The position numbers were made by a program, and so were the translations under genes. Shown in pieces: positions 1 to 64,000 of a DNA stretch of 64,000 bases (positions are counted from its first letter, which is position 1; each line of letters opens with the position of its first letter). The stretch comes from Rhodosorus marinus CCMP1338 (lineage: Eukaryota; Plantae; Rhodophyta), in the NCBI GenBank assembly GCA_029953675.1, contig JAMWBK010000013.1, forward strand, positions 62,001-126,000, in the 5' to 3' direction. The notes beneath the pieces were generated by a model. That model had not been told where the DNA came from, searched no databases, and saw only the letters and a list, made by a program, of their open reading frames with translations.

Positions 1-3000
1 CCTTTGACCGTTTCTCCGGGCATTTCCTGGCACCGGGACAGATTGCCGGACTTTCTGAGAGGGAGAGCAGCGTGAAGGCGGCGGCCATCCATTGGTTCCG
101 CATTCAACGCATTGAGAGGCTCCTGTTGGCGCGATTTCGTTAGCCATCTTCGTGAAGCAGTGTCGACTTTCTTTGATCGAGAGCGACGGTTGGTACTGCA
201 GTCACGCTACGAAGGGGATTTACCGCGCATGGACGAGCTTGAGGGTTCAAGCGCCACCACTACTCCGTGGAGGGAGGCAATGAACGGAATGTCGGTGGAG
301 GATACTCCAACGACCCTCCTGGACGCCTCGGGCACACTCAGGCGCGCCTCGGCAGTGGAAGAGCCAATACCTTAGTGCGACTACCAGGCAAGCGAGTAAG
401 GACCGACTCCCCAGGGTCTAAGGGGGAGTTCCGCTGGTACGGCTGCGATGTCGCAGCCCCTGGACCTAAAGGGTCACGTTGAGCAGGTGGGAGGGGACTA
501 GGGTGTTTGGAGAACGCAGTTTCGGAGTTGGCTTCAGAGGTGGCTTTCTTCGTTTGGGGGCTCACTTCCTCTGAGAGGCCGGATTCCACCGGTAGTACTG
601 CCTCGCAGGGAGCTGATACAGGATGGGTGTATTTTGGACTTCATATCTGCGGGTTTGGCCCGCAATCTGCGGCATGTGGTTATGTGGAAATTCTTGGGGA
701 TAATGCCGTGTTTGATCCTGGCCCCAGCTCGCACATCAGTGCGAAGCTGACATGTCCCGGACCGGCTCGAAATGTTCCTGCGAGGGGAATTTGAGGTGTT
801 GCAAAGTGTGTATATGACGTCGCTCGAGGCCTCGCGGCGCACGGTCCAGTCCACGGGTGCCTCGCACGTGACGGCTCTGGTACAAAAGTTGGTAGAGGTT
901 GGCGATTTGAGTCGAGCGACCCGGCTTTTGGAGGGACAGGCGCCTGTCCTCTCCTATGATGATCGGCTTGCGGACCCGGTATTCGCCTTACTTCCGTCGT
1001 CCGATGTGGAGTTCCAGCCAAATTTTGCGGCCCTTCTCGACCGATCAGAGTTGGCCCGCCTCCGCATAGATGTGCCGCTTCGCCAGTCCGATTTGGAGGA
1101 ACTTCTCCGTACCTCCCGCCGAGGACGTTCCCCTGGGCCTTCAGGCCTTCGTACGGAATTATTTCAGGCTTTGAGCGAGAGGGGCCGACGTACATTGGTG
1201 AAGATTCTGAATGAGTTTTTAGTTAGTTTTGCAGTGAACTGTACGCATGTCCACACCGTGGGCACACTTACAGCGGGCGCAGCTTTGTTTGATTGCGAAA
1301 GCCGATCACTCGCCTGAACATCCCGTCTCCGGGGCATCGGAATGATTGAGAGCACTCGGAAGTTAGCCGGGAGGTGGGCTATGACCGCGACTACGCCAGC
1401 GTGTTACAGCTTTTTTGGCTCCTCATCAAATGGGAGTAGGGTCTTTCTAGGGAGATACGAACTGATTACCCATGCGATCGAGCTCGTGCGGGCCCCTAAG
1501 CCGACCTGGCTTAGTGGCATCTTGGTTATTGATTTCCGGAACGCTTTCAACAGCGTATCCCGGACGCACGCACTGGAGGTGGTTCGAAGGGTTTTTCCTG
1601 AGACTTTGCCTTTTTTAGCTGGGATCAACGGGGGAACAGGCCTCCCTACATGTCAGAGGGGATTGAAGTTTCTGAAGCATACATAGGGGTACAAAAAGGG
1701 GACCCTTGTGGGCCGGTCCTTCACGCCTGTGCCTTGCAGCTCGCTTTGTTGCAAGTCGCGACCGAGATGGAGGACCTACGCATCTGTGCATATCATGACG
1801 ATGTGACGTTGATGGGTAGTCCTACGGACTTAGATCGGGGGTTGACCGGGATCCAAGCCCTAGCAAGTGAGGTGGGGTCGATAGTCAAACCGGAGAAAAC
1901 AACGCTTTCGCCCAGAGAAGCCCCTCCGGGCAGTCTCCCCGACGCTCTGAGGCATGTTTGCCAACTGAGGGTCTGATGCATCATTGTATAGGGTTGGGGA
2001 GTGAATACTTGGTGCAATCCTCCTGCGAACGAGTTTTCACCCGGAACAGGCAGCTCACAAATGCCATTGAGCGCCTTCCTGATGGTATGCTGCAATCGGC
2101 GCGCCTGATTTCCCGATTCTGTGCGGGTCCCCGGCGCAACTATTGGCTGGAAGTCTTCCACCGCAATTGGGAGGTGGACTGCTGCTAAGGCGGGCGAGGC
2201 GACGCTAACACGTTGGGGCACAGTCCTAGACGAACCACGTGCTTCGGCATCGGCACCTGACAGGGACCTGAGACGGGCTCAGATGGCTCTACCCTTGCGC
2301 CTGGGAGGCTTTGGAGTGGGTGACCCGTCTTGTCTGCTCGACTGCGACGGTAGCCTCCTGGGCCACCGCTCTTCATACCCTTGTGCTATTTAGGTTCTGC
2401 AGTGCCTGAATTCTAAGTTGGGCGCTGACGAACGATGACCCAGTCAACCGTCCGCCGCCGTTACTGCGCATCTATGACGTTCCGCAGTGCCTGCCTTTTA
2501 AGTTGGACGCTGACGAACGATGACCCAGTCAACCTTCCACCGCCGTTACTGCACATCTACAACGGCCTGCAACAGGCGTTTCTTCGGTGCAATGCCGTAC
2601 CGAAAGAGAATCGATTTAAGCTCAGTTCCTGGAAGGAGATATTATGGGGACGCAATGAGTCTGGACTGGAATCTATGGTTAATCGCGTGCTGGCCGACGA
2701 TGGGGAAGCCGGCCCACAGTCACCCGCTACTGATTACCCGGGTATGAGCAGATCGTGGAGCTCCCGCACTGATATGATCCAACATAGCCTCATTTGGGGC
2801 CAAAACAGTGCTGCTCACACAATCTTGCTCAACTCACCACTTACTCCGCCTACCACTGCGGCTCGTCTACAGGGCTTGGGAGGCCAACTATCCCACCTAT
2901 GGCGAACCACTCTACCCTCGTCACGGGGCCAACGCCAGAACGCCTTCCAGTTCCCGACTGCGGCACGCTTCGACTTGGTCTTCCACAGGTCCGTTGGCAT

Positions 3001-3741
3001 TCTAATCGCCCTACCCCACCTATCACCTATGACTAACCACTCTGCCCTCGTCACCGGGCCAACGACTGGGCAACCTTCCAGTTCCGGACTGCGGCACGCA
3101 TCTACTTGGGGTTGCCACAGGCCCCTTACATTCTAATCGCCCTTCCTTCTGCCAAGGATGTGCGAGCCGTATCGACGGATGTGGGTACCATTCTCTGGGC
3201 TCGTGCGGACTACTGCGAGGTCATCTCACGAAGAGACACACGCGCCTGAAATACATCCTGAGCGAACGCTTGACAAGAGTTGGCTACACCGTCGAGGTGG
3301 AACCGGCACTGCCAAGTACACCCTCCGCAACCACCTCTACTCCTTGCATCGCAGATCTCCTGGTCTTGGACGCAGCCGCCAGACGCTCAGCATATGTGGA
3401 TCTCGCTGTCACTTGCCCCTTGTCCGGTACGTATCTCCCTTCTGCCGCTCTCCGCAGGGGGGCAGCAGCTTCTGTACTTGGGCCGCGTGAAGGAAACACG
3501 GTAGGCTGATAGCATGGCCAGTCTTCCCCAGGAAGAGGGTCGGTCTCACAGGTTCCAGCCTTTTATTGTGGAAAGCTTTGGACATCTGGAAAAGTCAAGC
3601 TTGGAGTTGCTACGTAAGTGTTTTACCGAACATCGTGAAGAATATCTGGTACTTCTCCGCCATTTAAGTATCGCACTCTGGCGGTATTCTAGCACCATGC
3701 TCTTCTTCCTAGCCCCTAGTTTCCCTTCACGTTTTGCGTAG
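1..3741 (+). mobile_element. Degenerate RLE-class (CRE-like) non-LTR retrotransposon ORF2, family B; many frameshifts
   Basis: Consecutive ORF fragments carry collinear motifs: SPGPSG, IDFRNAFNSVSR, GVQKGDPCGP, AYHDD, LPLRLGGFG, and the RLE motifs ADLLV..YVDLAVTCP and FQPFIVESFG. Internal tandem duplications near 2390-2570 and 2890-3140. Confidence 0.9.
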
Positions 3742-4167
3742 CGCATCATGCTAGGTTAGTAAAAGCACCAAGGGTACCAGTCCCCATTACAGTGATAGAT
3801 CTACACGTCGTTGGTGGTCTGACGAACAGGTTGTCACGGACCCTTCATTCAGATCATCGTGATTGGAGATACCTAGGGAATTGGAATTATGGGGAAGGTA
3901 AAACCCTACACATTTCACCTCTTTGTGACGGCGCATAGTTGCAGCCAAAGATCCCCGGTGCTCCCCGGCAGCCGGAAAAAAATTCCAATGCCCTTCATCC
4001 TCCGTTCATCTTCTATTCTTGCTTAGCACAAACCCCCAGAGCTTTCCAAGTAATTCCAATTCCTCTTCATCCGTATAAAAAGACAGGTTGTCGCAGTTTC
4101 ACAAGGTGGCACTCCAATCGAAAATGTTTCGGTTTTATGAAATATAAAAAATACGTTTGAAATTAAT

Positions 4168-4336
4168 GAACGAACGAATGGTTTAATCGGAGGCTGAAAA
4201 AAAAACCCCGAGGGGAAAAAAAGACTAAGCGCGGCGAAGTACTCGCGCCTCCAACATCAAAGCGGCATTCATGCGCCACAGCAGGAAACTTAAGCGGGTA
4301 AACAACGATTGAAGACGGTCAGGGCGTTCGCGGAAC
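4168..4336 (-). mobile_element. 5'-truncated family C RLE element (169 bp) with (RTTC)n tail and 6-bp TSD
   Basis: Near-identical to the 3' end of the copies at 6287 and 23.4 kb. ATTAAT at 4162-4167 and 4337-4342. Confidence 0.85.
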
Positions 4337-4360
4337 ATTAATAAAGCAGATTAATTATCT

Positions 4361-5303
4361 CTAACGAGTGACTGGGGGGTTTGAGTTGGTTTTCGGTTGC
4401 GATTGGAGTCGTGTTCGGGTCCGAGAGTGTTCCTCGTTGCAGGCGCATCCTCTCGCTGTCTTTTCCACCGCTTTTCGGGTTTCGTGGTTGGTTATCGTCA
4501 ATCTCCCCCTTTGGGTGTGTTCGATTTTTCGGTCTGAGCCGCTGGTTTGTACGGGATTTTTTGGTCGGGTTCCTTCGTGAGACTCCTGTTCAACACACTC
4601 TTCCGTGATGGCCGGGGTCCCTCCGCGCTCCACTCCTGAGGGTCCGGAGATCCCGCGGGCGGAGGTGTCTACTGAGGGTGGACACAGAATGTCTGTTCGC
4701 GAGGGCCCTTCTCCATGCATGTTGAGTTATAGGGCGCCTCTGGTTACGCAAGTGCGTGCCCTGCTCTCTGCTCTAACAAGCCTTATTACGGCCGCGGACG
4801 ATCGAGGTGTCATTCCTCAGCTCACCCAGAAGCTAGGGGGGCTGGAATCGGGTCTCCTGGCGAGGGAAAATTCAAATTCGGGTGAGAATTTGAATTCCAG
4901 CCGGGTGGCCAAGTTGGCCGGAGACAGTCAACTTCCCCAGGTCAATCAACAACCTGTCCCGGGACAGGCGAGGGCAGCTATGGGATCTGGAGGTGACAAA
5001 GGTGGTTCCGCGGCTAGGGACTCTTCGGAGGGGGGTGCAGAGCTGCCTAATCTTTCGAATATTCCCTCAGTGGGAGCGGACTTTCCCGTCCTGGGCCAGC
5101 CCTCAGGAGGGCGACAGCTCCAGGCCAAGGCGGGGGCACGCGGTGGTCCCAAGGGGGGCCCGTCTTACGTCTCAGTTTTGCGGAAGGGTACCACAGCCTC
5201 ACGGACGGCGGCTATGCTAGGATTTTGCCCTCTCGCGAGCAGCAGGGCCTGCGGCGACTACTTTGCAATTCCTCTAGGTGCGCAACGTCCGGCCCCAGAC
5301 TAC
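4361..5303 (+). mobile_element. GT-rich 5' UTR and N-terminal ORF1 fragment of an RLE element (MAGVPPRS...PSYVSVLR)
   Basis: UTR and start context resemble those at 13.0-13.27 kb (-) and 32.05-32.23 kb (-). The PSY..VL motif is shared with intact ORF1 (PTYAAVS). Confidence 0.7.
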
Positions 5304-5666
5304 ACGGGGCCCCCTTGGGACCACCACGTGCCCCCGCCTTGGCCTGGAGCTGTCGCCCTCCTGAAGGCTGGCCCAGGACGGGAAAGTCCGCTCTCGCTGA
5401 GGGAACGTTCGAAGGATTAGGCAGCTCTGCACCCCTCTCCGAAGAGGCCCCAGCCGCGGAACCACCTTTGTCACCTCCAGATCCCCCAGCTGCCTCGCCT
5501 GTCCCGGGACAGGTTGTTGATTGACCCAGGAAGTTGACTGTCTCCCGCCAACTCGGCCACCCGGCTGGAATTCAAATTCTCACCCGAATTTGAATTTTCC
5601 TTCGCCAGGAGACCCGATTACAGCCCCCCTAGCTTCTGGGTGAGCTGAGGAATGACACCTCGATCG
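4799..5666. repeat. Foldback inverted repeat of ORF1 sequence: arms 4799-5163 and 5304-5666, loop about 140 bp
   Basis: Arms are reverse complements along their whole length, roughly 90-95% identical by eye. Confidence 0.95.
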
Positions 5667-6286
5667 CAAGCAATGCGCAAATGTAGATAAGATTCCTCAT
5701 CCTGGCACCCCTCTCTATCCCTCCCAATTCACCGCTGTTTCTCTACACTCTTCACCTGCCTCACAGCATATCTCGATCATCTCAGCCACCCATTCTAGCC
5801 AAGTACCTCATAACCAAGCTGGCTATTTATACTGTTAACCCCCCCCGGCGCTCACGGAACTAACTCTCGCCAACGCGTGGAGGGAACAAAAGCAAATCGC
5901 GGCACTCGAAGTCGTTGCTAACGAAGCTGGAAATGCTCTTTTTTTTGGTTTCCGTTATGGTTGCCCTTCACGGCGGCATGAATGAACTTGTTTATGAATG
6001 AATGTATTGATTCGCTCGACCGAAAAAAAAAAGCCTGAGGGGACAACATTGTATGGAGTGGACATAAACCTTTCCCTCCATACAATTAATTGTAAAAAAC
6101 CGCCATATCACCGGTGCTTTGATGCTCCTAGAGGCGAGCGATCTTCGCTCTGCGGGCAGCTGAGTCTTTTTCTCTCCTAGGGTTTTTTTTTCTTTCAGTC
6201 TACGATTGAACAAATTCATTCAGATCACGCACATAACTACGCGCATCACTCCAGCATCTAGATTGATGAAAATGTCCTCCAGTATC

Positions 6287-7116
6287 GAACGAATGGTTTA
6301 ATCGGAGGCTGAAAAAAAAACCCCGAGGGGAAAAAAAGACTAAGCGCGGCGAAGTACTCGCGCCTCCAACATCAAAGCGGCATTCATGCGCCACAGCAGG
6401 AAACTTAAGCGGGTAAACAACGATTGAAGACGGTCAGGGCGTTCGCGGAACAACTCCCGAAGCCAGCGAGAACCAACAGAGTCCATGAACCCAAAGCACT
6501 CAATGATCAGGGGTACCAAGCGATGTGCTAATGCCGAAGCACGAACACCAGGGGAAGACAAAGCCCCCGCGTATTTGATCTCTTTGCGGCGTCTCATGCT
6601 GGTGGCGGCAGATCCACGGCGCTCCCCCGCAGCCGGTAGATAACGACTAGCTTGAGGGTTAGGAACAGCAAGATCAACGTATGTGGTACGGCGGCTGTCG
6701 TCACAGGTGATCACCAGGTCGGCTACACGGCGTTCATCATTTTGAAAGTCCGCGACGGGTAAAGGTTTCTCACGTTCGATTTCCAGACCGGCTTGCCGGA
6801 CTATAGGCCGAAGTTCCCCGTATAACAGGTTCAAGATCCGTGTATGGCGGCGGGTTCGAGCACCTTTCACCGCCGGGCAACTAGCGAGCAGGTGGGCGCC
6901 AAAATCTGCGTTGTCTTCAGTCTGAGAGCAGAGAGGGCACGACGAACCCATCTCGTACGGCCAAGGGGGCTGATGTAAGCCGAGGTATAAGCGCAGTGAA
7001 GTACGCACTTCGAAATCCGACAGTGTGAGTGGCGGAAAGGCTGGTACGGTCATGAGCCACTGAGAGCTAAGAACCCCTCCAAGACTACGTAGGCGGGCGC
7101 GAGCGCGAGAAGAGAA
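6287..7116 (-). mobile_element. 5'-truncated family C RLE element (830 bp; CCHC zinc finger + RLE) with 8-bp TSD
   Basis: ORF 6340-7053 contains CPLC..HLLASC..RRH, RVADLV, YVDLAV, KEIKY, LVPLIIECFG. CCAGTATC at 6279-6286 and 7117-7124. The empty site is visible in the other IR arm and at 7738-7750. Confidence 0.95.
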
Positions 7117-9760
7117 CCAGTATCAAGGCAGGTTTCATACCGGAAAAAAAATCGAAACAGTTCAAGAAACACATATTTTCGAGCACATATCTTTCCGGGC
7201 TTTTAGCTAACAAGATCAAATGTGTTTTCCGTTCTATCAAGGGTAGCAACTTGATGTCGCATCTAAATTTAGATACTTTTGTTTACAAATATTTTTCCGG
7301 CGGAGTTCATGTTTGGCAAGTGGCTTGTCAGCCCATTCACTTCGCTTTGCTCAGGTTTTGCACTGCGTTCTGTGGGGGGAGGTACTCCCGCGCGTTGTTT
7401 TTTGTTTTGTTGTTTTGATGAATGTGAGTTGTGTTCACTCGCACCGCAAAAGACGACTGTAACTGCCTAGTACACCTTTAGCATCTGGTTTGATGAAATT
7501 TTATCCAGCTCATATATTTTCAAAAGTTTTGCTTTCTCCAATTCAAAACAACAGAGCGGTGTTGAATAAATGGTTTGGTTTGGTGGTTTAATGAATGTGA
7601 AATACGGCATAACTGCTTAGTACACCTTCCGCAACCACCTCTCCTTGTTGCATCGCAGATCTCCCGGTATCGGACGCAGCCGACATATGTTCAGCATATG
7701 TATACTGCCTTCAGCATCTGGATTGATGAAATGTCCTCCAGTATCAAAGCAGGTTTCATACCGGAAAAAAAATCGCTTTTTTTTTCAGTTCGTATATATT
7801 CGAAAGTTTTGCTTTTTTCTAATTCAAAACACCTGAACAGTGTTCAATGAATGGTTTGGGGCGTCTATTTAATAGTGGTTTTTCTGGTATTTATGCGGCT
7901 TTTCTAACATAGGTGGTTTAACGAATGTGAATTGTGCTTATTCGCCGCAGAAAAGACGACTATAACTGCTTAGTGCACCTTCCGCAGCCACCTCTCCATG
8001 TCGCATCGCAGATCTCCTGGTATCGGACGCAGCCGACACGTGCTCAGCATATGTGGACGTTGCTGTCACTTGCCCCGTGTCCGGTACCTGTCTCCGTTCT
8101 GCCCCTCTCCGGCCCTGGCGTTTTGAATTGGACAAACCAAAACTTTCGAAAATATATGAACTGTTCCGAATTGTTTTCCGGTATGAAACCTGCTTTGATG
8201 CTGTTCGTTCGTTCGATGCTGGAAGACATTTCATTAATCCAGAAACCATTCATTCAATCCAGATGCTGAAGGTGTTACTAGGCAGTTACAGTCGTCTTTT
8301 CTGGTGCGAATAAAAAAGGTGCTCCGCAAGAGAAAACTGTTGAAAATCTGAGCAAAGCGCGCTAAACGGGCGTGACAAGCCACTTGCCAAACTTAAACTC
8401 CTCCAGAAAAATATTTGAAAACAAACTTCTAAAATTTAGATGCAAAACCAAGTTGTTACCCTTCATAGAACAGATACATTTATTTGATCTTATTAGCCAA
8501 AAAGGCTGAGAAGATTCTTGCTCGAAAATATGTGAACCGTTGCGAATTTTTTTTCTGGTATGAAACCTGCTTTTTGATGCTGGAGGACATTTCATCAATC
8601 CAGATGCTGGAATGATGCGTGTAGTGTGTGTGGATCTGAATGAATTTGTATCAATCTTAGACTGAAAGAAAAAATGTCTTGAGGGGAGAAAAAGACTCAG
8701 CTGCCCGCAGAGCGAAGATCGCTCGCCTCTAACATCAAAGCACCCGTGATATGGCGTTTCTTACAATTAATTGTATGGAGGGATCTTCGCTCTGCTGCCC
8801 GCAGAGCGAAAATCGCTCGCCTCTAACATTAGAGCGCGGGTGATATGGCGTTTCCTACAATTAATTGTAAGGAACGATGGTGCGCCAAGAGCATGGCCAG
8901 TTTTCCCCGGGAAGAGGGCCGGTCTCGCAGGTTCCAGCCTTCCATTGTGGAAACCTTTGGGCATCTGGAAAATTCAAGCTTTGGAGTGGCTACGTAAGCG
9001 CTTTCCCAAACATCCTGAAGAACATCTGGTGCTCCTCCGTGCGATTTTTTTTCCGGTATGAAACCTGCTTTGATGCTGGAGAAAATTTCATCAAACCAGA
9101 TGCTAAAGGTGTACTAGGCAGTTACAGTCGCCTTTTCCGGTGCGAGTGGACACAACTCACATTCATCAAAGCACCAAAACCAAAACAACGCGCGGGAGTA
9201 CCTCCCACAGAACGCAGTGCAAAATCTGAGCAAAGCGAAGTGAACGGGCTGACAAGCCACTTACCAAACATGAACTCCTCCGGAAAAATATTTGTAAACA
9301 AAAGCATCTAAATTTAGATGCGAAATCAAGTTGCTACCCTTGATGGAACGGAAACTACATTTGATCTTGTAGCCAAAAGCCCGGGAAGATATGGTGTTCT
9401 CGAAAACATGTGTTTCTTGAACTGTTTCGAATTTTTTTCCGGTATGAAACATGCTTTTATACTGGAGGACATTTCATCAATGCAGATGCTGGAGTGATGC
9501 GCGTAGTTATGTGCTATGTGCGTGATCTGTTCAATCGTAGACTGAAACAAAAAAAAAAACGAGGGGAGAAAAAGACTCAGCTGCCCGCAGAGCGAAGATC
9601 GCTCGCCTCTAGGAGCATCGAAGCACCGGTGATATGGCGTTTTTTCACGATTAATTGTATGGAGGGAAGGGTTTATGTCCACTCCATACAATGTTGTCCC
9701 CTCAGCTGGTTTTTTTTCAGTCGAGCGAATCAACACATTCGTTCATAAACAAGTTCATTC
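7117..9760. repeat. Composite array of reshuffled RLE 3'-end remnants (about 65-bp and about 600-bp units, both orientations)
   Basis: The unit ggtatgaaacctgctttgatgctggaggac (MKPALMLE, versus family C MNAALMLE) recurs about 6 times, interleaved with family B endonuclease fragments. Confidence 0.8.
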
Positions 9761-10042
9761 ATGCCGCCGTGAAGGGCAACCATAACGGAAACCAAAAAAA
9801 AAAGCATTTCCAGCTTCGTTAGCAACGACTTCGAGTTCCGCGATTTGCTTTTGTCCCTCCACGCGTTGGCGAGAGTCAGTTCCGTGAGCGCCGGGGGGGG
9901 GGGGTTTACAGTATAAACAGCCAGCTTGATTTTGAGGTACTTGGCTAGAATGGGTGGCTGAGATGATCGAGATATGCTGTGAGGCAGGCGAAGAGTGTAG
10001 AGAAACAGTGGTGAATTGGGAGGGATAGAGAGGGGTGCCAGG

Positions 10043-12013
10043 ATGAGGAATCTTATCTACATTTGCGCGTTGCTTGCTATTTTTAGTGGAGTATGGGCAA
10101 CAGAGATGAGTTATTTCTGGCCCAGGGGTCGTACTGAGGCCCGTCAGCACACCAGTCAAATGGTTACTATGTGGGAACTGAGAGATGGAAATTTGGCTGG
10201 GATCTTTCTTGCAGGCTTTAATCCAAGCAGGTGCGTGTATCAGGAGTGGGACAGGGGCAGTCTTCAGACCCTGCGCTCTATCCCTGAAATTACCGGGTGC
10301 ACGTTCGGAGCTCCATTACGAGGCGGTGGTTTGTTGATGGCCTTGTCGTCCAATGCAATTATGAAATGGGACTCGAACCTCGAGCTCGCCTGGGCGCAGA
10401 CGTATGTGGACGGAGAGCTAGTGGGTTTGAAGTCTATCATTGAACTCAACGACGGGTCGATCCTAGTCCTGGCAACGTCCCTTGTGTCAAAGTTGGATTC
10501 GGATGGAAACGTGCTTTGGAGAAAACCGTTCGCCCCAGAAAGGCCGGCTGCCGCTGGCACGCAAATGGCAGAAGTCGAAGAACTTAGCGTTGTCGTGGTA
10601 GCTCTCGACGGAAACAAAGTAGTGCGTGCCTACAAGTTTGATGCAGACGGGAACTTGCTGTGGGAGAAAAAACTATCAAACCGACGTACAAAATTTTCTC
10701 AGATAGTTCCTGTTCTCGCTTCGGATGGCAACTACATCGTTGCTCTTTCAACCGATAACCTTGAGAATAGAAAGGACAAGGAAGTAACAGCCTTCAAGTT
10801 GAGCCCTGATGGAAGCACCCTCTGGGCGAGGACGGTGAGAGTTCCGCAAACTCTTGGTTCTGGGGAACGACTAGGAGGATTGGTTGCAGAAGACGATGGA
10901 GGCGCCGTACTGGTAGCGACTTCTACTAGCGGCAGAGTCGGGGAAAAAACGTCCCCTTATCGTGAACAAGGAGGAAGAGAAATATGGCTTGTGAAGCTTA
11001 GCTGTAATGGGGAGGTTGTTTGGGATCTGTCAGCAGGAATGAGTCCTTATTGGGAAATCTCTTACGCGCGCAAAACTATGGGAGGGTATATCGTAGGCAC
11101 GCCGACCCCTGTTGAGATAGTGACCAATGAGCTACGTAAAGTAACGCGAAATTCAAGGCTGAAACCGGGTGATGTCATCTCGATATTTTCAAGAGAAGCG
11201 GGTAAGTACCTTGCGGTCGACACCGATTCAGACAGAGATCTCGTGAAAGCGAACCGGGACGAGGATGGAATAGCATCTCAGTGGATGATTTTGAAGGATC
11301 CCTCACAAGCCGAGAGTCGTCTGTATCTCCGCTCACTGATTAATGGAAAACGAGCTTTGCTCACTCGAACCTCCTCGGATGTGGAGATGAGGGCATCGGC
11401 CGATCACAATTCCGCCCCAATGATGCGGAACGAGTTCGAGGTGAAGTACCTTGGGAACAGCACGGTTGCTATTCAGTCCAGCATCCGATCTTTTGGGTAC
11501 TTGAGACCTGAGGGGGGATCCGAACTGGGCAAGATCATCGCAACGGAATCCAAGGCATCGGAACGCGAGATGGAGTTGACTCTTATACACCAACGGAACC
11601 CTCTCGTACGCAGCGATATTATTCTCCGGCTGAGCTCTAAGAACGTCCTGATTGAGGCCAATGAACAGGGTCTTTTGAAGGCGACGAACACCGTTCTAGA
11701 CGAATCGAATATGGACGCCTATACTTTCACGGTCGTGGGGCTTGGGAAGTATGGTCGAGTCGGTCTAATCTCGAAGGCGTCTGGAAGATATCTGTTTTAT
11801 GACCATAAACAGGGATGGAGGATGAATGCTGATGGAACCTCTGGAAATAACATCTATTGGAGACTTGCCGTCTATGCCGACGGATATACCGCCTTGTACC
11901 CTAACCGTCTTACTGCGTCCTGCGTTATGGTAACCCCGGAAGGAGAGGTCAGCGCCTCTCCCACGGCAGGAGATTTTGAATCATGTAAGATGATGGTCGC
12001 ACAGGTAGTCTAG
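10043..12013 (+). CDS. Secreted protein: signal peptide + beta-propeller-like repeats + fascin-like beta-trefoil C-terminus; intronless
   Basis: ATG at 10043 with hydrophobic leader. D.DG..LW.K repeats, then fascin-like strands (GKYLAVD, YLRSLING, SGRYLFYD). Domain calls are by eye. Confidence 0.75.
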   Translation: MRNLIYICALLAIFSGVWATEMSYFWPRGRTEARQHTSQMVTMWELRDGNLAGIFLAGFNPSRCVYQEWDRGSLQTLRSIPEITGCTFGAPLRGGGLLMALSSNAIMKWDSNLELAWAQTYVDGELVGLKSIIELNDGSILVLATSLVSKLDSDGNVLWRKPFAPERPAAAGTQMAEVEELSVVVVALDGNKVVRAYKFDADGNLLWEKKLSNRRTKFSQIVPVLASDGNYIVALSTDNLENRKDKEVTAFKLSPDGSTLWARTVRVPQTLGSGERLGGLVAEDDGGAVLVATSTSGRVGEKTSPYREQGGREIWLVKLSCNGEVVWDLSAGMSPYWEISYARKTMGGYIVGTPTPVEIVTNELRKVTRNSRLKPGDVISIFSREAGKYLAVDTDSDRDLVKANRDEDGIASQWMILKDPSQAESRLYLRSLINGKRALLTRTSSDVEMRASADHNSAPMMRNEFEVKYLGNSTVAIQSSIRSFGYLRPEGGSELGKIIATESKASEREMELTLIHQRNPLVRSDIILRLSSKNVLIEANEQGLLKATNTVLDESNMDAYTFTVVGLGKYGRVGLISKASGRYLFYDHKQGWRMNADGTSGNNIYWRLAVYADGYTALYPNRLTASCVMVTPEGEVSASPTAGDFESCKMMVAQVV

Positions 12014-12216
12014 AGATCGAGTCCCGAGACGGAAAATAGGTCAGGAAAATATGGAGTCCATGTTGCATGCTCTCGTCCCTAGTACCTAGTTCACTTTCCG
12101 ACCTGGGTAGCGCTTAAGGATATTTTAGTAAACCACCATGTTGAAAACCAAGTTGCTAACGTAACTCCAGACTAACCAAACCAAATCCAAGCCAAGCAGC
12201 CAAAAGCCTTCTGCTC

Positions 12217-12700
12217 TTGTATAGACGACCGAGGATCCGGTCAATCTTCCACCCCTGCTCTTGCGTCTCTATGACGGACTGCAAAGAGGGTTGTTTCAGT
12301 CGGTTGCATGCTGTGCTAGAAAAGAGTATCGATACAAGATCCGTTTCTGGAGTAAACTGGTTTTGGGGGTCGCAACGAGGCCGAGAGTGGAATCTATCGT
12401 CGACACATTGGGGCACACGATTAGACGAACCACTTGCTCCGGCATCGGCACCTGATAGGGACCTGATAAGGGCTCAGATGGCTCTACCCTTGCGCCTGGG
12501 GTTACTTTGGAGTGGGTGACTGGCGTCTTGTCTGCTCGACTGCGACGGTGGCTTCCTGGGCCACCGCTGTTCATACCCTTGTGGGATTTAGGTTCCGCAG
12601 TGCCTGCCTTTGGACTTCGTAACTGACGAACGATGACCCAGCAAACCTTCCGCAGCCGCTACTGTGCATCAACGACAGTGTGCAACAGGTGTTTCGTCGG
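12217..12700 (+). mobile_element. Family B RT thumb-region relic
   Basis: Matches 2100-2600 (RAQMALPLRLG). Confidence 0.8.
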
Positions 12701-12984
12701 TGAAATACCGTGCCAAAAGACAATCGATCTATCCTTCGGCTAGAGTTCTAAAATATAGAAATATATAGTATTATATAGAGAAGAACTGGAATTATTTGAA
12801 GTTTGATGAAGAATATTATAGACAATATGTTCATGTTTTGGGAAGAGGTTACTGTCAGGGCGGGCCAAGCTGATTTTTAGGCTTAATCAAATTAGAACCG
12901 GATATTGGAACCCATGTCCAATATCAACTTCTGGAAGGAGTTGCTATGGGGATGCAATGAGGCTGTAGCGGAATCTATGGTTAG

Positions 12985-13275
12985 GCTCCGCGCCCAAGGG
13001 AGCGGGGCTCGGGGAGACCCCAACCATCACAAGAGAGTGTGGTGAGGAAACTTTCCACCACAGAACCCCGGCCAAAAACCAACCCGGCCCAACCCGAAAA
13101 GACAAGGACCGCACAACGAACCCGCACCAAGAAGAGAGAAAGCCCCAGGTGCAAACCACAATACGCGAAACAGCGGGGGGAAGGGCAACCAAAGAAAGCG
13201 CCTCCCACGGAAGAACACAATCGTGACCGAAAACGACTCAAAACTCGAACCTCGAGAGCTCAAAAGCCAAAACCC
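12985..13275 (-). mobile_element. RLE element 5' UTR and ORF1 start (MVGVSPSP...)
   Basis: Similar to 4380-4640. Its 5' 27 nt match 26013-26039. Confidence 0.65.
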
Positions 13276-13379
13276 GTTGGTCGAAAATGTAGTCCTTAAC
13301 TGTACTGCGACAAAAAGTCTCTCTTGGGTTGACGGAGTTCAGCTGATTTCAAACGCTCACAGGTCAGCTCCCAGGTGAC

Positions 13380-13820
13380 ACTGTCCATGTCCTTGGTGAT
13401 GATGACGCCTCCAAGCCCAGTCGTATATGGCGTGACCCTCAAACATCCCTTGCAGCAAACGTAGTCCTTTTGGCAGGTGATGTTGAGTGTCCATTGATTC
13501 TCTCCTGTTGCCCGTCGTGAGAGTATACAACTGTCGCTCTAGGTCAACTTGGTGCTGGAGAGATCTGTTGACGAACTCTTCTTCCAACTTTCTCCATATG
13601 TCCACCAGGGGTGCTAGACCGCTGATCACTCGCAGGGCTCGCGTGCCCAAAGTGAGTTTGATGCAGGCACCCGCCAGGATACACGTTTCGTCCGAAAATC
13701 CTCTCCGTCTCGATCGGTGTATACCCCCTTTGGTATACCGCTCAAGATCAATCGGGAGGTATACTGCTCGACCCGTCCCGAGTAATCTTCTGCCGTCTTT
13801 AGCAATGGCTTAAAGTTCAT
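13380..13820 (-). mobile_element. Possible degenerate Copia-type gag relic
   Basis: LTLG..AL.VI....DIWRKLEEEF..RS..HQVDLERQLYTL resembles the Copia gag UBN2 region; frameshifted. Confidence 0.4.
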
Positions 13821-14479
13821 GAAATGTTGACGGCGTTGACTCTCCCTCCTTCCGTACTCGAATTGCAGGTGTCAATCACCTTCTCTCCTTCAATCAGTTT
13901 CAACCACCAGGCCTCGGCTGGGCTCATAACCGCGTGGCATAGGTGTTGTAGAGCGGACAAAGTACTTCGCGAACCATGTGACTCTTTATATCTTGTCTTG
14001 GAGTATCCCTGCTAACAAGCGTGGCTTATATGCGTCTCGCAGGGTTTCATCCAAACTCCTCTAATTCATCTCAGAGTCCATACGGTGGTTTACTACCACA
14101 TAGCCTAGTCATCGGACCGTGGTCGATGTGCAGCTTGACCAGACCATATCCTAACAAAACGCTATAAACTGATCAAAGCGCATTAAGAAAAGCTAGAGTC
14201 CATACGGTTGTGTCTAGATTTGACACGAATTTTTCTTATCTACGGGCTGCACGCTTTATAGATTCCATCAGCACGTTTCCGGGACATGTACTGGGATGTC
14301 ACCTCTGTGAGCAACTATAACAAGACTTGGTTACGTGCAAGTCTTGGGTACATAGTCCACATAGCCTAGTAGTCGGACCGTGGTCGATGTGCAGCTTGAC
14401 CAGACCATTTCCTAACACGGAACTGAGCAAAACGCTTTAAAAAAAGCTCAGAAACCACTGTATATAGGGGGTTGAGAGC

Positions 14480-14860
14480 TGGGGTGTGAGGACAACGACC
14501 TGTGCAAACTATATGAAGTTCGCCCGCTTTTGAGAAGGCCAGGGCGGCTGACGCAAACCGTATAAGCGCAGAGAGGTCCGTACTTCGAAATCGGTGAGTG
14601 CGAATGGCCGAAAAGCGGGAACGGTCATAAGCCACTGAGAGTTAATACACCCCCCAAAGACTAGACAGGCGGGTGCGATCTTTGGAAGATGAGACCAGGC
14701 GCGACAAGTCGGCCGTAGGCAGCACGGAGAAAGTCCCAAGAAAGGTTGTTTTGCAACGCACCCGTGCGTGCGGAGACGCGACTCCCAGAGCCCGGTCCAT
14801 CATCAGGAGGATCGCGAGGGACCCCTGTTTCCTCAGCAACCAAAGTATCAAAAACGCGGC
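14480..14860 (-). mobile_element. Diverged family C fragment (linker region)
   Basis: SQWLMTVPAF..LTDFEVRTSLRLY matches 6340-7053 and 23465-24283. Confidence 0.8.
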
Positions 14861-15713
14861 AGGTACAGGAATGGCAGTTGGTCGGGTCGCAGGGTTACGT
14901 TTGTTAAGAATGCGATGCTAATAAAGCCGGTTAAGGAGGTTAAGGAGACAGCGAGGTCAGAAAATCACGAAAAAAGACGCTCGCGCTAGGCGGAGAGGGC
15001 ATCGGCGACAGGACGGACACAGGCGAGCGCGGACAGCGGAAGAGGAATCAGAAATCAGGCGCCTGTGAGGCCAGAAGGCGTTTGGCAGGCGACTGCAGTA
15101 GGTAGGATTAGGAATGGCCAAGGTTGAACGCTCCGGAAGATTGATGGCAGGTACGCCGTCAGCATTGGCAGGCAGTTCTCTTGCCAAGCAACAGCAAGAA
15201 GACTGGTCAGTTTCTAGATTGTCGCTTGCGACGACGCTTCGTCGCAGTTGATGAGGGTGGCTCTTGTTCTGAATGAGTCCACCCGCACTTCCAAGATCGC
15301 GTTGGGGAGGCTTTTGGTCCATTACGCGAAAGACGTTCAGATATGTAAGACTTCACTCTACAAAAGCCAACTCTAGATTGCAACAGTTTTACAGAGCTAA
15401 CGATTGTACATCCATGGAGTCGATCACCCAAACATGTAGGCATTGTCCGGGATTACGTTAGTCAGGGGTTAATTGTGTGACTAAGCACACGGATATCGTG
15501 ATTGAGTCCATGGTTGTGCTGCCATCTGTTGTTGTGAAATTTCTGCCCGCAATGACCGTCAATATCCTCTCTTTATTGAAAATCGGATCAAACAACACAG
15601 TGCTAGTCGATGTGTGTTTATGCGCTTGGGGAAATGTGTGCACTTCAAATTCGGCGTCTGGTGAACCACTATCGACGAATTCTAAGAGAAGTACTGAACG
15701 GCATCGTTAACCG

Positions 15714-16703
15714 CTAATCCTTGCACCCCTTGTACAGCGCGGCGTCAAGAGAAGCGACGCAGAGAGGAGGGGTCCTCGGTTTGCGCTTGTCGCCCACCTT
15801 GCAGTATTTGCATTTCCCGTCTTTGCTGGCGTGCTCACATTTCTTGCTGCAAGGGTGTGGTTCTGCAAAGTGCACTGAGCACTTCTTAGTAACTCTGGTG
15901 CAGAAGCCGTTGCCCTTTCTGCAATACGTCTTGGTCTCTGTAACATCTCCAGATCGGACCGTGTTGCTGGACTCCTCGACACCTGGCTTGCACTTCTCGC
16001 AGTCGGTGTTGATGATCTTCTCGAACTCATTACAGACCGGACCACCTCCGCTGAGATCACAGCCCTCTTCAATCTTGATCTTGACGTTGCGGAAGCTTCT
16101 GTCTGAGACAATGCACTTGTCCGACTCAGCGTTCCTGCACTGATATGGGTATCCCTTAGGGACGGTTGGATCCGAAGCAATGATCTGTTTCCAGTTCTTC
16201 GTCGAATCTCCGCACGTCAGTGTGAGACTATCAAGTCTCTCCGCCTGAGAGCAAAACTCACTTTCAACAGCTTTCTGCATAAGATCCGACTTCAGCGTAT
16301 CCATAACACACTCAGGAATGTCTCCACGCCATACTTCTGGGCAGTTGCAGACTATGCATTCCATTCCATGCCTCAAGCCCCGGTCCAAGTTGCAAGTAAT
16401 GTCAACATAGAAAGTCTTCTTCTTGATGGTGCCCGTATGGCATTGGTTTTTACATCCAACACAGTTGTTGCAAGTCACCAGGTTACACTGAGCGTCACAG
16501 CACTGCGTGCAGTTCTCCTCGGGGTCACACTCCTTTATGAAAGGTCCTTTAACACATCCAGGTACTGACTTTTTGCAGTAGGCGCTTTTTTGACTCATGA
16601 CGCAAGTTCCGTCGTCTTCGGTCGCGTTCACTTCATTCTGGCCGTGAGCCGTAAGAGCGGCAGCTAGTAGCACAAACACGATTACGCCGTGTCCAGCTTT
16701 CAT
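15714..16703 (-). CDS. Secreted cysteine-rich protein of unknown function (329 aa, about 34 Cys); intronless
   Basis: ATG, signal-peptide-like leader VIVFVLLAAALTAHG, uninterrupted Cys-rich ORF. Confidence 0.8.
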   Translation of the reverse strand: MKAGHGVIVFVLLAAALTAHGQNEVNATEDDGTCVMSQKSAYCKKSVPGCVKGPFIKECDPEENCTQCCDAQCNLVTCNNCVGCKNQCHTGTIKKKTFYVDITCNLDRGLRHGMECIVCNCPEVWRGDIPECVMDTLKSDLMQKAVESEFCSQAERLDSLTLTCGDSTKNWKQIIASDPTVPKGYPYQCRNAESDKCIVSDRSFRNVKIKIEEGCDLSGGGPVCNEFEKIINTDCEKCKPGVEESSNTVRSGDVTETKTYCRKGNGFCTRVTKKCSVHFAEPHPCSKKCEHASKDGKCKYCKVGDKRKPRTPPLCVASLDAALYKGCKD

Positions 16704-18419
16704 CTTTGAAGTTCTTCGATGTGACGTTTTCTCCTCTTCTTCTGGCTCTGTCCTTTCAGTGTCTTCTCTTTGGTTTGATGATCTCTACATTATCACTAGA
16801 CTCTGAGACAGCCGGCGTTCATCCCATTTATACCATACTCTACGGCGAATCTGTTCAGATCACGAGCTTCTTCTAGCGATCCTGTAGGGAGGATCACGCT
16901 CCCTCAGTTTGCTTGAGAACCTCCTCTGGAAAAATTTCCAAATTAGTCGTCACGAAGAGCGGACAAAGTAGATATCGAGCTTCGTGGTTGCTGCGCGGGA
17001 AATTTTTGGGAATCTAGCGGCAAGTGAATAAAATCTCCGAGCGTTATTCGCGTCGGTTTTACACCCAGTGCTCTACTTTGGGTTAGACGCAATATGCAGG
17101 AGAGCCATACCAGTACGGCTCTAGATGTTTTTAGAAAGCTTCCCCAGCAGTCGGCAAGGGGCCTGATGATCTCAGGCACGACGAACCCTCAAAACAAGGA
17201 TTTCCTAAATGGCTTTCCATCTGCAACTGGGTCTCCAAAGCGATACATTAACTGCCGATGTGCTTCCATTGACACCAGAAAAACAGACTATCCGACCCGC
17301 ACAGGCTTGTTCAGGACCCTACAAGCGAGCAAAGTGACAAAAAAGAAGATACCGTCGTTCCCAAGAGGCCCCCGCCGACAAAAACCTCCTACCAATTTCG
17401 AGGTCTCTATTAGCGTATCTGTCCACGACTCCCAGCACGAGGTCTGTCCTAAAAAAGAGCCAAACAATCCGTCAAACACGTTCCCCAAAAACCTGCCAAA
17501 CTTCAGATAGAATTGCTCCAAATAAAAAGCTCCATTCCAACGCTACCAGAATTCTACTTAAAACTGACCATAAACTCTTTCCCGTCGTTGAGTCCGCGCC
17601 CTCGCTTGATAGTTCTATTATTAGATCCCGCTCTCTGCAAGCCAAAAAAAAAAAGCAATCGACCAAAACATGCAAATATGTATTGTAATATGTAATATTC
17701 TTATCAAGCACATCCCAGATAATGGTCGAGTACTCTAGAATTAGCAAATATTTGAAAAATATCAACTATAATCAACTCAGTTCGAATTTTCTGGAGAATT
17801 AATTCATCAAAATAAGATTATCTTGTCAGCAAGAAAAAAAAAAAAAAGACAATAGTGTTCGATAGATGTTTATCAGTAATAATTAGATGACCAAACTTCC
17901 GTGTCGTCTCGTCCCATACAAGTTTTACAAGACTCAAAATTGATTGGCTTTCCCAACCGATTTGGTGTACGATATTCTCAATCAACGACGAATATTGATT
18001 GAAATTTAATCCTCGTTGACTCAATAGCAAACAGAATCGGTTTAAAAACTTCCGATTTTGTATGCGATAGTCTGTCGAACTCATAAGTAACCCTAATTCA
18101 ATATATGTGAGTGACAATATGTAGGGCGAGAAATTTGCATGATTCAATGTCTAAACTGGAGATGATTGATTGTTAACCTAACGTTGATTGAATATCGGAT
18201 GTTTAATCGGATGATTTATCGGACAGGTTTTCTTCAAGAGTTTCAAGAATACAGATACGGATACATCTTAATTTGCTAATTTGTTTCAATAGTCTCTCCG
18301 AGCAAGAGCTTTTCAGACGGGTCCGATAATCTTTATTGGAGGGTCCATAACAACCCTAAACTTAACCCCAAGCCCCCCTCCCGGCGACGCTAACCCGAAC
18401 GAAGTGAGTTGGTCTTGCG

Positions 18420-19150
18420 GTACCTAATGCTCGGCCAGTCGTTGTTTGCCGGCTGCGGGAGAGCGCCATGCATTTCCCGATGGCGGTGTGCAAAGAGGTG
18501 AAATACGCGCGGGACTTAGTCTCCCCGAGGCATTCGTGCTTCGGCTCTAGCTCATGACCTGGTACCTCTGGTCATTGAGTGCCTTGGGTTATTGATTTCG
18601 TTGGTTCCATAGCCTTCGGGAGGTTGTTCTGCGAACGCCCTCACAGTTCTCCTGGTTATTTACGCCTCCAAGTTTCCTGCCCCGCGCGTGAACGTTACTT
18701 TGATGTTGGAGGCGCGCGATCTGCGCCTCGCGAAGTCTTTTTTATTCGCAGCGGAGTTCTTTCTTTCAGTCTCCGACTAAACAAAATCATTCAATCCCAT
18801 CCAGTACATGTCCCGGAATGAATGAACACTGATAGAGTGACCAATGCGGGGGGTTTACTCTTCCCAAGGCATTCAGGCTTCGGCTCTAGCTCATCGCCTG
18901 CTAACCTCCGGTCATCGAATGCTTTGGGCGGGGGGGTCTATGGATTCCGTTGGTACTCGTTGGCTTCGGGAAGTTCGTTACGCGAACGGCCTGACCGTCT
19001 ATCCTCGCTGTTTAACCGTTTAAGTTTCTTGCTCTGGCGTATGAAAGTTGTTTTGATGTTGGAGGCTCCTGGTCTTCGCCGCGATAGTAGCTTCTTTTTT
19101 TTTCGCAGGGTTTTTTCTTTCAGTCTACGGTTAACTGGTTGTTCATTCAA
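18420..19150 (+). mobile_element. Two tandem family C 3'-end relics
   Basis: LMLEA.. C-termini and tttcagtct...attcattc ends near 18790 and 19148. Confidence 0.8.
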
Positions 19151-20039
19151 TATTATCATCTATTTTTATCCAATTATAAATTTGGGCATGCTGGATTTTT
19201 TTGGAACATCTCATCTATTAAAAAATATGCATGAAACCACAATTATGGATGATTTAGAAGTCTGTAGGCGGGGCACTTTTAGTTTGTATTTTGTTAAAAC
19301 TACAAGAGAATTTTTTGTTTCTCTAAAACTAGTTACATTTTTGTTCACAAAATTGGACTCCCCCCAATTTTCCCCCAGATTCGGTACCCCCCTTTTATTG
19401 ATCTCTTAACATGCTGACTACCTACAATTCATCAAGTACTCGATCGGGTAGTCCACAGTCGTACGGCGAGGACGAACGATCTAGTTCAATCACGATACAA
19501 TCGTCTACGCTACTTCGTGCCGGTTATCTACTAGCTACCTTCGATACTGCTCTACGACCGCAGTACCCGTCAGGGATGATCCCGAAGGGCCTTCCAGGCC
19601 AACATATTTCGCAGTGCTTTCTGATTTTCTTCTTTTTTCTCCCCGAGAATTATTGGTCGGCGAGATACCATTTAGTTTTATTCCATGAAATTGGTTCGCT
19701 GACAACTAACTGATTCCGAAAAGTTTGTAGTTTGCTGGGTGAGCAATGGCGGGTACCCACGAAGGTTTCAGAGGATTTCTCGAGTTATTTATAACATGCA
19801 AATGCGGACTTAGTCAAAAGTACCTGCTGCAGTTTGCGTTTGCCGCGCTAGTTCGTGGGGGTGGTTTGTGCGGTGTTGAACAATTTGTTTTGTTCAACGC
19901 TCTGGCAAACTTGTCAACCCGGTCGGGAGCGGCTTGCCATTAGGTCTGAGAATCTAACTCATAGCTCAATTTAGCAGTTCTCGGGCCTGCGTGTCTTCCT
20001 CTGAGCGGATCTATCCACTAAATCCGGTCTTTTTAACTC

Positions 20040-20510
20040 CTGGATCCGAGGATTTGCGACACGGTTTCGTCTGCAGTCCATTGCCCATGAAGCGCGTTGG
20101 AACGTGATGTGCTCACCTTTCCTTGGTCACATTTTTGACGACTGTATACTGTGGCCTTCCAAGGAGAAGGAATCAGTCGCCTCACCCTCCAACCCCCCGC
20201 TTACGATTTGTACCTCCAACTAGCGGCTGCTAGCAGCGGTTCAACGTCGTTTGTCGCCAACGATGACTAGCCGAATCCACAAGCTCGTAGAGTGGCAGAG
20301 GCTCGAAGAGGCCGCTACGGGAACACAAGAGGAGCCTGAAGGTCCTCGAGATATAGTTGGCTCCTTACAAGAAACGTTCTCACGCGAGAGTCACCGACAC
20401 GTCTTTGAGGAATTAGCGGGGGATTCGACGCTAGCTATGAACGTGGTCAGAAGCCGGTTCTGGGAGCGAGGTCTGGTTGTGAGACCTCCCCACAACTGTC
20501 CCTAGGAACT
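20040..20510 (+). mobile_element. Relic related to family A ORF2
   Basis: GFATRFRLQSIA and SLQETFSRESHRHVFEEL align to intact ORF2 GFATRARIQPIA and SIQQTLSREAHHRAFQRL. Confidence 0.7.
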
Positions 20511-20549
20511 GAAACGATCAGAAATGATTCAGAGCATTCGAGTGCTCCC

Positions 20550-22450
20550 AGGACTACCTTTATTTGGTAGTGGTTCGACTAACTTGGGCTTGGCCGGACG
20601 TTTACCTGTGCTGTCTGCGGGCAACCACACGACGTACGTGGAATCCAGCGGCTCCAACACTGCCGGACATCGTCTGGGATGAGAACTAAACGACATGAGC
20701 TCAAGCCTATGGAAATGTTTTACTGAGCATCCTGTTGTATACTTGGAGCTTTTGCGGCGTTTAAGTGTCCCTCTGTGGCGAGGCGATTTTCGAGTAGCAT
20801 GCTTGCCGAGGCGCGCCATAGGTGCCTGGGTTTCACGCTTCCCTACCTAGTTCTTAGTTCCTTTTCATGACTTGCGTAGCGCTTCAGGCTATGCTAATAA
20901 AGTCAGTAAAGCCACCATCTAAAGGAAATCTGGTGTTCTTATCGATCGTGAAGGTGCGCAGTCGCGCAGTCCAAACCCGACTTCTCCACGTGACCAAAGC
21001 TTTCCACAATGAAAGGCTGGAACCAGTGGGAGCGACCCTCTGCGCGAGGCAGACTGGCCATATACTCTCAGCATACCGTCGCTTTACTCGGCTTTACTAG
21101 GCTTTATTGGCATAGCCTAAAACGCTAAGCAAGCCGTGAAAAGGAACTAAGAACTAGGTAGGGAAGCGTGCAAACCCAGGCGCCGTTTTTCAAAGATACT
21201 CGGCTTTACTCGTTTACCGGCTTTATTGGCTTTATTAGCAACTGGCTTTATTAGCAGAGCCTACAGCGCTACGCAAACCGTGAAAAGGAACTAAGAGCTA
21301 GGTAGGGAAGCGTGCAAGCCCAAGCGCTTTACTAGCATACCCTGAAGCGCTACGCAAGGCATGAAAGTTAAGAACTAGGGAAAGAAGTAGCATTACTAGC
21401 GTACCTAAACCGCGACATCCTATTCCGACTGTACAAAATTCATTCATTTTCTTTGGAGGGGTGGCCGCTCCTTGCCTTTAGACAGACTTTATCTTTCGGA
21501 TGGTGGCTTTACTTACATAGCCTGAACCGCTGCGCACTAGTCAGACTAAACAAAAAATTCGTTCATTTGGATGGGTGGCCGCTCCTTTCCTTTAGATAGA
21601 CTTTGTCTTTGAGATGGATGGATTTACTTGTTGTAAAACGCGCTGACTTGATCCGACCTTTATTTCAAACCTTCGTTATGAGAACTACGACCTAAATGTA
21701 CAAGCTTATTGGAATCCTTTCGGCAATATCTGATGAAACTTCGCGTTCCAAAATCGTCGGAGAAAGAGGGTTCGACACGATCAATTCCGCGTTCGTGAAA
21801 CTCCTTCCCGGTAACCGTTCTATGCGATTCGATGGTGAAGCTCTCACCAACACGCAATAGATACAATCCACTTAAGAACTCACCCGTCTCAAGAATTTCA
21901 AGTTTTGCCTTTACTGCAAATCTCTCTTCTTCCTACTTTTCCATCTATCCCCTCAGTAGTGTCTATCAATACTCGGACTTGGGATATTATACCAAGTCCA
22001 TATGTCGCTGATCGACGTTCGCTATGATTCATCATGCATATAGAGAAGCCACTAAATCGAGAGTGGCAGTCTGCCACACCCAGAAATTATCACTATTCAA
22101 TGCCGGAGCCAGAATTCCAACATCACTGGTTTTTATTGGCTTGGCCAAAAGCGCTACGCAAGGCGTGAAAAGGAACTAAGAACTAGGTAGGGAAGCGTGC
22201 AAACCCAGGCGCCGATGGCGCGCCTCGGCAAGCATGCTGCTAGCATATCGGCACAGAGAGACACTTAAACGGCGTAGTGTTCCAAGTATTTGGCTCAGCG
22301 AAACATTTCCGCAACCACTCCAAACCCGTCTTCGCCACGTGAGCAAAGCTTTCCACAATGAAAAGGCTGGAACTGGTGGGAAACCGACCCTCTGCGCGGG
22401 GCAGACTGGCCATACTCTCAGCATACCGTCGTTCCTAACTTGCACCCGAT
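20550..22450. mobile_element. Cluster of family B 3'-end fragments in both orientations, with (A[A/G]TAAAGCC)n tails
   Basis: cttccctacctagttcttagttccttttca recurs at 20838(+), 21140, 21290, 22170 and 24970 (-). Confidence 0.8.
21642..21930. repeat. Dispersed repeat of about 290 bp, second copy at 38168-38455
   Basis: Direct collinear similarity by eye. No protein family recognised. Confidence 0.85.
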
Positions 22451-22599
22451 GCTATCTCAAATTCGGAAGTTAAGCTCGAACGGGCCTTGGAGAGTACTGA
22501 GGTCAGGAATTTTCGGGAACGCCAGGTGACGTACCTTTTTGGTCTCCATAACCGTGATATAATTATTTAGGATTCCCTCTTGGAGCCCATCAAGACTGA

Positions 22600-23260
22600 A
22601 CAAGGAATCTATCGATGCGTTATGGAACCCCTAATGGGTTATACATTCTACGGGAACTTCTGTTCGTTTATTCGACCAGCCTATATGGCCAGGAGCGATC
22701 ATTTCCCTTCCACGGAGTCCAATTCAGAGTCATTGCAGAGTTCTGTATATGCTTGAGCGACCTCTCGCAGGAGCTCATCCGCTTGTTTGACTAATCGGCT
22801 GAAGATTTCCACGCAGAACGCCATCGGTTTGGCCGCCGATCGCGTCCCGCTATTTTGCCAGCTTGCATTTTTCAGCCTTGTATGCCGCGCATCCTGTCTC
22901 CCAGGGTGCTTTTGTGGGGATATGTCATCTGCTACGGCGAGGTCACATTCACATGAATCATGTGCAGTTTCCTGGAGAGCGCTATCTAGCGAGGATATCA
23001 GGCCGAAGTTGAATGCCTGGGGAGTGGCCGGTGGGTTCGAGTGTCATCTCGAGTCGCCGTTGTCTCAGTTGCGTGGTCAGAGCATCTCAGATCAGATTTT
23101 GTCTCATTTTCCGGCTTACTGTGGAGCTGGTGCAGTGGCGGAGGCTTTGGATGCCTGAGCGTAACGGCCATGAGGTTGTGTTCGGACAGTACACGTACTA
23201 AACGATCGTACACTGGCAGCCAAAATGCAGGAGTTGGTACAAGCAGAGATTCAGTTCGTC
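22600..23260 (-). mobile_element. Highly degenerate RLE domain of a further family
   Basis: DALTTQLRQ..LEP..IQLRPDILAR, DLAV, and MAFCVEIFSRL..ADELLREV across frameshifts. Confidence 0.55.
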
Positions 23261-23408
23261 AGTGCTCGATCCACGCGAGTGTCTTGTCGGAAACTCTCGG
23301 AGTCATATGCCGCGTCCAGATCCAATGCAGGATCGCATACGGGCTCGCAATATCTCACTGAGTCATGAGCATCAACATCATCGACATATTTGTCGAGATG
23401 AGATACGA

Positions 23409-24323
23409 CGAACGAATGGTTTAATCGGAGGCTGAAAAAAAAAAACCCCGAGGGGAAAAAAAGACTAAGCGCGGCGAAGTACTCGCGCCTCCAACATCAA
23501 AGCGGCATTCATGCGCCACAGCAGGAAACTTAAGCGGGTAAACAACGATTGAAGACGGTCAGGGCGTTCGCGGAACAACTCCCGAAGCCAGCGAGAACCA
23601 ACAGAGTCCATGAACCCAAAGCACTCAATGATCAGGGGTACCAAGCGATGTGCTAGTGCCGAAGCACGAACACCAGGGGAAGACAAAGCCCCCGCGTATT
23701 TGATCTCTTTGCGGCGTCTCATTCTGGCGGCGGCAGATCCACGGCGCTCCCCCGCAGCCGGGAGATAACGACTAGCTTGAGGGTTAGGAACAGCAAGATC
23801 AACGTATGTGGTACGGCGGCTGTCGTCACAGGTGATCACCAGGTCGGCTACACGGCGTTCATCATTTTGAAAGTCCGCGACGGGTAAAGGTTTCTCACGT
23901 TCGATTTCCAGACCGGCTTGCCGAGCTATAGGCCGAAGTTCCCGGTATAACAGGTTCAAGATCCGTGTGTGGCGGCGGGTTGGAGCACCTTTCACCGCCG
24001 GGCAACTAGCGAGCAGGTGGGCGCCAAAATCTGCGTTGTCTTCAGTCTGAGAGCAGAGAGGGCACGACGAACCCATCTCGTACGGCCAAGGGGGCTGATG
24101 TAAGCCGAGGTATAAGCGCAGTGAAGTACGCACTTCGAAATCCGACAGTGTGAGTGGCGGAAAGGCTGGTACGGTCATGAGCCACTGAGAGCTAATAACC
24201 CCTCCAAGACTACGTAGGCGGGCGCGAGCGCGAGAAGATGAGACCATCTGCGCGAGGAGTCGGCCATATGCAGCACGGTGCAAGTCCCAAGAAAGAATAT
24301 TTTGCAGCGCATCCGTGCGTGCG
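23409..24323 (-). mobile_element. 5'-truncated family C RLE element (about 0.9 kb), near-identical to the 6287 copy
   Basis: ORF 23465-24283 and the same 3' UTR and tail. No TSD found. Confidence 0.95.
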
Positions 24324-24699
24324 ATAATCCTATTCAGGCCACCCTCAGAAATCTACCTCATCGTGACTTTATTCTATATTTTCATTGAGGTGTGGATCGA
24401 AGGTGGATCTACGCTTGAAATATTTAATAAATTATTGGAAAGTCTTTATCTATTTATAGAAGTCTCGGCGCGGCGAAATCGATTATAGGGGATGGACAGC
24501 GTATGGAAGGATACAATTCAACTTATCAACCACTACGCTTTCAAAATTGCTCTGCATAAATCGAGAATTCGCCCTCGAACGACTGGACGAAGCCATCGAT
24601 GTGCAGGGGATTCGAACCAACCAGTCAACAGCGGAATACCCTGAAAAGGGAATCTCACCACTTTGCGCTATTCACTGCCCGAAAAACTCTCAGCAAGAC

Positions 24700-26039
24700 G
24701 GTCTTAAAATTGAACGTGAGAAGCCTCTGCCTGTCGCAGACTACCAAAATGGCGCAAGGCCGGGTGGCTGACCTCGTGGTCACCGGTGATGATGGCAGCC
24801 GTACGACGTTACGTTCGTCTTGCTGTCCTAATCCTCGCGCAAGTCGTTTTTTTCCGGCTTCGGGAGTTGTTCCGCGAACGCCCTGACGGTCTTTCCTCGC
24901 TATTTAGTGGTGGTGGTTTTACTGGCTGGCTCTACTAGCATAGCCTGAAGCGCTACGCAAGGCGCTGAAAAGGAACTAAGAAATAGGTAGGGAAGCGTGC
25001 AAACCCAGGCGCCTTTGGCGCGCTTCGACAAGCATGCTGCTCGAATATCGCCGCAGAGAGACACTTAAACGCCGCAAAAATCCAAGTATTCAACAGGACG
25101 CTCGGTAAAACATTTCCGCAACCACTCCAAACCCGAATTCTTCACGTGACCAAAGCTTTCCACAATGAAAGGCTGGAACCGGTGGGAGCGACCCTCAGCG
25201 CGAGGCAGACTGGCCATACTCTCAGCATACCGTCGTTCTTTCTCGCGGCGAAGGGCCGAAGCCGCTGCTCCCCGGCGGCGGGCGGCAGCCGTGAGATGGG
25301 CGCTTGCCACAGGGCATGTAATCGCGAGGTCAACATGCTGAGTGTCTGGCGGCTGCATCTGAGACGAGGAGATCTGCGGTACAGCGGGGCGGTGCCGTGT
25401 CCGAGACCGATCTGGATAGTTCCGATTCCACCTCAACCGTATGCCCTACCTGAGTCAAACATTCGCTGAGAATGTACTTGAAGCGAGTGTGACGCCTCGT
25501 ACGAAGACCTCTCAACAGTCCGCATGAACCTAAGAAGTAGTAACCACAAGCATCGAACCGACTCTCACATCCCTGACGGAAAGACGGCCGATTAGGTGCC
25601 ACGGAGCTTGTGGCAAACCCAGATAGATCCGTGCAGCAGAGCCGAACTGAAAGGCATCGAGACGGTGGCCCAGTGACGAAGGCAGCGTGGTTAACCACAA
25701 GTGCGACAGGTTGCCTCCCATGCCGCGGGGTCGAGCGGCGGTGGTAGTCGGTGTGAGGGGAAAGTTGAGCAAGATTGCGTGAGCGGCACTGTGTTGGCCC
25801 CAGGGGAGGCTATGTTGAATCACATCAGTGCGCGAGCTCCATAATCGGCTCAGACCCCTTTTTACTGGACTTACACAGCCTGATGCTCTACGCAAAACGT
25901 AAAAGCTAACTAGGGGCTAGGAAGAAGAGCATGTAAGCCCAGGCGACGGTGGCTCGCCTCGGCGAGCATGTTGCTAGAATACCGCCACAGTGCGATACTT
26001 AAACGGCGGAGGACCTCGAGAACTCAAAAGCCAAAACCC
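24700..26039. mobile_element. Nested family C (+) and family B (-) fragments
   Basis: RVADLVV at 24770 (+). Family B RLE at 25065-25500 (-), linker at 25530-25895 (-), and a 3' end at 25862-26012 (-). Confidence 0.75.
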
Positions 26040-26391
26040 AATACTTTAGTAGGGGCGGTCAGTAGTCACTGGCGAGAGGTCAAAGGCCGGATGAACTTCT
26101 ATCAGAGCTGCCTCAGCGGAGAGGAAGTCCTCTAACACCGGGCGGAGGACAGGAGGACATGAATGCCTGTTTACTCGTCACAGGGTCGGCTTATCAACTC
26201 CTTACCTCGCTTGTCGCCACCCCTGAGCCTCAGCTCTCTGCCCTTGCGGACATGAAACTGACTCATGCCCACAACTCATTGTTCGTTGACTTTGATCGCT
26301 TAGTCTGGGGTTACGTTAGTCTGGGGTTATCTGGGGTTATTGGATAAGGTTCGAAATTAAGTTTGTAGGTTTGGTTCGCCTGGGGTAAAAT

Positions 26392-27975
26392 ATGCCAAAC
26401 ACTGGCACTTCCCCTTCGTTTGGGGAGGGGAATTCGAAGAATACCGGTGCAATGAGCGGAATGCTGCCTGCCTCTCCAATTGCTGAACGAGAGGACGGGC
26501 ATGGGCCACATGATGGACTACAAGCGACTACTTTACGCCCAAAAGAACCGTGCCAGGAGGGGAGTCGGACAGAGCCTTCTACGTCATCCTCTCCCGCTAA
26601 CACGTTCCTCCACCAACTTCGAAGCTACGATCAGTGCTATCACGCCCTCGGAATTGGGGAGCAGGACATCGCGAACTTCTACAAAGCAGTCTTCAATCTC
26701 TACTCGCGAATTAACAGTACCACAGAGATACATAATGTCACCAGCCGCCTCACGGAACTTGCACAGAAGCCCCACATGTGGCAAGCTTCTGCACAGACTT
26801 CGAATCCCTCGGGAGCTTCGGCGCATCACCGGCCGACGGCGGTGGTCAATCAACTTGCGGCCGGAACGGGCTTCAATCAAGTTCCGGTCGGGACAGGTGT
26901 CCCTGCGGGTGTCCGGTTTGAGACGGCTTTCCCGGCCCTTGGGAATGACACCCCCAGACCCACCTACGCGGCGGTTTCGGCGGTAGAAGTACCAGAGAAC
27001 GGTGTAGAGACACCCATCCGCACCATGCGAAGGCCTGGGCCGCAGACGCAACATGCCGCCCTGAAGCAGTTACACGCCACAGTGGGAGGGGCCAGCTGGG
27101 GCCCTGAGACCACGCCAGTGCTTGTTACCCTCCGAAATATCCGTCCCCCACGACAGGATGAGGTGGCTGCTTCTGACTTCACTACGGTCCTCTGCCGGGC
27201 GTTGGGCATTCCCGGCTCGTATGTGGCGCATTTGGACTTTATCTTTTCACACGTGAGCCTCGTGTGCCACCCTGATGCAATTCCTCTTCTCCAAAGCGCA
27301 ATCAGCCGGGGAGTGTTCCGGACTGGGATTTTCGGATCCTTTACCATGCGACACCCCGATCGACAGGTGAGCCTGTACACCGGGCACGGTTTAGAGGCGG
27401 ATAACCTGCTGGGGTTCAACGAGCGGCAACGACTCGCCGGCGGAGATGTCAGGGCTCAAACGCTGAGACGAGCGATCGAGCAGATCATACGCATCCGCGC
27501 GCGGCTGAGCCGTCGACATCTCTCGTTTACAACTCTCGCCCGAGTGCACGAGATGCTGGACCAACGGCTTGAAAAGTTACAAGCCCTTCAACAGCAACCT
27601 GCGGTATCCAGGGAGAGCGCGGAACCCCTAACGACTGCAGCCGCACCAAACGCAGCCGCTGAAGCCTCGTCGTCTCCGGACGATGCACAGGCAGCCTGTG
27701 GGACTGTTGCCACTCAGGGTGACTCCGGTGGAACATCCCAAGTACCGCAGGATGTGGAAGAAGAGGACAATCCCCATGCGGAACTCTCGTGCAACTTGCC
27801 GGAACCTCCTCAACTTAAGCGCTCGCGCCGGTCTGCCAACGGATCTAGCACGGATGCAGAAATGACACCAGCTCCCCTCGACCCCACACCGAGCGAGAAT
27901 GGACTACAACCTGAAACTGCAGCCAATACAAACCCGTCGGTTCAGCAGGAAGCGCAGGACAACGAGCAATCATAA
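26392..27975 (+). CDS. Retrotransposon ORF1 (527 aa; putative coiled-coil + RRM-like nucleic-acid-binding region; no CCHC knuckle seen)
   Basis: Long ORF directly upstream of RT; homologous relics elsewhere in the window. The RRM-like call is inference. Confidence 0.8.
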   Translation: MPNTGTSPSFGEGNSKNTGAMSGMLPASPIAEREDGHGPHDGLQATTLRPKEPCQEGSRTEPSTSSSPANTFLHQLRSYDQCYHALGIGEQDIANFYKAVFNLYSRINSTTEIHNVTSRLTELAQKPHMWQASAQTSNPSGASAHHRPTAVVNQLAAGTGFNQVPVGTGVPAGVRFETAFPALGNDTPRPTYAAVSAVEVPENGVETPIRTMRRPGPQTQHAALKQLHATVGGASWGPETTPVLVTLRNIRPPRQDEVAASDFTTVLCRALGIPGSYVAHLDFIFSHVSLVCHPDAIPLLQSAISRGVFRTGIFGSFTMRHPDRQVSLYTGHGLEADNLLGFNERQRLAGGDVRAQTLRRAIEQIIRIRARLSRRHLSFTTLARVHEMLDQRLEKLQALQQQPAVSRESAEPLTTAAAPNAAAEASSSPDDAQAACGTVATQGDSGGTSQVPQDVEEEDNPHAELSCNLPEPPQLKRSRRSANGSSTDAEMTPAPLDPTPSENGLQPETAANTNPSVQQEAQDNEQS

Positions 27976-30900
27976 TGCCGTCCAGACGCAGGGGACGTAA
28001 ACGCCCACGAGAAGAGCCTCTGTTCTTCTCTGACCGGGAGGCCTGGATTTGCCGCTGGAACGCTTTCGTAGCTGAGATCACGGAGGAGGGGAGGCATTGG
28101 ACGCGCATCACACATTGCCCGGTGCCCACACGACGCTTCGTGCCCCGAGCACACGTTTCTACATGGAGCCGGCTTCTTCGGGCTGCCCTCGAGCTTTCTC
28201 TGGACGCGACAGCACCTCCATTAGCGAGCCTGCTTCTCGTCGGCCTTCCGGGTCTGGTCCTGGGCCACTCCACCCTTGACACAGGGGTACAGGTCGCACA
28301 TGTACTAGAAGGAGAGTTCCAGCGGGTCTGGACGGCCCTTGAGGAGAAAGCCGCCTCAATGAAACCCCCACCTACACCACACGGTGCCGAAGACGTTCGT
28401 CGACGAGTCGATGGCCGCCGCAAACAAGCACTTAAACTAGCACGACTCGGCCGCCTCTCGGATGCTGCAAGAAGACTCGAGGCCACCGAAATGGCGCCTT
28501 TCACAGCGGCTACCTGGCGGCAACTACAACAGCTCTTTCCGAGCCCCGCCAGTGTGGATTCACCGGTGGAGATTGTGGAAGCCCTCCAAGGCCTACTCAC
28601 GACGGACAACGACACACTGAAGAGGCGGTGGGATCCAAAAACGGCTGCCGACGAAGGCCTCCTCTCAATCGTGGCACGACTACCTCAAGGGACGAGCCCT
28701 GGACCGAGTGGAATGCGCGCGGAACATTTGCAAGGGGCGAACCAACAGACTCAGGTAGCACTGATTCGGGTCTTGCGCCAACTCGCCACCGCGCCCGGGC
28801 GATTCTCACCCCTTCTGCTACGAGCCTTGCGTAGCAGTAGACTTCTGCCTTTCTCGAAGCCAGCACAGGGGGGTAACTCCCAGGCCAAGGCAGGGATCCG
28901 CCCAATAGGCGTGCCGGAGGTCCTACGCAAAGTGGCAACTCAGTGGGGGCTGCGAGCGGTGATGGACCGGGTCCGCGAGCTGTTGGTGCCGTTGCAGCTG
29001 AGAATCGGGGTCAGCGGTGGCTGTGAACGGTCACTGCACGCCATCCAGGCCCACCTGTCATGTGAACCAGACTCGGTTGCACTTCGACTGGACCTCGAGA
29101 ACGCCTTTAACCGCATTGATAGGCGAATTGCCAAGAAACTGGTGGCCCAGCACTTCCCTGAGCTCACAGCGGTGTATAGGCTCGGATATGGAGGCGATGG
29201 GGAAACACCGACGACTTGTGGATGGCGGACGACGCAAGAAGACAACCACCTGCACAAGGACAGACTGACGCTGCAAGCAGAAACCGGAGTACAACAAGGC
29301 GACCCTTTAGGTCCGGTGCTACATGCGCTCTCCCTGGCCCCTTTTCTCAAGGCACTCAGCAACAAGTTTCAGGGAGTCACGATCGTCGCCATCCATGACG
29401 ACATCACTCTGGTCGGCGCATTGCCCATATTGAAGGAGGCTCTCCAATGGGGACAGACCCTGCTACCGTGCCTTGGAGCCCGCCTGCAGCTCAGCAAATG
29501 CAGCCTTTATGGTCGATCCCTCACCACTACACGCTTGGTGAACCGTGCGATTCCCGGCGTGCAAGTGACTAGGGAAGGCCTCACAATCCACTCCATCCCC
29601 ATCGGCACTCGGCAGTACATCGAGCACGAGTGTAGACGGCTGCAGAACAAACACGAGACGCTTTTCAAGGAGATTTCGAGCCTGCCAACCGAGGAACTGC
29701 CTATCCAGCTTGCGCTTTACAGGTATTGCGCTGAAACGAGGTTGGATTACACCTTGCGATGCCTTGCCTACCCGTTTGGACGAGCTCTGGCCAGGGAAGC
29801 GGACAGTATGAGCAGATACCACTTAGAGGTCTTGTTTGGTGGCCTCTGCACGACGGCCTTGGTCGAGGATGAGCTGATACACCCGGTCAACGAGCAGATT
29901 TCGTTGCCCTGCCGATGGGGCGGATTGGGGTTCGCGACCCGTGCAAGAATACAGCCGATTGCGTTCTTCTCGGCCTGGGCGCAGACCCTGAGAGACCATG
30001 CGGGTCAGTGGCCCTATATAACGGAGGTGGAGCGACAGGTCAGGCAAGGTGGCGACATACACATCAGCCACCTAGGCCGACTGCAGGTGTCAACGGAGAC
30101 GATCGGTGAGCAAATCCGCGCGTCTAGTCGTGCTATAGAGCGGAGACTGTGCCCAGACACGCCGCCGCGGATCCGGAGACTGGCCAAGCTGCCCGAATTG
30201 AGAGACGAAGCCGCACCTGAAGTAGCGGACTCCCCTCGCGATTGGAACCATGGTTCAATACAACAAACCCTCTCTAGGGAGGCACACCATCGCGCGTTCC
30301 AACGTTTGGTCGGCAACGAGGGCGTTTCGCATGAACACCGTGCAAGAATCCGATCGGCGGCCGGCTCGGGTTCGGGGGTATGGCTGCGGGAACTACCGTT
30401 GCTAGAGCCGAGAAAGCTGGACTCACAGGAATTGCAGGTAAATGTTCGACAACTGCTGGGGCTGCCGATTCCGGGGTTGCGGACAACGGAGCAGTGCACC
30501 AGTTGCCGTAGGAAACATGGCCCAAATGGGGTGCAACGATTTCAACACTGTCCAACATCGACGGGACTATGGCAGAGACGGCACGACGAGCTCTGTACGG
30601 AGCTAGGGAGATGGCTCAACCGATGGAATTTTCTTGACATACAGCAAGAACCGCAGAGGTATTTTGAGAATTACCAGCTGCGACCAGATATCGTGGCGAC
30701 CCATCCAAAGACCTTTCAAAAGTACGCGATCGATGTGACGGTGATTTCACCGCTACAGGAAAAGTACATAAGGCGTGGCAGTGCAGAAAACGGGTATGCA
30801 GCGAAACTGGCGGAGAACTACAAGCTCGCGCACTATAAAGAGGCGATGAGTGTGGAAAAGCCCGAGGAGAAGTTCATCCCGATCGCGATAGAGACCTTTG

Positions 30901-31112
30901 GGCGGAGCGGGAGGTTGACGCAAGACTTTTTGCGGGACAGTTGTAAACACTTGTTGCATCGAGATGAGGAGCTGAGGGATGCACGATCCCAGTTAAACAG
31001 GATCCTATGGCAGGGCAACGCGGCGATTGCGCTTGGCGCTCTACGTGCGGACCAGTTGGAGAACCCACTGGTTCCTGTTTTTTCTTTTGAACGTAGCATG
31101 AGACCCCGGTAG
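27975..31112 (+). CDS. ORF2: reverse transcriptase + CCHC-type zinc finger + restriction-like endonuclease (1045 aa)
   Basis: RT: SPGPSG, IRPIGVPEVLRK, LDLENAFN, GVQQGDPLGP, IHDD, LPCRWGGLG. Zinc finger: CTSC..HC..RRHD. RLE: RPDIV, AIDVTV, KLAHY, FIPIAIETFG. Confidence 0.95.
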   Translation: MPSRRRGRKRPREEPLFFSDREAWICRWNAFVAEITEEGRHWTRITHCPVPTRRFVPRAHVSTWSRLLRAALELSLDATAPPLASLLLVGLPGLVLGHSTLDTGVQVAHVLEGEFQRVWTALEEKAASMKPPPTPHGAEDVRRRVDGRRKQALKLARLGRLSDAARRLEATEMAPFTAATWRQLQQLFPSPASVDSPVEIVEALQGLLTTDNDTLKRRWDPKTAADEGLLSIVARLPQGTSPGPSGMRAEHLQGANQQTQVALIRVLRQLATAPGRFSPLLLRALRSSRLLPFSKPAQGGNSQAKAGIRPIGVPEVLRKVATQWGLRAVMDRVRELLVPLQLRIGVSGGCERSLHAIQAHLSCEPDSVALRLDLENAFNRIDRRIAKKLVAQHFPELTAVYRLGYGGDGETPTTCGWRTTQEDNHLHKDRLTLQAETGVQQGDPLGPVLHALSLAPFLKALSNKFQGVTIVAIHDDITLVGALPILKEALQWGQTLLPCLGARLQLSKCSLYGRSLTTTRLVNRAIPGVQVTREGLTIHSIPIGTRQYIEHECRRLQNKHETLFKEISSLPTEELPIQLALYRYCAETRLDYTLRCLAYPFGRALAREADSMSRYHLEVLFGGLCTTALVEDELIHPVNEQISLPCRWGGLGFATRARIQPIAFFSAWAQTLRDHAGQWPYITEVERQVRQGGDIHISHLGRLQVSTETIGEQIRASSRAIERRLCPDTPPRIRRLAKLPELRDEAAPEVADSPRDWNHGSIQQTLSREAHHRAFQRLVGNEGVSHEHRARIRSAAGSGSGVWLRELPLLEPRKLDSQELQVNVRQLLGLPIPGLRTTEQCTSCRRKHGPNGVQRFQHCPTSTGLWQRRHDELCTELGRWLNRWNFLDIQQEPQRYFENYQLRPDIVATHPKTFQKYAIDVTVISPLQEKYIRRGSAENGYAAKLAENYKLAHYKEAMSVEKPEEKFIPIAIETFGRSGRLTQDFLRDSCKHLLHRDEELRDARSQLNRILWQGNAAIALGALRADQLENPLVPVFSFERSMRPR

Positions 31113-31169
31113 CGGGGTTGTTGTGAGTGATTCCCTAGATAGCAATCGGCTTAGTGTTACGTCGCATTA

Positions 31170-32230
31170 GGCGACTGCCCAATAAAGCTCACGGTTACGT
31201 TGACGGGGAAAACGGGCAAAGAGGCTTGAAAGTCGAGCCGCATGCCTTTGCAGTGCAATGGCGAGAGCTTTCGTGCAGGGGTGGCTCTGTAGCGCCGACG
31301 GGGGAACCCAACCTGCGTCGAAGCGGTCAAATTCAACAAGCAATGAGCTGCGGGAACGAGTCAGTATCATGTTCGCAAGGGCAGAGGGCTGAGGTTCAGG
31401 GGTGGCGACAAGCGAGGTAATGAATTGATAAGTCGACTCTGTGACGAGTAAACAGGCGTGAGGCTAAGTGGAATCCACGTAGAGGAACTCAGATGGAGCT
31501 ACCCCAAGTGAGGTGGCCATCGTATCAAGGAATTCAGCGTAGAGAGCTGGCGAGGGAATTCAGGGTTTTTCACGGGGAAACCTTATACGCACCATGGCCG
31601 TCATCCGTTGTTCAGAGGAGCCCCGCGAAGGACCTGGGAGTAGGAGGGCCGAGAGACACTCGCAGGAGCAAGATTCAGCCCCAAGCAAAGCCCTGGGGGC
31701 TTTTGGCCGGAGAGTAGGGGAGGTACAGCAGAATTGGGGATGGTCTGGGCGGAGCGCTCTGGACGACCGAAGGCAGGGCGGGGTGCAGAGCTCCCCCAAG
31801 CAGTAGCGGTATGGGGGAGGACGGAGAACGCGGTACTAGGAAAGTTCTCCAGATAAGCTGTTAACGTCGGCAGGGGGTCCTCCTGGGAACCAACGACAAG
31901 AGGGCTTGTCAGTTTGGAGACAAGTCGTGCCGCGACGACGCGTCGCGGCAGTTACTGAGAGTGGCATGGGCGCTGAATGCACACCCACGGGCAGCTCCAC
32001 GAGCTGAGAGACGGCAGCACCAGTCACCGGAAGAGGTGGGGAAGCCCCAGCCATAATAAAAGAGTGTGACGAGGAGAAGTTTCAGCACAAAACCCCCACA
32101 AGAACGGGCGAATACCCAATACAAAGTACCCCGAAACCTCCAACAACCCCATCGGAAGGAGAGAAAGCCCGCAGACAAGCCACAACACACCCCAAAAACC
32201 TGAGGGAAAGACGACAGAGGGTAGCGCCTC
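31170..32230 (-). mobile_element. Degenerate 5' UTR + ORF1 of a family B/C-type element
   Basis: RPSYSQVLR and VRIRFPRE..DTMATSLGVAPSEFLYVD..HACLLV align to intact ORF1 LRNIRPPR..VLCRALGIPGSYVAHLDF.FSHVSLV. Confidence 0.7.
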
Positions 32231-32254
32231 CCACGAGGGGGGGGGGGAGGGTGC

Positions 32255-33180
32255 AACGCATCTGTGCGTGCGGAGACGCGACTCCCAGAGCCCGGTCCAT
32301 CATCAGGAGGAAAACTAGGGACCTCCGTTTCCTCAGCAACCACAGGATCAAGGGCTAGCGGTTGTTTCAGTGTAGGAAGAACTAGCGGTTGTTTAGTGTG
32401 GGAAGAAGGTGTAGGAAGAACTACACTAAAACAACCGCTAGCCCTTGATCGTGTGGAATGATGAACGCCGCGTGGCTGACCTCGTGGTCACCTGTGACGA
32501 TAGCCGCCGTACGGCTTACGTTGATCTTGCTGTTCCTAATCCTCAGGCTGGTCGCTATTTACCGGCTGCGGGAGAGCGCCATGGATTTGCCGCTGCCAAT
32601 ATGATACGTGGCAAAGAGTTGAAGTATGCGGGGGACTTGTCTTCCCCAGGCATTCGTGCTTCGGCTCTAGCTCATCACCTGGTAGAGCCCTTCGCTCCTT
32701 CAAGGGTGGAGACTCACGGCAATGGAGTGTCGCCGTCCGGTGCTTCACGGGTCTGTCTTGGCTCAGCGCATTTTCGACCGTGATGGACTCGCGTGGGGTG
32801 CCAGGCATGCAGGTGTGTGCCTGCCGTCACCACCCTTGGTCACGGCCGCCGGTGATAGAGGAGCGCTTTCCCAGGTCACCAAGTGCCTCTGTGCGCTCGA
32901 ATCGAGTCTGACGGAGCATGTCGATGTGACTACTGATAGAGTGGCCGCAGTGGATTTCCTATCGCAACACACTGGCAACAAAGACGACGAACCGAAGGAG
33001 AGGATAAGGAATGACCTGCCTTTCACCCGACACATTGGGAACGCTGTCCTCCTACGCCGCTTCAGTATCGTTTTATGGCTATATTTTACAGCATGCTACC
33101 TGCGGCTCGCTACCGCCGTCTTGGCTCGCACGTGTTCGTTCCTCGTTCCAAGTTTGTATTGCGCACTGCGTATCGCTTAA
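32255..33180. mobile_element. Family C fragments (32255-32345 -, 32450-32690 +) and a weak RLE C-terminal relic
   Basis: NDERRVADLVVTCDDSRRTAYVDLAVPNP; LRRFSIVLW. Confidence 0.7.
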
Positions 33181-34931
33181 GATATGTCACCAAACCAATG
33201 CATAACACCACGTGCGCATTTTTTTTCGGATCTAAACCAATGCATAATACCACATGCGCATTTTTTTTGGATCTAACAGCGAATGAGACTATTCTGGATC
33301 AGTATCAGGCTATAGTAGCCGATCCCACCGCGTAACGCGAATTTGTGAGACTATTGCTCTTCAAATCTTCAGGTTCACATAAGATTTTTGCGATTGAATA
33401 CGGAGCTGGCCTCCGCTGGTTTGGTTGAATGAAGGTTTGGTTAATGGCGGTTTAAGTCGTTGGAAATATGAGCTAAGTGGGATGAACGTGGAGCTCAGTA
33501 ATGCCATTCAGCCCTGCTTGTACTAACGGCGCTGGGAGGCCCTGTGAATACAAAGGCTAGTTTGAAACTGAGCGCAAGCCTTGGCATGTGGAGCTAAAGA
33601 TTTTTTTGATCGACATTCGCCGGGCAGGTAGTCATTTTTTCCCCTTTCAGTCTCCGATTAAACAAATTCATTTCTAAGAAAGCTAAAACATATGGAAAGT
33701 AGGGAGTCCCTGCGAACGCAAGTATGGGGAGCTGTAATCAGAGATGGTAAGCATACGTGTAGGCGAAAGGCCCATACTGGAACAAGGATACGAACAAAAG
33801 ATAATTCGTCCGGTCGCACCACACCAAGTGACTTTCCACCGACGAGGCGAGGCGTCGCTATCTTCGGGATGCACTCTGACGAGCTGCAAAATTCACAAAT
33901 GTTTTCAGATGGCGTAAGATGTTCAAAAGCAGCGAGCAGCCAGAAACTCATAAAAGAGAGCTACATGTCAGCACAGAACTTGTAGGTCAACGTCACATGC
34001 GATTTTCTTCATTCCCGTTTCACATCAGAAGCGTCCTGTCACAGTTTAGCCATGTGAAATGTAGCCCTAAGTTGCTCATGGTAGCCCAACATGCTACCAA
34101 GTTGCTCCCACTCTCTTAGACCTTTATGACGAATACAACTTCCTCGAAAAGGGTTGCAAGCCTTGCTCGCCTATTCCAAGCAATCAATCAATAACGACCC
34201 AAAATATTTAAAAAACAAATCCAAACGTAGCCAATTTGCTTGCACTCAATACATCAGCAAATTACTGATTGAGGTCGTTATTTTTCAGGGGGTGAGAAAT
34301 ACTATGGAGTACACCCGGTTTAAGTTAATAAACCAATAATATTAGATAAAAAATATTTTGAGAAGTATCCATTGGCTTGTATTTCAACAGCTGTCCTACA
34401 CGAAATTCTGTTCACCCTTTTGCAATTTTTCGACTATTTTTTATTTGATTGAACTTATGACCGTGCTCTCTGGGCGAGCTTTTAGGGCTACCGGGAAGAG
34501 TGGCGTCCCTTCGGGCTCCCAGGCGTTCGGACCGTAAGAAAAGATGATAGATGTTAAAGTAGATACTTTTTCAGGATTCCGATTGGTAAATGTTAAAATT
34601 AGAGACCTTGTCCGGTCCCCTTACGTTGTGTAGGTGTTCCCATCTGTGGCTGTGTATTTTCATCCTAGTCGTTTATCAAAATACAGCAGCGTTTCTAGGG
34701 TGAAGATCTGTCCATCTTTTCTTCCCGAAGACGCAGAAAATCATAGTACTAACCGATACAATCTGAGTCAACAGAAAACACCGAGTGAGAGCGCCATAGT
34801 TTTAGTAGGTATATAAATTCGAGACGACTGCAGTTCGCTTCCCGCGGCGTGGACGGTTATGAACCAGAGTGAGATCTTAGGAGTACCGACTGAGGCTCTA
34901 TGATACGGATAGGATTTTGTTCCAACAAGAG

Positions 34932-36569
34932 ATGAAATCTGGACTCGGAAGCGCGTTGTTGGTGCTTGCCATTGTTTCTGGATGCTCAGCATCGATTGGA
35001 GTGAGGTACCCATCTCGGCTATGGCCATCACGAACTGTGTACTACAGGTTCGACAGGACGGTGTCGAGGAACACACGTATGGTCATTGACGGAGCGATCC
35101 AGCAGTACAAGGATAACACGTGCCTTCAGTTTAAGAAGACCAAAAGCCGAACTCGTTCCAGTCTTTTGTTCAGATCGGTAAAGGATCTGTGCTATGACAC
35201 CAAAGTTGGTTACAAGGGGAAGCACAAAGATCATGTGGTGAACGTTTCACATGAATGCTGGGGAGGTATCAGCCTGATGAGCCAGGCGCTTCATGAGATT
35301 GGACATGCCATTGGTCTTGTGGACGAGTACAACCACCCTAACAGGTCGACCTATGCGAAAATACGTCGCAAGGCCATCTACCGACGAAAGAAGAATGAGC
35401 GTTTCTTCGAAAGAGTCTCTTGGAAGGAAGTTGACTCACAGGGGATTTCTACTTTTGACTACAAATCGGCCATGCAGTACGGTGACTTGTTCCTCTCCAA
35501 GGATGGAAAGACTCGAACAATCGAATCAAGACCTAGATTCAAGCTTGTCAAGGAGCTCAGTAAGACAGACATCAATACATTGAGCAGAATGTACAACTGT
35601 CCGCGCCCCGCGAAGAAGGGCGCCCTGCGGTTCTATGGCTTCAGAGGGATCAACCTATTCGACCCAAGAGCAAAGGATTCAGATGTGGCTCCTGCTCCGA
35701 ACTCCCTCGTCAGGATCCAAACCATCGACGCCGACGGAAAGAAGCATATCTTCAAGTCGCAGGTGAAAGAAAACGACCGGAATCCGTTTTGGGGGCCAAT
35801 CTCTCACGACTTTAGTGTCGCAGAGTTTCAGTACTTTAGAGTCGAAGTTGTTCACGTAGACGGTGATGGTAAGGAAACTGCGATTCTTCAGCGACAATTC
35901 TACAGAATCAGGCCTGGAGCGCATCTTCGCCAACTGTGTCAACCTAACAACCACTGCGAATCTAGGCTGGAGTTCACACAAGTCTGGACAGACAGAACGG
36001 ATATCTGCTTCCCCAACCCTTGTCGACACGGGAACACCTGCTTGAGCTACAAGGATGAATTCGGGAGGGATAGGTTCGATTGTGAATGTCGAGCGGGTTA
36101 CTTCGGAAGCAACTGTGCAAAGCGATACGGGCATTTGGAAGTTGAAGTGACCCGCGCTTTCAACCTGTCCAATCGTGACCAACATAGCTACCCTGAGATG
36201 GGACACTCGGATGTATACGTCTCCGTGCTCGCCATCGCACATGACGGTACAACGGCCAACGGGCAGACCGCCACGATATTTGATACGGGCAACCCCGTGT
36301 GGGAAGGTAGGAACCCCTCCTACTTTCCCCACATACTGGACTTTGGAGTTGGTCAGTGGGACAAGATCGTCGTACAGGCCTGGGATAGGGACAGTGGGAA
36401 AACGTCACAGCAGCTAACCAAAGCAACCGCAAAGGATCTTCAGAACCCGCTCAATGAGAAGTACGGGCGACAGACTTCACTCTTCTGTGACGTCCCGCGT
36501 GCCTGTAGAACAAATCCTTACGTTGAGGTTAAAGTCGGCTATTATCCTGAAGTGTATGTTGAGAATTAA
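34932..36569 (+). CDS. Secreted astacin-like zinc metalloprotease with C2-EGF-C2 tail; intronless
   Basis: Signal peptide, WP..TVYY, HEIGHAIGLVDE, Met-turn YKSAMQY, EGF CFPNPCRHGNTC..CECRAGYFGSNC, and two C2-like domains. Confidence 0.85.
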   Translation: MKSGLGSALLVLAIVSGCSASIGVRYPSRLWPSRTVYYRFDRTVSRNTRMVIDGAIQQYKDNTCLQFKKTKSRTRSSLLFRSVKDLCYDTKVGYKGKHKDHVVNVSHECWGGISLMSQALHEIGHAIGLVDEYNHPNRSTYAKIRRKAIYRRKKNERFFERVSWKEVDSQGISTFDYKSAMQYGDLFLSKDGKTRTIESRPRFKLVKELSKTDINTLSRMYNCPRPAKKGALRFYGFRGINLFDPRAKDSDVAPAPNSLVRIQTIDADGKKHIFKSQVKENDRNPFWGPISHDFSVAEFQYFRVEVVHVDGDGKETAILQRQFYRIRPGAHLRQLCQPNNHCESRLEFTQVWTDRTDICFPNPCRHGNTCLSYKDEFGRDRFDCECRAGYFGSNCAKRYGHLEVEVTRAFNLSNRDQHSYPEMGHSDVYVSVLAIAHDGTTANGQTATIFDTGNPVWEGRNPSYFPHILDFGVGQWDKIVVQAWDRDSGKTSQQLTKATAKDLQNPLNEKYGRQTSLFCDVPRACRTNPYVEVKVGYYPEVYVEN

Positions 36570-36669
36570 GAGGCAACGGCGTGAGGGTTCTCCGTTGGAA
36601 GATGTTGATATGCTGAGTGCATTCTGTTTGGCCTCAACATAGCTTCGGGGGCGGCTGTAACACACTAAA

Positions 36670-37500
36670 TCACGTTCCCGCCCGGTTAAGCCCGCCTTGA
36701 GTCTTTCGAGCTTTCAGAATCGTTGGCACCACGAAACTCGCAGTGTGCACGGGGACACCAAATAGAATGAAGCCCTCGGGACGCGAAATATCCTGAAGCC
36801 GAGAGGGAACCTGGGCAGCGCACAGCGGGCCTACCCAAAAGCCACACTTGGCACGCCCGCTCCTCGGCACTCCTGACGATCTTGTGCCGGCGTATTCTTT
36901 TCTCGGCGAGGTGGCGTCTCGTCTAGGCTTACCGATAAACCACGGCAAGTGTGACTTTGGGGAGGACAGCGGTCGCAGAGCACAGCGGTGCTCTGCGGCC
37001 CAGGTCCCTGCACTTTTCGTGGTTCACACTCAAGCCGAGAAGAGAAGCTACCTCGCCAAGAAAAGAATAGGCCGGCACAAAATCATCAGGAGTGCCGAGG
37101 AGCGTCGCATCGTCATGAAAGACGACCACTCGGACTCGCGGGAACTGATTCTTCACCCCCAACAACGCCAATTTCAAGCCGCGCGCGTGCAGGAACGGCC
37201 CTATGGGGTCTCCCTGTTGAACACCCATATGTGCTACAAAACTGTGGCTCTCTCTGCACCCAAGGTGACAAGGCGAGGGGAGTATAGCCCCCCCCCATAG
37301 ACGCAGCGAAAGAAACGGAAGCCAGTTGGAAAGAGCTGACGAACCACCTCAGGTGCGTGAGTACGCGACACGCTGTTGAACGCGTTCGCGAAATTCATCG
37401 AAAGCGTACCAAAGGGCTCCTCACTGAGACCATCCAGCTGTAGGATGCGAGTCACCAATTCGCAGGCCCCTGAATATCCTACACCGACCAAGGTCGACAA
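36670..37500 (-). mobile_element. RLE-class RT core relic related to family B, with an internal tandem duplication
   Basis: NFANAFNSVSR, GVQQGDPIGP, VFHDD, GLSVNHEKC. Confidence 0.85.
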
Positions 37501-37559
37501 AGAAAGCCCCTGGCTTCCTTAGCGACGACCCGAGACGAAAATAATGTTTCCTTGGTAAT

Positions 37560-37960
37560 ATACACTTCTCGTACCGACGTGTATACAGGCCTTGGCACTC
37601 TTCAGATATCGGACAACATGACGAAGCATGTTTTCCTGAAATCTGGACGGGTTTGATAGCCCGACACTCAGGTGTCGTGCTCCTTATGTTTGGTCCGGTC
37701 TGGTACATATACTTAAGGAAAGCAGCTTACCGACAATGCTTCTATACCGTGCTTCCGATGTTGCAGCTTCACTTGCCTCCAGCCCTCCGCACTTACCAAC
37801 ATCCAGGTTTTGTGCGTGATGCCTAAACATGAATTGCTCTTGCCTCCACTCTGCAGCTCCTTTCTAATAAGTTTTCTTGCCGTAATTTTGGGATGGTGAC
37901 CTTCAATTCTTTCACTTTTAGCCACTTGCCCAGCAAGCTTCACACTTCAGCGTAGTCTCG
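37560..37960 (-). mobile_element. Copia-type LTR retrotransposon RT relic
   Basis: Translation RYRSIVGKLLSLSICTRPD..LSVGLSNP..RHVVRYLK matches the Ty1/Copia RT C-terminal motifs; in-frame stop. Confidence 0.7.
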
Positions 37961-39019
37961 AGTATAGAAGTTCGATGGAACATCAAAAGGATAGCTACAT
38001 ACTGAGGATTACATTTTACATCAGTTGCAACTGGTTTTGCCCCTTCTTGAACTGTTAAGCCGTTCACGGCTCTTTTCCCGACGTAGTCGATCGTTCACAA
38101 CTCCTTTGTTCACTGAGGACTGTTCACGACCTCTTGTGGTCCCTTCAAGGCTATTGTTGCTAAACGCGGCGACTTGATCTGACCTTCATTCAAACCTAAG
38201 TTATAAGAGATACAACCTAATTGTACAAGAGCTTAATGGAATCTATCAGGCAATATCTGATGAACATCGCGCTCCAAAATCGCCGGAGAAAGAAGGTTCG
38301 ATACGAACAATTCCGCTTTCGTGAAACTCCTTCCCGCTAACCTTTCTGTGCGATTCGATGGTGAAGTTCACACCTATACGCAATAGACACAATCCACTTA
38401 AGAACTCACCCGGCTCAAGAATTTCAAGTTTTGCCTTTACTGCTAGTCTCTCTCGTTTTCTCCACTACTACTCTATTCCTCTATCCTACTCTGGCCTGTA
38501 ATCTTACATCTCTCCTGTTCAATACTGGAGAGATACAGGATCACCTGAAGATGGACAATGCATAGACATAATCCATCCCAGCACGACAACCCAACAAGAT
38601 GACGTCATATGTGCGCGTCTACACGGCGTGATGCGAACGCTCTTCTCTATGAGGTCTGATGACAAAAGGATTAGGCAATGCGAAAAGCAGAACGAACTGA
38701 TTCAAAAGACAACGTTTATAGTAAATACGCTTCACTGGAAAGGGCTGACTCCGTCATATGAACTCCACGATCATCGTCATTATCATCATCATCATCATCA
38801 CTATGAGTTTATATGAACTAGTGATGAAGTTTACTAAGAAAAACTAGAGTTTTCCCATCTTGTCCGATGGCTGAAGAAATTCTACACGTACACGATCAAT
38901 AACAAACGAAGACCAGCAGGCAAACAGCAATCTCGAGTTCGTCTTCGTTTATTCGGAGGCTAACTACCCTGAGAAGCGAGAGACAAGACGATGATGACGC
39001 GCGTCTAAAAACAGAGCAG

Positions 39020-39300
39020 CTTTTGAGCGCCACAGGGTCAAGGAAAGCTCCGTGAGCAGACTATCTAGACGCCCTGGGTCGTTGCGAAAGAGACCTCGCA
39101 GCCACGAGAACCCAAACTGTCTATCAAGCCAAAGCATTCAAATAAAGAGCAGGCCTGCAGCGATCTCGAGTTGCCTGGGGAGCGAAACGAACATGTTTTC
39201 CGCGAAGCCTGGTGCGCGGAACATGGCGGTTGGGAAGGCCAAAACTCTTGGGTTCTAATTCGTAGCAACGAAAGCCCGTAGAGAGTACTTTGTATTGCTG
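39020..39300 (-). mobile_element. Family C-related RLE C-terminal relic
   Basis: ECFGLIDSLGSRWLRGLFRNDPGRLDSL. Confidence 0.7.
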
Positions 39301-40371
39301 CTGATAACCAAGTAGTCACGCACTTGTGACTCCCCGTTCTATGTCCGAGGACACCTGCCCATAGGTTCGAAGTCTTTTTCGATTAACCGGGCATATCAAT
39401 CTCTTCCTAGCCGAGTGAGAACACGAGCGTTGATGATGCCAGCTCAGTCTGTGCTCGGTTCTCGTGCACGAGTATGACGACAGATCATCAACTTTGTAAA
39501 AAAGAAGAGAGAAACACTGCGCTCAATGTTCCGTTCAGAAGTGAGATACTATCGCCGACGTCGGCTAGTCTGTGGGTAAGTGGTCCGAGCTCTTCAAGCC
39601 CAACGACAGAATCAGATGCACTGGTGTTGAGGAATAATTGTCAAACACCAATGACAGAATCCAGGAAGCGTACAGAAACCCTCCCGAGAGTGGACCTGAA
39701 TAGACAACTATCGCGTGGTACAGTTCCGCTTGGCGATCCTTGTCATGGGTAAGGATGGCAGTGTACCCTCATCATCCACTATGGGGTCTCCTCTCCCTAG
39801 ACTAGATTGCTTTTCGGCGCTAAACTCGGTAGGTGTTCGTCCCGTAAAGAGCGGTTCAACTCGCGCGTTAAGGGATCTCATACCATGTCCCACATAGCGA
39901 AGTTCCAGTGTACACCACCAGCTATAGAGCCCCCAGCGTCTTCGGGCTGATAAAGGTGAAGGGTTTCCCGTGCGCTTTGGCAGAAGGCTAACCGGTCCCA
40001 AGAGGTTCACAACGGTCCTTGAAAAACCTCATGAGCGTGGATCAATTCGAGTGGATAGAAGAATACGCTTCTGGAAAAGCTTCTACGGGCAATAATTCTT
40101 CGTCTTTAGTAGTTTTCATTCCATGAGAACGTTCACACGATCATCTTATCGGTCTCGAAGCCGATGCTCTCGTGACTATCTGGCCGGGCTTTTGGAGCAG
40201 ATTTGCATTGATACAGATTTGCATTGATACACGTCCCGGTAGCCGATCTTTCTTGGAAATTAAGGAGCCGGGTTGCCGGGAACCTAAGGTTAACATAACC
40301 GTGACTGTAGGGGCAACCACAGACACAACCCACGCCCTAAAGATCTCAGTAACTCAGGGGGTGCGGAAAGA

Positions 40372-40704
40372 CTATTCTTCAGCCGGAGGTCCGCTAAACT
40401 GGGATCTAATCCAGTCCCAGGGTTCTAAAGCACAATTCGAACAAGGTGGAAATTTTTTACACGTCAGGGCCTTTTCTCAAAACTTCGTAGAGAAAAAGAC
40501 GGAGGCGGGAAAACCTTGGTTTCTAAACCACTTACCAGCCACCCACAAAACCGCCGCTCCAACCGCGATTCCCCATCTTCCAGCCGCGGCAAACTCCGGG
40601 GCGCCAACAAAAGGCTCCAGCCCCTGAATTCCTTTCAGATACCAAGGCGGTGTACTCCTCTCATAAAGGGAAGATCTAATCGCCCTCCTCAACGCAACCG
40701 ACAT
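40372..40704 (-). CDS. QCR10: Cytochrome bc1 complex subunit 10 (QCR10/UQCR11-like), 2 exons
   Basis: Intron 40425-40535 (GTAAGT..TTTAG) gives AAAGRWGIAVGAAVLWVAEPWDWIRSQF, resembling plant QCR10. Confidence 0.7.
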
Positions 40705-41059
40705 ACTTTCCTCTCAAAATAGCCAAACCAACCTCTCCCACCCCTCCCTCCACAAGGCTCTCCAAACCAATCTACTACTCTGTCTCCCAAACCAAACAAA
40801 AATGAACTATACTTTTGCCCACCCAACCCCTCCCCCCCTCTTTTCCTCCCCGTCGCCCACTTCCAAAACACCTCTCCCCACCTTCCCCTTCCCCGCTCCT
40901 CCCCAGCTCCCTTTCCCCTCTCTCTCTTTATACCCAAACGTCGATCCCGAGAGAGAGGCCCACACCCGGCCACCCACCAAAACCTCTCGTTGATCGTAAA
41001 TTTAATACTTATAATAACGATATATATTGTAAACATTCTAATTATGAAAATACATAATA

Positions 41060-41470
41060 TATAGTACTATATATACTATATAATTTATTGATAGGATGGT
41101 ACCGATCTTGGACCGTCTATTTGATACTTATAATATCTATATATTCATCGTGTAAACATGATAGACATGAAAAACTAATAAATAATACTATATATACTCT
41201 ACAATTGGTGGATCGAACCGTTCTGAAATCAGTGACCGTCTATTTTATACTTGTAATATCCATCAATACATTGTAAAAATATCAAATATATGTAATATAT
41301 AGAATTTATACTGTATATACTTTATATTTTGTGGATCGAGAGGTTGTGAATCAGAGACCGTATATTCTCTACTTGTAATATCTATGACTGCATCGCAAAT
41401 ATAGAGATAACTTGAAATGGTAAGATTTAATACTATATATACTCTATAGTTCACGGATCGAAATGGAATT
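41060..41470. repeat. AT-rich diverged tandem repeat (about 4 units of about 120 bp)
   Basis: Recurrent tactatatatact...ggatcg...gaccgt.tat...tacttgtaatatc. Confidence 0.6.
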
Positions 41471-41615
41471 GGTGTTGTCCCACTACCCTGAAGCATTTTG
41501 TACAACTGAAGCTTCGGACGAGCGGGGTTCGTAAGTACGGCTTTCGAGTTAGCTCAGAACCATTGACCATGTCAACAGCTCAATTATAGAGAGCTCTTTA
41601 GGACCCCTTAAAGCC

Positions 41616-42402
41616 CTAAAGGGCTGAGTGTCCAAGGTCAGCAAGAGCTTTTTCAAGCCGGATCCGTGTGATCTTCTGCTGCTGCTCTGAGGCGGTCGTC
41701 AACTTTGCATGAGAAACGACCATCGAAAGAGTGAGTTGGACAAATAAAATCCGCACTGGAACACACGCTCAAAGCTCGCACAATCGTACCTCGACTTCCC
41801 TCGTCCTTTCAGTTCTTCGTACGAGCTCATCGTAGATCACTTCCCCCGTTTTACCGGTTGCGGAGGTGAGAAATCGAAAGCCGAACGTGACTTCATACTT
41901 GAGATTGGCCTCGCGCAATTGGTCTGGAGACACACCATGCCCAAGACCTGACTGCTCTCCCTTGCTCCATTTGGCGAACCTGCCGCCTGATGTGTCCGTA
42001 AATAGTAGAGATGGTTACACTTCTGCGTTCAGAGCGCTTCACTATGCGGCCCAAGTCGAGCAGCGACCTTACCGCCACCCTTTCCTTCACCAATCCGTGG
42101 ATGTGCTTGGAAAGCCTCGATCATCTGGGATTCTGAAAGGGTCCCCCACTCCGCTTCTGCCGCCTCGAAGAGGGATTCTCTGGAACTATAAGGACGTCCT
42201 CCTGTCATCCTCTCTGCGAACTGATCTGTTCATCCACCAGCACGGCATAGAAGCGAATCGACTTCAGTCTGTCCAGTTTACTCGCAAGGAAAAAACACCA
42301 TTGAGCGGGGAGGGAAGAAAACCTACCACTGGAGCAGCAAGCAAAGACGATCTCTTTGCATTCCTTAAACTCCAAAACGTTAAACCTCTGAACTGACGAC
42401 AT
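41616..42402 (-). CDS. OHCU decarboxylase (UraD-like), 4 exons; not called by the ORF track
   Basis: Spliced translation gives ACCSS, RPYSS..W..L, EAFQAHPRIGE, SKGEQSG, NLKYEVTFGFRFLTSATGK, EQQKITRIRLEK. Confidence 0.85.
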
Positions 42403-43695
42403 CAGGACAAATGAATTCGAGAAACGAGATCCGTAGCTTAGCTCCTCCCAGGTCAAAATTTTACTTTCGCTTCCAGATTCAGAGTCTTTATGCCCTTCGT
42501 CATTGCAACGGGCCAGGCCTATGTGAAACTGGTTCTCTCGTTGTTCCTCGAGGTCAACCAGAGAGTCTTTGAACATAGTCCGAACAAGACCCACTTGTCT
42601 CGTCGCTCTTCGTCTCCTTTCGTCAGAATGGGCTCCTCAGACAGTCCCCAGCAAGATGAAAGCCCCAGGTGCTGGTGTCACTCTCTGTCATAGCTCTGCC
42701 TAAGGGCAAGGCTGCTCTTCCGGTGTTATCTTGGTTGGTCACATCGACCTGTCAAACTAATGATTAGCTTCCAGACGACAAGTTGGGATATTGTTTGACC
42801 AAGCAATGATCGTCAGGCGGGTCGCGCCGACTACCAGCATCAGCTCGTTTGGCGTGTTTTCCCTTTTTGTAGCGGTGCGATAGTGGCAATGGGAGGATAT
42901 CTTCGTGCAGGGAGAGCAATAGGTGAGTTTGTAGAAACTACTGGGAAAGATCGTTAAAGGGAAGACGTTAAAAATATCCACTACGAAAAACCCGAAGAAC
43001 GGAAGTAACAAGAAGACTTATTTTCTGGGAATTTCACTCGCAGCGGGCATTCCTCACAACTCGAGAAAATCTAGATGAGAAGCGACGGGGGCTTTGTGAC
43101 GAGGGAAGCAATCGACTTCTCAACCATTCCCTGTGGGAAACAGACGGGAAGACAATCAGACGGGCAACAAGAACCGTTTTCAACGCTGGCAACCCTTTTT
43201 TGCTGCGCCATTTGCAAGACAGCCAGAGATACAGAAGTCTCATGCCTTTCAAAAAATTGATTAGATTTTTGTCAGATTAGTACCTCGGCCTTGAGATCAC
43301 CACCATAGCAGTGGGTCTTCCCATTCTTCCCAACCCCCAAACCCTCATTGAAACCAGCCCAGCTGTCCCAATTTAATCATTGCTCAAAGTCGAATAGTTT
43401 CACATAAACGGTAATAAATTACTAATTTTGAATACACAGATACTCAGATCTTGATTGAATTAAAAAATATTTTTGGTAGATAATATTGAAATATAATATA
43501 ATTTACGATACTATGATATGCAAAATGGGATCAATATATGTAAATATTAATTTGAGACAGATGGAGACATGGAGAGGAAGGCCTTGGAAGAGGCTATATA
43601 AGTATTGATGAGGAAGAAGACAGGGAATGCCAGAAGAATACGAACCGTTGGAATTTTGGGCTTTTGGTTTTCTAGAAGATAGTTCTAATATAAGT

Positions 43696-44270
43696 ATGGA
43701 TCTTAAAGGACAGCAGCGTTCTGAGCGGTACTTTGTAATCCTGATGACGGCGGTGACGGTAAGGACGGTTGGCTGAGGCAAGAAGACGTTGGAAAGAGAG
43801 AGAGAAAGGGGGGGCGGGGTGGTTCGATCGCGGTGCTTTTGTTGATGGAAGATGAACTGATCTGAGCTGCCTTGTCATTTTTTTGTTGTGTGTTTGTTTT
43901 GCATAGGCAGTTGCTTTCCTTGCTGGTTATGTTGTACAGGACCTGCGTATCTCCATGGCCGTGTTCACTGGTGGTGTTGTTGTTGGATTCATTGTAAGTG
44001 ATTTGTGAAACAAGACGAATTGGGCTTTATCGCTTTCCCAAACTTTTTTTTTGAGCTGAAAATTTTGATCCTCCTGGATTGGACTTGCGATAGGTGAGTA
44101 TGCCGAACTGGCCGATTTACAAAGTGGACCCGCTGGTCTGGGCGAAAGCAGAACCTCCCGTCTCAGAGCATTCAGACGCTACTTCTGAAACCTCAAGTAC
44201 GACAGCCAAAACTCCAAGGAAGAAGGCGCCAGTCTCTGGCACACCAATGAAGCTTCGATCGCGTGGTTGA
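43696..44270 (+). CDS. SPCS1: Signal peptidase complex subunit 1 (SPC12), 3 exons
   Basis: MDLKGQ..., two TM segments, MPNWPIYKVDPLVW. Confidence 0.85.
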
Positions 44271-45051
44271 GCATTAGCTACCTAAAAAACCCCTTCGCTC
44301 GATTTTTTTCGCAAGATCGTAATTGTTTTTACGGTTTCTAGAGAGCACTCCCTCCGGAGAGTATGGTACCTGCTTCCCGCTCGTGGGTGGAGGCTCCATT
44401 GCGCTCAAACGGCGTTCTGGAAAGGTGGTGGAGCAACCGGCACTGTTGATACAAAACGTCGGCCGCCAAACAAGAAAAACAAGCCACATGAGAACAACCC
44501 AACCGTTTTCCGTTCTCCAAACCTGACATACTGCCTAGATCATTCACACCGCCAGCGCCGATGCTAACTCACTGCTGCTTCCGAGAATGCAGTTGAAGGG
44601 TACGCATTGCCCTATAGCACTGTAGACCGGACTACAAAAGTGCTCCCAATCATCGTTGAGCATCACGTGGGTGTCGCCGCTTCTTCAAGGAAACTTGATT
44701 CGAGTCGTTCCGTCACCACTGCAAATAGATTGAATGTGCGCACTAAAACCACGGAACTCCATACCCCAGCGAGGGAGGCAACCAGGAGATGAATGGTGCA
44801 GCTCCGTCCTCGAGGACCTCTCACCTTGGCCTCAATCGGTCAAAGCCTAGACCATGTATTCCTATCACAGAGTGGCACTCACGGTGATATGATTCGTACG
44901 ATGTCAGCTTCTCCAGAACCAAATTTTGGGCGCCTGTCGTCAGTCGCGCTCTTGATGAATTGACTCCCGCACCCCCTCCCCCCCCCAACCACCAAAAAAG
45001 TAAAGGCAGTGGACTTGGCTTTCATGCAGCAAAAAAAGACTTCGTCTTCGG

Positions 45052-46771
45052 CTACTTGATGACTGCCCCCACTGATGCACTTGGTTCTGCACTCATCGTT
45101 TTGAGCCACAACGACTCCAACGCCTCCTTTGCTGTGATTCTATGAACAGGATCTGGGTTGAGCATCCGCCGTAACAGATCCATGCATGGAGGAGAAACAT
45201 GCGACCAGTTCCTAGAAGACGGAGCCGGTGTTGTCTCAACTTGAGTCTTCACAATTGAGCTCTTGAAGAAGAACCGCCCGCCGACGACTTACGTTTCCTC
45301 AAACACTACCTGACCAGAAGTAGATTGAATCTTCTTCAAAAGAGTTTCCTTGCTTCGCGACGTGAATGGGAATTCTCCCGACAACATGTTGTAGAGTACG
45401 ATACCCGCTGACCATATGTCTACCTCAGGTCCGTACGTTCGGCCCATGGCGATCTGGTCAGGGTTAAGTCAGAGTCGGGGGTTAACGTTAGTCTTGGGTT
45501 AGGAGGCGTGCGAGCGACTTGGCGCAGGACAGTTCTGGTGGGCCCGCACCTCGGGAGCGGCGAAGAGAGCACTTCCGAGCTGTTCATGAACATGTTCCTC
45601 AGGCCTCTCCATCACATGTGCAAGTCCGAAATCAGTGAGTTTCATGACGGTTGGCCACTCCCTGCGTTCGGCCAGAAGGTTTTCAGGTTTAACGTCGCGG
45701 TGGATCACGCCGTTCTCTTGAAGACAGTCGAGCGCTTGAAGAAGATCGCGCATCACCATCGCCGCTTTCTGCCGCGACAGGACGGACGTGAACGGAGTTC
45801 GTCAGAGCTGTTGCGAAGCATATTCGCTATACAAGGAGAGTCCCCCAAACCTCTTCTGAAAGTCTCTTCTCCTCTTTTAAAACGTCCGAGAGTAGACAGC
45901 CTCCTCGCATGTACTCGGTCACTACCACCAGTTCCTTCACGGACTCGAACACGTCCAATCTAAGCACCGGAAAGCGCGAAGAGGAAACTAGAATTAGGAA
46001 TGAAGCCGATCCGGTTGCCTCGTATGCTAGTCAGCCAGAGCCTGTCTGGACGAGACCTGACCCGTTGTGATGATGACAGCGACGTACATTCTCACGATTT
46101 TGCTGCAGCGGATCTCTCGGTTAAGAAATGCGAGTTCCCTCTCAATTGCCGCGTTCCTCTCGCCCTTCTTTGAGCGCTTCTCAAGCCGCTTTACTGCGAC
46201 TTGATAGGAGTCCCGCTTGTCGATACCGAGCCAGACTTGTCCGTACGATCCTCTTCCGATACTTCTTCCCGTGTTATAGAATCGATCGAAGCTCTGAAGA
46301 AAGGCGGAGCGCTTTCGGGTGGTGAGTCACAATCGTCGTAGAGGATAACAGGTGCCTTTTGAACCGTCTCTTTAACCTATTCGTACTCTTTGCGAACCCT
46401 TCCGAAGCTTCGCCGTCCACGCCTCGAAGGACTCCCTTGTTGGTGGGTAGAGATCAACTGCTCGGCCATCTCGAAGCTGAAGCTGGATGCGTTTCAGATC
46501 CAAATTGCTATTGACATTGCTGCCTAGAATACTCCTAGACCAGATTTCTGGGTGGACCTATCCGAGAAAGGAGAAACCAGCTTTGACAAACGTGAAACAG
46601 GATCTGGAGAAAAGGGACTCTTGCTGTGGTTCTCACCTTGGATCGCTTTTTGTAGAGAACTGAGTCACGGAGGATGAAGTATCTGCTCTTACCAGACGAT
46701 TTATCAGTTATTAAATCCCCACTGATTAACGGAGACTCTCCATGTCGATAGATAACCTCCCCATCACCCAT
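45052..46771 (-). CDS. PH-domain Ser/Thr kinase, CAMK-like, multi-exon
   Basis: RYFILRDSVLYKK (PH-like), IGRGSYG, VAVK, HRDVKPEN, DFG, APE, VDIWSAG. Confidence 0.9.
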
Positions 46772-46879
46772 TTTCTCAGACCAACTCTGCCACCTACAAG
46801 TCCATCCCCATCCACCTCCGCTGTCAACAGGAGTTTCTATTAAAGTGCTTCCGAAAACGAAGGATTCGTCTAGCCCGAC

Positions 46880-47990
46880 AAACTCAAAATCCGAAATCGA
46901 CGAAACTCGACTTAAAAACGAGGAATAAGAATCTATGTAGTTTGAATGGAATCAAAGCATACCGAAACTTCGTAATTGGATGGAAAATTGAGTATTCTCA
47001 TATCTATTGAAATCGTTGGAATCCATAATACTAACCAGGGTTTCAGCTGAACAGGAGAAATCGACGAAATCGATATTAAAAAACAGAGATGCGTGAGAAT
47101 GGAAATTCCACGCACTTGGTATTAAGAATACGGATTTGGGCCTGGTTCCAGAAATCCTCGAAACGTATACTAAAAACTATGATTAGGAGTTAAGTTTCGC
47201 CAAAATCATCGAAATTGATATCAAAAACGACTATTCCTGGTTGTAGTCGATCCTACACCTGAGCTGACGTCCTGGAGCTGGACGTTGCCGATGGTGAGAT
47301 GAAGACGCGACGACCAAGATGAGAATTTTGACCCTTGTTGTCGTCAACGATCTTCTGCTTTTCATGTTCGTGGACGTTGACGAGGAAGAAGCAGTTTGCA
47401 TGCCCGATTCAGAAAATCACTGATAGTGGCGGGAAAACCGACGATTTGGGATTTAAGGAAAGAGAAATCCTCGAAATTGGTATTAGAAAAGAAGATTTTG
47501 GACGAGGAGGTTGAAAAAGGAGCAGCTGACATACTCATCCAAAGATATCGTCGAAATTGACATTGAAAGCGATGATTTGTCAACTCGTTACATCCAAATC
47601 GACGAAATTGGTCATAAAAACGAGGATTTTTAGTTTCGTGATGGTCAACGGTGAAGGAGTGGGTTTGGGGTTTTGAGGCGGAAGAGAGCTTTTCTCAACA
47701 AGCTGAGGATTTGCAGTGAGAGACTGAAAAAGAGCGACATCCTAACCCTTGTTGTTGTAGGCGATCATCTGCTTCTTCTCGTGTACGTGAACTTTGACGA
47801 GGAAGAAGCAGTTGACAAACCGATTCTGAAATCCATACCAGTCCAGAAATCGTCGAAACTGACATTGAAAACGATGATTTGTCTACTCGCGAAGAACCAG
47901 ATCGACGAAATTGGTAATAAAAACACGGATTTCTAGTCTCGTGGAGGTCAACGAGGACGATTAGAACTTCTGCTTGAAATTTTGAGGAAG
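46880..47990. repeat. Diverged tandem/dispersed repeat (atcgacgaaat core; 47330-47640 similar to 47740-47950)
   Basis: Collinear similarity by eye. Confidence 0.65.
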
Positions 47991-48688
47991 AAGAGCTTAT
48001 CTCCATAAGCGGAGGATTTACGGTCAGAGATTGAGGAAGAGGATGGATGTGATAGAGGAAAGCAGAAGGTTTTTAGTTTTTCGTGTTGGGGTCAAAGAGA
48101 AATCAACCGTCAGTTGAAACTTTGTGGTGTTTGGAAGAAAACGACTAGGATTGATCTCCTTGACTAGGTGTTGGGGTCGATCTCAGGACTCGAAGGCCGG
48201 GGGGGGGGGGATGGCGATGGCGTAGCTGAGCTGAAGAAATTGAAGATTATCGTTTGGTTGGGGAGAAAGGTGGGAGACTTTGTATAAATTATTCGTGGTT
48301 GGGAGCAGGACTGAGCACAAGGGTTTCTGAGGGACTTTTTTGGGGGGGGAGGGAGTTTATGGTGGGGAGAGAGAGAAGGAGAGAGAGTGAAGAGAAGAAA
48401 ACTCCTTTTCAGAGGTGAGGATTGGGAAGAGGAAACCGAAAATTCACCCAAACTTCTGACCAAGATAAGAATATTTCGTCCTTTTTGGGGGGAGGAAAAG
48501 GCGGGCTTGTTTGGAGAGTGAAGAGCCCCTCCTGAATGGAAAGATGGATCGTGAACCGTGAAGAGTAGTGAACAAGAGAGAGAGAGAGGCAAAGGTTTGG
48601 GATTTTTTTGAGACGGTTTCGGAGGAGGATTGTAAGTGATCTTTAGTGATCTGGGAGATTTAGATAGGAGGTCGTCGTCTGGGAAAAG

Positions 48689-50703
48689 ATGATTCGCAGG
48701 GCGGGTTCGTTGGGCTTGATGAGATCCTTATCTGCAGGGAGAGGAGGTGTTGAATATGGAGGTATTCCGAGTCGTTTTTTGGCAACTGGAAACGACGGGA
48801 AGAAGAGCAAGGAAGTGAGCGACGAAGTAAAGGCATCGGATGGGAAGAAGAACAAGGAAGTGAGCGAAGAAGTGAAGGCGTCGGATGGAAGGAAGAACAA
48901 GAAGGCGGATGAAGACGCTGTCAAGACGGTTGCCAAGGATGGAGAAGGGGAAGGTAAGGATGCGCCTGAGAAGGAGAGCAAGATCGCGAAATTATTTGAG
49001 AACATGAAGTATGGAAGTATGAAGGATCCGCAGCCGGTGGTATCTGGAGGTGAGGGGAAGAAGGAGAAGGATCCCAAGATTGGGAAGATCTCCCAGAGCA
49101 AGATTGCAGAGATCTTGGAAAACGTGAAGAAAAATGTCAGGCTTAGTGAAGCTCGGGCTAAGGAGGCCGCTGAGGAGCGACGAGCGGCACGGGAAAGGGC
49201 TACTGGCGGTGAAGGAGGGGCTGCGCAGGACGGAGGAGAAGACGAAAAGGATACCAAGGCCGATTCGACGCAATCTGAACTGGCAGCATGGTCTGAGGCA
49301 CTTTTTGGACATAGAAAGACCTCGGACGTCTCGTCAAGTCCAGATTCACTGGTTTCGTTCAATCAAGGTTACACCAAAGAAGACAGGCCGAATCCCGATC
49401 ATCCCATGTTCAACGACATATACACATCGTACGTCTTTCCTTAGCAAGCGCTTCAAGCCCTCCGACTGCGGTGCCCAGACAACACGCTAACCAAGAATCC
49501 TCACGTGCCTCAGCGATATCAATCCGGACGAACTGGACCAGATGATGACCGTCTACGACCTTCTTCACGACCACATCAAGGATATTACATCTGCGCATGC
49601 CTCGTTCAAGCCCATTCGATGTCCTCTCTTCGATGAACTCGATGTAAGTTTTTCCAGAGCTTCTGCTACAAAACCTCCGACCCCCCCCCCCCCGGGCCAC
49701 TGGGCAAACTCGGAGATCAAAAAAAAAGGTTGGCTATCCCACTGCCTGCCGCCGTCCGCAGCTAAAAAGGAGACAACTTGTGGAAACTTTTTGATACGTC
49801 TAGTTCCCGGTGAGCAGACTGCCGAGACTTCCGCCGGAAATCCTGGACGCGTACAAGAAGGAATTCCCAGTCGAGAAGATCGAGGAAGCTCCGATTCTTG
49901 GCTCAAAGCTAAGGGCGAAGGAAAAGTCCAGTAGGGTGAGTTGTAACGACGATTTTCTGAACGCTTGTTGGGCTTGCAGGGTTTGGTTTTGAAATACTGA
50001 ACAAGTTTCTATTGATTGGGTTTCCCGTTCTGCATCGCTAGCTTCCTGGAGATCAGGAATCATGGACCAAGGTGGACGGCTTGGCACCCGACGAAGAAAA
50101 CAAGAACAGAATAGCGAGGAGGACTGCCAGAGATGACAAACCGACCAGAATGCAGAACAACCCGTTGATGAACCCCAGCAACGTGCCTAAGATTCCCCCT
50201 CCATGCCGACTGACAGCTATCGCGAGGCCTGGGAGGTTGGATATCGACTATCGTCAAGGTATTCGAGCGCAGCGCAACCCTTCAGCTCAACATATGGGAT
50301 CGCGTTTTAACTGAGTGAGCTTCGATTCCGCCTCTTCCTTGCTCCCAGCTGCGGTTCTGGACGAGTTCCTCCAGCCCTCTGGAAGAATAGCGCCTGCAAT
50401 CACGACCCACCTTCACGTTCGTCAGCACTACCGAATGTCCAAGAAGGTACGTCAGATGGGCTACCATATTGTCTCCAGCTCGACGGTTCGGATTGGAGTA
50501 ATTCTAACCGCGGTCGCCGCTTTGAACAGGTTAAAGTGGCTAGAGAAATGAGACTTCTCGACATTAGGTCCAAGGCTCCGATCCCTCCAGAGCACGATCT
50601 GGCGTCTATGATGTTGCTGAGGGAAGTACTTGACGAGATCCACCAGGAGAAGGAAGTGATTAAGAACAAGGCGAAGAAGCACACCGCGGCGGGGAAGAAG
50701 TGA
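48689..50703 (+). CDS. Mitochondrial ribosomal protein bS18m-like with long charged N-terminal extension, multi-exon
   Basis: Targeting-like N-terminus. Spliced C-terminus LDIDYRQAAVLDEFLQPSGRIAPAITTHL..RMSKKVKVAREMRLL fits the S18 pattern. Confidence 0.6.
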
Positions 50704-52450
50704 AAAACCTTCAGCGGGAGTGTTCTTTTCTCATTATTTTAGGTTCTTGTTCAGGTCGGAATGGACAGGCTCGTGGAGCGAGCGCAGGAGGGGGTCTGCG
50801 GAATCGCTGCCTCTCTGCAAGTTGCATATTTTGAATTGGAGGATGGAGTTTTTGCAGTTGCTTGCTAGTGAAGTACTGCTCGCCACCTCGGCAGATGAAT
50901 AAGCGAGACTAGTGTATAAACTGAGCTCGTATTCGCTTTAGAGAGCGTACACTAGCCCAACCCGTTCTGACCGGCCGCCCCATTTCCGGCCCAGCTACAT
51001 ACGGTAGGTGTCCTGCGCCGTAGTCGCTTCGTAGCTTTCCCCCGACACTAAGTGGGGAGCAGAGACCAGGCCGCAACCTCCCCGCAGCTTTTTTGTTAGC
51101 CCCGGCCAGCGATTCCGTCTCCAGACAGTCATTTCTTTAACTCTCTTTGGGGGTTAGCAACTAGCCTCTTGTATTTCCATCAACCCATTTCACTATGACG
51201 ACCACCCACCAAACCGAAAAATACCTCCGCGACTTCGCCGCAAAACCGAAACCTGAAAGAGCGGAAAACCCGTTAAATCATCGACAAATAAATTACTTGA
51301 TTACAAGCATCTCACGACCAATGGAAACCGTTCAAAACATATAATATTCAATTTATAAAAATCAAAAGCCAATGGAAGGGGCTTTTCTGATAGTCGGTTT
51401 GGTATTTCACCAATCGAAGTGTAATTATTGAAATGCACTAAATCCGGTCTCTTTTAAAACACAAAACAAGATCGAGAACATTGAAATCAGTTTAAATCAT
51501 ACCTCTTGCATTAATTTCGTTTTTCAAACACTAAACAAACGAGAGGTCCCCAACACCCTTTGCAAATTGTACAAAACTTCATCACATCATCCATGCCAGG
51601 GAGGCAGAAACCCCTTTGTCCAATTATTAATGCCTACTCAGTATATTCGGGTAAAAGCTACCAAATATTACTGATAAACAATTTCTCATCTACGGAAGGA
51701 CGCAACTGTAGCAACTTCCATTCGTGAATACTTTCAAGAAAAATCTAACTAATATCCCCTAAATAGCCATCGCTAATCCAATCATATACGTCAACATTAT
51801 GAATATCATATTATCATACGTTCATTGGTCCACCGCCTCCAACATATTATTCTCAGATCACATTTTCGCCCGCGATGCAATCCTGAGAGCTATTTTCTTT
51901 AGGACGCTTGTTATTCTTCCATTAGTTAAAAATCATGTCCAAAGACACTTGGCATTACATAATTCACCAACAACCTCGAGAAAAAATCCTTTCACGATGC
52001 CGTAGGGGGACGTGTGTCGCTCTATTATTGGAATATATTTACTTACGAGACACTTGTAGTAAAATAATTGATTATAAGTCAATCTATTTCATGATCGCTA
52101 CCAATAAAATCATATAATTCTTGTGAACCACGTAGGTTTTATGAAATTTTTGAGTCAGAGAATTTTCCGATCTCATCCTACTGGCCCTTATTTGAGGACG
52201 GAAATTTTTCCGTGTAAAAGAGACTTTTTTGGGGGGCAGATCGGCTCGGCGTCTGGTTTTGTACTATAAGAAGGTAACTCTTGGAATGGGGAAGAAGGCG
52301 GCAGGGGGACGGGGAGGAAACGTGTAGGGCAGGGGGAGGGGGAAAGCGGCCGTGTAGGTTATGAGTAGTTAAGTAGATGCGTTAACTAGTTGCTTTTCCG
52401 AATTTGTGGGTTGAATTTTTTTGGGAGGATTTTGAAGGGGAGAAGAAAGG

Positions 52451-53745
52451 ATGGCGCTGGTGCAGAGGAAAGGGGAGCGGCATCTGAGGGACAACAAGCA
52501 GATGGCTGAGGTTGCTCAGGTGAGTTGGATGCGCCGATGGGCTTGGCAAATTTTCTTGAGCTGCTGCAAGCTGATATGGGCTTTTTTTTCTTTCTTGCTT
52601 TATTTGTTAGGGGATTGCTGGGTCATCGACCTTGTCGTTTACGCAGAAGATGATAGCTGGAGCCAGTGCTAGAGGAATTGCGCAGACGGTTCTTCATCCT
52701 ATTGACGTGATGAGGACTAGGCTTCAGGCGAAGGGGATCACCAGCACTCTGACCCTCGAGACGTTTTTGAAAGGGGTAGTTCCTCAGGTTGTACTGGCCC
52801 TCCCCGCCGGCGCGGTTCAGTTCGTTGCTTTTGAGTACTGCAAGGAGAAGCTGAGAGACTTGTTTCCGGCTGAAAATCTGCAGGCGGCGAGGGATCTCGT
52901 AGCAGGTGCAGGAGGTGCACTGGCAGCATCAGTCGTTCGAGTCCCACAGGAGGTTCTGAAGCAGAGGATCCAGGCCGATATCTATCCCAATATCATGACG
53001 GCCTTGCCGACTCTGTTCCGTCAGGACGGACCGATGGGCTTGTACACCGGCTACACCGCTACGATCTCACGTGACGTGCCATGGAACGCCCTATCGTTCC
53101 TGTTCCACGCCCAATTCAAGCGCCTCTTCGCCCGGTTCCAGGGCAGAACTCCAAACAACGACGAGAACCTCGCCCTTGCCAGCTTTTCAGGAAGCATGGC
53201 CGCAGTTATCATGACACCAGTCGACGTGGTGAAGACGAGGTAAGGCAGCGTTTTCTCGCCGCTGCTCCGGATCTACGATCTTAGTGCGAACTCCACTTCA
53301 ACGCTTTTCCCAGGCTCATGACTCAAAAGGCCGGGGAAACGGCTTACAAGGGAATCGTCGGAACCTTCTCGAAGATCATCGCAGAGGAGGGAGCGGGTGC
53401 GCTTTTCAAGGGACTGGTTCCTAGAATCCTCTTCCTTGCACCGCTCGCGGGTATCACGCTCAGTGTTTATGAAGCGATAACCAGAGTTATGCTGAAGAAA
53501 AACGGTGCCCAGGTATGTCTAGGAACGAAAAGGCCCGGCTGCAGGTATCCCGATGCCAACCACACCCGTTCTTCCTTCCTCTGGACGTACAGGTTGCTTA
53601 CGGAGTATCCGTACCAAGAACTGGGAGAGCCTCATCTCTATTAAGTCCAGTCCAAGTGGCCATCGATGAACCTGCAACACTACCAAATCTGGGAAGGAAC
53701 AGCCCCGCCAGAACTCTCGCTGCGAGGACGATGAATGTGGCGTGA
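52451..53745 (+). CDS. Mitochondrial carrier family protein, S-adenosylmethionine carrier-like (5' exon uncertain)
   Basis: Three P-x-[DE]-x-x-[KR] motifs: PIDVMR, PQEVLK, PVDVVK; RDVPW. Confidence 0.85.
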
Positions 53746-55336
53746 GAATTCAATCGAAGAAGAAGAAGAAAAAGGCACAACACTCGTGTAGCGGAACAAC
53801 CTTGATGGAACGGGGCAGACAGAGAAAGAGGGAGAGGGAGAGGGAGAGGGAGATGCATACCCGATGAAAGAGGGGTTCCAACCAACAACGCGAGTTTTTT
53901 TTGTAACTAGTCGCCTGCGCTAATCCAACTTTTGTTTAACAAGAGAGAGAAAACTATCATTCCAAAAGAAAAAGGATGGGAAGGAAGACATTCAAAAATG
54001 ACCAGAGGCGTCTGAACGGGATAGGATGAGAACGGAAGGTTTGGGCGCCGTAAAGGGTAAAGGCTTTCTAGGCTGCTTTTTTGTTTGGAACAAGAACTGA
54101 GTGAAACATTAAAAAGGCATTGAAGATTTTAACAAGTTGTTTAGATGAAATATGATCGGGAGACCTCAGCATAGAGCGATTGACCACTCAAAGGATCTTT
54201 TTTTTCGGACACTGGAGGAGTTGGCGCAACCCAATCGGCCAAAGATGACGTCGGATAATGGCAACCACCAGAGAACTCGGTTCCGTATATGGTGGCTCCT
54301 ATATCACTGATGAGTTTCTGTGCTCGACGTGCTTGACGAACGTTGCTATTCGGATTGTGAGAAGCTGCTGTGGAAGAGTGGATGGGAAACCCCATTCGTC
54401 CTGGTACCGTCTTGAAATGGTTGAATCCATCCAGGGCCAGCTGTACTGAGCCGAATGCGCACATGCTGAATCCAGCCAGATTATCGTGAGATGGTGAGCT
54501 TGGCACTGAACGAGAGGTGAAACTCAGCAATACTCATGAGTGCAAGGTAATGCATTTCGCGTAAGAGGTCCCCATTCTCCCTGACGGCCTCTGCATGAGC
54601 CAGACGAATGCTTTTTACCACTCCCCTAGTTGATTCCCCCATAGTACGGTCGCATGGTAAACGTCATGGAGCTACTGGACTTCAGTGCTGGATTCTATGA
54701 CCATTCTACTGTGACCCTACGCAACCAAAACTAAGTTCCGTACATCACCACAACCTTCCTCGTAACCACGCTCCCTAGCTCATGGATCAAACCCCTCGGG
54801 GATTGGAACTGTTCGAGGTCCATAATACATAGGCTAAGGGGTGATATTGTCAGTTACCACCAGACGACCTGAGTATTATCTCGCACAAGTTCGGAGAGAG
54901 CCAAGGTCTGCGAACGCTCTGTCCCTGTAGTACCCAACGAACACGATTAAAAGGTTATTGCTCCGAGGGCCTGGCATCAGGAGGAGGGCGGTGAGGTCTT
55001 TCACGTCCATGGGTCATATATTTTCTTTTTTGCTTGGAACCTGGCCTCAATATCAATTGTCGTTTACGACAGACAAACTGTCTCATATGTTCTAAGTTTC
55101 TGTGGGAAGGAAAAAGGGTAGGAAAAAAAAGGCAGAAAAACTACTGAACAAAATGGGGTCGTGAAACAATTGGATAAAACCACTTCTGAATTTTCGGCGT
55201 AAGGCGTAAGGAGAGCTATTAACCTTTGCACTAGCACCTCCAGTTCACCATTGTCCGGGCTCAACGTGGAAGCATCTTTCCGAAAGTCGTCGCGCTATGT
55301 AGTACCTCGATCACAACAAATTTTCTTTTCTGCTTT

Positions 55337-56545
55337 CTATGCAGCCTGGTGGCGGGCATCGCCCGCCCATTTCTGTACCAGGCTGTCCATTTCGATACCA
55401 ACCATTGCAGATCCAAGATTCTTCGACACCTCCGCGAGGACCTTTCCATCCTTATAGTGGGTGACCGACTTGACGATCGCCTCCGCCCTTTTCTTAGGGT
55501 TCTCAGACTTGAAAATTCCGCTGCCCACGAAGACACCGTCCATGCCCAACTGCATCATTAGGGCGGCATCTGCAGGAGTAGCGACACCACCTGCGGCGAA
55601 CTGGACCACGGGCAAGCGCCCCAGGTCGCGCGTTTGCTTGACCAACGCAAACGGTGCGCCGATGGTTTTCGCATAGTTGTAAAGCTCATCCTCATCCATG
55701 CCCTTGAGCTTACGGATTTCACCGTTCACCTGAGCAAATTTTATAGAGAGCACCAGATGATGGTCAGCGAATTTGTCGCATCACTCATCGCAAAGTGCCA
55801 GGCCAGCGCTGCTGGACCTCGGCAGCCATGTGAACAGCATACGGAGCTCTACTTTAGATGCTGGGAGAACACGTACCGAACGAGCATGCCGAACCGCTTC
55901 CACAATGTTTCCCGTTCCAGCTTCACCCTTTGTACGGATGAAGGCAGCACCTTCGTTAATCCTTCGGAGTGCCTCGCCCAAGTTTCGGCACCCACAGACA
56001 AACGGCACGGAGTAGTTGTGCTTGTTAATGTGGTGTACCTCATCCGCAGGTGTGAGGACCTCAGATTCGTCAATGTAGTCGACGCCAATAGCCTCCAGGA
56101 TCTGCGCCTCGACAAAGTGTCCGATACGAGCCTTGGCCATCACAGGAATGGACACTGCCGCCTTGATTCCTTCGATCATCTCGGGATCCGACATCCGGGC
56201 AACCTCTCCATTCTTCCGAATATCAGCCGGAATTCGCTCCAATGCCATGACTATCCAAAAAAACAATGTCAAAGCGAACGCAAAGATTAAAAACCTGTGG
56301 TACGCCCAACCGAGCAACTCAGAGATATTGCTAGACCAGATCAGACGCTCACCTGCACAAGCACCAGCCTCCTCAGCGATCTTAGCCTGCTCAGGAGTGA
56401 CCACATCCATAATCACTCCGCCCTTCAACATCTGAGCGAGTCCAACCTTCACCGCCCACGTCCCCGTCCCCGTCTCCCCGCCATTCACCGCAGACTCCGT
56501 CTTGGCAAACGTCGTCCCGTCCAAAACTTTCGCGTGCCCATTCAT
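55337..56545 (-). CDS. PDX1: Pyridoxal 5'-phosphate synthase subunit, 3 exons
   Basis: [66 protein letters not shown]. Confidence 0.97.
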
Positions 56546-57399
56546 AATTACAGAAAAACGAAACCAAGCAACAACAAACAAAATCCTCCCCAAGCAAAAA
56601 GAATCCACTTCTACCTTCCCTGCCGCCCTGCCTCACTCTCCACCTCCCTCTCTCACCCACCAAAACCCCCGAAACCAGGAAAAGCCGAAAAATTCCTCTC
56701 TTTATATACTCTCGCAAATCGCGTCCTACGTCATATCCACCGCGACCAGAATTAATCAAATAATTTCAACCATTTTTACTTTCACAGAAAACCAAAAACA
56801 ATTTCCAGTCCAAAAATCGTCATCCATTGTTACAACAAACGAGCGTTTCCTATCAACACGTTGAAAGGGATAATTTGATTCAAATTACTTCCCCCCTTCG
56901 ATTGTAGCCGAGTAGATGTCTATATAATGTTTAATAAATCTTATTTTATGTACTTTTAATTTTAGTTGAAGTTTTAAGGGGTAGAATTTTTCGGACGTTG
57001 TAGCCTGGCCCGGATTAAGCGATTATATGGCCGATGTTACCGACGATGGAACAGATTTTATTTGCGAATTATTTTAAAGAAATGTAGAATGGAAAAATTC
57101 CCATATTGGCCGTTTTTTCAACGTCGGGTGTTTTTTCCGACATGGAGGATGAAGCGGAAAAAAAAAAAAAAAAGGAGACCTGTGATGGTCTTTAACGATG
57201 AAAAGGTCGTAAAAACGATGAACGCGCGTAAAGACGATGAAAAGGCGTCCAGATGAACTGACGTTGGTTGGGGAGGTTTTTAAACTGGCGATGACGGGCC
57301 GCTCTGGCAAACAAGGTGAAAGCAGCGGTTTATAGAGGGCTACAGTGTCAAAGATAGTTCCGTAGGGGTTGAGATCGAGCGCCGCCCTCGAGGAAAGTC

Positions 57400-57750
57400 A
57401 AAAAAAGCAGCATTGAAGAGGTCCCACGGATGAACAGCAAGGAGAGCTGGTCTGGTCGCTAACGGAACAGTTCGCGGGAAACCAACTAGGGCCTCCCGAA
57501 TCCATGAAAGCTGAAGCAGTCAACAACCCAGGGTACCAGGCGCTGAGCCACGGAGCAGAATGCTCGAGTATCCCTGTAAGGAGTGGAGATCGCCCACCCG
57601 GGTCCTTGGCTTCTTTCCGACGTCTCATAATAGATGTAGCTGCTTCGCCCTCTACTGCGCTCTTCCGCAATTCATAGAGCTCTACTAGCGTTGGCGTTGA
57701 TAACAGCATCGTCATCAGTAGCAGCTCCGCCATCTTCACCGAAAGCAGTA
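57400..57750 (-). mobile_element. Old family C-like RLE 3' relic within the gene-dense region
   Basis: AATSIMRRRKE and nucleotide similarity to the family C end. Confidence 0.55.
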
Positions 57751-58675
57751 TGTGAGGCATTAAAACGATCGCAAACCAAACTGTGGACCAACAATATAAA
57801 CTGTAAATATTACCATATAAACTATAGCTAACTTATTCATGAAGAGCATACACTGGGTAAAACTCTTCCTACCCTGCCTTAGACTTGCTTTATTTCTACG
57901 TCTAAATTATTTCCTGATGTCCAGGCCACTTTTCTCCATTTACTCCCCCCCCTCACGCATGCTGAGTCTTCCAGGGCAGGTTCTTACCCCTACAATCAAA
58001 TGCACAATAGGCTATATTATATAAATTAATAAACATATGAACTAAAAACCAATATGCCCTTTGGATTAAGCTTATCGTTAAAACTTCGACCCTATCGTAG
58101 ATGATATATCATTATTGAACACGTGGAGAAACTTAATTGGACTATACGCAACTTGTTCTTTTTATTACAAATAAATGTAAATGTACTGCATCTCAGAGTG
58201 ATCCATACAGATGAAACTAATATATCTTGGATTTATCTGAGATATCCACTATTATCTAAGATATTTGGATGTAAACGTCACTTGTATATCTAGAGAAATG
58301 GTATTTGACTTGCCGAGCGGCAAAGGTTAACTCTGGATTGCGATCGCATTCCTCACGTTCGATGGCGCTGTGGCTGAGGTGCGAGCTTTTCTCAGCTTCG
58401 TCGTCGGGAGGGGATGAGCAATCTCCCAACGTTGAATCGTGTATAACAGGCTGGAAAGAAGCGTGGTACGCTGTTGAGTGCAAGTCACTTGTTCAAAGAC
58501 TTGGATCTCAGGCCGGTCGCCGTGGACCCTGAGGCTCGACTTGGAGCCCACCCATAAGTCTTTGGGGAAGAGATGTGACCCCTCGTTCCTGGTGCAGGGT
58601 GGTTAGCATCCGGTTTATCAGTACTCATTGATGCAGCTGCACGACTTTGTTTTTATGTACCGACGTATTTGATGA

Positions 58676-59834
58676 TCATCCCTTTGAATAGACCTGTAGA
58701 AATCTCTGCAGCCCAGCGAACATACCCGCAATTCCTTCTCCCGCGGATTTTGCCTTCGGCTCGGAGTTATCATACATCTCCTCCAGCTCTTCGTAGCCAG
58801 GTTTAGTAGACAACGTGTCAAGGAGCCTTGATCGCGAAGAGAAGAGAGAAGAACAGTGCTAAGCAATGCGCGCTGCTTTGCGTGGGACCGTCGGAATCGG
58901 TACCTGAATCCTCCTTCAGCCTCTGCATCCTCCTTCCAGACAGTCCATTTTGAAGGATAGCATCGATAAACCGCACCCTAAGAACGGCAGCGTCAATGAG
59001 CGATTCGAGGTGGTCTGGGGGAGATCTGGGAGGGATCGAGCGTACCCATGGTAAAGTTTTGAGATAGAAGATCGTCTCGAAGGGTTTAAGAACCCGCTCC
59101 CGAAGTTCTCTGGCAGTTAGGCTCATTCCTGTCACGCCCATATCGACTAGGTCGGGGTTGAACATGATGACTGGCTTGGCGGATTCGAGGAATAGCGGAG
59201 AAATGCGGTCAATGAATTCACCCATTGAGGAGCTTTCTATGGCGCCCGGCGCTGCTAGAATGACTGCGTCGATACTGTCATCTACCCTGTTCCTCTGGAA
59301 GTTCTCATACTGCGCATCTGGGAGATCAGTCCAGTCGCGCTCCTGGATCGCATGGCCGCAAAAAGATTAGTTCAGAAGCCTCTCGCTAGAAACAGGCTGT
59401 AATGCAAAACGTACAGATAAAGCAGCAGTACCGGCGTCGGGGAACACGATCGCTAGCCCTTTCCCAGTACCAAACGTCGCTTCCGCAAACTCCTTCAACA
59501 ATGGCAAAGTGTTCCTCAAATTCGTATACGTCTCATCCCCCAGAGACAGGTCCACTTCGATAATGATCCTCCTATACCCTTGCTCATACGCAGAATCAAA
59601 TGCTCCCTTCGCCTGGACCATCGAATCCTGCATCGAATCCGGCAACGAAACTCCACCCGATCCCGCAGAACCCACCACAGCCTTCGCCGATTCCACCTCC
59701 TCCACAGACGCCGGATCCTCGCACATCATCCTCATCCCATATGCACCCACGTTCCTCGTACGACAGACCCCACCTCTGCTCCCCCTCAACGATCCAACCC
59801 GCCCACATCTCCCAATACTTCCAACAAACCCCAT
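58676..59834 (-). CDS. DUF1995-family plastid protein, multi-exon
   Basis: Transit-like N-terminus, FPDAGTAAL, IMFNPDL, FETIFYL, GAVYRCYPSKW. Confidence 0.85.
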
Positions 59835-60456
59835 CCTTCCTCCCAGCCCAGTCCCCCCCCTCTCAAGGTCTATCTCACTATTCAAAAGGTCCGTAACCCA
59901 GTGAGTCACACTCTAAGTAAGCTCTCCAGAACCGATTTCAGGCCCAGACTCAGACCAAAAGATACCTCTAGCGCTCCTCCACCTCTTCCGGGAATAGTCC
60001 ATCCTCTTCACCAACTGCTTAATAAAAGCTCTCCCCTCGAAATCCTCAACAAAACGGATCAAGAACGAAATTCTCATAAGCGTCATATATGTATTTCAAT
60101 CTTTATTATAATATTGACTATTCTACTATTTCTGAATAATATGTTTTATTATATTCAATCTTTATAAATGACTGAACGGTGGATGACAGGTAAATATGTT
60201 TTCTCCCGGGATATATATAAGCGTCATATCTATATTCAATCTACTTTAGAATTTAGATTGATTTATTTGATTTATTTAAAATAAATATGTAGTTTTAGAT
60301 TTTGTTAATGATTGAATTATGGTGACAGGTATTGGTTGAGTGGATCGTTTCGAGAGAAGGGGCGGGGGATGGGGGGGAGTGGAGAGATTAAGGTGGAGGG
60401 GGGAGCTGGGTGGCGAAGGGGTAAACGGAGGTGGAGAAGTGGGAGGATGAGGAAAG

Positions 60457-61556
60457 ATGAGTGGTTTTCGGACAGGTGTAGGGTCTGTGCTGGCGTTTTG
60501 CGCTGTTCCCAGCCCGAGTTTTGTTGGTGGTAGGCGTGGTAGGGGGACGACTGGGTTGGTCGTGGTGGTGGGGGCTGGGGAGCATTGCTTGGTGCTGGCG
60601 CACTACGAGGCGTCTGAGCTACTGAAGGTTCGAGGAAGGGTGAACGAGTTGGTTGCCTCGATAACGGAGGCTCGAAGCAGCGTTGGAGGCCCGTTCAGCG
60701 TCGATCTGGGGACGAGGTCCCTGAAGTCGATCTCCGCGGATGCCGGAGGGGTTTACCTGGACGGGGATGCCATTCCGCTCAGCTGGAAGGATCTGCAGAC
60801 GATGACGAAGAAGGGAAAGACGGGTGCGTACGAATGTTACGAAGACGGATGGGAGAGAGTCGCTGAGTTCTCTGAGGAGACCCAGCGAGCGATATCTCTT
60901 CTTCCTGTCGCCGAAGGCGTCGCCCCGACCGTGGTCATCGGAGGCTTTGTAAGTCTCTCACCTGCATCACACCTCCCCCCTCCACCACCAATCAGCTGAC
61001 TATGTTGAATCTGATCCCCCCGCAGGGAATGCACAGAATCAAAAGCTCTGATCCATGGACGGACACGCAACTCAAGATGAAGGCGCTTGGGACAGCGTCA
61101 GAAAATACGCTGGACGTCTGCACGGGCTTGGGGTACACCGCTATCGCCCTCGCTGATCAGCCCACTGTAGACCTGGTAACAACAATCGAGCTGGATCCCT
61201 CAATTGTAAATATACAGCGTCGCAACCCCTGGTCGAGGAGGCTCTTCGAAAACCCAAAGATCGACAGAAAGGTCGGCGATGCCGTTGAGCTCCTGCCCAC
61301 CCTTCCTGATCGAAGCTTCAGCACGATTGTACACGACCCACCGGCACTCGCGCTCTGCAACGAACTGTACACGCTCGAGTTCTACAAGCAGCTACGCCGA
61401 ACCCTCAAGCCGAGCGGGAAGCTCTATCACTACGTCGGGGACCCGGCTTCGAAGGAGTCCGGAAGGCTGTTCAGAGGGATCATGGACAGACTCAAGCAGG
61501 CCGGATTTCAACAAGTGAAGAGGGCCGATGGGGCGTTCGGAATACTTGCGAGATAA
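60457..61556 (+). CDS. SAM-dependent methyltransferase, COG2521-like, with transit-peptide-like leader; 2 exons
   Basis: APTVVIGG/MHRIK, LDVCTGLGYTAI, RNPWSRRLF, HDPP, ELYTLEFY, LYHYVGDP. Confidence 0.85.
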
Positions 61557-61787
61557 GACCACCCAAGATATCTCCATATCCCTAGCAAAATCCCTCTTCT
61601 GCTCTCTTCTTTTAATTAATTGAAACGCATTTTCCAAAACGGTTAAGTCATCGCGTCTCAGAGCGCTTCTCTGAACATGAGCGTGGCATCTGACCGGCAG
61701 GCTGGTTGGGGTGGGTGTGGCCTTGGGGAGCGAGCGTTGGTCAGCAGCCGACGTGGCCTGCAGATCGGTCCTTTGTTCCTTCCTGTC

Positions 61788-63663
61788 TCACCGTTGACTC
61801 GATGTTGTCACGGTGGCGTTCCAACCGGGGTCTCCTCCATCAGCGGACTCCATGTCGGAGATGATGGTGTTGGACTCCTGCAGTCCAGCTTGGTCAACGT
61901 CGAAGTCCTCTTCCGATGAGCCCTGGCTTTCAAAGTCATCCAAATGCTCCGACCTCCGACGGAATCGGCCGGTTATTCTCCCCCAAAACCGTTTCTTCTC
62001 AGCTTTGTCCTCCTCCACTGGGCTCCTACAAGTAGGGCAGTTGGCATACTTGACCATCCACTTGTCCAAGCAGTTCTTGTGGTACACATGGTTGCAAGGA
62101 AGCCTGCGTGAAGAACGAGAGATGAGTTAGACGTTCCTTGAGGGGGGACGCAGTAGCGACTGTGCTATAGCACAACACCTACCTCCTCACTAGTTCTCCA
62201 GTCTCATACTCGCACAAGCAAACGGTGCACTGCTCATCACAGCTCTGAGCTTCCATTTCGCCCGGGGGGGCGTCGCCAGGGTAAGCGTACGCTGGCATAA
62301 TCCTGTTGATCTCGCGCTTGCTTAGGCCCGGAGAGTTTCTGTTCGACGGCGCGTCGCTGCGTCCTCGGCGGATTCTGTACCAAGGTATGGCGAGGGCCAG
62401 AACCACGACCGCGAAAGGAACAATAATAAGGATCGCCACCCGGTAGAAGGACGCGTCTACTTGATCACAGGACTGATTACTGGTACCTCCACAGGGAAAC
62501 ATTTCAGCACCGACGTCTTGTATAGGGAAATCCATCATGTTGATCACGGATAATATCACCCTCTGTCCTTGATTCACTCGACCAAAGCCTTTCCTCCCGC
62601 AGGACAAAAGCTCGGTGTCTTCGTTAAACCGATCTATCTGATTTTGACCCAACAGGTAAATCTCGTTGACCTGGGTTTGAATCCCTTGCGGGTTCTCACA
62701 GTGTTCACCCTGAACCTTTCGCGTGGTGGTAAAGTAAGCACCACTCCCGCGCGTTGGGTAGGGGAGAGATCTGGATAAGAGAGTATAGCACTCCTCTCCA
62801 TCCTCGAGTTGGCAGTCGACGTCGTAGCTAAAGTGCAACGTCTCATCCGTTTCTACCGTTAGCTCACTTCGGAACTTCAGATCGGTCATCCGAACGACCC
62901 TCTCCTCGCAGAATCGACCAGCGAAGTACTCACTGTCGTTAGAGTTGCACTCGCAGACGCCTTCACTGGTGCAAGTGCCGCGTTCGGAGCAGACCCCCTG
63001 CAGTTCCTCTCCCCTGGGGCAAGGTTTGGACCCGGAGAGGAAGCCCACCTCCAAAGTCCCGGTGAGGTTCTCTTGGTCGTCCCTCTGCGGGTTCATGTTG
63101 TACAAATATATTGTCCATTCCTTCCCGCCCTCGAGGATAAGATACTGGTAAAACTTCTCTGTCCAAAATCCTTCCAAATCCTCTCTCAGAGGTGGATCAG
63201 CGGACTGAAACTTGGTAAACTGCAAATATTGTGTGCTGTCGTCCCGGATTGGCTCCGGTTCTTCGCTTCCGCGCTCTGTCGCCACAAGGTATGGCCTGGG
63301 TGCGAGGACGAACCGCGGTGATTGAATATCCGTTCGACGAAAATCAACTCGAACGTACTCAATTCCTTCTGCGGTGGCGTCGACGTTAAGTATCACCCGG
63401 GCCTCTTGTGGCTCAGAGGCGGAAGCGAAGAAACCGATGTTGACATTGAAATTTTCCGTTTCGTCGACAGCGCCAACCAAGTTCCCTAAATCCTGTTCCT
63501 GTTGAGCATGCGTATTGACTTCCTGCCTTTCGCTCACTAACTCCAGGCCCTTTTCATCCATCGCGACCCCCTCCACCAGCGCAACAAAAAGCACCATCAA
63601 TACAGCACAACGATTCCATCCTCCAAGCACAAGCCTCTTCTTCCCAGACGCTCCCACGACCAT
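61788..63663 (-). CDS. Membrane RING-H2 E3 ligase (signal peptide, EGF-like motif, TM, RING-H2), 2 exons
   Basis: CSERGTC..CEC..AGRFC; TM VAILIIVPFAVVVLAL; CTVCLCE..LPCNHVYHKNCLDKW..CPTCR. Confidence 0.9.
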
Positions 63664-64000
63664 CTTTCAAAACAACAACAAAACTAATAAAAAAAACAAC
63701 TTCTCCTCCTCCACCGCAGCTCTTCCCCCTCCCACAAAAACACCAAAAACCAAACTGTCCCAAATCCCTCCTCCCAACCCACAAGCCCCCTCCAGTCCTC
63801 CCTCCCCTCTATAAATTCCACAACCCTTCCTCCCTCCCTTATAAAACTCTCTAACCAAATCCAGCATATATATGATATGTTCGATCCTCGAACAAGACCC
63901 CCCCAACCCCCTCCCCTCACCCCACCCAAATTGACTGGCTACAAACAAAAAGACCAGTGATGGGTCCGTTTTCGAGGCACCCGCCCTACAAAGCATCTTA

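Follow-up and report, generated by a model that had tools for sequence, protein, structure and literature searches.

The locus described here lies in a 64-kb stretch of DNA from the red alga Rhodosorus marinus CCMP1338 (the window hereafter), located on contig JAMWBK010000013.1 of the nuclear genome GCA_029953675.1, a Nanopore/NextDenovo assembly of 31 Mb with 15% repeats (PMC10250338). It is an outer palindrome whose arms measure about 1.0 kb and whose spacer measures 1,558 bp; a foldback of retrotransposon ORF1 sequence is joined to its left end. All positions refer to the window, and adding 62,000 gives the position in the contig record; on the contig, the hairpin occupies 66,799-67,666, its junction with the palindrome is at 67,666, and the copied start codon of the neighboring host gene is at 67,700. 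The features are listed below with their strand.

1-3700, plus: degenerate family B element whose coding sequence is split over several frames, with the ORF1 C-terminal part (3-428), RT (460-2149) and RLE (3033-3491)
4171-4337, minus: 3' end of a family A element, 167 bp, with the last 37 ORF2 codons and the 3' UTR (tblastn match to the RLE C-terminus; recent insertion)
4338-4607, plus: presumed family B 5' UTR, reaching from the family A fragment to the ORF1 ATG (4608)
4608-5303, plus: ORF-X, assigned as the native N-terminal part of ORF1, 232 codons, open, cut off at about 5303 (HMMER and contig L004)
4799-5163, plus: left foldback arm, native (BLAST self-match and base-by-base alignment)
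5164-5303, plus: loop of 140 nt, native ORF1 sequence rather than filler (colinear with contigs L003 and L004)
5304-5666, minus: right foldback arm, an inverted duplicate of 4799-5163 (self-match; relatives not colinear here)
5629-5700, minus: fusion ORF of 23 codons (MRNLIYICALLAIEVSFLSSPRS, then a stop), by translation 11.7 signal-peptide codons followed by ORF1 sequence out of frame
5666-6285, minus: inverted copy of 9459-10077, the host-gene start and upstream sequence (self-match, 5.1% substitutions)
6286-7116, minus: 5'-truncated family A element, 831 bp, 98.3% identical to 23409-24246 (1.2% divergence)
7117-7512, plus: continuation of the left outer arm, 92% identical to the reverse complement of 9071-9465, with a U2 pseudogene at 7187-7390
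7513-9070: spacer of the outer palindrome, with a U2 copy (8314-8517, minus), repeated spacer units and RLE pieces
9071-10077, plus: right (original) outer arm, with a U2 copy (9193-9392, minus), an RLE 3' relic (9531-9664), unique upstream sequence (9668-10042) and the gene start
10043-12013, plus: host gene of 656 aa with a signal peptide and a ricin-B-lectin-like region (called gene in GCA_029953675.1)
26392-31112, plus: apparently intact RLE non-LTR retrotransposon, with ORF1 of 527 aa (26392-27975) and ORF2 of 1045 aa (27975-31112)

Retrotransposon families in the window

The identity of the folded sequence was established through relatives of ORF-X on other contigs. A word-indexed protein search with ORF-X gave zero matches, and no assembly of the collection has ORF-X among its called proteins; likewise, the 271-aa ORF that spans the hairpin is on record in none of the assemblies of the collection looked up. 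An exhaustive HMMER search, in turn, found as relatives the proteins P0001 (E = 2.7e-20), P0002 (for which there is no entry on record) and P0003, and a search with the last of these led to protein P0004 on the 3,099-bp Logan contig L004. One strand of this contig carries a homologue of ORF-X (g1), the C-terminal part of an ORF1 (g2), and an ORF2 with RT motifs (g3). The first matches the window at 4593-5218 (E = 5e-33), with protein homology beginning at 4593, and the other two match 3-428 and 460-1925 at 47-55% amino-acid identity. The ORF2 of this contig is also 31% identical to that of the intact element at 27975-31112 (E = 3e-42). No similarity was detected by tblastn and BLASTP between ORF-X and the rest of the window, including the ORF1 of the intact element (26392-27975), nor between that ORF1 and P0003. 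Since ORF-X is unlike the intact-element ORF1 in the window, its identity as ORF1 is taken from the other contigs. By this homology, the folded sequence is the N-terminal half of ORF1 from an R2-like RLE family, which we call family B. An earlier note on this DNA had named it as a retrotransposon ORF1, and the gene order on L004, in which the ORF-X homologue is followed by the ORF1 C-terminal part and an RT-bearing ORF2, bears this out.

The degenerate element at 1-3700 is the only other family B copy in the window, and its 5' part lies beyond the window edge. An unrelated Logan contig (L002:915-1629, run SRR32518362) has the same order as window positions 3033-4900, in which an RLE ORF2 3' end in sense orientation is followed by a family-A-like 3' end in antisense and then by the ORF1 5' region; this common order may reflect a tandem-array spacer, an insertion hotspot or coincidence. 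A search of the literature on the two SRA runs that carry ORF1 relatives found nothing.

Family A is represented by three 5'-truncated copies, all on the minus strand (4171-4337, 6286-7116 and 23409-24310), which have a common 3' terminus and differ from each other by 0-1.2%. The shortest of them is 100% identical to 6286-6452 and, apart from a change in poly-A length, identical to 23409-23577; its flanks, TTAATGAA and TTAATAAA, resemble a target-site duplication. It lies just upstream of the 5' end of the ORF1 element, in sense orientation for read-through from the minus strand. Given the low divergence of the three copies, their differing flanks and the 7-bp target-site duplication of one of them (6286-7116), this family has been recently active and is not strictly site-specific.

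In the apparently intact element, the ORF2 start overlaps the ORF1 stop by one base (ATGA). The RT of its ORF2 matches the solved R2 protein 9nl2 (E = 3e-5), and the C-terminus contains C..C..H..C (CCHC), RPDIV, IDVTV and K, which is the signature of a PD..D/ExK endonuclease. No entry for this ORF2 is on record. The element is flanked by 153-nt inverted repeats (26165-26317 and 31305-31457) that are 85% complementary. The view of the earlier note that the RLE family survives here only as relics holds within the window for family B, the donor of the folded ORF1; it does not extend to the intact element or to the recent family A copies, which belong to other families. As these other RLE elements are intact or recently inserted, not all RLE sequences in the window are relics.

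The foldback and the outer palindrome

The two foldback arms (4799-5163 and the reverse complement of 5304-5666) are 94.2% identical by BLAST over 365 alignment columns (E ~1e-159), and the loop between them is 5164-5303, so the arms of about 365 bp and the loop of 140 bp proposed earlier are both confirmed. Over 363 aligned positions, the arms differ by 19 substitutions (14 transitions and 5 transversions) and 2 one-base indels. The foldback junction lies within 5304-5311 (ACGGGGCC), a stretch of 8 nt that can be assigned to either side. Colinearity between the window and contigs L003 and L004 begins at about 4765-4820 and ends at about 5300-5311. Because both follow the left arm and the loop and then diverge fully, we regard the left arm and loop as native and the right arm as the duplicate. 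When the minus strand from 5700 to 4780 was folded as RNA, the model predicted one long stem with -839 kcal/mol, compared with -384 +/- 9 for shuffled sequences (z = -52). According to the mismatch positions, the stem has perfect runs of 46, 46, 38, 34 and 32 bp, and with such long perfect runs retained it would be an acceptable dsRNA substrate, if made.

On its right side, the foldback directly abuts an inverted copy of the start of the host gene at 10043. The product of this gene has a homologue among MMETSP transcripts (P0006) that is 53% identical to it and carries PF14200, and a comparison of the 656-aa protein with PDB sequences gave no match. Counting gaps, 5666-6285 is 93.4% identical to the reverse complement of 9459-10077. 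The fusion point at 5666, the position of the copied ATG at 5700 on the minus strand, and the microhomology of 1 bp stated in the earlier note all agree with the alignment, in which 1 base is common under a strict count and 4/5 when imperfect matches are allowed. The copy had been described as containing the first 12 codons of the gene; it contains 11 complete codons and only 2 nt of the twelfth (~11.7 codons). It had also been placed between the junction and position 6000. The copy is there, and it extends further, up to 6285 and then, beyond the 831-bp insertion, over 7117-7512.

The copied block keeps 586 bp upstream of the host-gene start, and the reading of this sequence as the upstream region of the host gene stands only in part. 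Sequence unique to the gene is confined to 9668-10042, copied at 5701-6072, and the rest of the block (6073-6285) consists of spacer from the U2 array together with an RLE 3' relic. Most of what lies upstream of the gene is thus a U2 pseudogene unit with retroelement 3' relics: the unit is about 880 bp long (8343-8783 resembles 9221-9667) and carries RLE 3' ends, such as that at 9531-9664. Three U2 snRNA copies were found with Rfam scores of 51.9-66.2 bits, at 7187-7390 (plus; 51.9 bits), 8314-8517 (minus) and 9193-9392 (minus). They are in a tandem-plus-inverted arrangement upstream of gene 10043, and positions 1-192 of the model are matched without interruption. All three are off-consensus in the stretch that binds the branch point, and they therefore look like pseudogenes or diverged copies.

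The association of RLE elements with U2 copies recalls Utopia, a group of RLE retrotransposons that target U2 snRNA genes and insert at nucleotide 38/39 inside U2 (PMC4640811). As in Utopia, RLE elements are physically associated with U2 copies here, with several families and tandem arrangements in one array. Membership in this group was rejected, since none of the U2 copies is interrupted over positions 1-192 and the RLE 3' ends are found some 70-140 bp upstream of these copies. Elsewhere in the window, a weak 5S rRNA-like match at 22413-22534 on the plus strand (30.7 bits, under the gathering score of 38; E = 0.015) adjoins RLE fragments at 22344-22436 and may be another small-RNA pseudogene associated with RLE elements.

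Taken as a whole, the inverted duplication pairs 5666-7512 with 9071-10077 over about 1.0 kb, and its left arm is interrupted by the later insertion of the 831-bp family A element. This insertion has a 7-bp target-site duplication, CCAGTAT (6279-6285 and 7117-7123), and the right arm is uninterrupted at the corresponding 9459-9465; the element entered the left outer arm after the duplication. There are thus three inverted segments, the right arm of the hairpin and the two pieces of the outer palindrome with the family A insertion between them; the hairpin arm directly abuts the palindrome at 5666. The spacer between the outer arms contains short tandem duplications (7411-7701 resembles 7914-8054, and 7499-7578 resembles 7779-7859). 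It also contains sense pieces of the family B RLE region at 7612-7701 and 7965-8111, both resembling 3308-3454, and a piece of the family B 3' region at 8890-9039, resembling 3511-3659, which indicates layered rearrangements.

Fold-back chimeras occur in Nanopore data. The assembly is built on such reads, and a chimeric palindromic read in it could in principle imitate the structure described above. The arms, however, differ by 5% substitutions and only 2 indels, and a ratio of 19 to 2 argues against read or assembly error; the outer arms differ by 5-6%. Moreover, the loop of 140 nt is asymmetric and made up of native ORF1 sequence. The retroelement with its target-site duplication in only one outer arm also shows that the palindrome is real and old. 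On these three grounds (substitution differences, asymmetric native loop, one-arm insertion with target-site duplication) we rejected an assembly artefact, which we consider extremely unlikely.

Origin of the inverted segments

The substitution divergence of the three inverted segments is nearly uniform: 5.2 +/- 1.2% for the hairpin arms, 5.1 +/- 0.9% for 5666-6285, and 5.9 +/- 1.2% for 7117-7512. The ratio of transitions to transversions is somewhat higher in the hairpin arms (14:5) than in the outer arms (31:23), a difference too small for interpretation, and CpG transitions (5/19 in the hairpin, 8/31 in outer segment A, 1/23 in outer segment B) give no clear methylation-type signature. When L003 and L004 served as outgroups to polarize the differences between the arms, the outcome was too ambiguous for use.

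The native ORF1 piece has a 5' end and no 3' end; a product of target-primed reverse transcription would be truncated the other way round, and a DNA rearrangement is therefore required. An origin by retrotransposition (TPRT or twin priming) was accordingly discarded, also because the inverted part is duplicated rather than simply inverted sequence.

Structures produced by template switching (MMBIR/FoSTeS, DUP-TRP/INV-DUP-type) have nested inverted segments, spacers, short microhomology at the junctions, loss of intervening sequence, and a single age. The locus resembles them in having spacers (140 nt and 1,558 nt) and exact boundaries on its nested inverted repeats, short junction microhomology (at 5666, 1 bp by the strict count; at 5304-5311, an ambiguous stretch of up to 8 nt), inverted segments of one age, and loss of intervening sequence. 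It differs in that the mechanism is here deduced only from scars and in that strict microhomology amounts to just 1 bp at one of the junctions. Our preferred interpretation, to which we assign a probability of roughly 60%, is that, in a region where transposable elements and U2 pseudogenes abound, one fold-back/template-switching rearrangement at the DNA level (MMBIR/FoSTeS-like) left this locus as its scar.

The proposed course of events is as follows. A family B RLE retrotransposon would have been broken within ORF1 at about 5303. In a first switch, at 5303/5304, the opposite strand would have been copied backwards for 365 bp, from 5163 to 4799. A second switch, at 5666, would have jumped to codon 12 of the host gene, from where about 1.0 kb of upstream sequence would have been copied backwards, from 10077 to 9071. 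In a third switch, at 7512/7513, the copy of 9071 would have rejoined the chromosome at 7513, and the remainder of the family B ORF1 and ORF2 would have been lost in the rearrangement. All three inverted segments would then have decayed by about 5% at an equal and apparently neutral rate, with the family A insertions coming later.

A single event is most likely, both it and its mechanism being read from the scars that it would have left. Equal divergence cannot prove a single event, as two events close in time would look alike. Two independent events would mean that the ORF1 foldback arose first or last and that a separate inverted duplication of the gene upstream region came to abut it by chance. 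The two junctions are indeed unlike in character, one with 1 bp of microhomology and the other with up to 8 nt of ambiguity, and the many other inverted and tandem repeats in the region point to frequent rearrangement. Against this, the three divergences are statistically indistinguishable and the inverted blocks are directly contiguous with nothing between them, so that we regard two events as rather unlikely. The spacer at 7513-9070 is itself a patchwork, which obscures the ancestral arrangement.

For the copied gene start, the single rearrangement that we favor has a direct consequence. The earlier note had treated it as the separate capture of a host promoter, a proposal that we do not retain, as the copied sequence is one end of the inverted duplication of about 1.0 kb. 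The outer duplication (5.1-5.9%) and the hairpin arms (5.2%) have diverged to an equal extent, and the layout is therefore better explained as a by-product of one complex rearrangement than as the specific capture of a promoter. Such a neutral origin may be compatible with later use of the locus as a source of dsRNA, and the foldback has the orientation relative to the copied gene start that a silencer needs.

The hairpin as a possible silencing trigger

If transcription began in the copied upstream region on the minus strand, the RNA would first contain the 23-codon ORF, followed by ORF1 in sense, the loop, ORF1 in antisense and the 5' UTR, also in antisense, and would end at the sense family A 3' end (4337-4171). 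The earlier claim that the copied gene start is oriented so that a minus-strand transcript would contain the hairpin is therefore structurally sound; the fusion itself is out of frame and stops after 23 codons. Because the element's own 5' end (4338-4607) is present, a plus-strand transcript would form the same hairpin, and a host promoter would not be required. As judged from its layout, either strand of the locus could yield an imperfect hairpin RNA of 363 bp, as a side effect of the rearrangement.

The arrangement invites comparison with Mu killer of maize, a partial inverted duplication of a transposon gene in an orientation that allows read-through from flanking gene sequence (PMC3440606). 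Two defining features of Mu killer, the inverted duplication of coding sequence and the read-through orientation, are present here, and the likeness is one of structure only. Mu killer has been proven genetically to silence MuDR and forms a hairpin of about 4 kb, whereas the arms of the present foldback are 363 bp long and 5% diverged. Furthermore, the present locus concerns an RLE non-LTR retrotransposon in a red alga, its "flanking gene" is itself a duplicated fragment, and it is known from sequence alone. In maize, silencing of Ac/Ds is triggered by inverted duplications that result from alternative transposition (bioRxiv 10.1101/2020.01.07.897926). As in this case and in endogenous hairpin-RNA loci, a rearrangement has here accidentally made an inverted repeat of a transposable element that could feed an siRNA pathway; those loci are backed by small-RNA and silencing data, and ours by its nucleotide sequence.

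A functional silencer of the Mu-killer type would use the copied promoter to produce the ORF1 foldback RNA, whose siRNAs would silence family B in trans. Several features fit this proposal, namely a partial inverted duplication of a transposable-element gene, its correctly oriented fusion to a copy of a real gene's 5' end with 586 bp of upstream sequence kept, the very stable hairpin predicted by folding, and the sense family A 3' end at 4337-4171, which could supply 3'-end signals. In the window, family B is otherwise visible only as one degenerate copy, which also fits. On the other hand, the hairpin arms decay at the rate of the non-hairpin palindrome, and the promoter copy is accounted for by the larger duplication. 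None of the 16-mers in 4799-5666 recurs outside the hairpin within the 64-kb window, which thus shows no target, and the intact and the recently active RLE families have no nucleotide similarity to the arms. The absence of ORF-X from the called proteins of every assembly of the collection also weighs against this proposal, and we consider such a silencer improbable. The broader claim of a working trans-silencer that shuts down the R2-like RLE family via siRNAs, whether driven by the duplicated host promoter or by the element's own 5' end, appears to us slightly more doubtful still. The structure is genuine and could plausibly be a Mu killer analogue; most likely, it is a rearrangement scar.

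RNAi biology is poorly known in red algae. A literature search for Rhodosorus together with Argonaute found nothing, and the small-RNA papers on red algae that were consulted contained no statement on AGO or Dicer for the R. marinus lineage. To our knowledge, no natural trigger of the Mu killer type has been described before in Rhodophyta. If the hairpin is transcribed and diced, the locus would provide a testable entry to the question of how red algae start the silencing of a non-LTR retrotransposon, and the Mu killer principle would reach past plants and past DNA transposons. In the more likely case that the locus is a scar and nothing more, it is still a clean natural case of a multi-step fold-back rearrangement dated by the equal divergence of its parts, and it shows that layouts combining a hairpin with a promoter can arise by accident.

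Follow-up and report, generated by a model that had tools for sequence, protein, structure and literature searches.

Two fold-back inverted duplications, FB1 and FB2, lie in a stretch of the genome of the red alga Rhodosorus marinus, share their geometry and carry the same short patch of sequence where one strand turns back on itself; the loop of FB2 also holds an intact non-LTR retrotransposon, element A. The stretch analysed, 64,000 nt beginning ~62 kb from the contig start, is referred to here as the window. The fold-backs are probably the scar of faulty copying or repair and not a new genetic system. Our preferred reading, which we hold tentatively and at somewhat less than even probability, is that FB1 and FB2 are scars left where a LINE particle of the element A type attempted, and aborted, integration into an older, decayed LINE-like copy, and that element A itself integrated much later. 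The two structures comprise the following features:

4338-5282, + strand: FB1 resident copy, 5′UTR and ORF (MAGVPP..., PSYVSVLRKG) up to the turn.
5283-5302, + strand: FB1 junction CAACGT-CCGG-CCCCAGACTA; the + strand reads CAACGTCCGGCCCCAGACTA.
5303-5666, - strand: FB1 fold-back arm, 94.2% identical to 4799-5163.
26165-26301, + strand: FB2 fold-back arm (the new, inverted copy), whose + strand is ORF1 sense; 88.3% identity to 31321-31457 in reverse complement.
26301-26317, + strand: FB2 junction patch T1, TAGTCTGGGGTTACGTT, one unit of the 16-nt repeat TAGTCTGGGGTTACGT.
31202-31320, - strand: FB2 loop, native, continuing the sense arm on the - strand.
31321-31457, - strand: FB2 native arm, belonging to the resident copy.
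31458-32240, - strand: rest of the FB2 resident degenerate copy, with 5′UTR, ORF start MAGASPP near 32055 and a PSYSQVLRG motif, interrupted by stops and frameshifts.

The original prediction of a second fold-back with the geometry of FB1 was borne out, with small corrections to its coordinates. When element A and one copy of its target-site duplication are removed, 26165-26301 pairs with 31457-31321 over 137 nt at 88.3% identity (E 2e-45; 153 nt at 85% on ungapped extension), the 16 differing positions comprising 12 transitions and 4 transversions. The loop measures 135 nt and is composed of 16 nt (26302-26317) and 119 nt (31202-31320); the FB2 arms have no further match anywhere in the window. 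FB1 (4799-5666) has arms at 4799-5163 and 5304-5666 that are 94.2% identical over 365 nt around a 140-nt loop. Because the arms differ by 6-12%, the fold-backs are not an assembly artefact. The outer end of the FB1 arm adjoins an inverted duplicate made up of the U2 array plus the 5′ part of the gene starting at 10016 (5663-6285 versus 10080-9459, a 93% match), and the arm is fused to a ~1-kb inverted duplicate of nontransposon DNA of the same age, 92-94% identical. Three U2 genes are the sole known RNAs found in the window with Rfam.

The motif CAACGT-(AA or CCGG)-CCCCAGACTA, predicted for both turns, was confirmed at both junctions. By chance this gapped pattern would be found 0.01 times per window, and the exact sequence TAGTCTGGGG occurs three times against 0.12 expected, all three at the FB1 and FB2 junctions; CAACGT itself occurs 33 times, counting both strands of the window. 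Across the empty FB2 site (patch T1 plus the G at 31202) the - strand reads CAACGTAACCCCAGACTA, and both patches stop beside the arm at one shared nucleotide, ...AGACTA. In FB1 the patch starts 4 nt past CAACGT, and the first-strand nick of element A, as deduced from its duplication, would likewise lie 4 nt past CAACGT. This offset is the one regularity in favour of endonuclease cleavage at the motif, as had been proposed. The turns fall, as claimed, at non-homologous positions of ORF1, ~40 codons (FB1) and ~140 codons (FB2) past the shared PSY(V/S)xVLR motif. Given the common geometry and a junction patch that is not due to chance, the shared mechanism put forward in the original prediction is reasonable, except for its telomere-repeat step.

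Read along one strand, each fold-back consists of native 5′UTR and ORF up to the turn, the patch and then the antisense arm, and what follows the sense arm in the native copy forms the loop. A single-strand U-turn, in which native copy and patch are followed by snap-back ~120 nt upstream, is the only arrangement that fits this geometry, and it avoids a positional coincidence that two independent insertions would need twice. The structures have the hallmarks of fold-back inversion, namely short spacers (135 and 140 nt), a patch-like snap-back site in FB2 (weak in FB1) and distal loss: after both turns the remainder of the ORF and any ORF2 are missing, and no significant support was found for the ORF continuing past the FB2 arm (26040-26164). 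In FB2, 9 of 16 positions of the patch agree with native sequence adjoining the arm, which makes the snap-back point the most patch-like site within ~800 nt; FB1 offers just a weak, bulged TA.GTCT. Snap-back by microhomology, also predicted, thus agrees with the U-turn geometry and with FB2 but less well with FB1.

Homology support for the label “ORF1” in the folded sequence appears weak. Translations of FB1 and FB2 have no significant BLASTP match (E 0.5-7) to ORF1 of element A or of the related element on locus L118, and a profile of these two ORF1 proteins gives a 31-column alignment to the FB2 translation (E 0.039), in the register that would be expected. The FB2 resident copy is homologous to the 5′ region of FB1 and to 13011-13209, and none of the copies in the window has an ORF2 linked to this resident “ORF1”. 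The window contains no copy of the family at full length, and the CAACGT at the turns may be either native or part of the patch.

The patch represents a single unit of a dispersed repeat of 16 nt, matched seven times in the window against 0.29 expected, and its 13-mer TAGTCTGGGGTTA and the element A 5′ terminus are the same at 13/13 nt. Arrays of the unit were found at three further loci:

12156-12182, - strand: ~1.7 units, between the stop codon of the gene 10016-12013 and a 5′-truncated LINE fragment.
15443-15474, + strand: two degenerate tandem units, ~240 nt downstream of the annotated gene 15714-16703 (- strand).
45462-45502, + strand: three degenerate units that fill the 3′ half of a 96-nt GT..AG intron (45454-45549) in a kinase gene on the - strand.

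As judged from these comparisons, the patch is a discrete module and not native ORF1 sequence at the inner arm end, because the resident copy differs there (it has CGACGCAGGTTGGGTT at the point where the FB2 arm goes on as AGTCTGGGGTTACGTT) and because further copies of the unit lie inside an intron, next to two genes and at the element A 5′ terminus. The core of the unit is G4-TTA, and three of its short interstitial arrays end at ...GGGGTTA. No array of more than three units was found in the window, and no fold-back arms were found at the remaining repeat loci. A uniform start or end phase among the arrays was looked for as a test of run-off and was not found, so run-off is not a general rule.

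Several sources of the unit were considered and rejected. A spliced-leader relic of the dinoflagellate kind (TAG joined to TCTGGGGTTA, then a truncated copy) is contradicted by the orientation of the unit, which is antisense to or downstream of the nearest gene at three loci, and to our knowledge trans-splicing is not known in red algae. Derivation from a tRNA, snRNA or other known RNA was dismissed, as no tRNA was detected with ARAGORN and nothing near the junction with Rfam. Nor is the unit the 3′ tail of the LINEs in the window, which end instead in ...TGC[CT]AATAAAGC and a TAAAGCC-type stutter, or a general LINE target, the other insertions in the window having unrelated targets. A literature search with the 10-mer returned chance primer matches alone, and a search of metagenomes for arrays of the unit returned 116 loci, all unrelated bacterial or other repeats. 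Neither the genome paper nor the further literature searched gives the telomere repeat of R. marinus.

Element A occupies the FB2 loop, as had been claimed, and is flanked by a 9-bp duplication; taking out the element and one duplication copy leaves the 137-bp arms and 135-nt loop. Its limits, 26318-31192, follow from the two copies of GGTTACGTT, a 9-mer with a single further exact copy in the window, at 14893. The features of the element are as follows:

26309-26317, + strand: target-site duplication copy 1, GGTTACGTT, an exact 9-mer.
26318-31192, + strand: element A, a 4875-bp non-LTR retrotransposon, intact and lacking LTRs, whose 5′UTR is 74 nt long.
26318-26339, + strand: 5′ leader, AGTCTGGGGTTA plus TCTGGGGTTA; counted from the T just before it, the opening 13 nt are the same as those of patch T1.
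26392-27975, + strand: ORF1, 527 aa, no Pfam domain, with a homolog (E 3e-4) in ORF1 of a two-ORF relative on locus L118.
27975-31112, + strand: ORF2, 1045 aa, reverse transcriptase, CCHC motif and PD..D..K restriction-like endonuclease.
31113-31192, + strand: 3′UTR, ending ...TGCCCAATAAAGCTCAC with no poly(A) tail; patch-like GGCTTAGTGTTACGTCGCATTAGG at 31150-31173.
31193-31201, + strand: target-site duplication copy 2, GGTTACGTT.

The reverse transcriptase domain of ORF2 (RVT_1) scores above the curated Pfam cut-off (E 6.7e-8), its best match among solved structures is the R2 protein 9nl2 (E 3e-5), and its database homologs are distant (25-32% identity), all with RVT_1 and none from R. marinus itself. 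When ORF2 is aligned with two in-window copies and four database proteins, a comparison to be read at the motif level only, the C-terminus has invariant C66, C69, C84, H95 and D130 (the D of RPDIV), with (I/V)D(V/L) and K..Y after it. Pfam detects no zinc finger or Myb domain and none is visible in the N-terminal 150 residues. Candidate nick sites for ORF2 are GGGGTTACGTTG and the FB1 site. The ...TGC[CT]AATAAAGC 3′ end is common to element A and five other element 3′ ends; no internal or terminal repeats of element A and no second copy of it were found in the window. The ORFs of element A, together with nine other transposon ORFs, are absent from the annotated proteins.

The single insertion of element A lies within one 16-nt repeat unit, and the FB1 patch has the same CAACGT offset. 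All 1572 codons of element A are intact; a divergence of ~6% would be expected to bring many stop codons into its ORFs. Because its ORFs are intact and the FB2 arms are 12% diverged, element A is much younger than FB2, and because the ages differ, FB2 was not made by the insertion of element A itself; the site was reused. The leader of element A may be native, or may have been copied from the target during formation of the 5′ junction. Should 26301-26316 be part of element A, with GGTTACGTT no true duplication, CCCCAGACTA would be lost from the FB2 junction.

Under aborted integration, the resident sense strand would have been nicked or broken at a CAACGT site, and its 3′ end would have gained 10-17 nt, presumably templated by an RNA with the 5′ terminus UAGUCUGGGGUUA... 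(the element A leader), giving ...CCCCAGACTA. Run-off at an RNA 5′ end would account for both patches ending at ...AGACTA. The tailed 3′ end would then fold onto its own strand ~120 nt upstream, at partial homology to the patch, and a putative polymerase would copy the inverted arm (137 nt in FB2, 363 nt in FB1), after which the end would be joined to other DNA and the old copy past the turn lost. Much later, an intact element A would have entered the FB2 patch by target-primed reverse transcription, creating the 9-bp GGTTACGTT duplication, the patch having perhaps re-created a sequence preferred by the element A endonuclease or by its cDNA. We know of no target-primed reverse transcription product in which the 5′-most 10-17 nt of the RNA alone are copied. 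R2 proteins form snap-back junctions on their own cDNA or on nearby target DNA and perform template jumping (PMC11371274, PMC11204384). A more far-reaching version, in which a LINE reverse transcriptase copying the extreme 5′ leader of its own RNA would write the 16-nt unit onto free DNA 3′ ends in the manner of telomerase, scattering arrays of 1-3 units (including that in the branch-site half of the intron), seeding fold-backs and making its own future landing sites, we consider unlikely.

Host repair or replication without a transposon enzyme is nearly as likely as aborted integration, although doubtful in its own right. A break or collapsed fork would be followed by fold-back priming and serial microhomology template switches of the break-induced replication or polymerase-theta type, and the patch would be a short templated insertion from an abundant nucleic acid containing the 16-nt unit. 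The complexity of the FB1 junction (native copy, patch, 363-nt inverted arm and the ~1-kb inverted duplicate of U2 array and gene 5′ end) fits such multi-step template switching at least as well, and its similarly diverged pieces (92-94%) resemble both ends of one break folding back before joining. The short loops (135-140 nt), the loss of sequence distal to the turn and the presence of the unit in nontransposon contexts point the same way. Left unexplained are the same trans template, the same end nucleotide and CAACGT at the same offset in two independent events, and the location of all three small fold-backs of the window within LINE sequence.

The alternative that telomerase healed a break with a telomere-like repeat of the species, the new end then snapping back, would account for the G4-TTA core and the short arrays, three of them ending ...GGGGTTA, and short interstitial telomeric inserts are known at repair sites in other eukaryotes. 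It is nevertheless improbable, as the original prediction that such a repeat was added at the break encounters the wrong polarity: in a self-templated fold-back the extended strand would comprise the native copy, CAACGT..CCCCAGACTA and the arm, and would thus have gained the C-rich strand of the patch. Nor can the arm have templated the longer copy, which contains the loop, and no array exceeds three units in the window. Still slightly less probable are two separate insertions, or a recombination product, that placed related copies tail-to-tail about a pre-existing 16-nt unit. An identity of 88% permits different source copies, element A itself entered such a unit, the unit at 12156-12182 has a LINE fragment ~50 nt away, and 3′ ends meet tail-to-tail at 20828-21320; however, both pieces are 3′-truncated with their truncated ends toward the unit, the opposite of target-primed insertion, they span the same 137 or 363 nt with turns ~120 nt apart in two independent loci, and priming from both strands of one unit cannot put both pieces on one strand. 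Least probable of all, and hardly credible, is that the motif is native coding sequence at both positions, the turns falling there by chance or due to the motif. The FB1 reading frame does pass through the motif (LGAQRPAPDY), and its L-G...P...Y spacing is loosely like that of FB2 and element A at the homologous place, but the two positions are non-homologous, the FB2 resident copy is unrelated at the position homologous to the FB1 turn, and the 16-nt unit also occurs outside any ORF.

Element A resembles the non-LTR group with restriction-like endonucleases (R2, NeSL, CRE/SLACS/CZAR, MoTeR) in that its reverse transcriptase is followed by a CCHC motif and a C-terminal PD..D..K endonuclease, and in having no LTRs, a short target duplication and a 5′ end that repeats target sequence. 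Spliced-leader sequence likewise occurs at the 5′ end of SLACS/CZAR, and variant telomere repeats at that of MoTeR. Unlike this group, element A carries a pair of ORFs and lacks N-terminal zinc-finger and Myb domains, its target, known from one insertion, is not rDNA, a spliced-leader gene or a shown telomere, and its ORF2 is just 25-32% identical to any database protein. The R2 clade proper is marked by N-terminal zinc-finger/Myb domains and a 28S rDNA target, neither of which element A has.

In the snap-back described for engineered R2 transgenes (PMC11371274, PMC11204384), a polymerase-made 3′ end folds back and primes DNA-templated synthesis, yielding an inverted segment. The locus 24689-24906 fits this exactly, being, by comparison with 23539-23925, a textbook cDNA snap-back beside a 5′-truncated LINE copy. 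FB1 and FB2 differ in that the inverted copy is the resident target strand, where the insert should be, in holding just 10-17 nt of “insert” (the leader), and in being tail-to-tail, not head-to-head. L1 twin priming similarly produces a LINE-associated inversion through a second priming event with junction microhomology, and places inverted 5′ and sense 3′ segments within one duplication pair with little or no sequence duplicated; in contrast, the FB1 and FB2 pieces are 3′-truncated, convergent and duplicated, have no element 3′ part, and no duplication flanks the pair. Break-repair fold-backs (microhomology-mediated break-induced replication, polymerase-theta snap-back) share the short-spacer inverted duplication, the microhomology at the turn, the distal loss and, in FB1, chained inverted templated pieces at one junction, but not the same trans-templated filler at two independent junctions, nor a filler that is a mobile element terminus. 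Interstitial telomeric inserts are comparable as short (1-3 unit) G-rich arrays at rearrangement junctions and in an intron; here, though, the unit is 16 nt long and at most a candidate telomere repeat, and the fold-back polarity is opposite to telomerase extension.

If aborted integration is the true origin, FB1 and FB2 would be natural, datable cases of retroelement-polymerase snap-back scars, so far known mainly from engineered R2 insertions, and the scar would hold the leader of the element itself and later serve as landing pad for an intact copy. This would join aborted integration, small hairpin-capable inverted duplications and target choice, which are usually treated apart. On that reading, element A would also be the first endonuclease-bearing LINE of active appearance to be described from a stylonematophycean red alga. 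Should host repair be responsible, FB1 and FB2 would be ordinary rearrangement scars in a transposon-rich region, together with an uncharacterized 16-nt dispersed repeat.

The third fold-back of the window, at 36858-37104, lies inside a reverse transcriptase domain and has no patch, a point against the aborted-integration reading. Other LINE families insert elsewhere, one of them flanked by the duplication CCAGTAT at 6279-6285 and 7117-7123.

With element A (a non-LTR retrotransposon, 26318-31192) and one copy of its 9-bp duplication removed, the second fold-back in the decayed LINE-like copies of the window (FB2) consists of 137-nt arms (26165-26301 and 31321-31457; 88.3% identity) around a loop of 135 nt, and folds as single-stranded DNA at -155 kcal/mol (z = -20). 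The first fold-back (FB1) has arms at 4799-5163 and 5304-5666 with 94.2% identity and a loop of 140 nt, bearing out the likeness in geometry that the original prediction had described. The sense strand has the same order in both: the native 5'UTR and ORF as far as the turn, then the string CAACGT-(AA or CCGG)-CCCCAGACTA, then the antisense copy. These junction strings are as previously noted and far above chance. An assembly artefact is ruled out for both fold-backs because their arms have diverged by 6-12%.

FB1, FB2 and a third fragment (13330-12985, minus strand) share a 5'UTR and the start context MAG(V/A)(P/S)PP, and the first two also share a PSY(V/S)xVLR motif. Measured from this motif, the turns lie about 40 (FB1) and about 140 (FB2) codons downstream, confirming that they occupy non-homologous positions. 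All copies of the folded family in the window end early, with no ORF2 behind any of them. Direct comparison of the FB1 and FB2 translations with ORF1 of element A was not significant, and a two-sequence ORF1 profile matched FB2 in the expected register with E = 0.039; the label ORF1 is plausible for the folded sequence on this similarity but not established. The third copy comprises the 5'UTR and 17 codons only, so that all three are 5' fragments lacking the 3' side; LINEs usually lose the 5' end instead, which makes this pattern unusual. The resident copy of FB2 (the older copy carrying the fold-back) is without about 100 nt of 5'UTR found in the other two, and 12 consecutive C, flanked by interrupted C stretches (32240-32252), lie exactly at its 5' boundary.

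The antisense arm copies a stretch whose end is about 120 nt short of the turn. Native sequence lying downstream of the sense arm makes up the loop, and the short copy therefore cannot have templated the long one. The possibility that the arms are two separate target-primed insertions, which the original prediction had allowed for, is very unlikely on this geometry: such insertions would point the opposite way and must twice have hit the homologous position to within about 120 nt, and a single target primed on both its strands cannot yield two pieces that lie on the same strand. It follows that a strand must have reached the turn, gained a short filler (the patch), and made a U-turn onto itself or its sister strand.

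The patch is a single copy of the 16-nt repeat unit TAGTCTGGGGTTACGT. That it is not native at this place is seen in FB2, whose arm goes on as AGTCTGGGGTTACGTT at the point where the resident copy has CGACGCAGGTTGGGTT. The repeat has seven matches in the window at three or fewer mismatches, against 0.29 expected, and no fold-back arms surround the following three loci:

15443-15474, two units, downstream of an annotated gene
12156-12182, about 1.7 units, between a gene stop codon and a 5'-truncated LINE fragment
45462-45502, three units, taking up the 3' half of a 96-nt GT..AG intron in a kinase gene

A metagenome scan for the repeat returned unrelated repeats only. At its 5' terminus element A carries the first 13 nt of the unit without a mismatch, followed by a second, truncated unit (TCTGGGGTTA); the 5' end of the FB1 copy resembles the unit loosely (TAACGAGTGACTGGGG, 11/16), and 3'UTRs of LINEs in the window contain related strings. 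A LINE leader or dispersed 16-nt unit better explains the filler than does a telomere repeat. Addition by telomerase is disfavoured, since it is the C-rich version of the patch that lies on the extended strand; of the mechanism originally proposed, snap-back with a common filler is supported and its telomeric source is not. The kinase intron (45454-45549, minus strand) separates APE from IAMGRTYGPEVD, and its repeat reads C-rich, giving strings that resemble a branch site (CTAAC/ACTAAC) and reach to within 8 nt of the acceptor; the 3' signals of the intron may derive from the repeat.

Element A is flanked by copies of GGTTACGTT at 26309-26317 and 31193-31201 and encodes ORF1 (527 aa) and ORF2 (1045 aa), overlapping at ATAATG, with no stops or frameshifts in 1572 codons. 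ORF2 contains a reverse-transcriptase domain, for which the sole solved-structure match is the R2 protein, and its C-terminus aligns with relatives over an invariant CCHC motif and a PD..D..K nuclease motif. The closest database relatives of ORF2 have just 25-32% identity; the nearest, on a 5022-bp ENA metagenome contig, likewise has two ORFs, the first homologous to ORF1 of element A (E 3e-4). Just upstream of its 5'UTR is a 55-nt inverted copy of its own 3' end (47-101 versus 4943-4992 of that contig; 92-93%), which could be a further snap-back-like junction or an inverted neighbor. Between the FB2 arms, 16 of the 137 positions have changed (12 transitions, 4 transversions), without directional bias. 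Because the arms have diverged to this extent while the codons of element A are intact, we infer that FB2 is much older than this copy of the element. Element A is therefore not the maker of the fold-back; it integrated into an existing patch as a later tenant of the site.

We tentatively ascribe both fold-backs to the enzymes of an element-A-type particle, a possibility that falls somewhat short of probable. A 3' end would have been extended with the patch by copying the RNA 5' end of such an element, after which the patched end would snap back and copy the inverted arm. The patch corresponds to this RNA 5' end and stops on the identical nucleotide beside the arm in FB1 and FB2, as run-off at the RNA 5' end would give. 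The FB1 patch begins 4 nt past CAACGT, as does the first-strand nick of element A deduced from its duplication. Snap-back priming by microhomology, also part of the original prediction, finds support in FB2, where nothing else within about 800 nt of the turn resembles the patch as well as the snap-back site does (9/16); in FB1 the microhomology is weak, which counts against transposon enzymes. Snap-back junctions on cDNA or nearby target DNA, and template jumps, are documented for R2-type proteins (PMC11371274, PMC11204384) and favor element-A-type enzymes here. Two further LINE-associated inverted structures occur in the window. One (24689-24906) is an inverted partial copy of 23539-23925, the endonuclease-coding region, upstream of a 5'-truncated LINE (24323-23409, minus strand), a head-to-head layout that would be expected of cDNA snap-back at a 5' junction. 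The other (36858-37104, minus strand) is a small fold-back in a LINE RT-domain fragment, with 94-nt arms (83%) and a 59-nt loop holding a perfect 9-bp hairpin; the sense ORF resumes after the inverted arm from about the arm end (duplication-inversion-duplication), and the 16-nt patch is absent.

Pure host repair without any transposon enzyme is only a little less likely as the origin, and FB1 speaks for it. At its outer end (5666) the FB1 arm runs directly into DNA that is not of transposon origin, an inverted duplicate (5663-7509 versus 10080-9075, 92-93%) similar in age to the arms. The duplicate covers a U2 snRNA unit together with the promoter and initial ∼65 bp (to 10080) of an ORF beginning at 10016 with an annotated ATG at 10043, and is interrupted by a later LINE insertion (duplication CCAGTAT). 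The fusion resembles both ends of one break folding back before joining, which host polymerases are able to do unaided. Also counting against transposon enzymes, repeat arrays elsewhere begin and end in varying phases, the leader was possibly copied from the target at the 5' junction rather than being native to element A, and we know of no described reaction that copies just the first 10-17 nt of an RNA. The fold-backs are a variant within the known range of LINE and repair scars, rather than a system of a new kind.

A mosaic of non-LTR retrotransposon fragments of several families in both orientations occupies the first 33 kb of the window, with three U2 snRNA genes embedded among them (Rfam 52-66 bits against a threshold of 46); the remainder is gene-rich. 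The window corresponds to about 62,001-126,000 of a contig in the Rhodosorus marinus assembly GCA_029953675.1. The U2 genes and the gene that supplied the annotated ATG are:

7187-7390, plus strand, U2 snRNA
8314-8517, minus strand, U2 snRNA
9193-9392, minus strand, U2 snRNA
10043-12013, gene (72043-74013 of the 1.1-Mb contig record JAMWBK010000013.1; genome paper, PMC10250338)

The U2 genes may be variants or pseudogenes, since their branch-site-binding region is unusual (AAAUGUGUUUU / AAAUAAAUGUAUCUGUUC). More nested inverted segments lie amid the U2 units at 7100-9500. The insertion with the CCAGTAT duplication is an 831-bp 5'-truncated LINE 3' fragment (6286-7116) about 70 bp upstream of a U2 gene; its paralogous site (9459-9465) is empty. 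This fragment is 98.6% identical to 23409-24238, and its last 167 bp recur at 4171-4337 with 100% identity, just upstream of the FB1 copy. One LINE family is represented by these 3' ends:

20828-21366
22132-22214
24925-25014
25859-25948

They end in ...TGC[CT]AATAAAGCC followed by stuttered TAAAGCC(N)AG units, and are arranged tail-to-tail (20895, plus strand, versus 21102, minus strand) and as stacked, very short 5'-truncated copies in head-to-tail order. Within the LINE copy at 685-3702, ORF2 contains tandem duplications of 85 bp and 131 bp (2394-2559 and 2894-3143), the 85-bp region being rearranged in a related fragment at 12224-12731. Beyond the mosaic, a single-exon ORF (34917-36569) encodes an astacin metalloprotease with EGF and C2 domains, a combination unexpected for a red alga.
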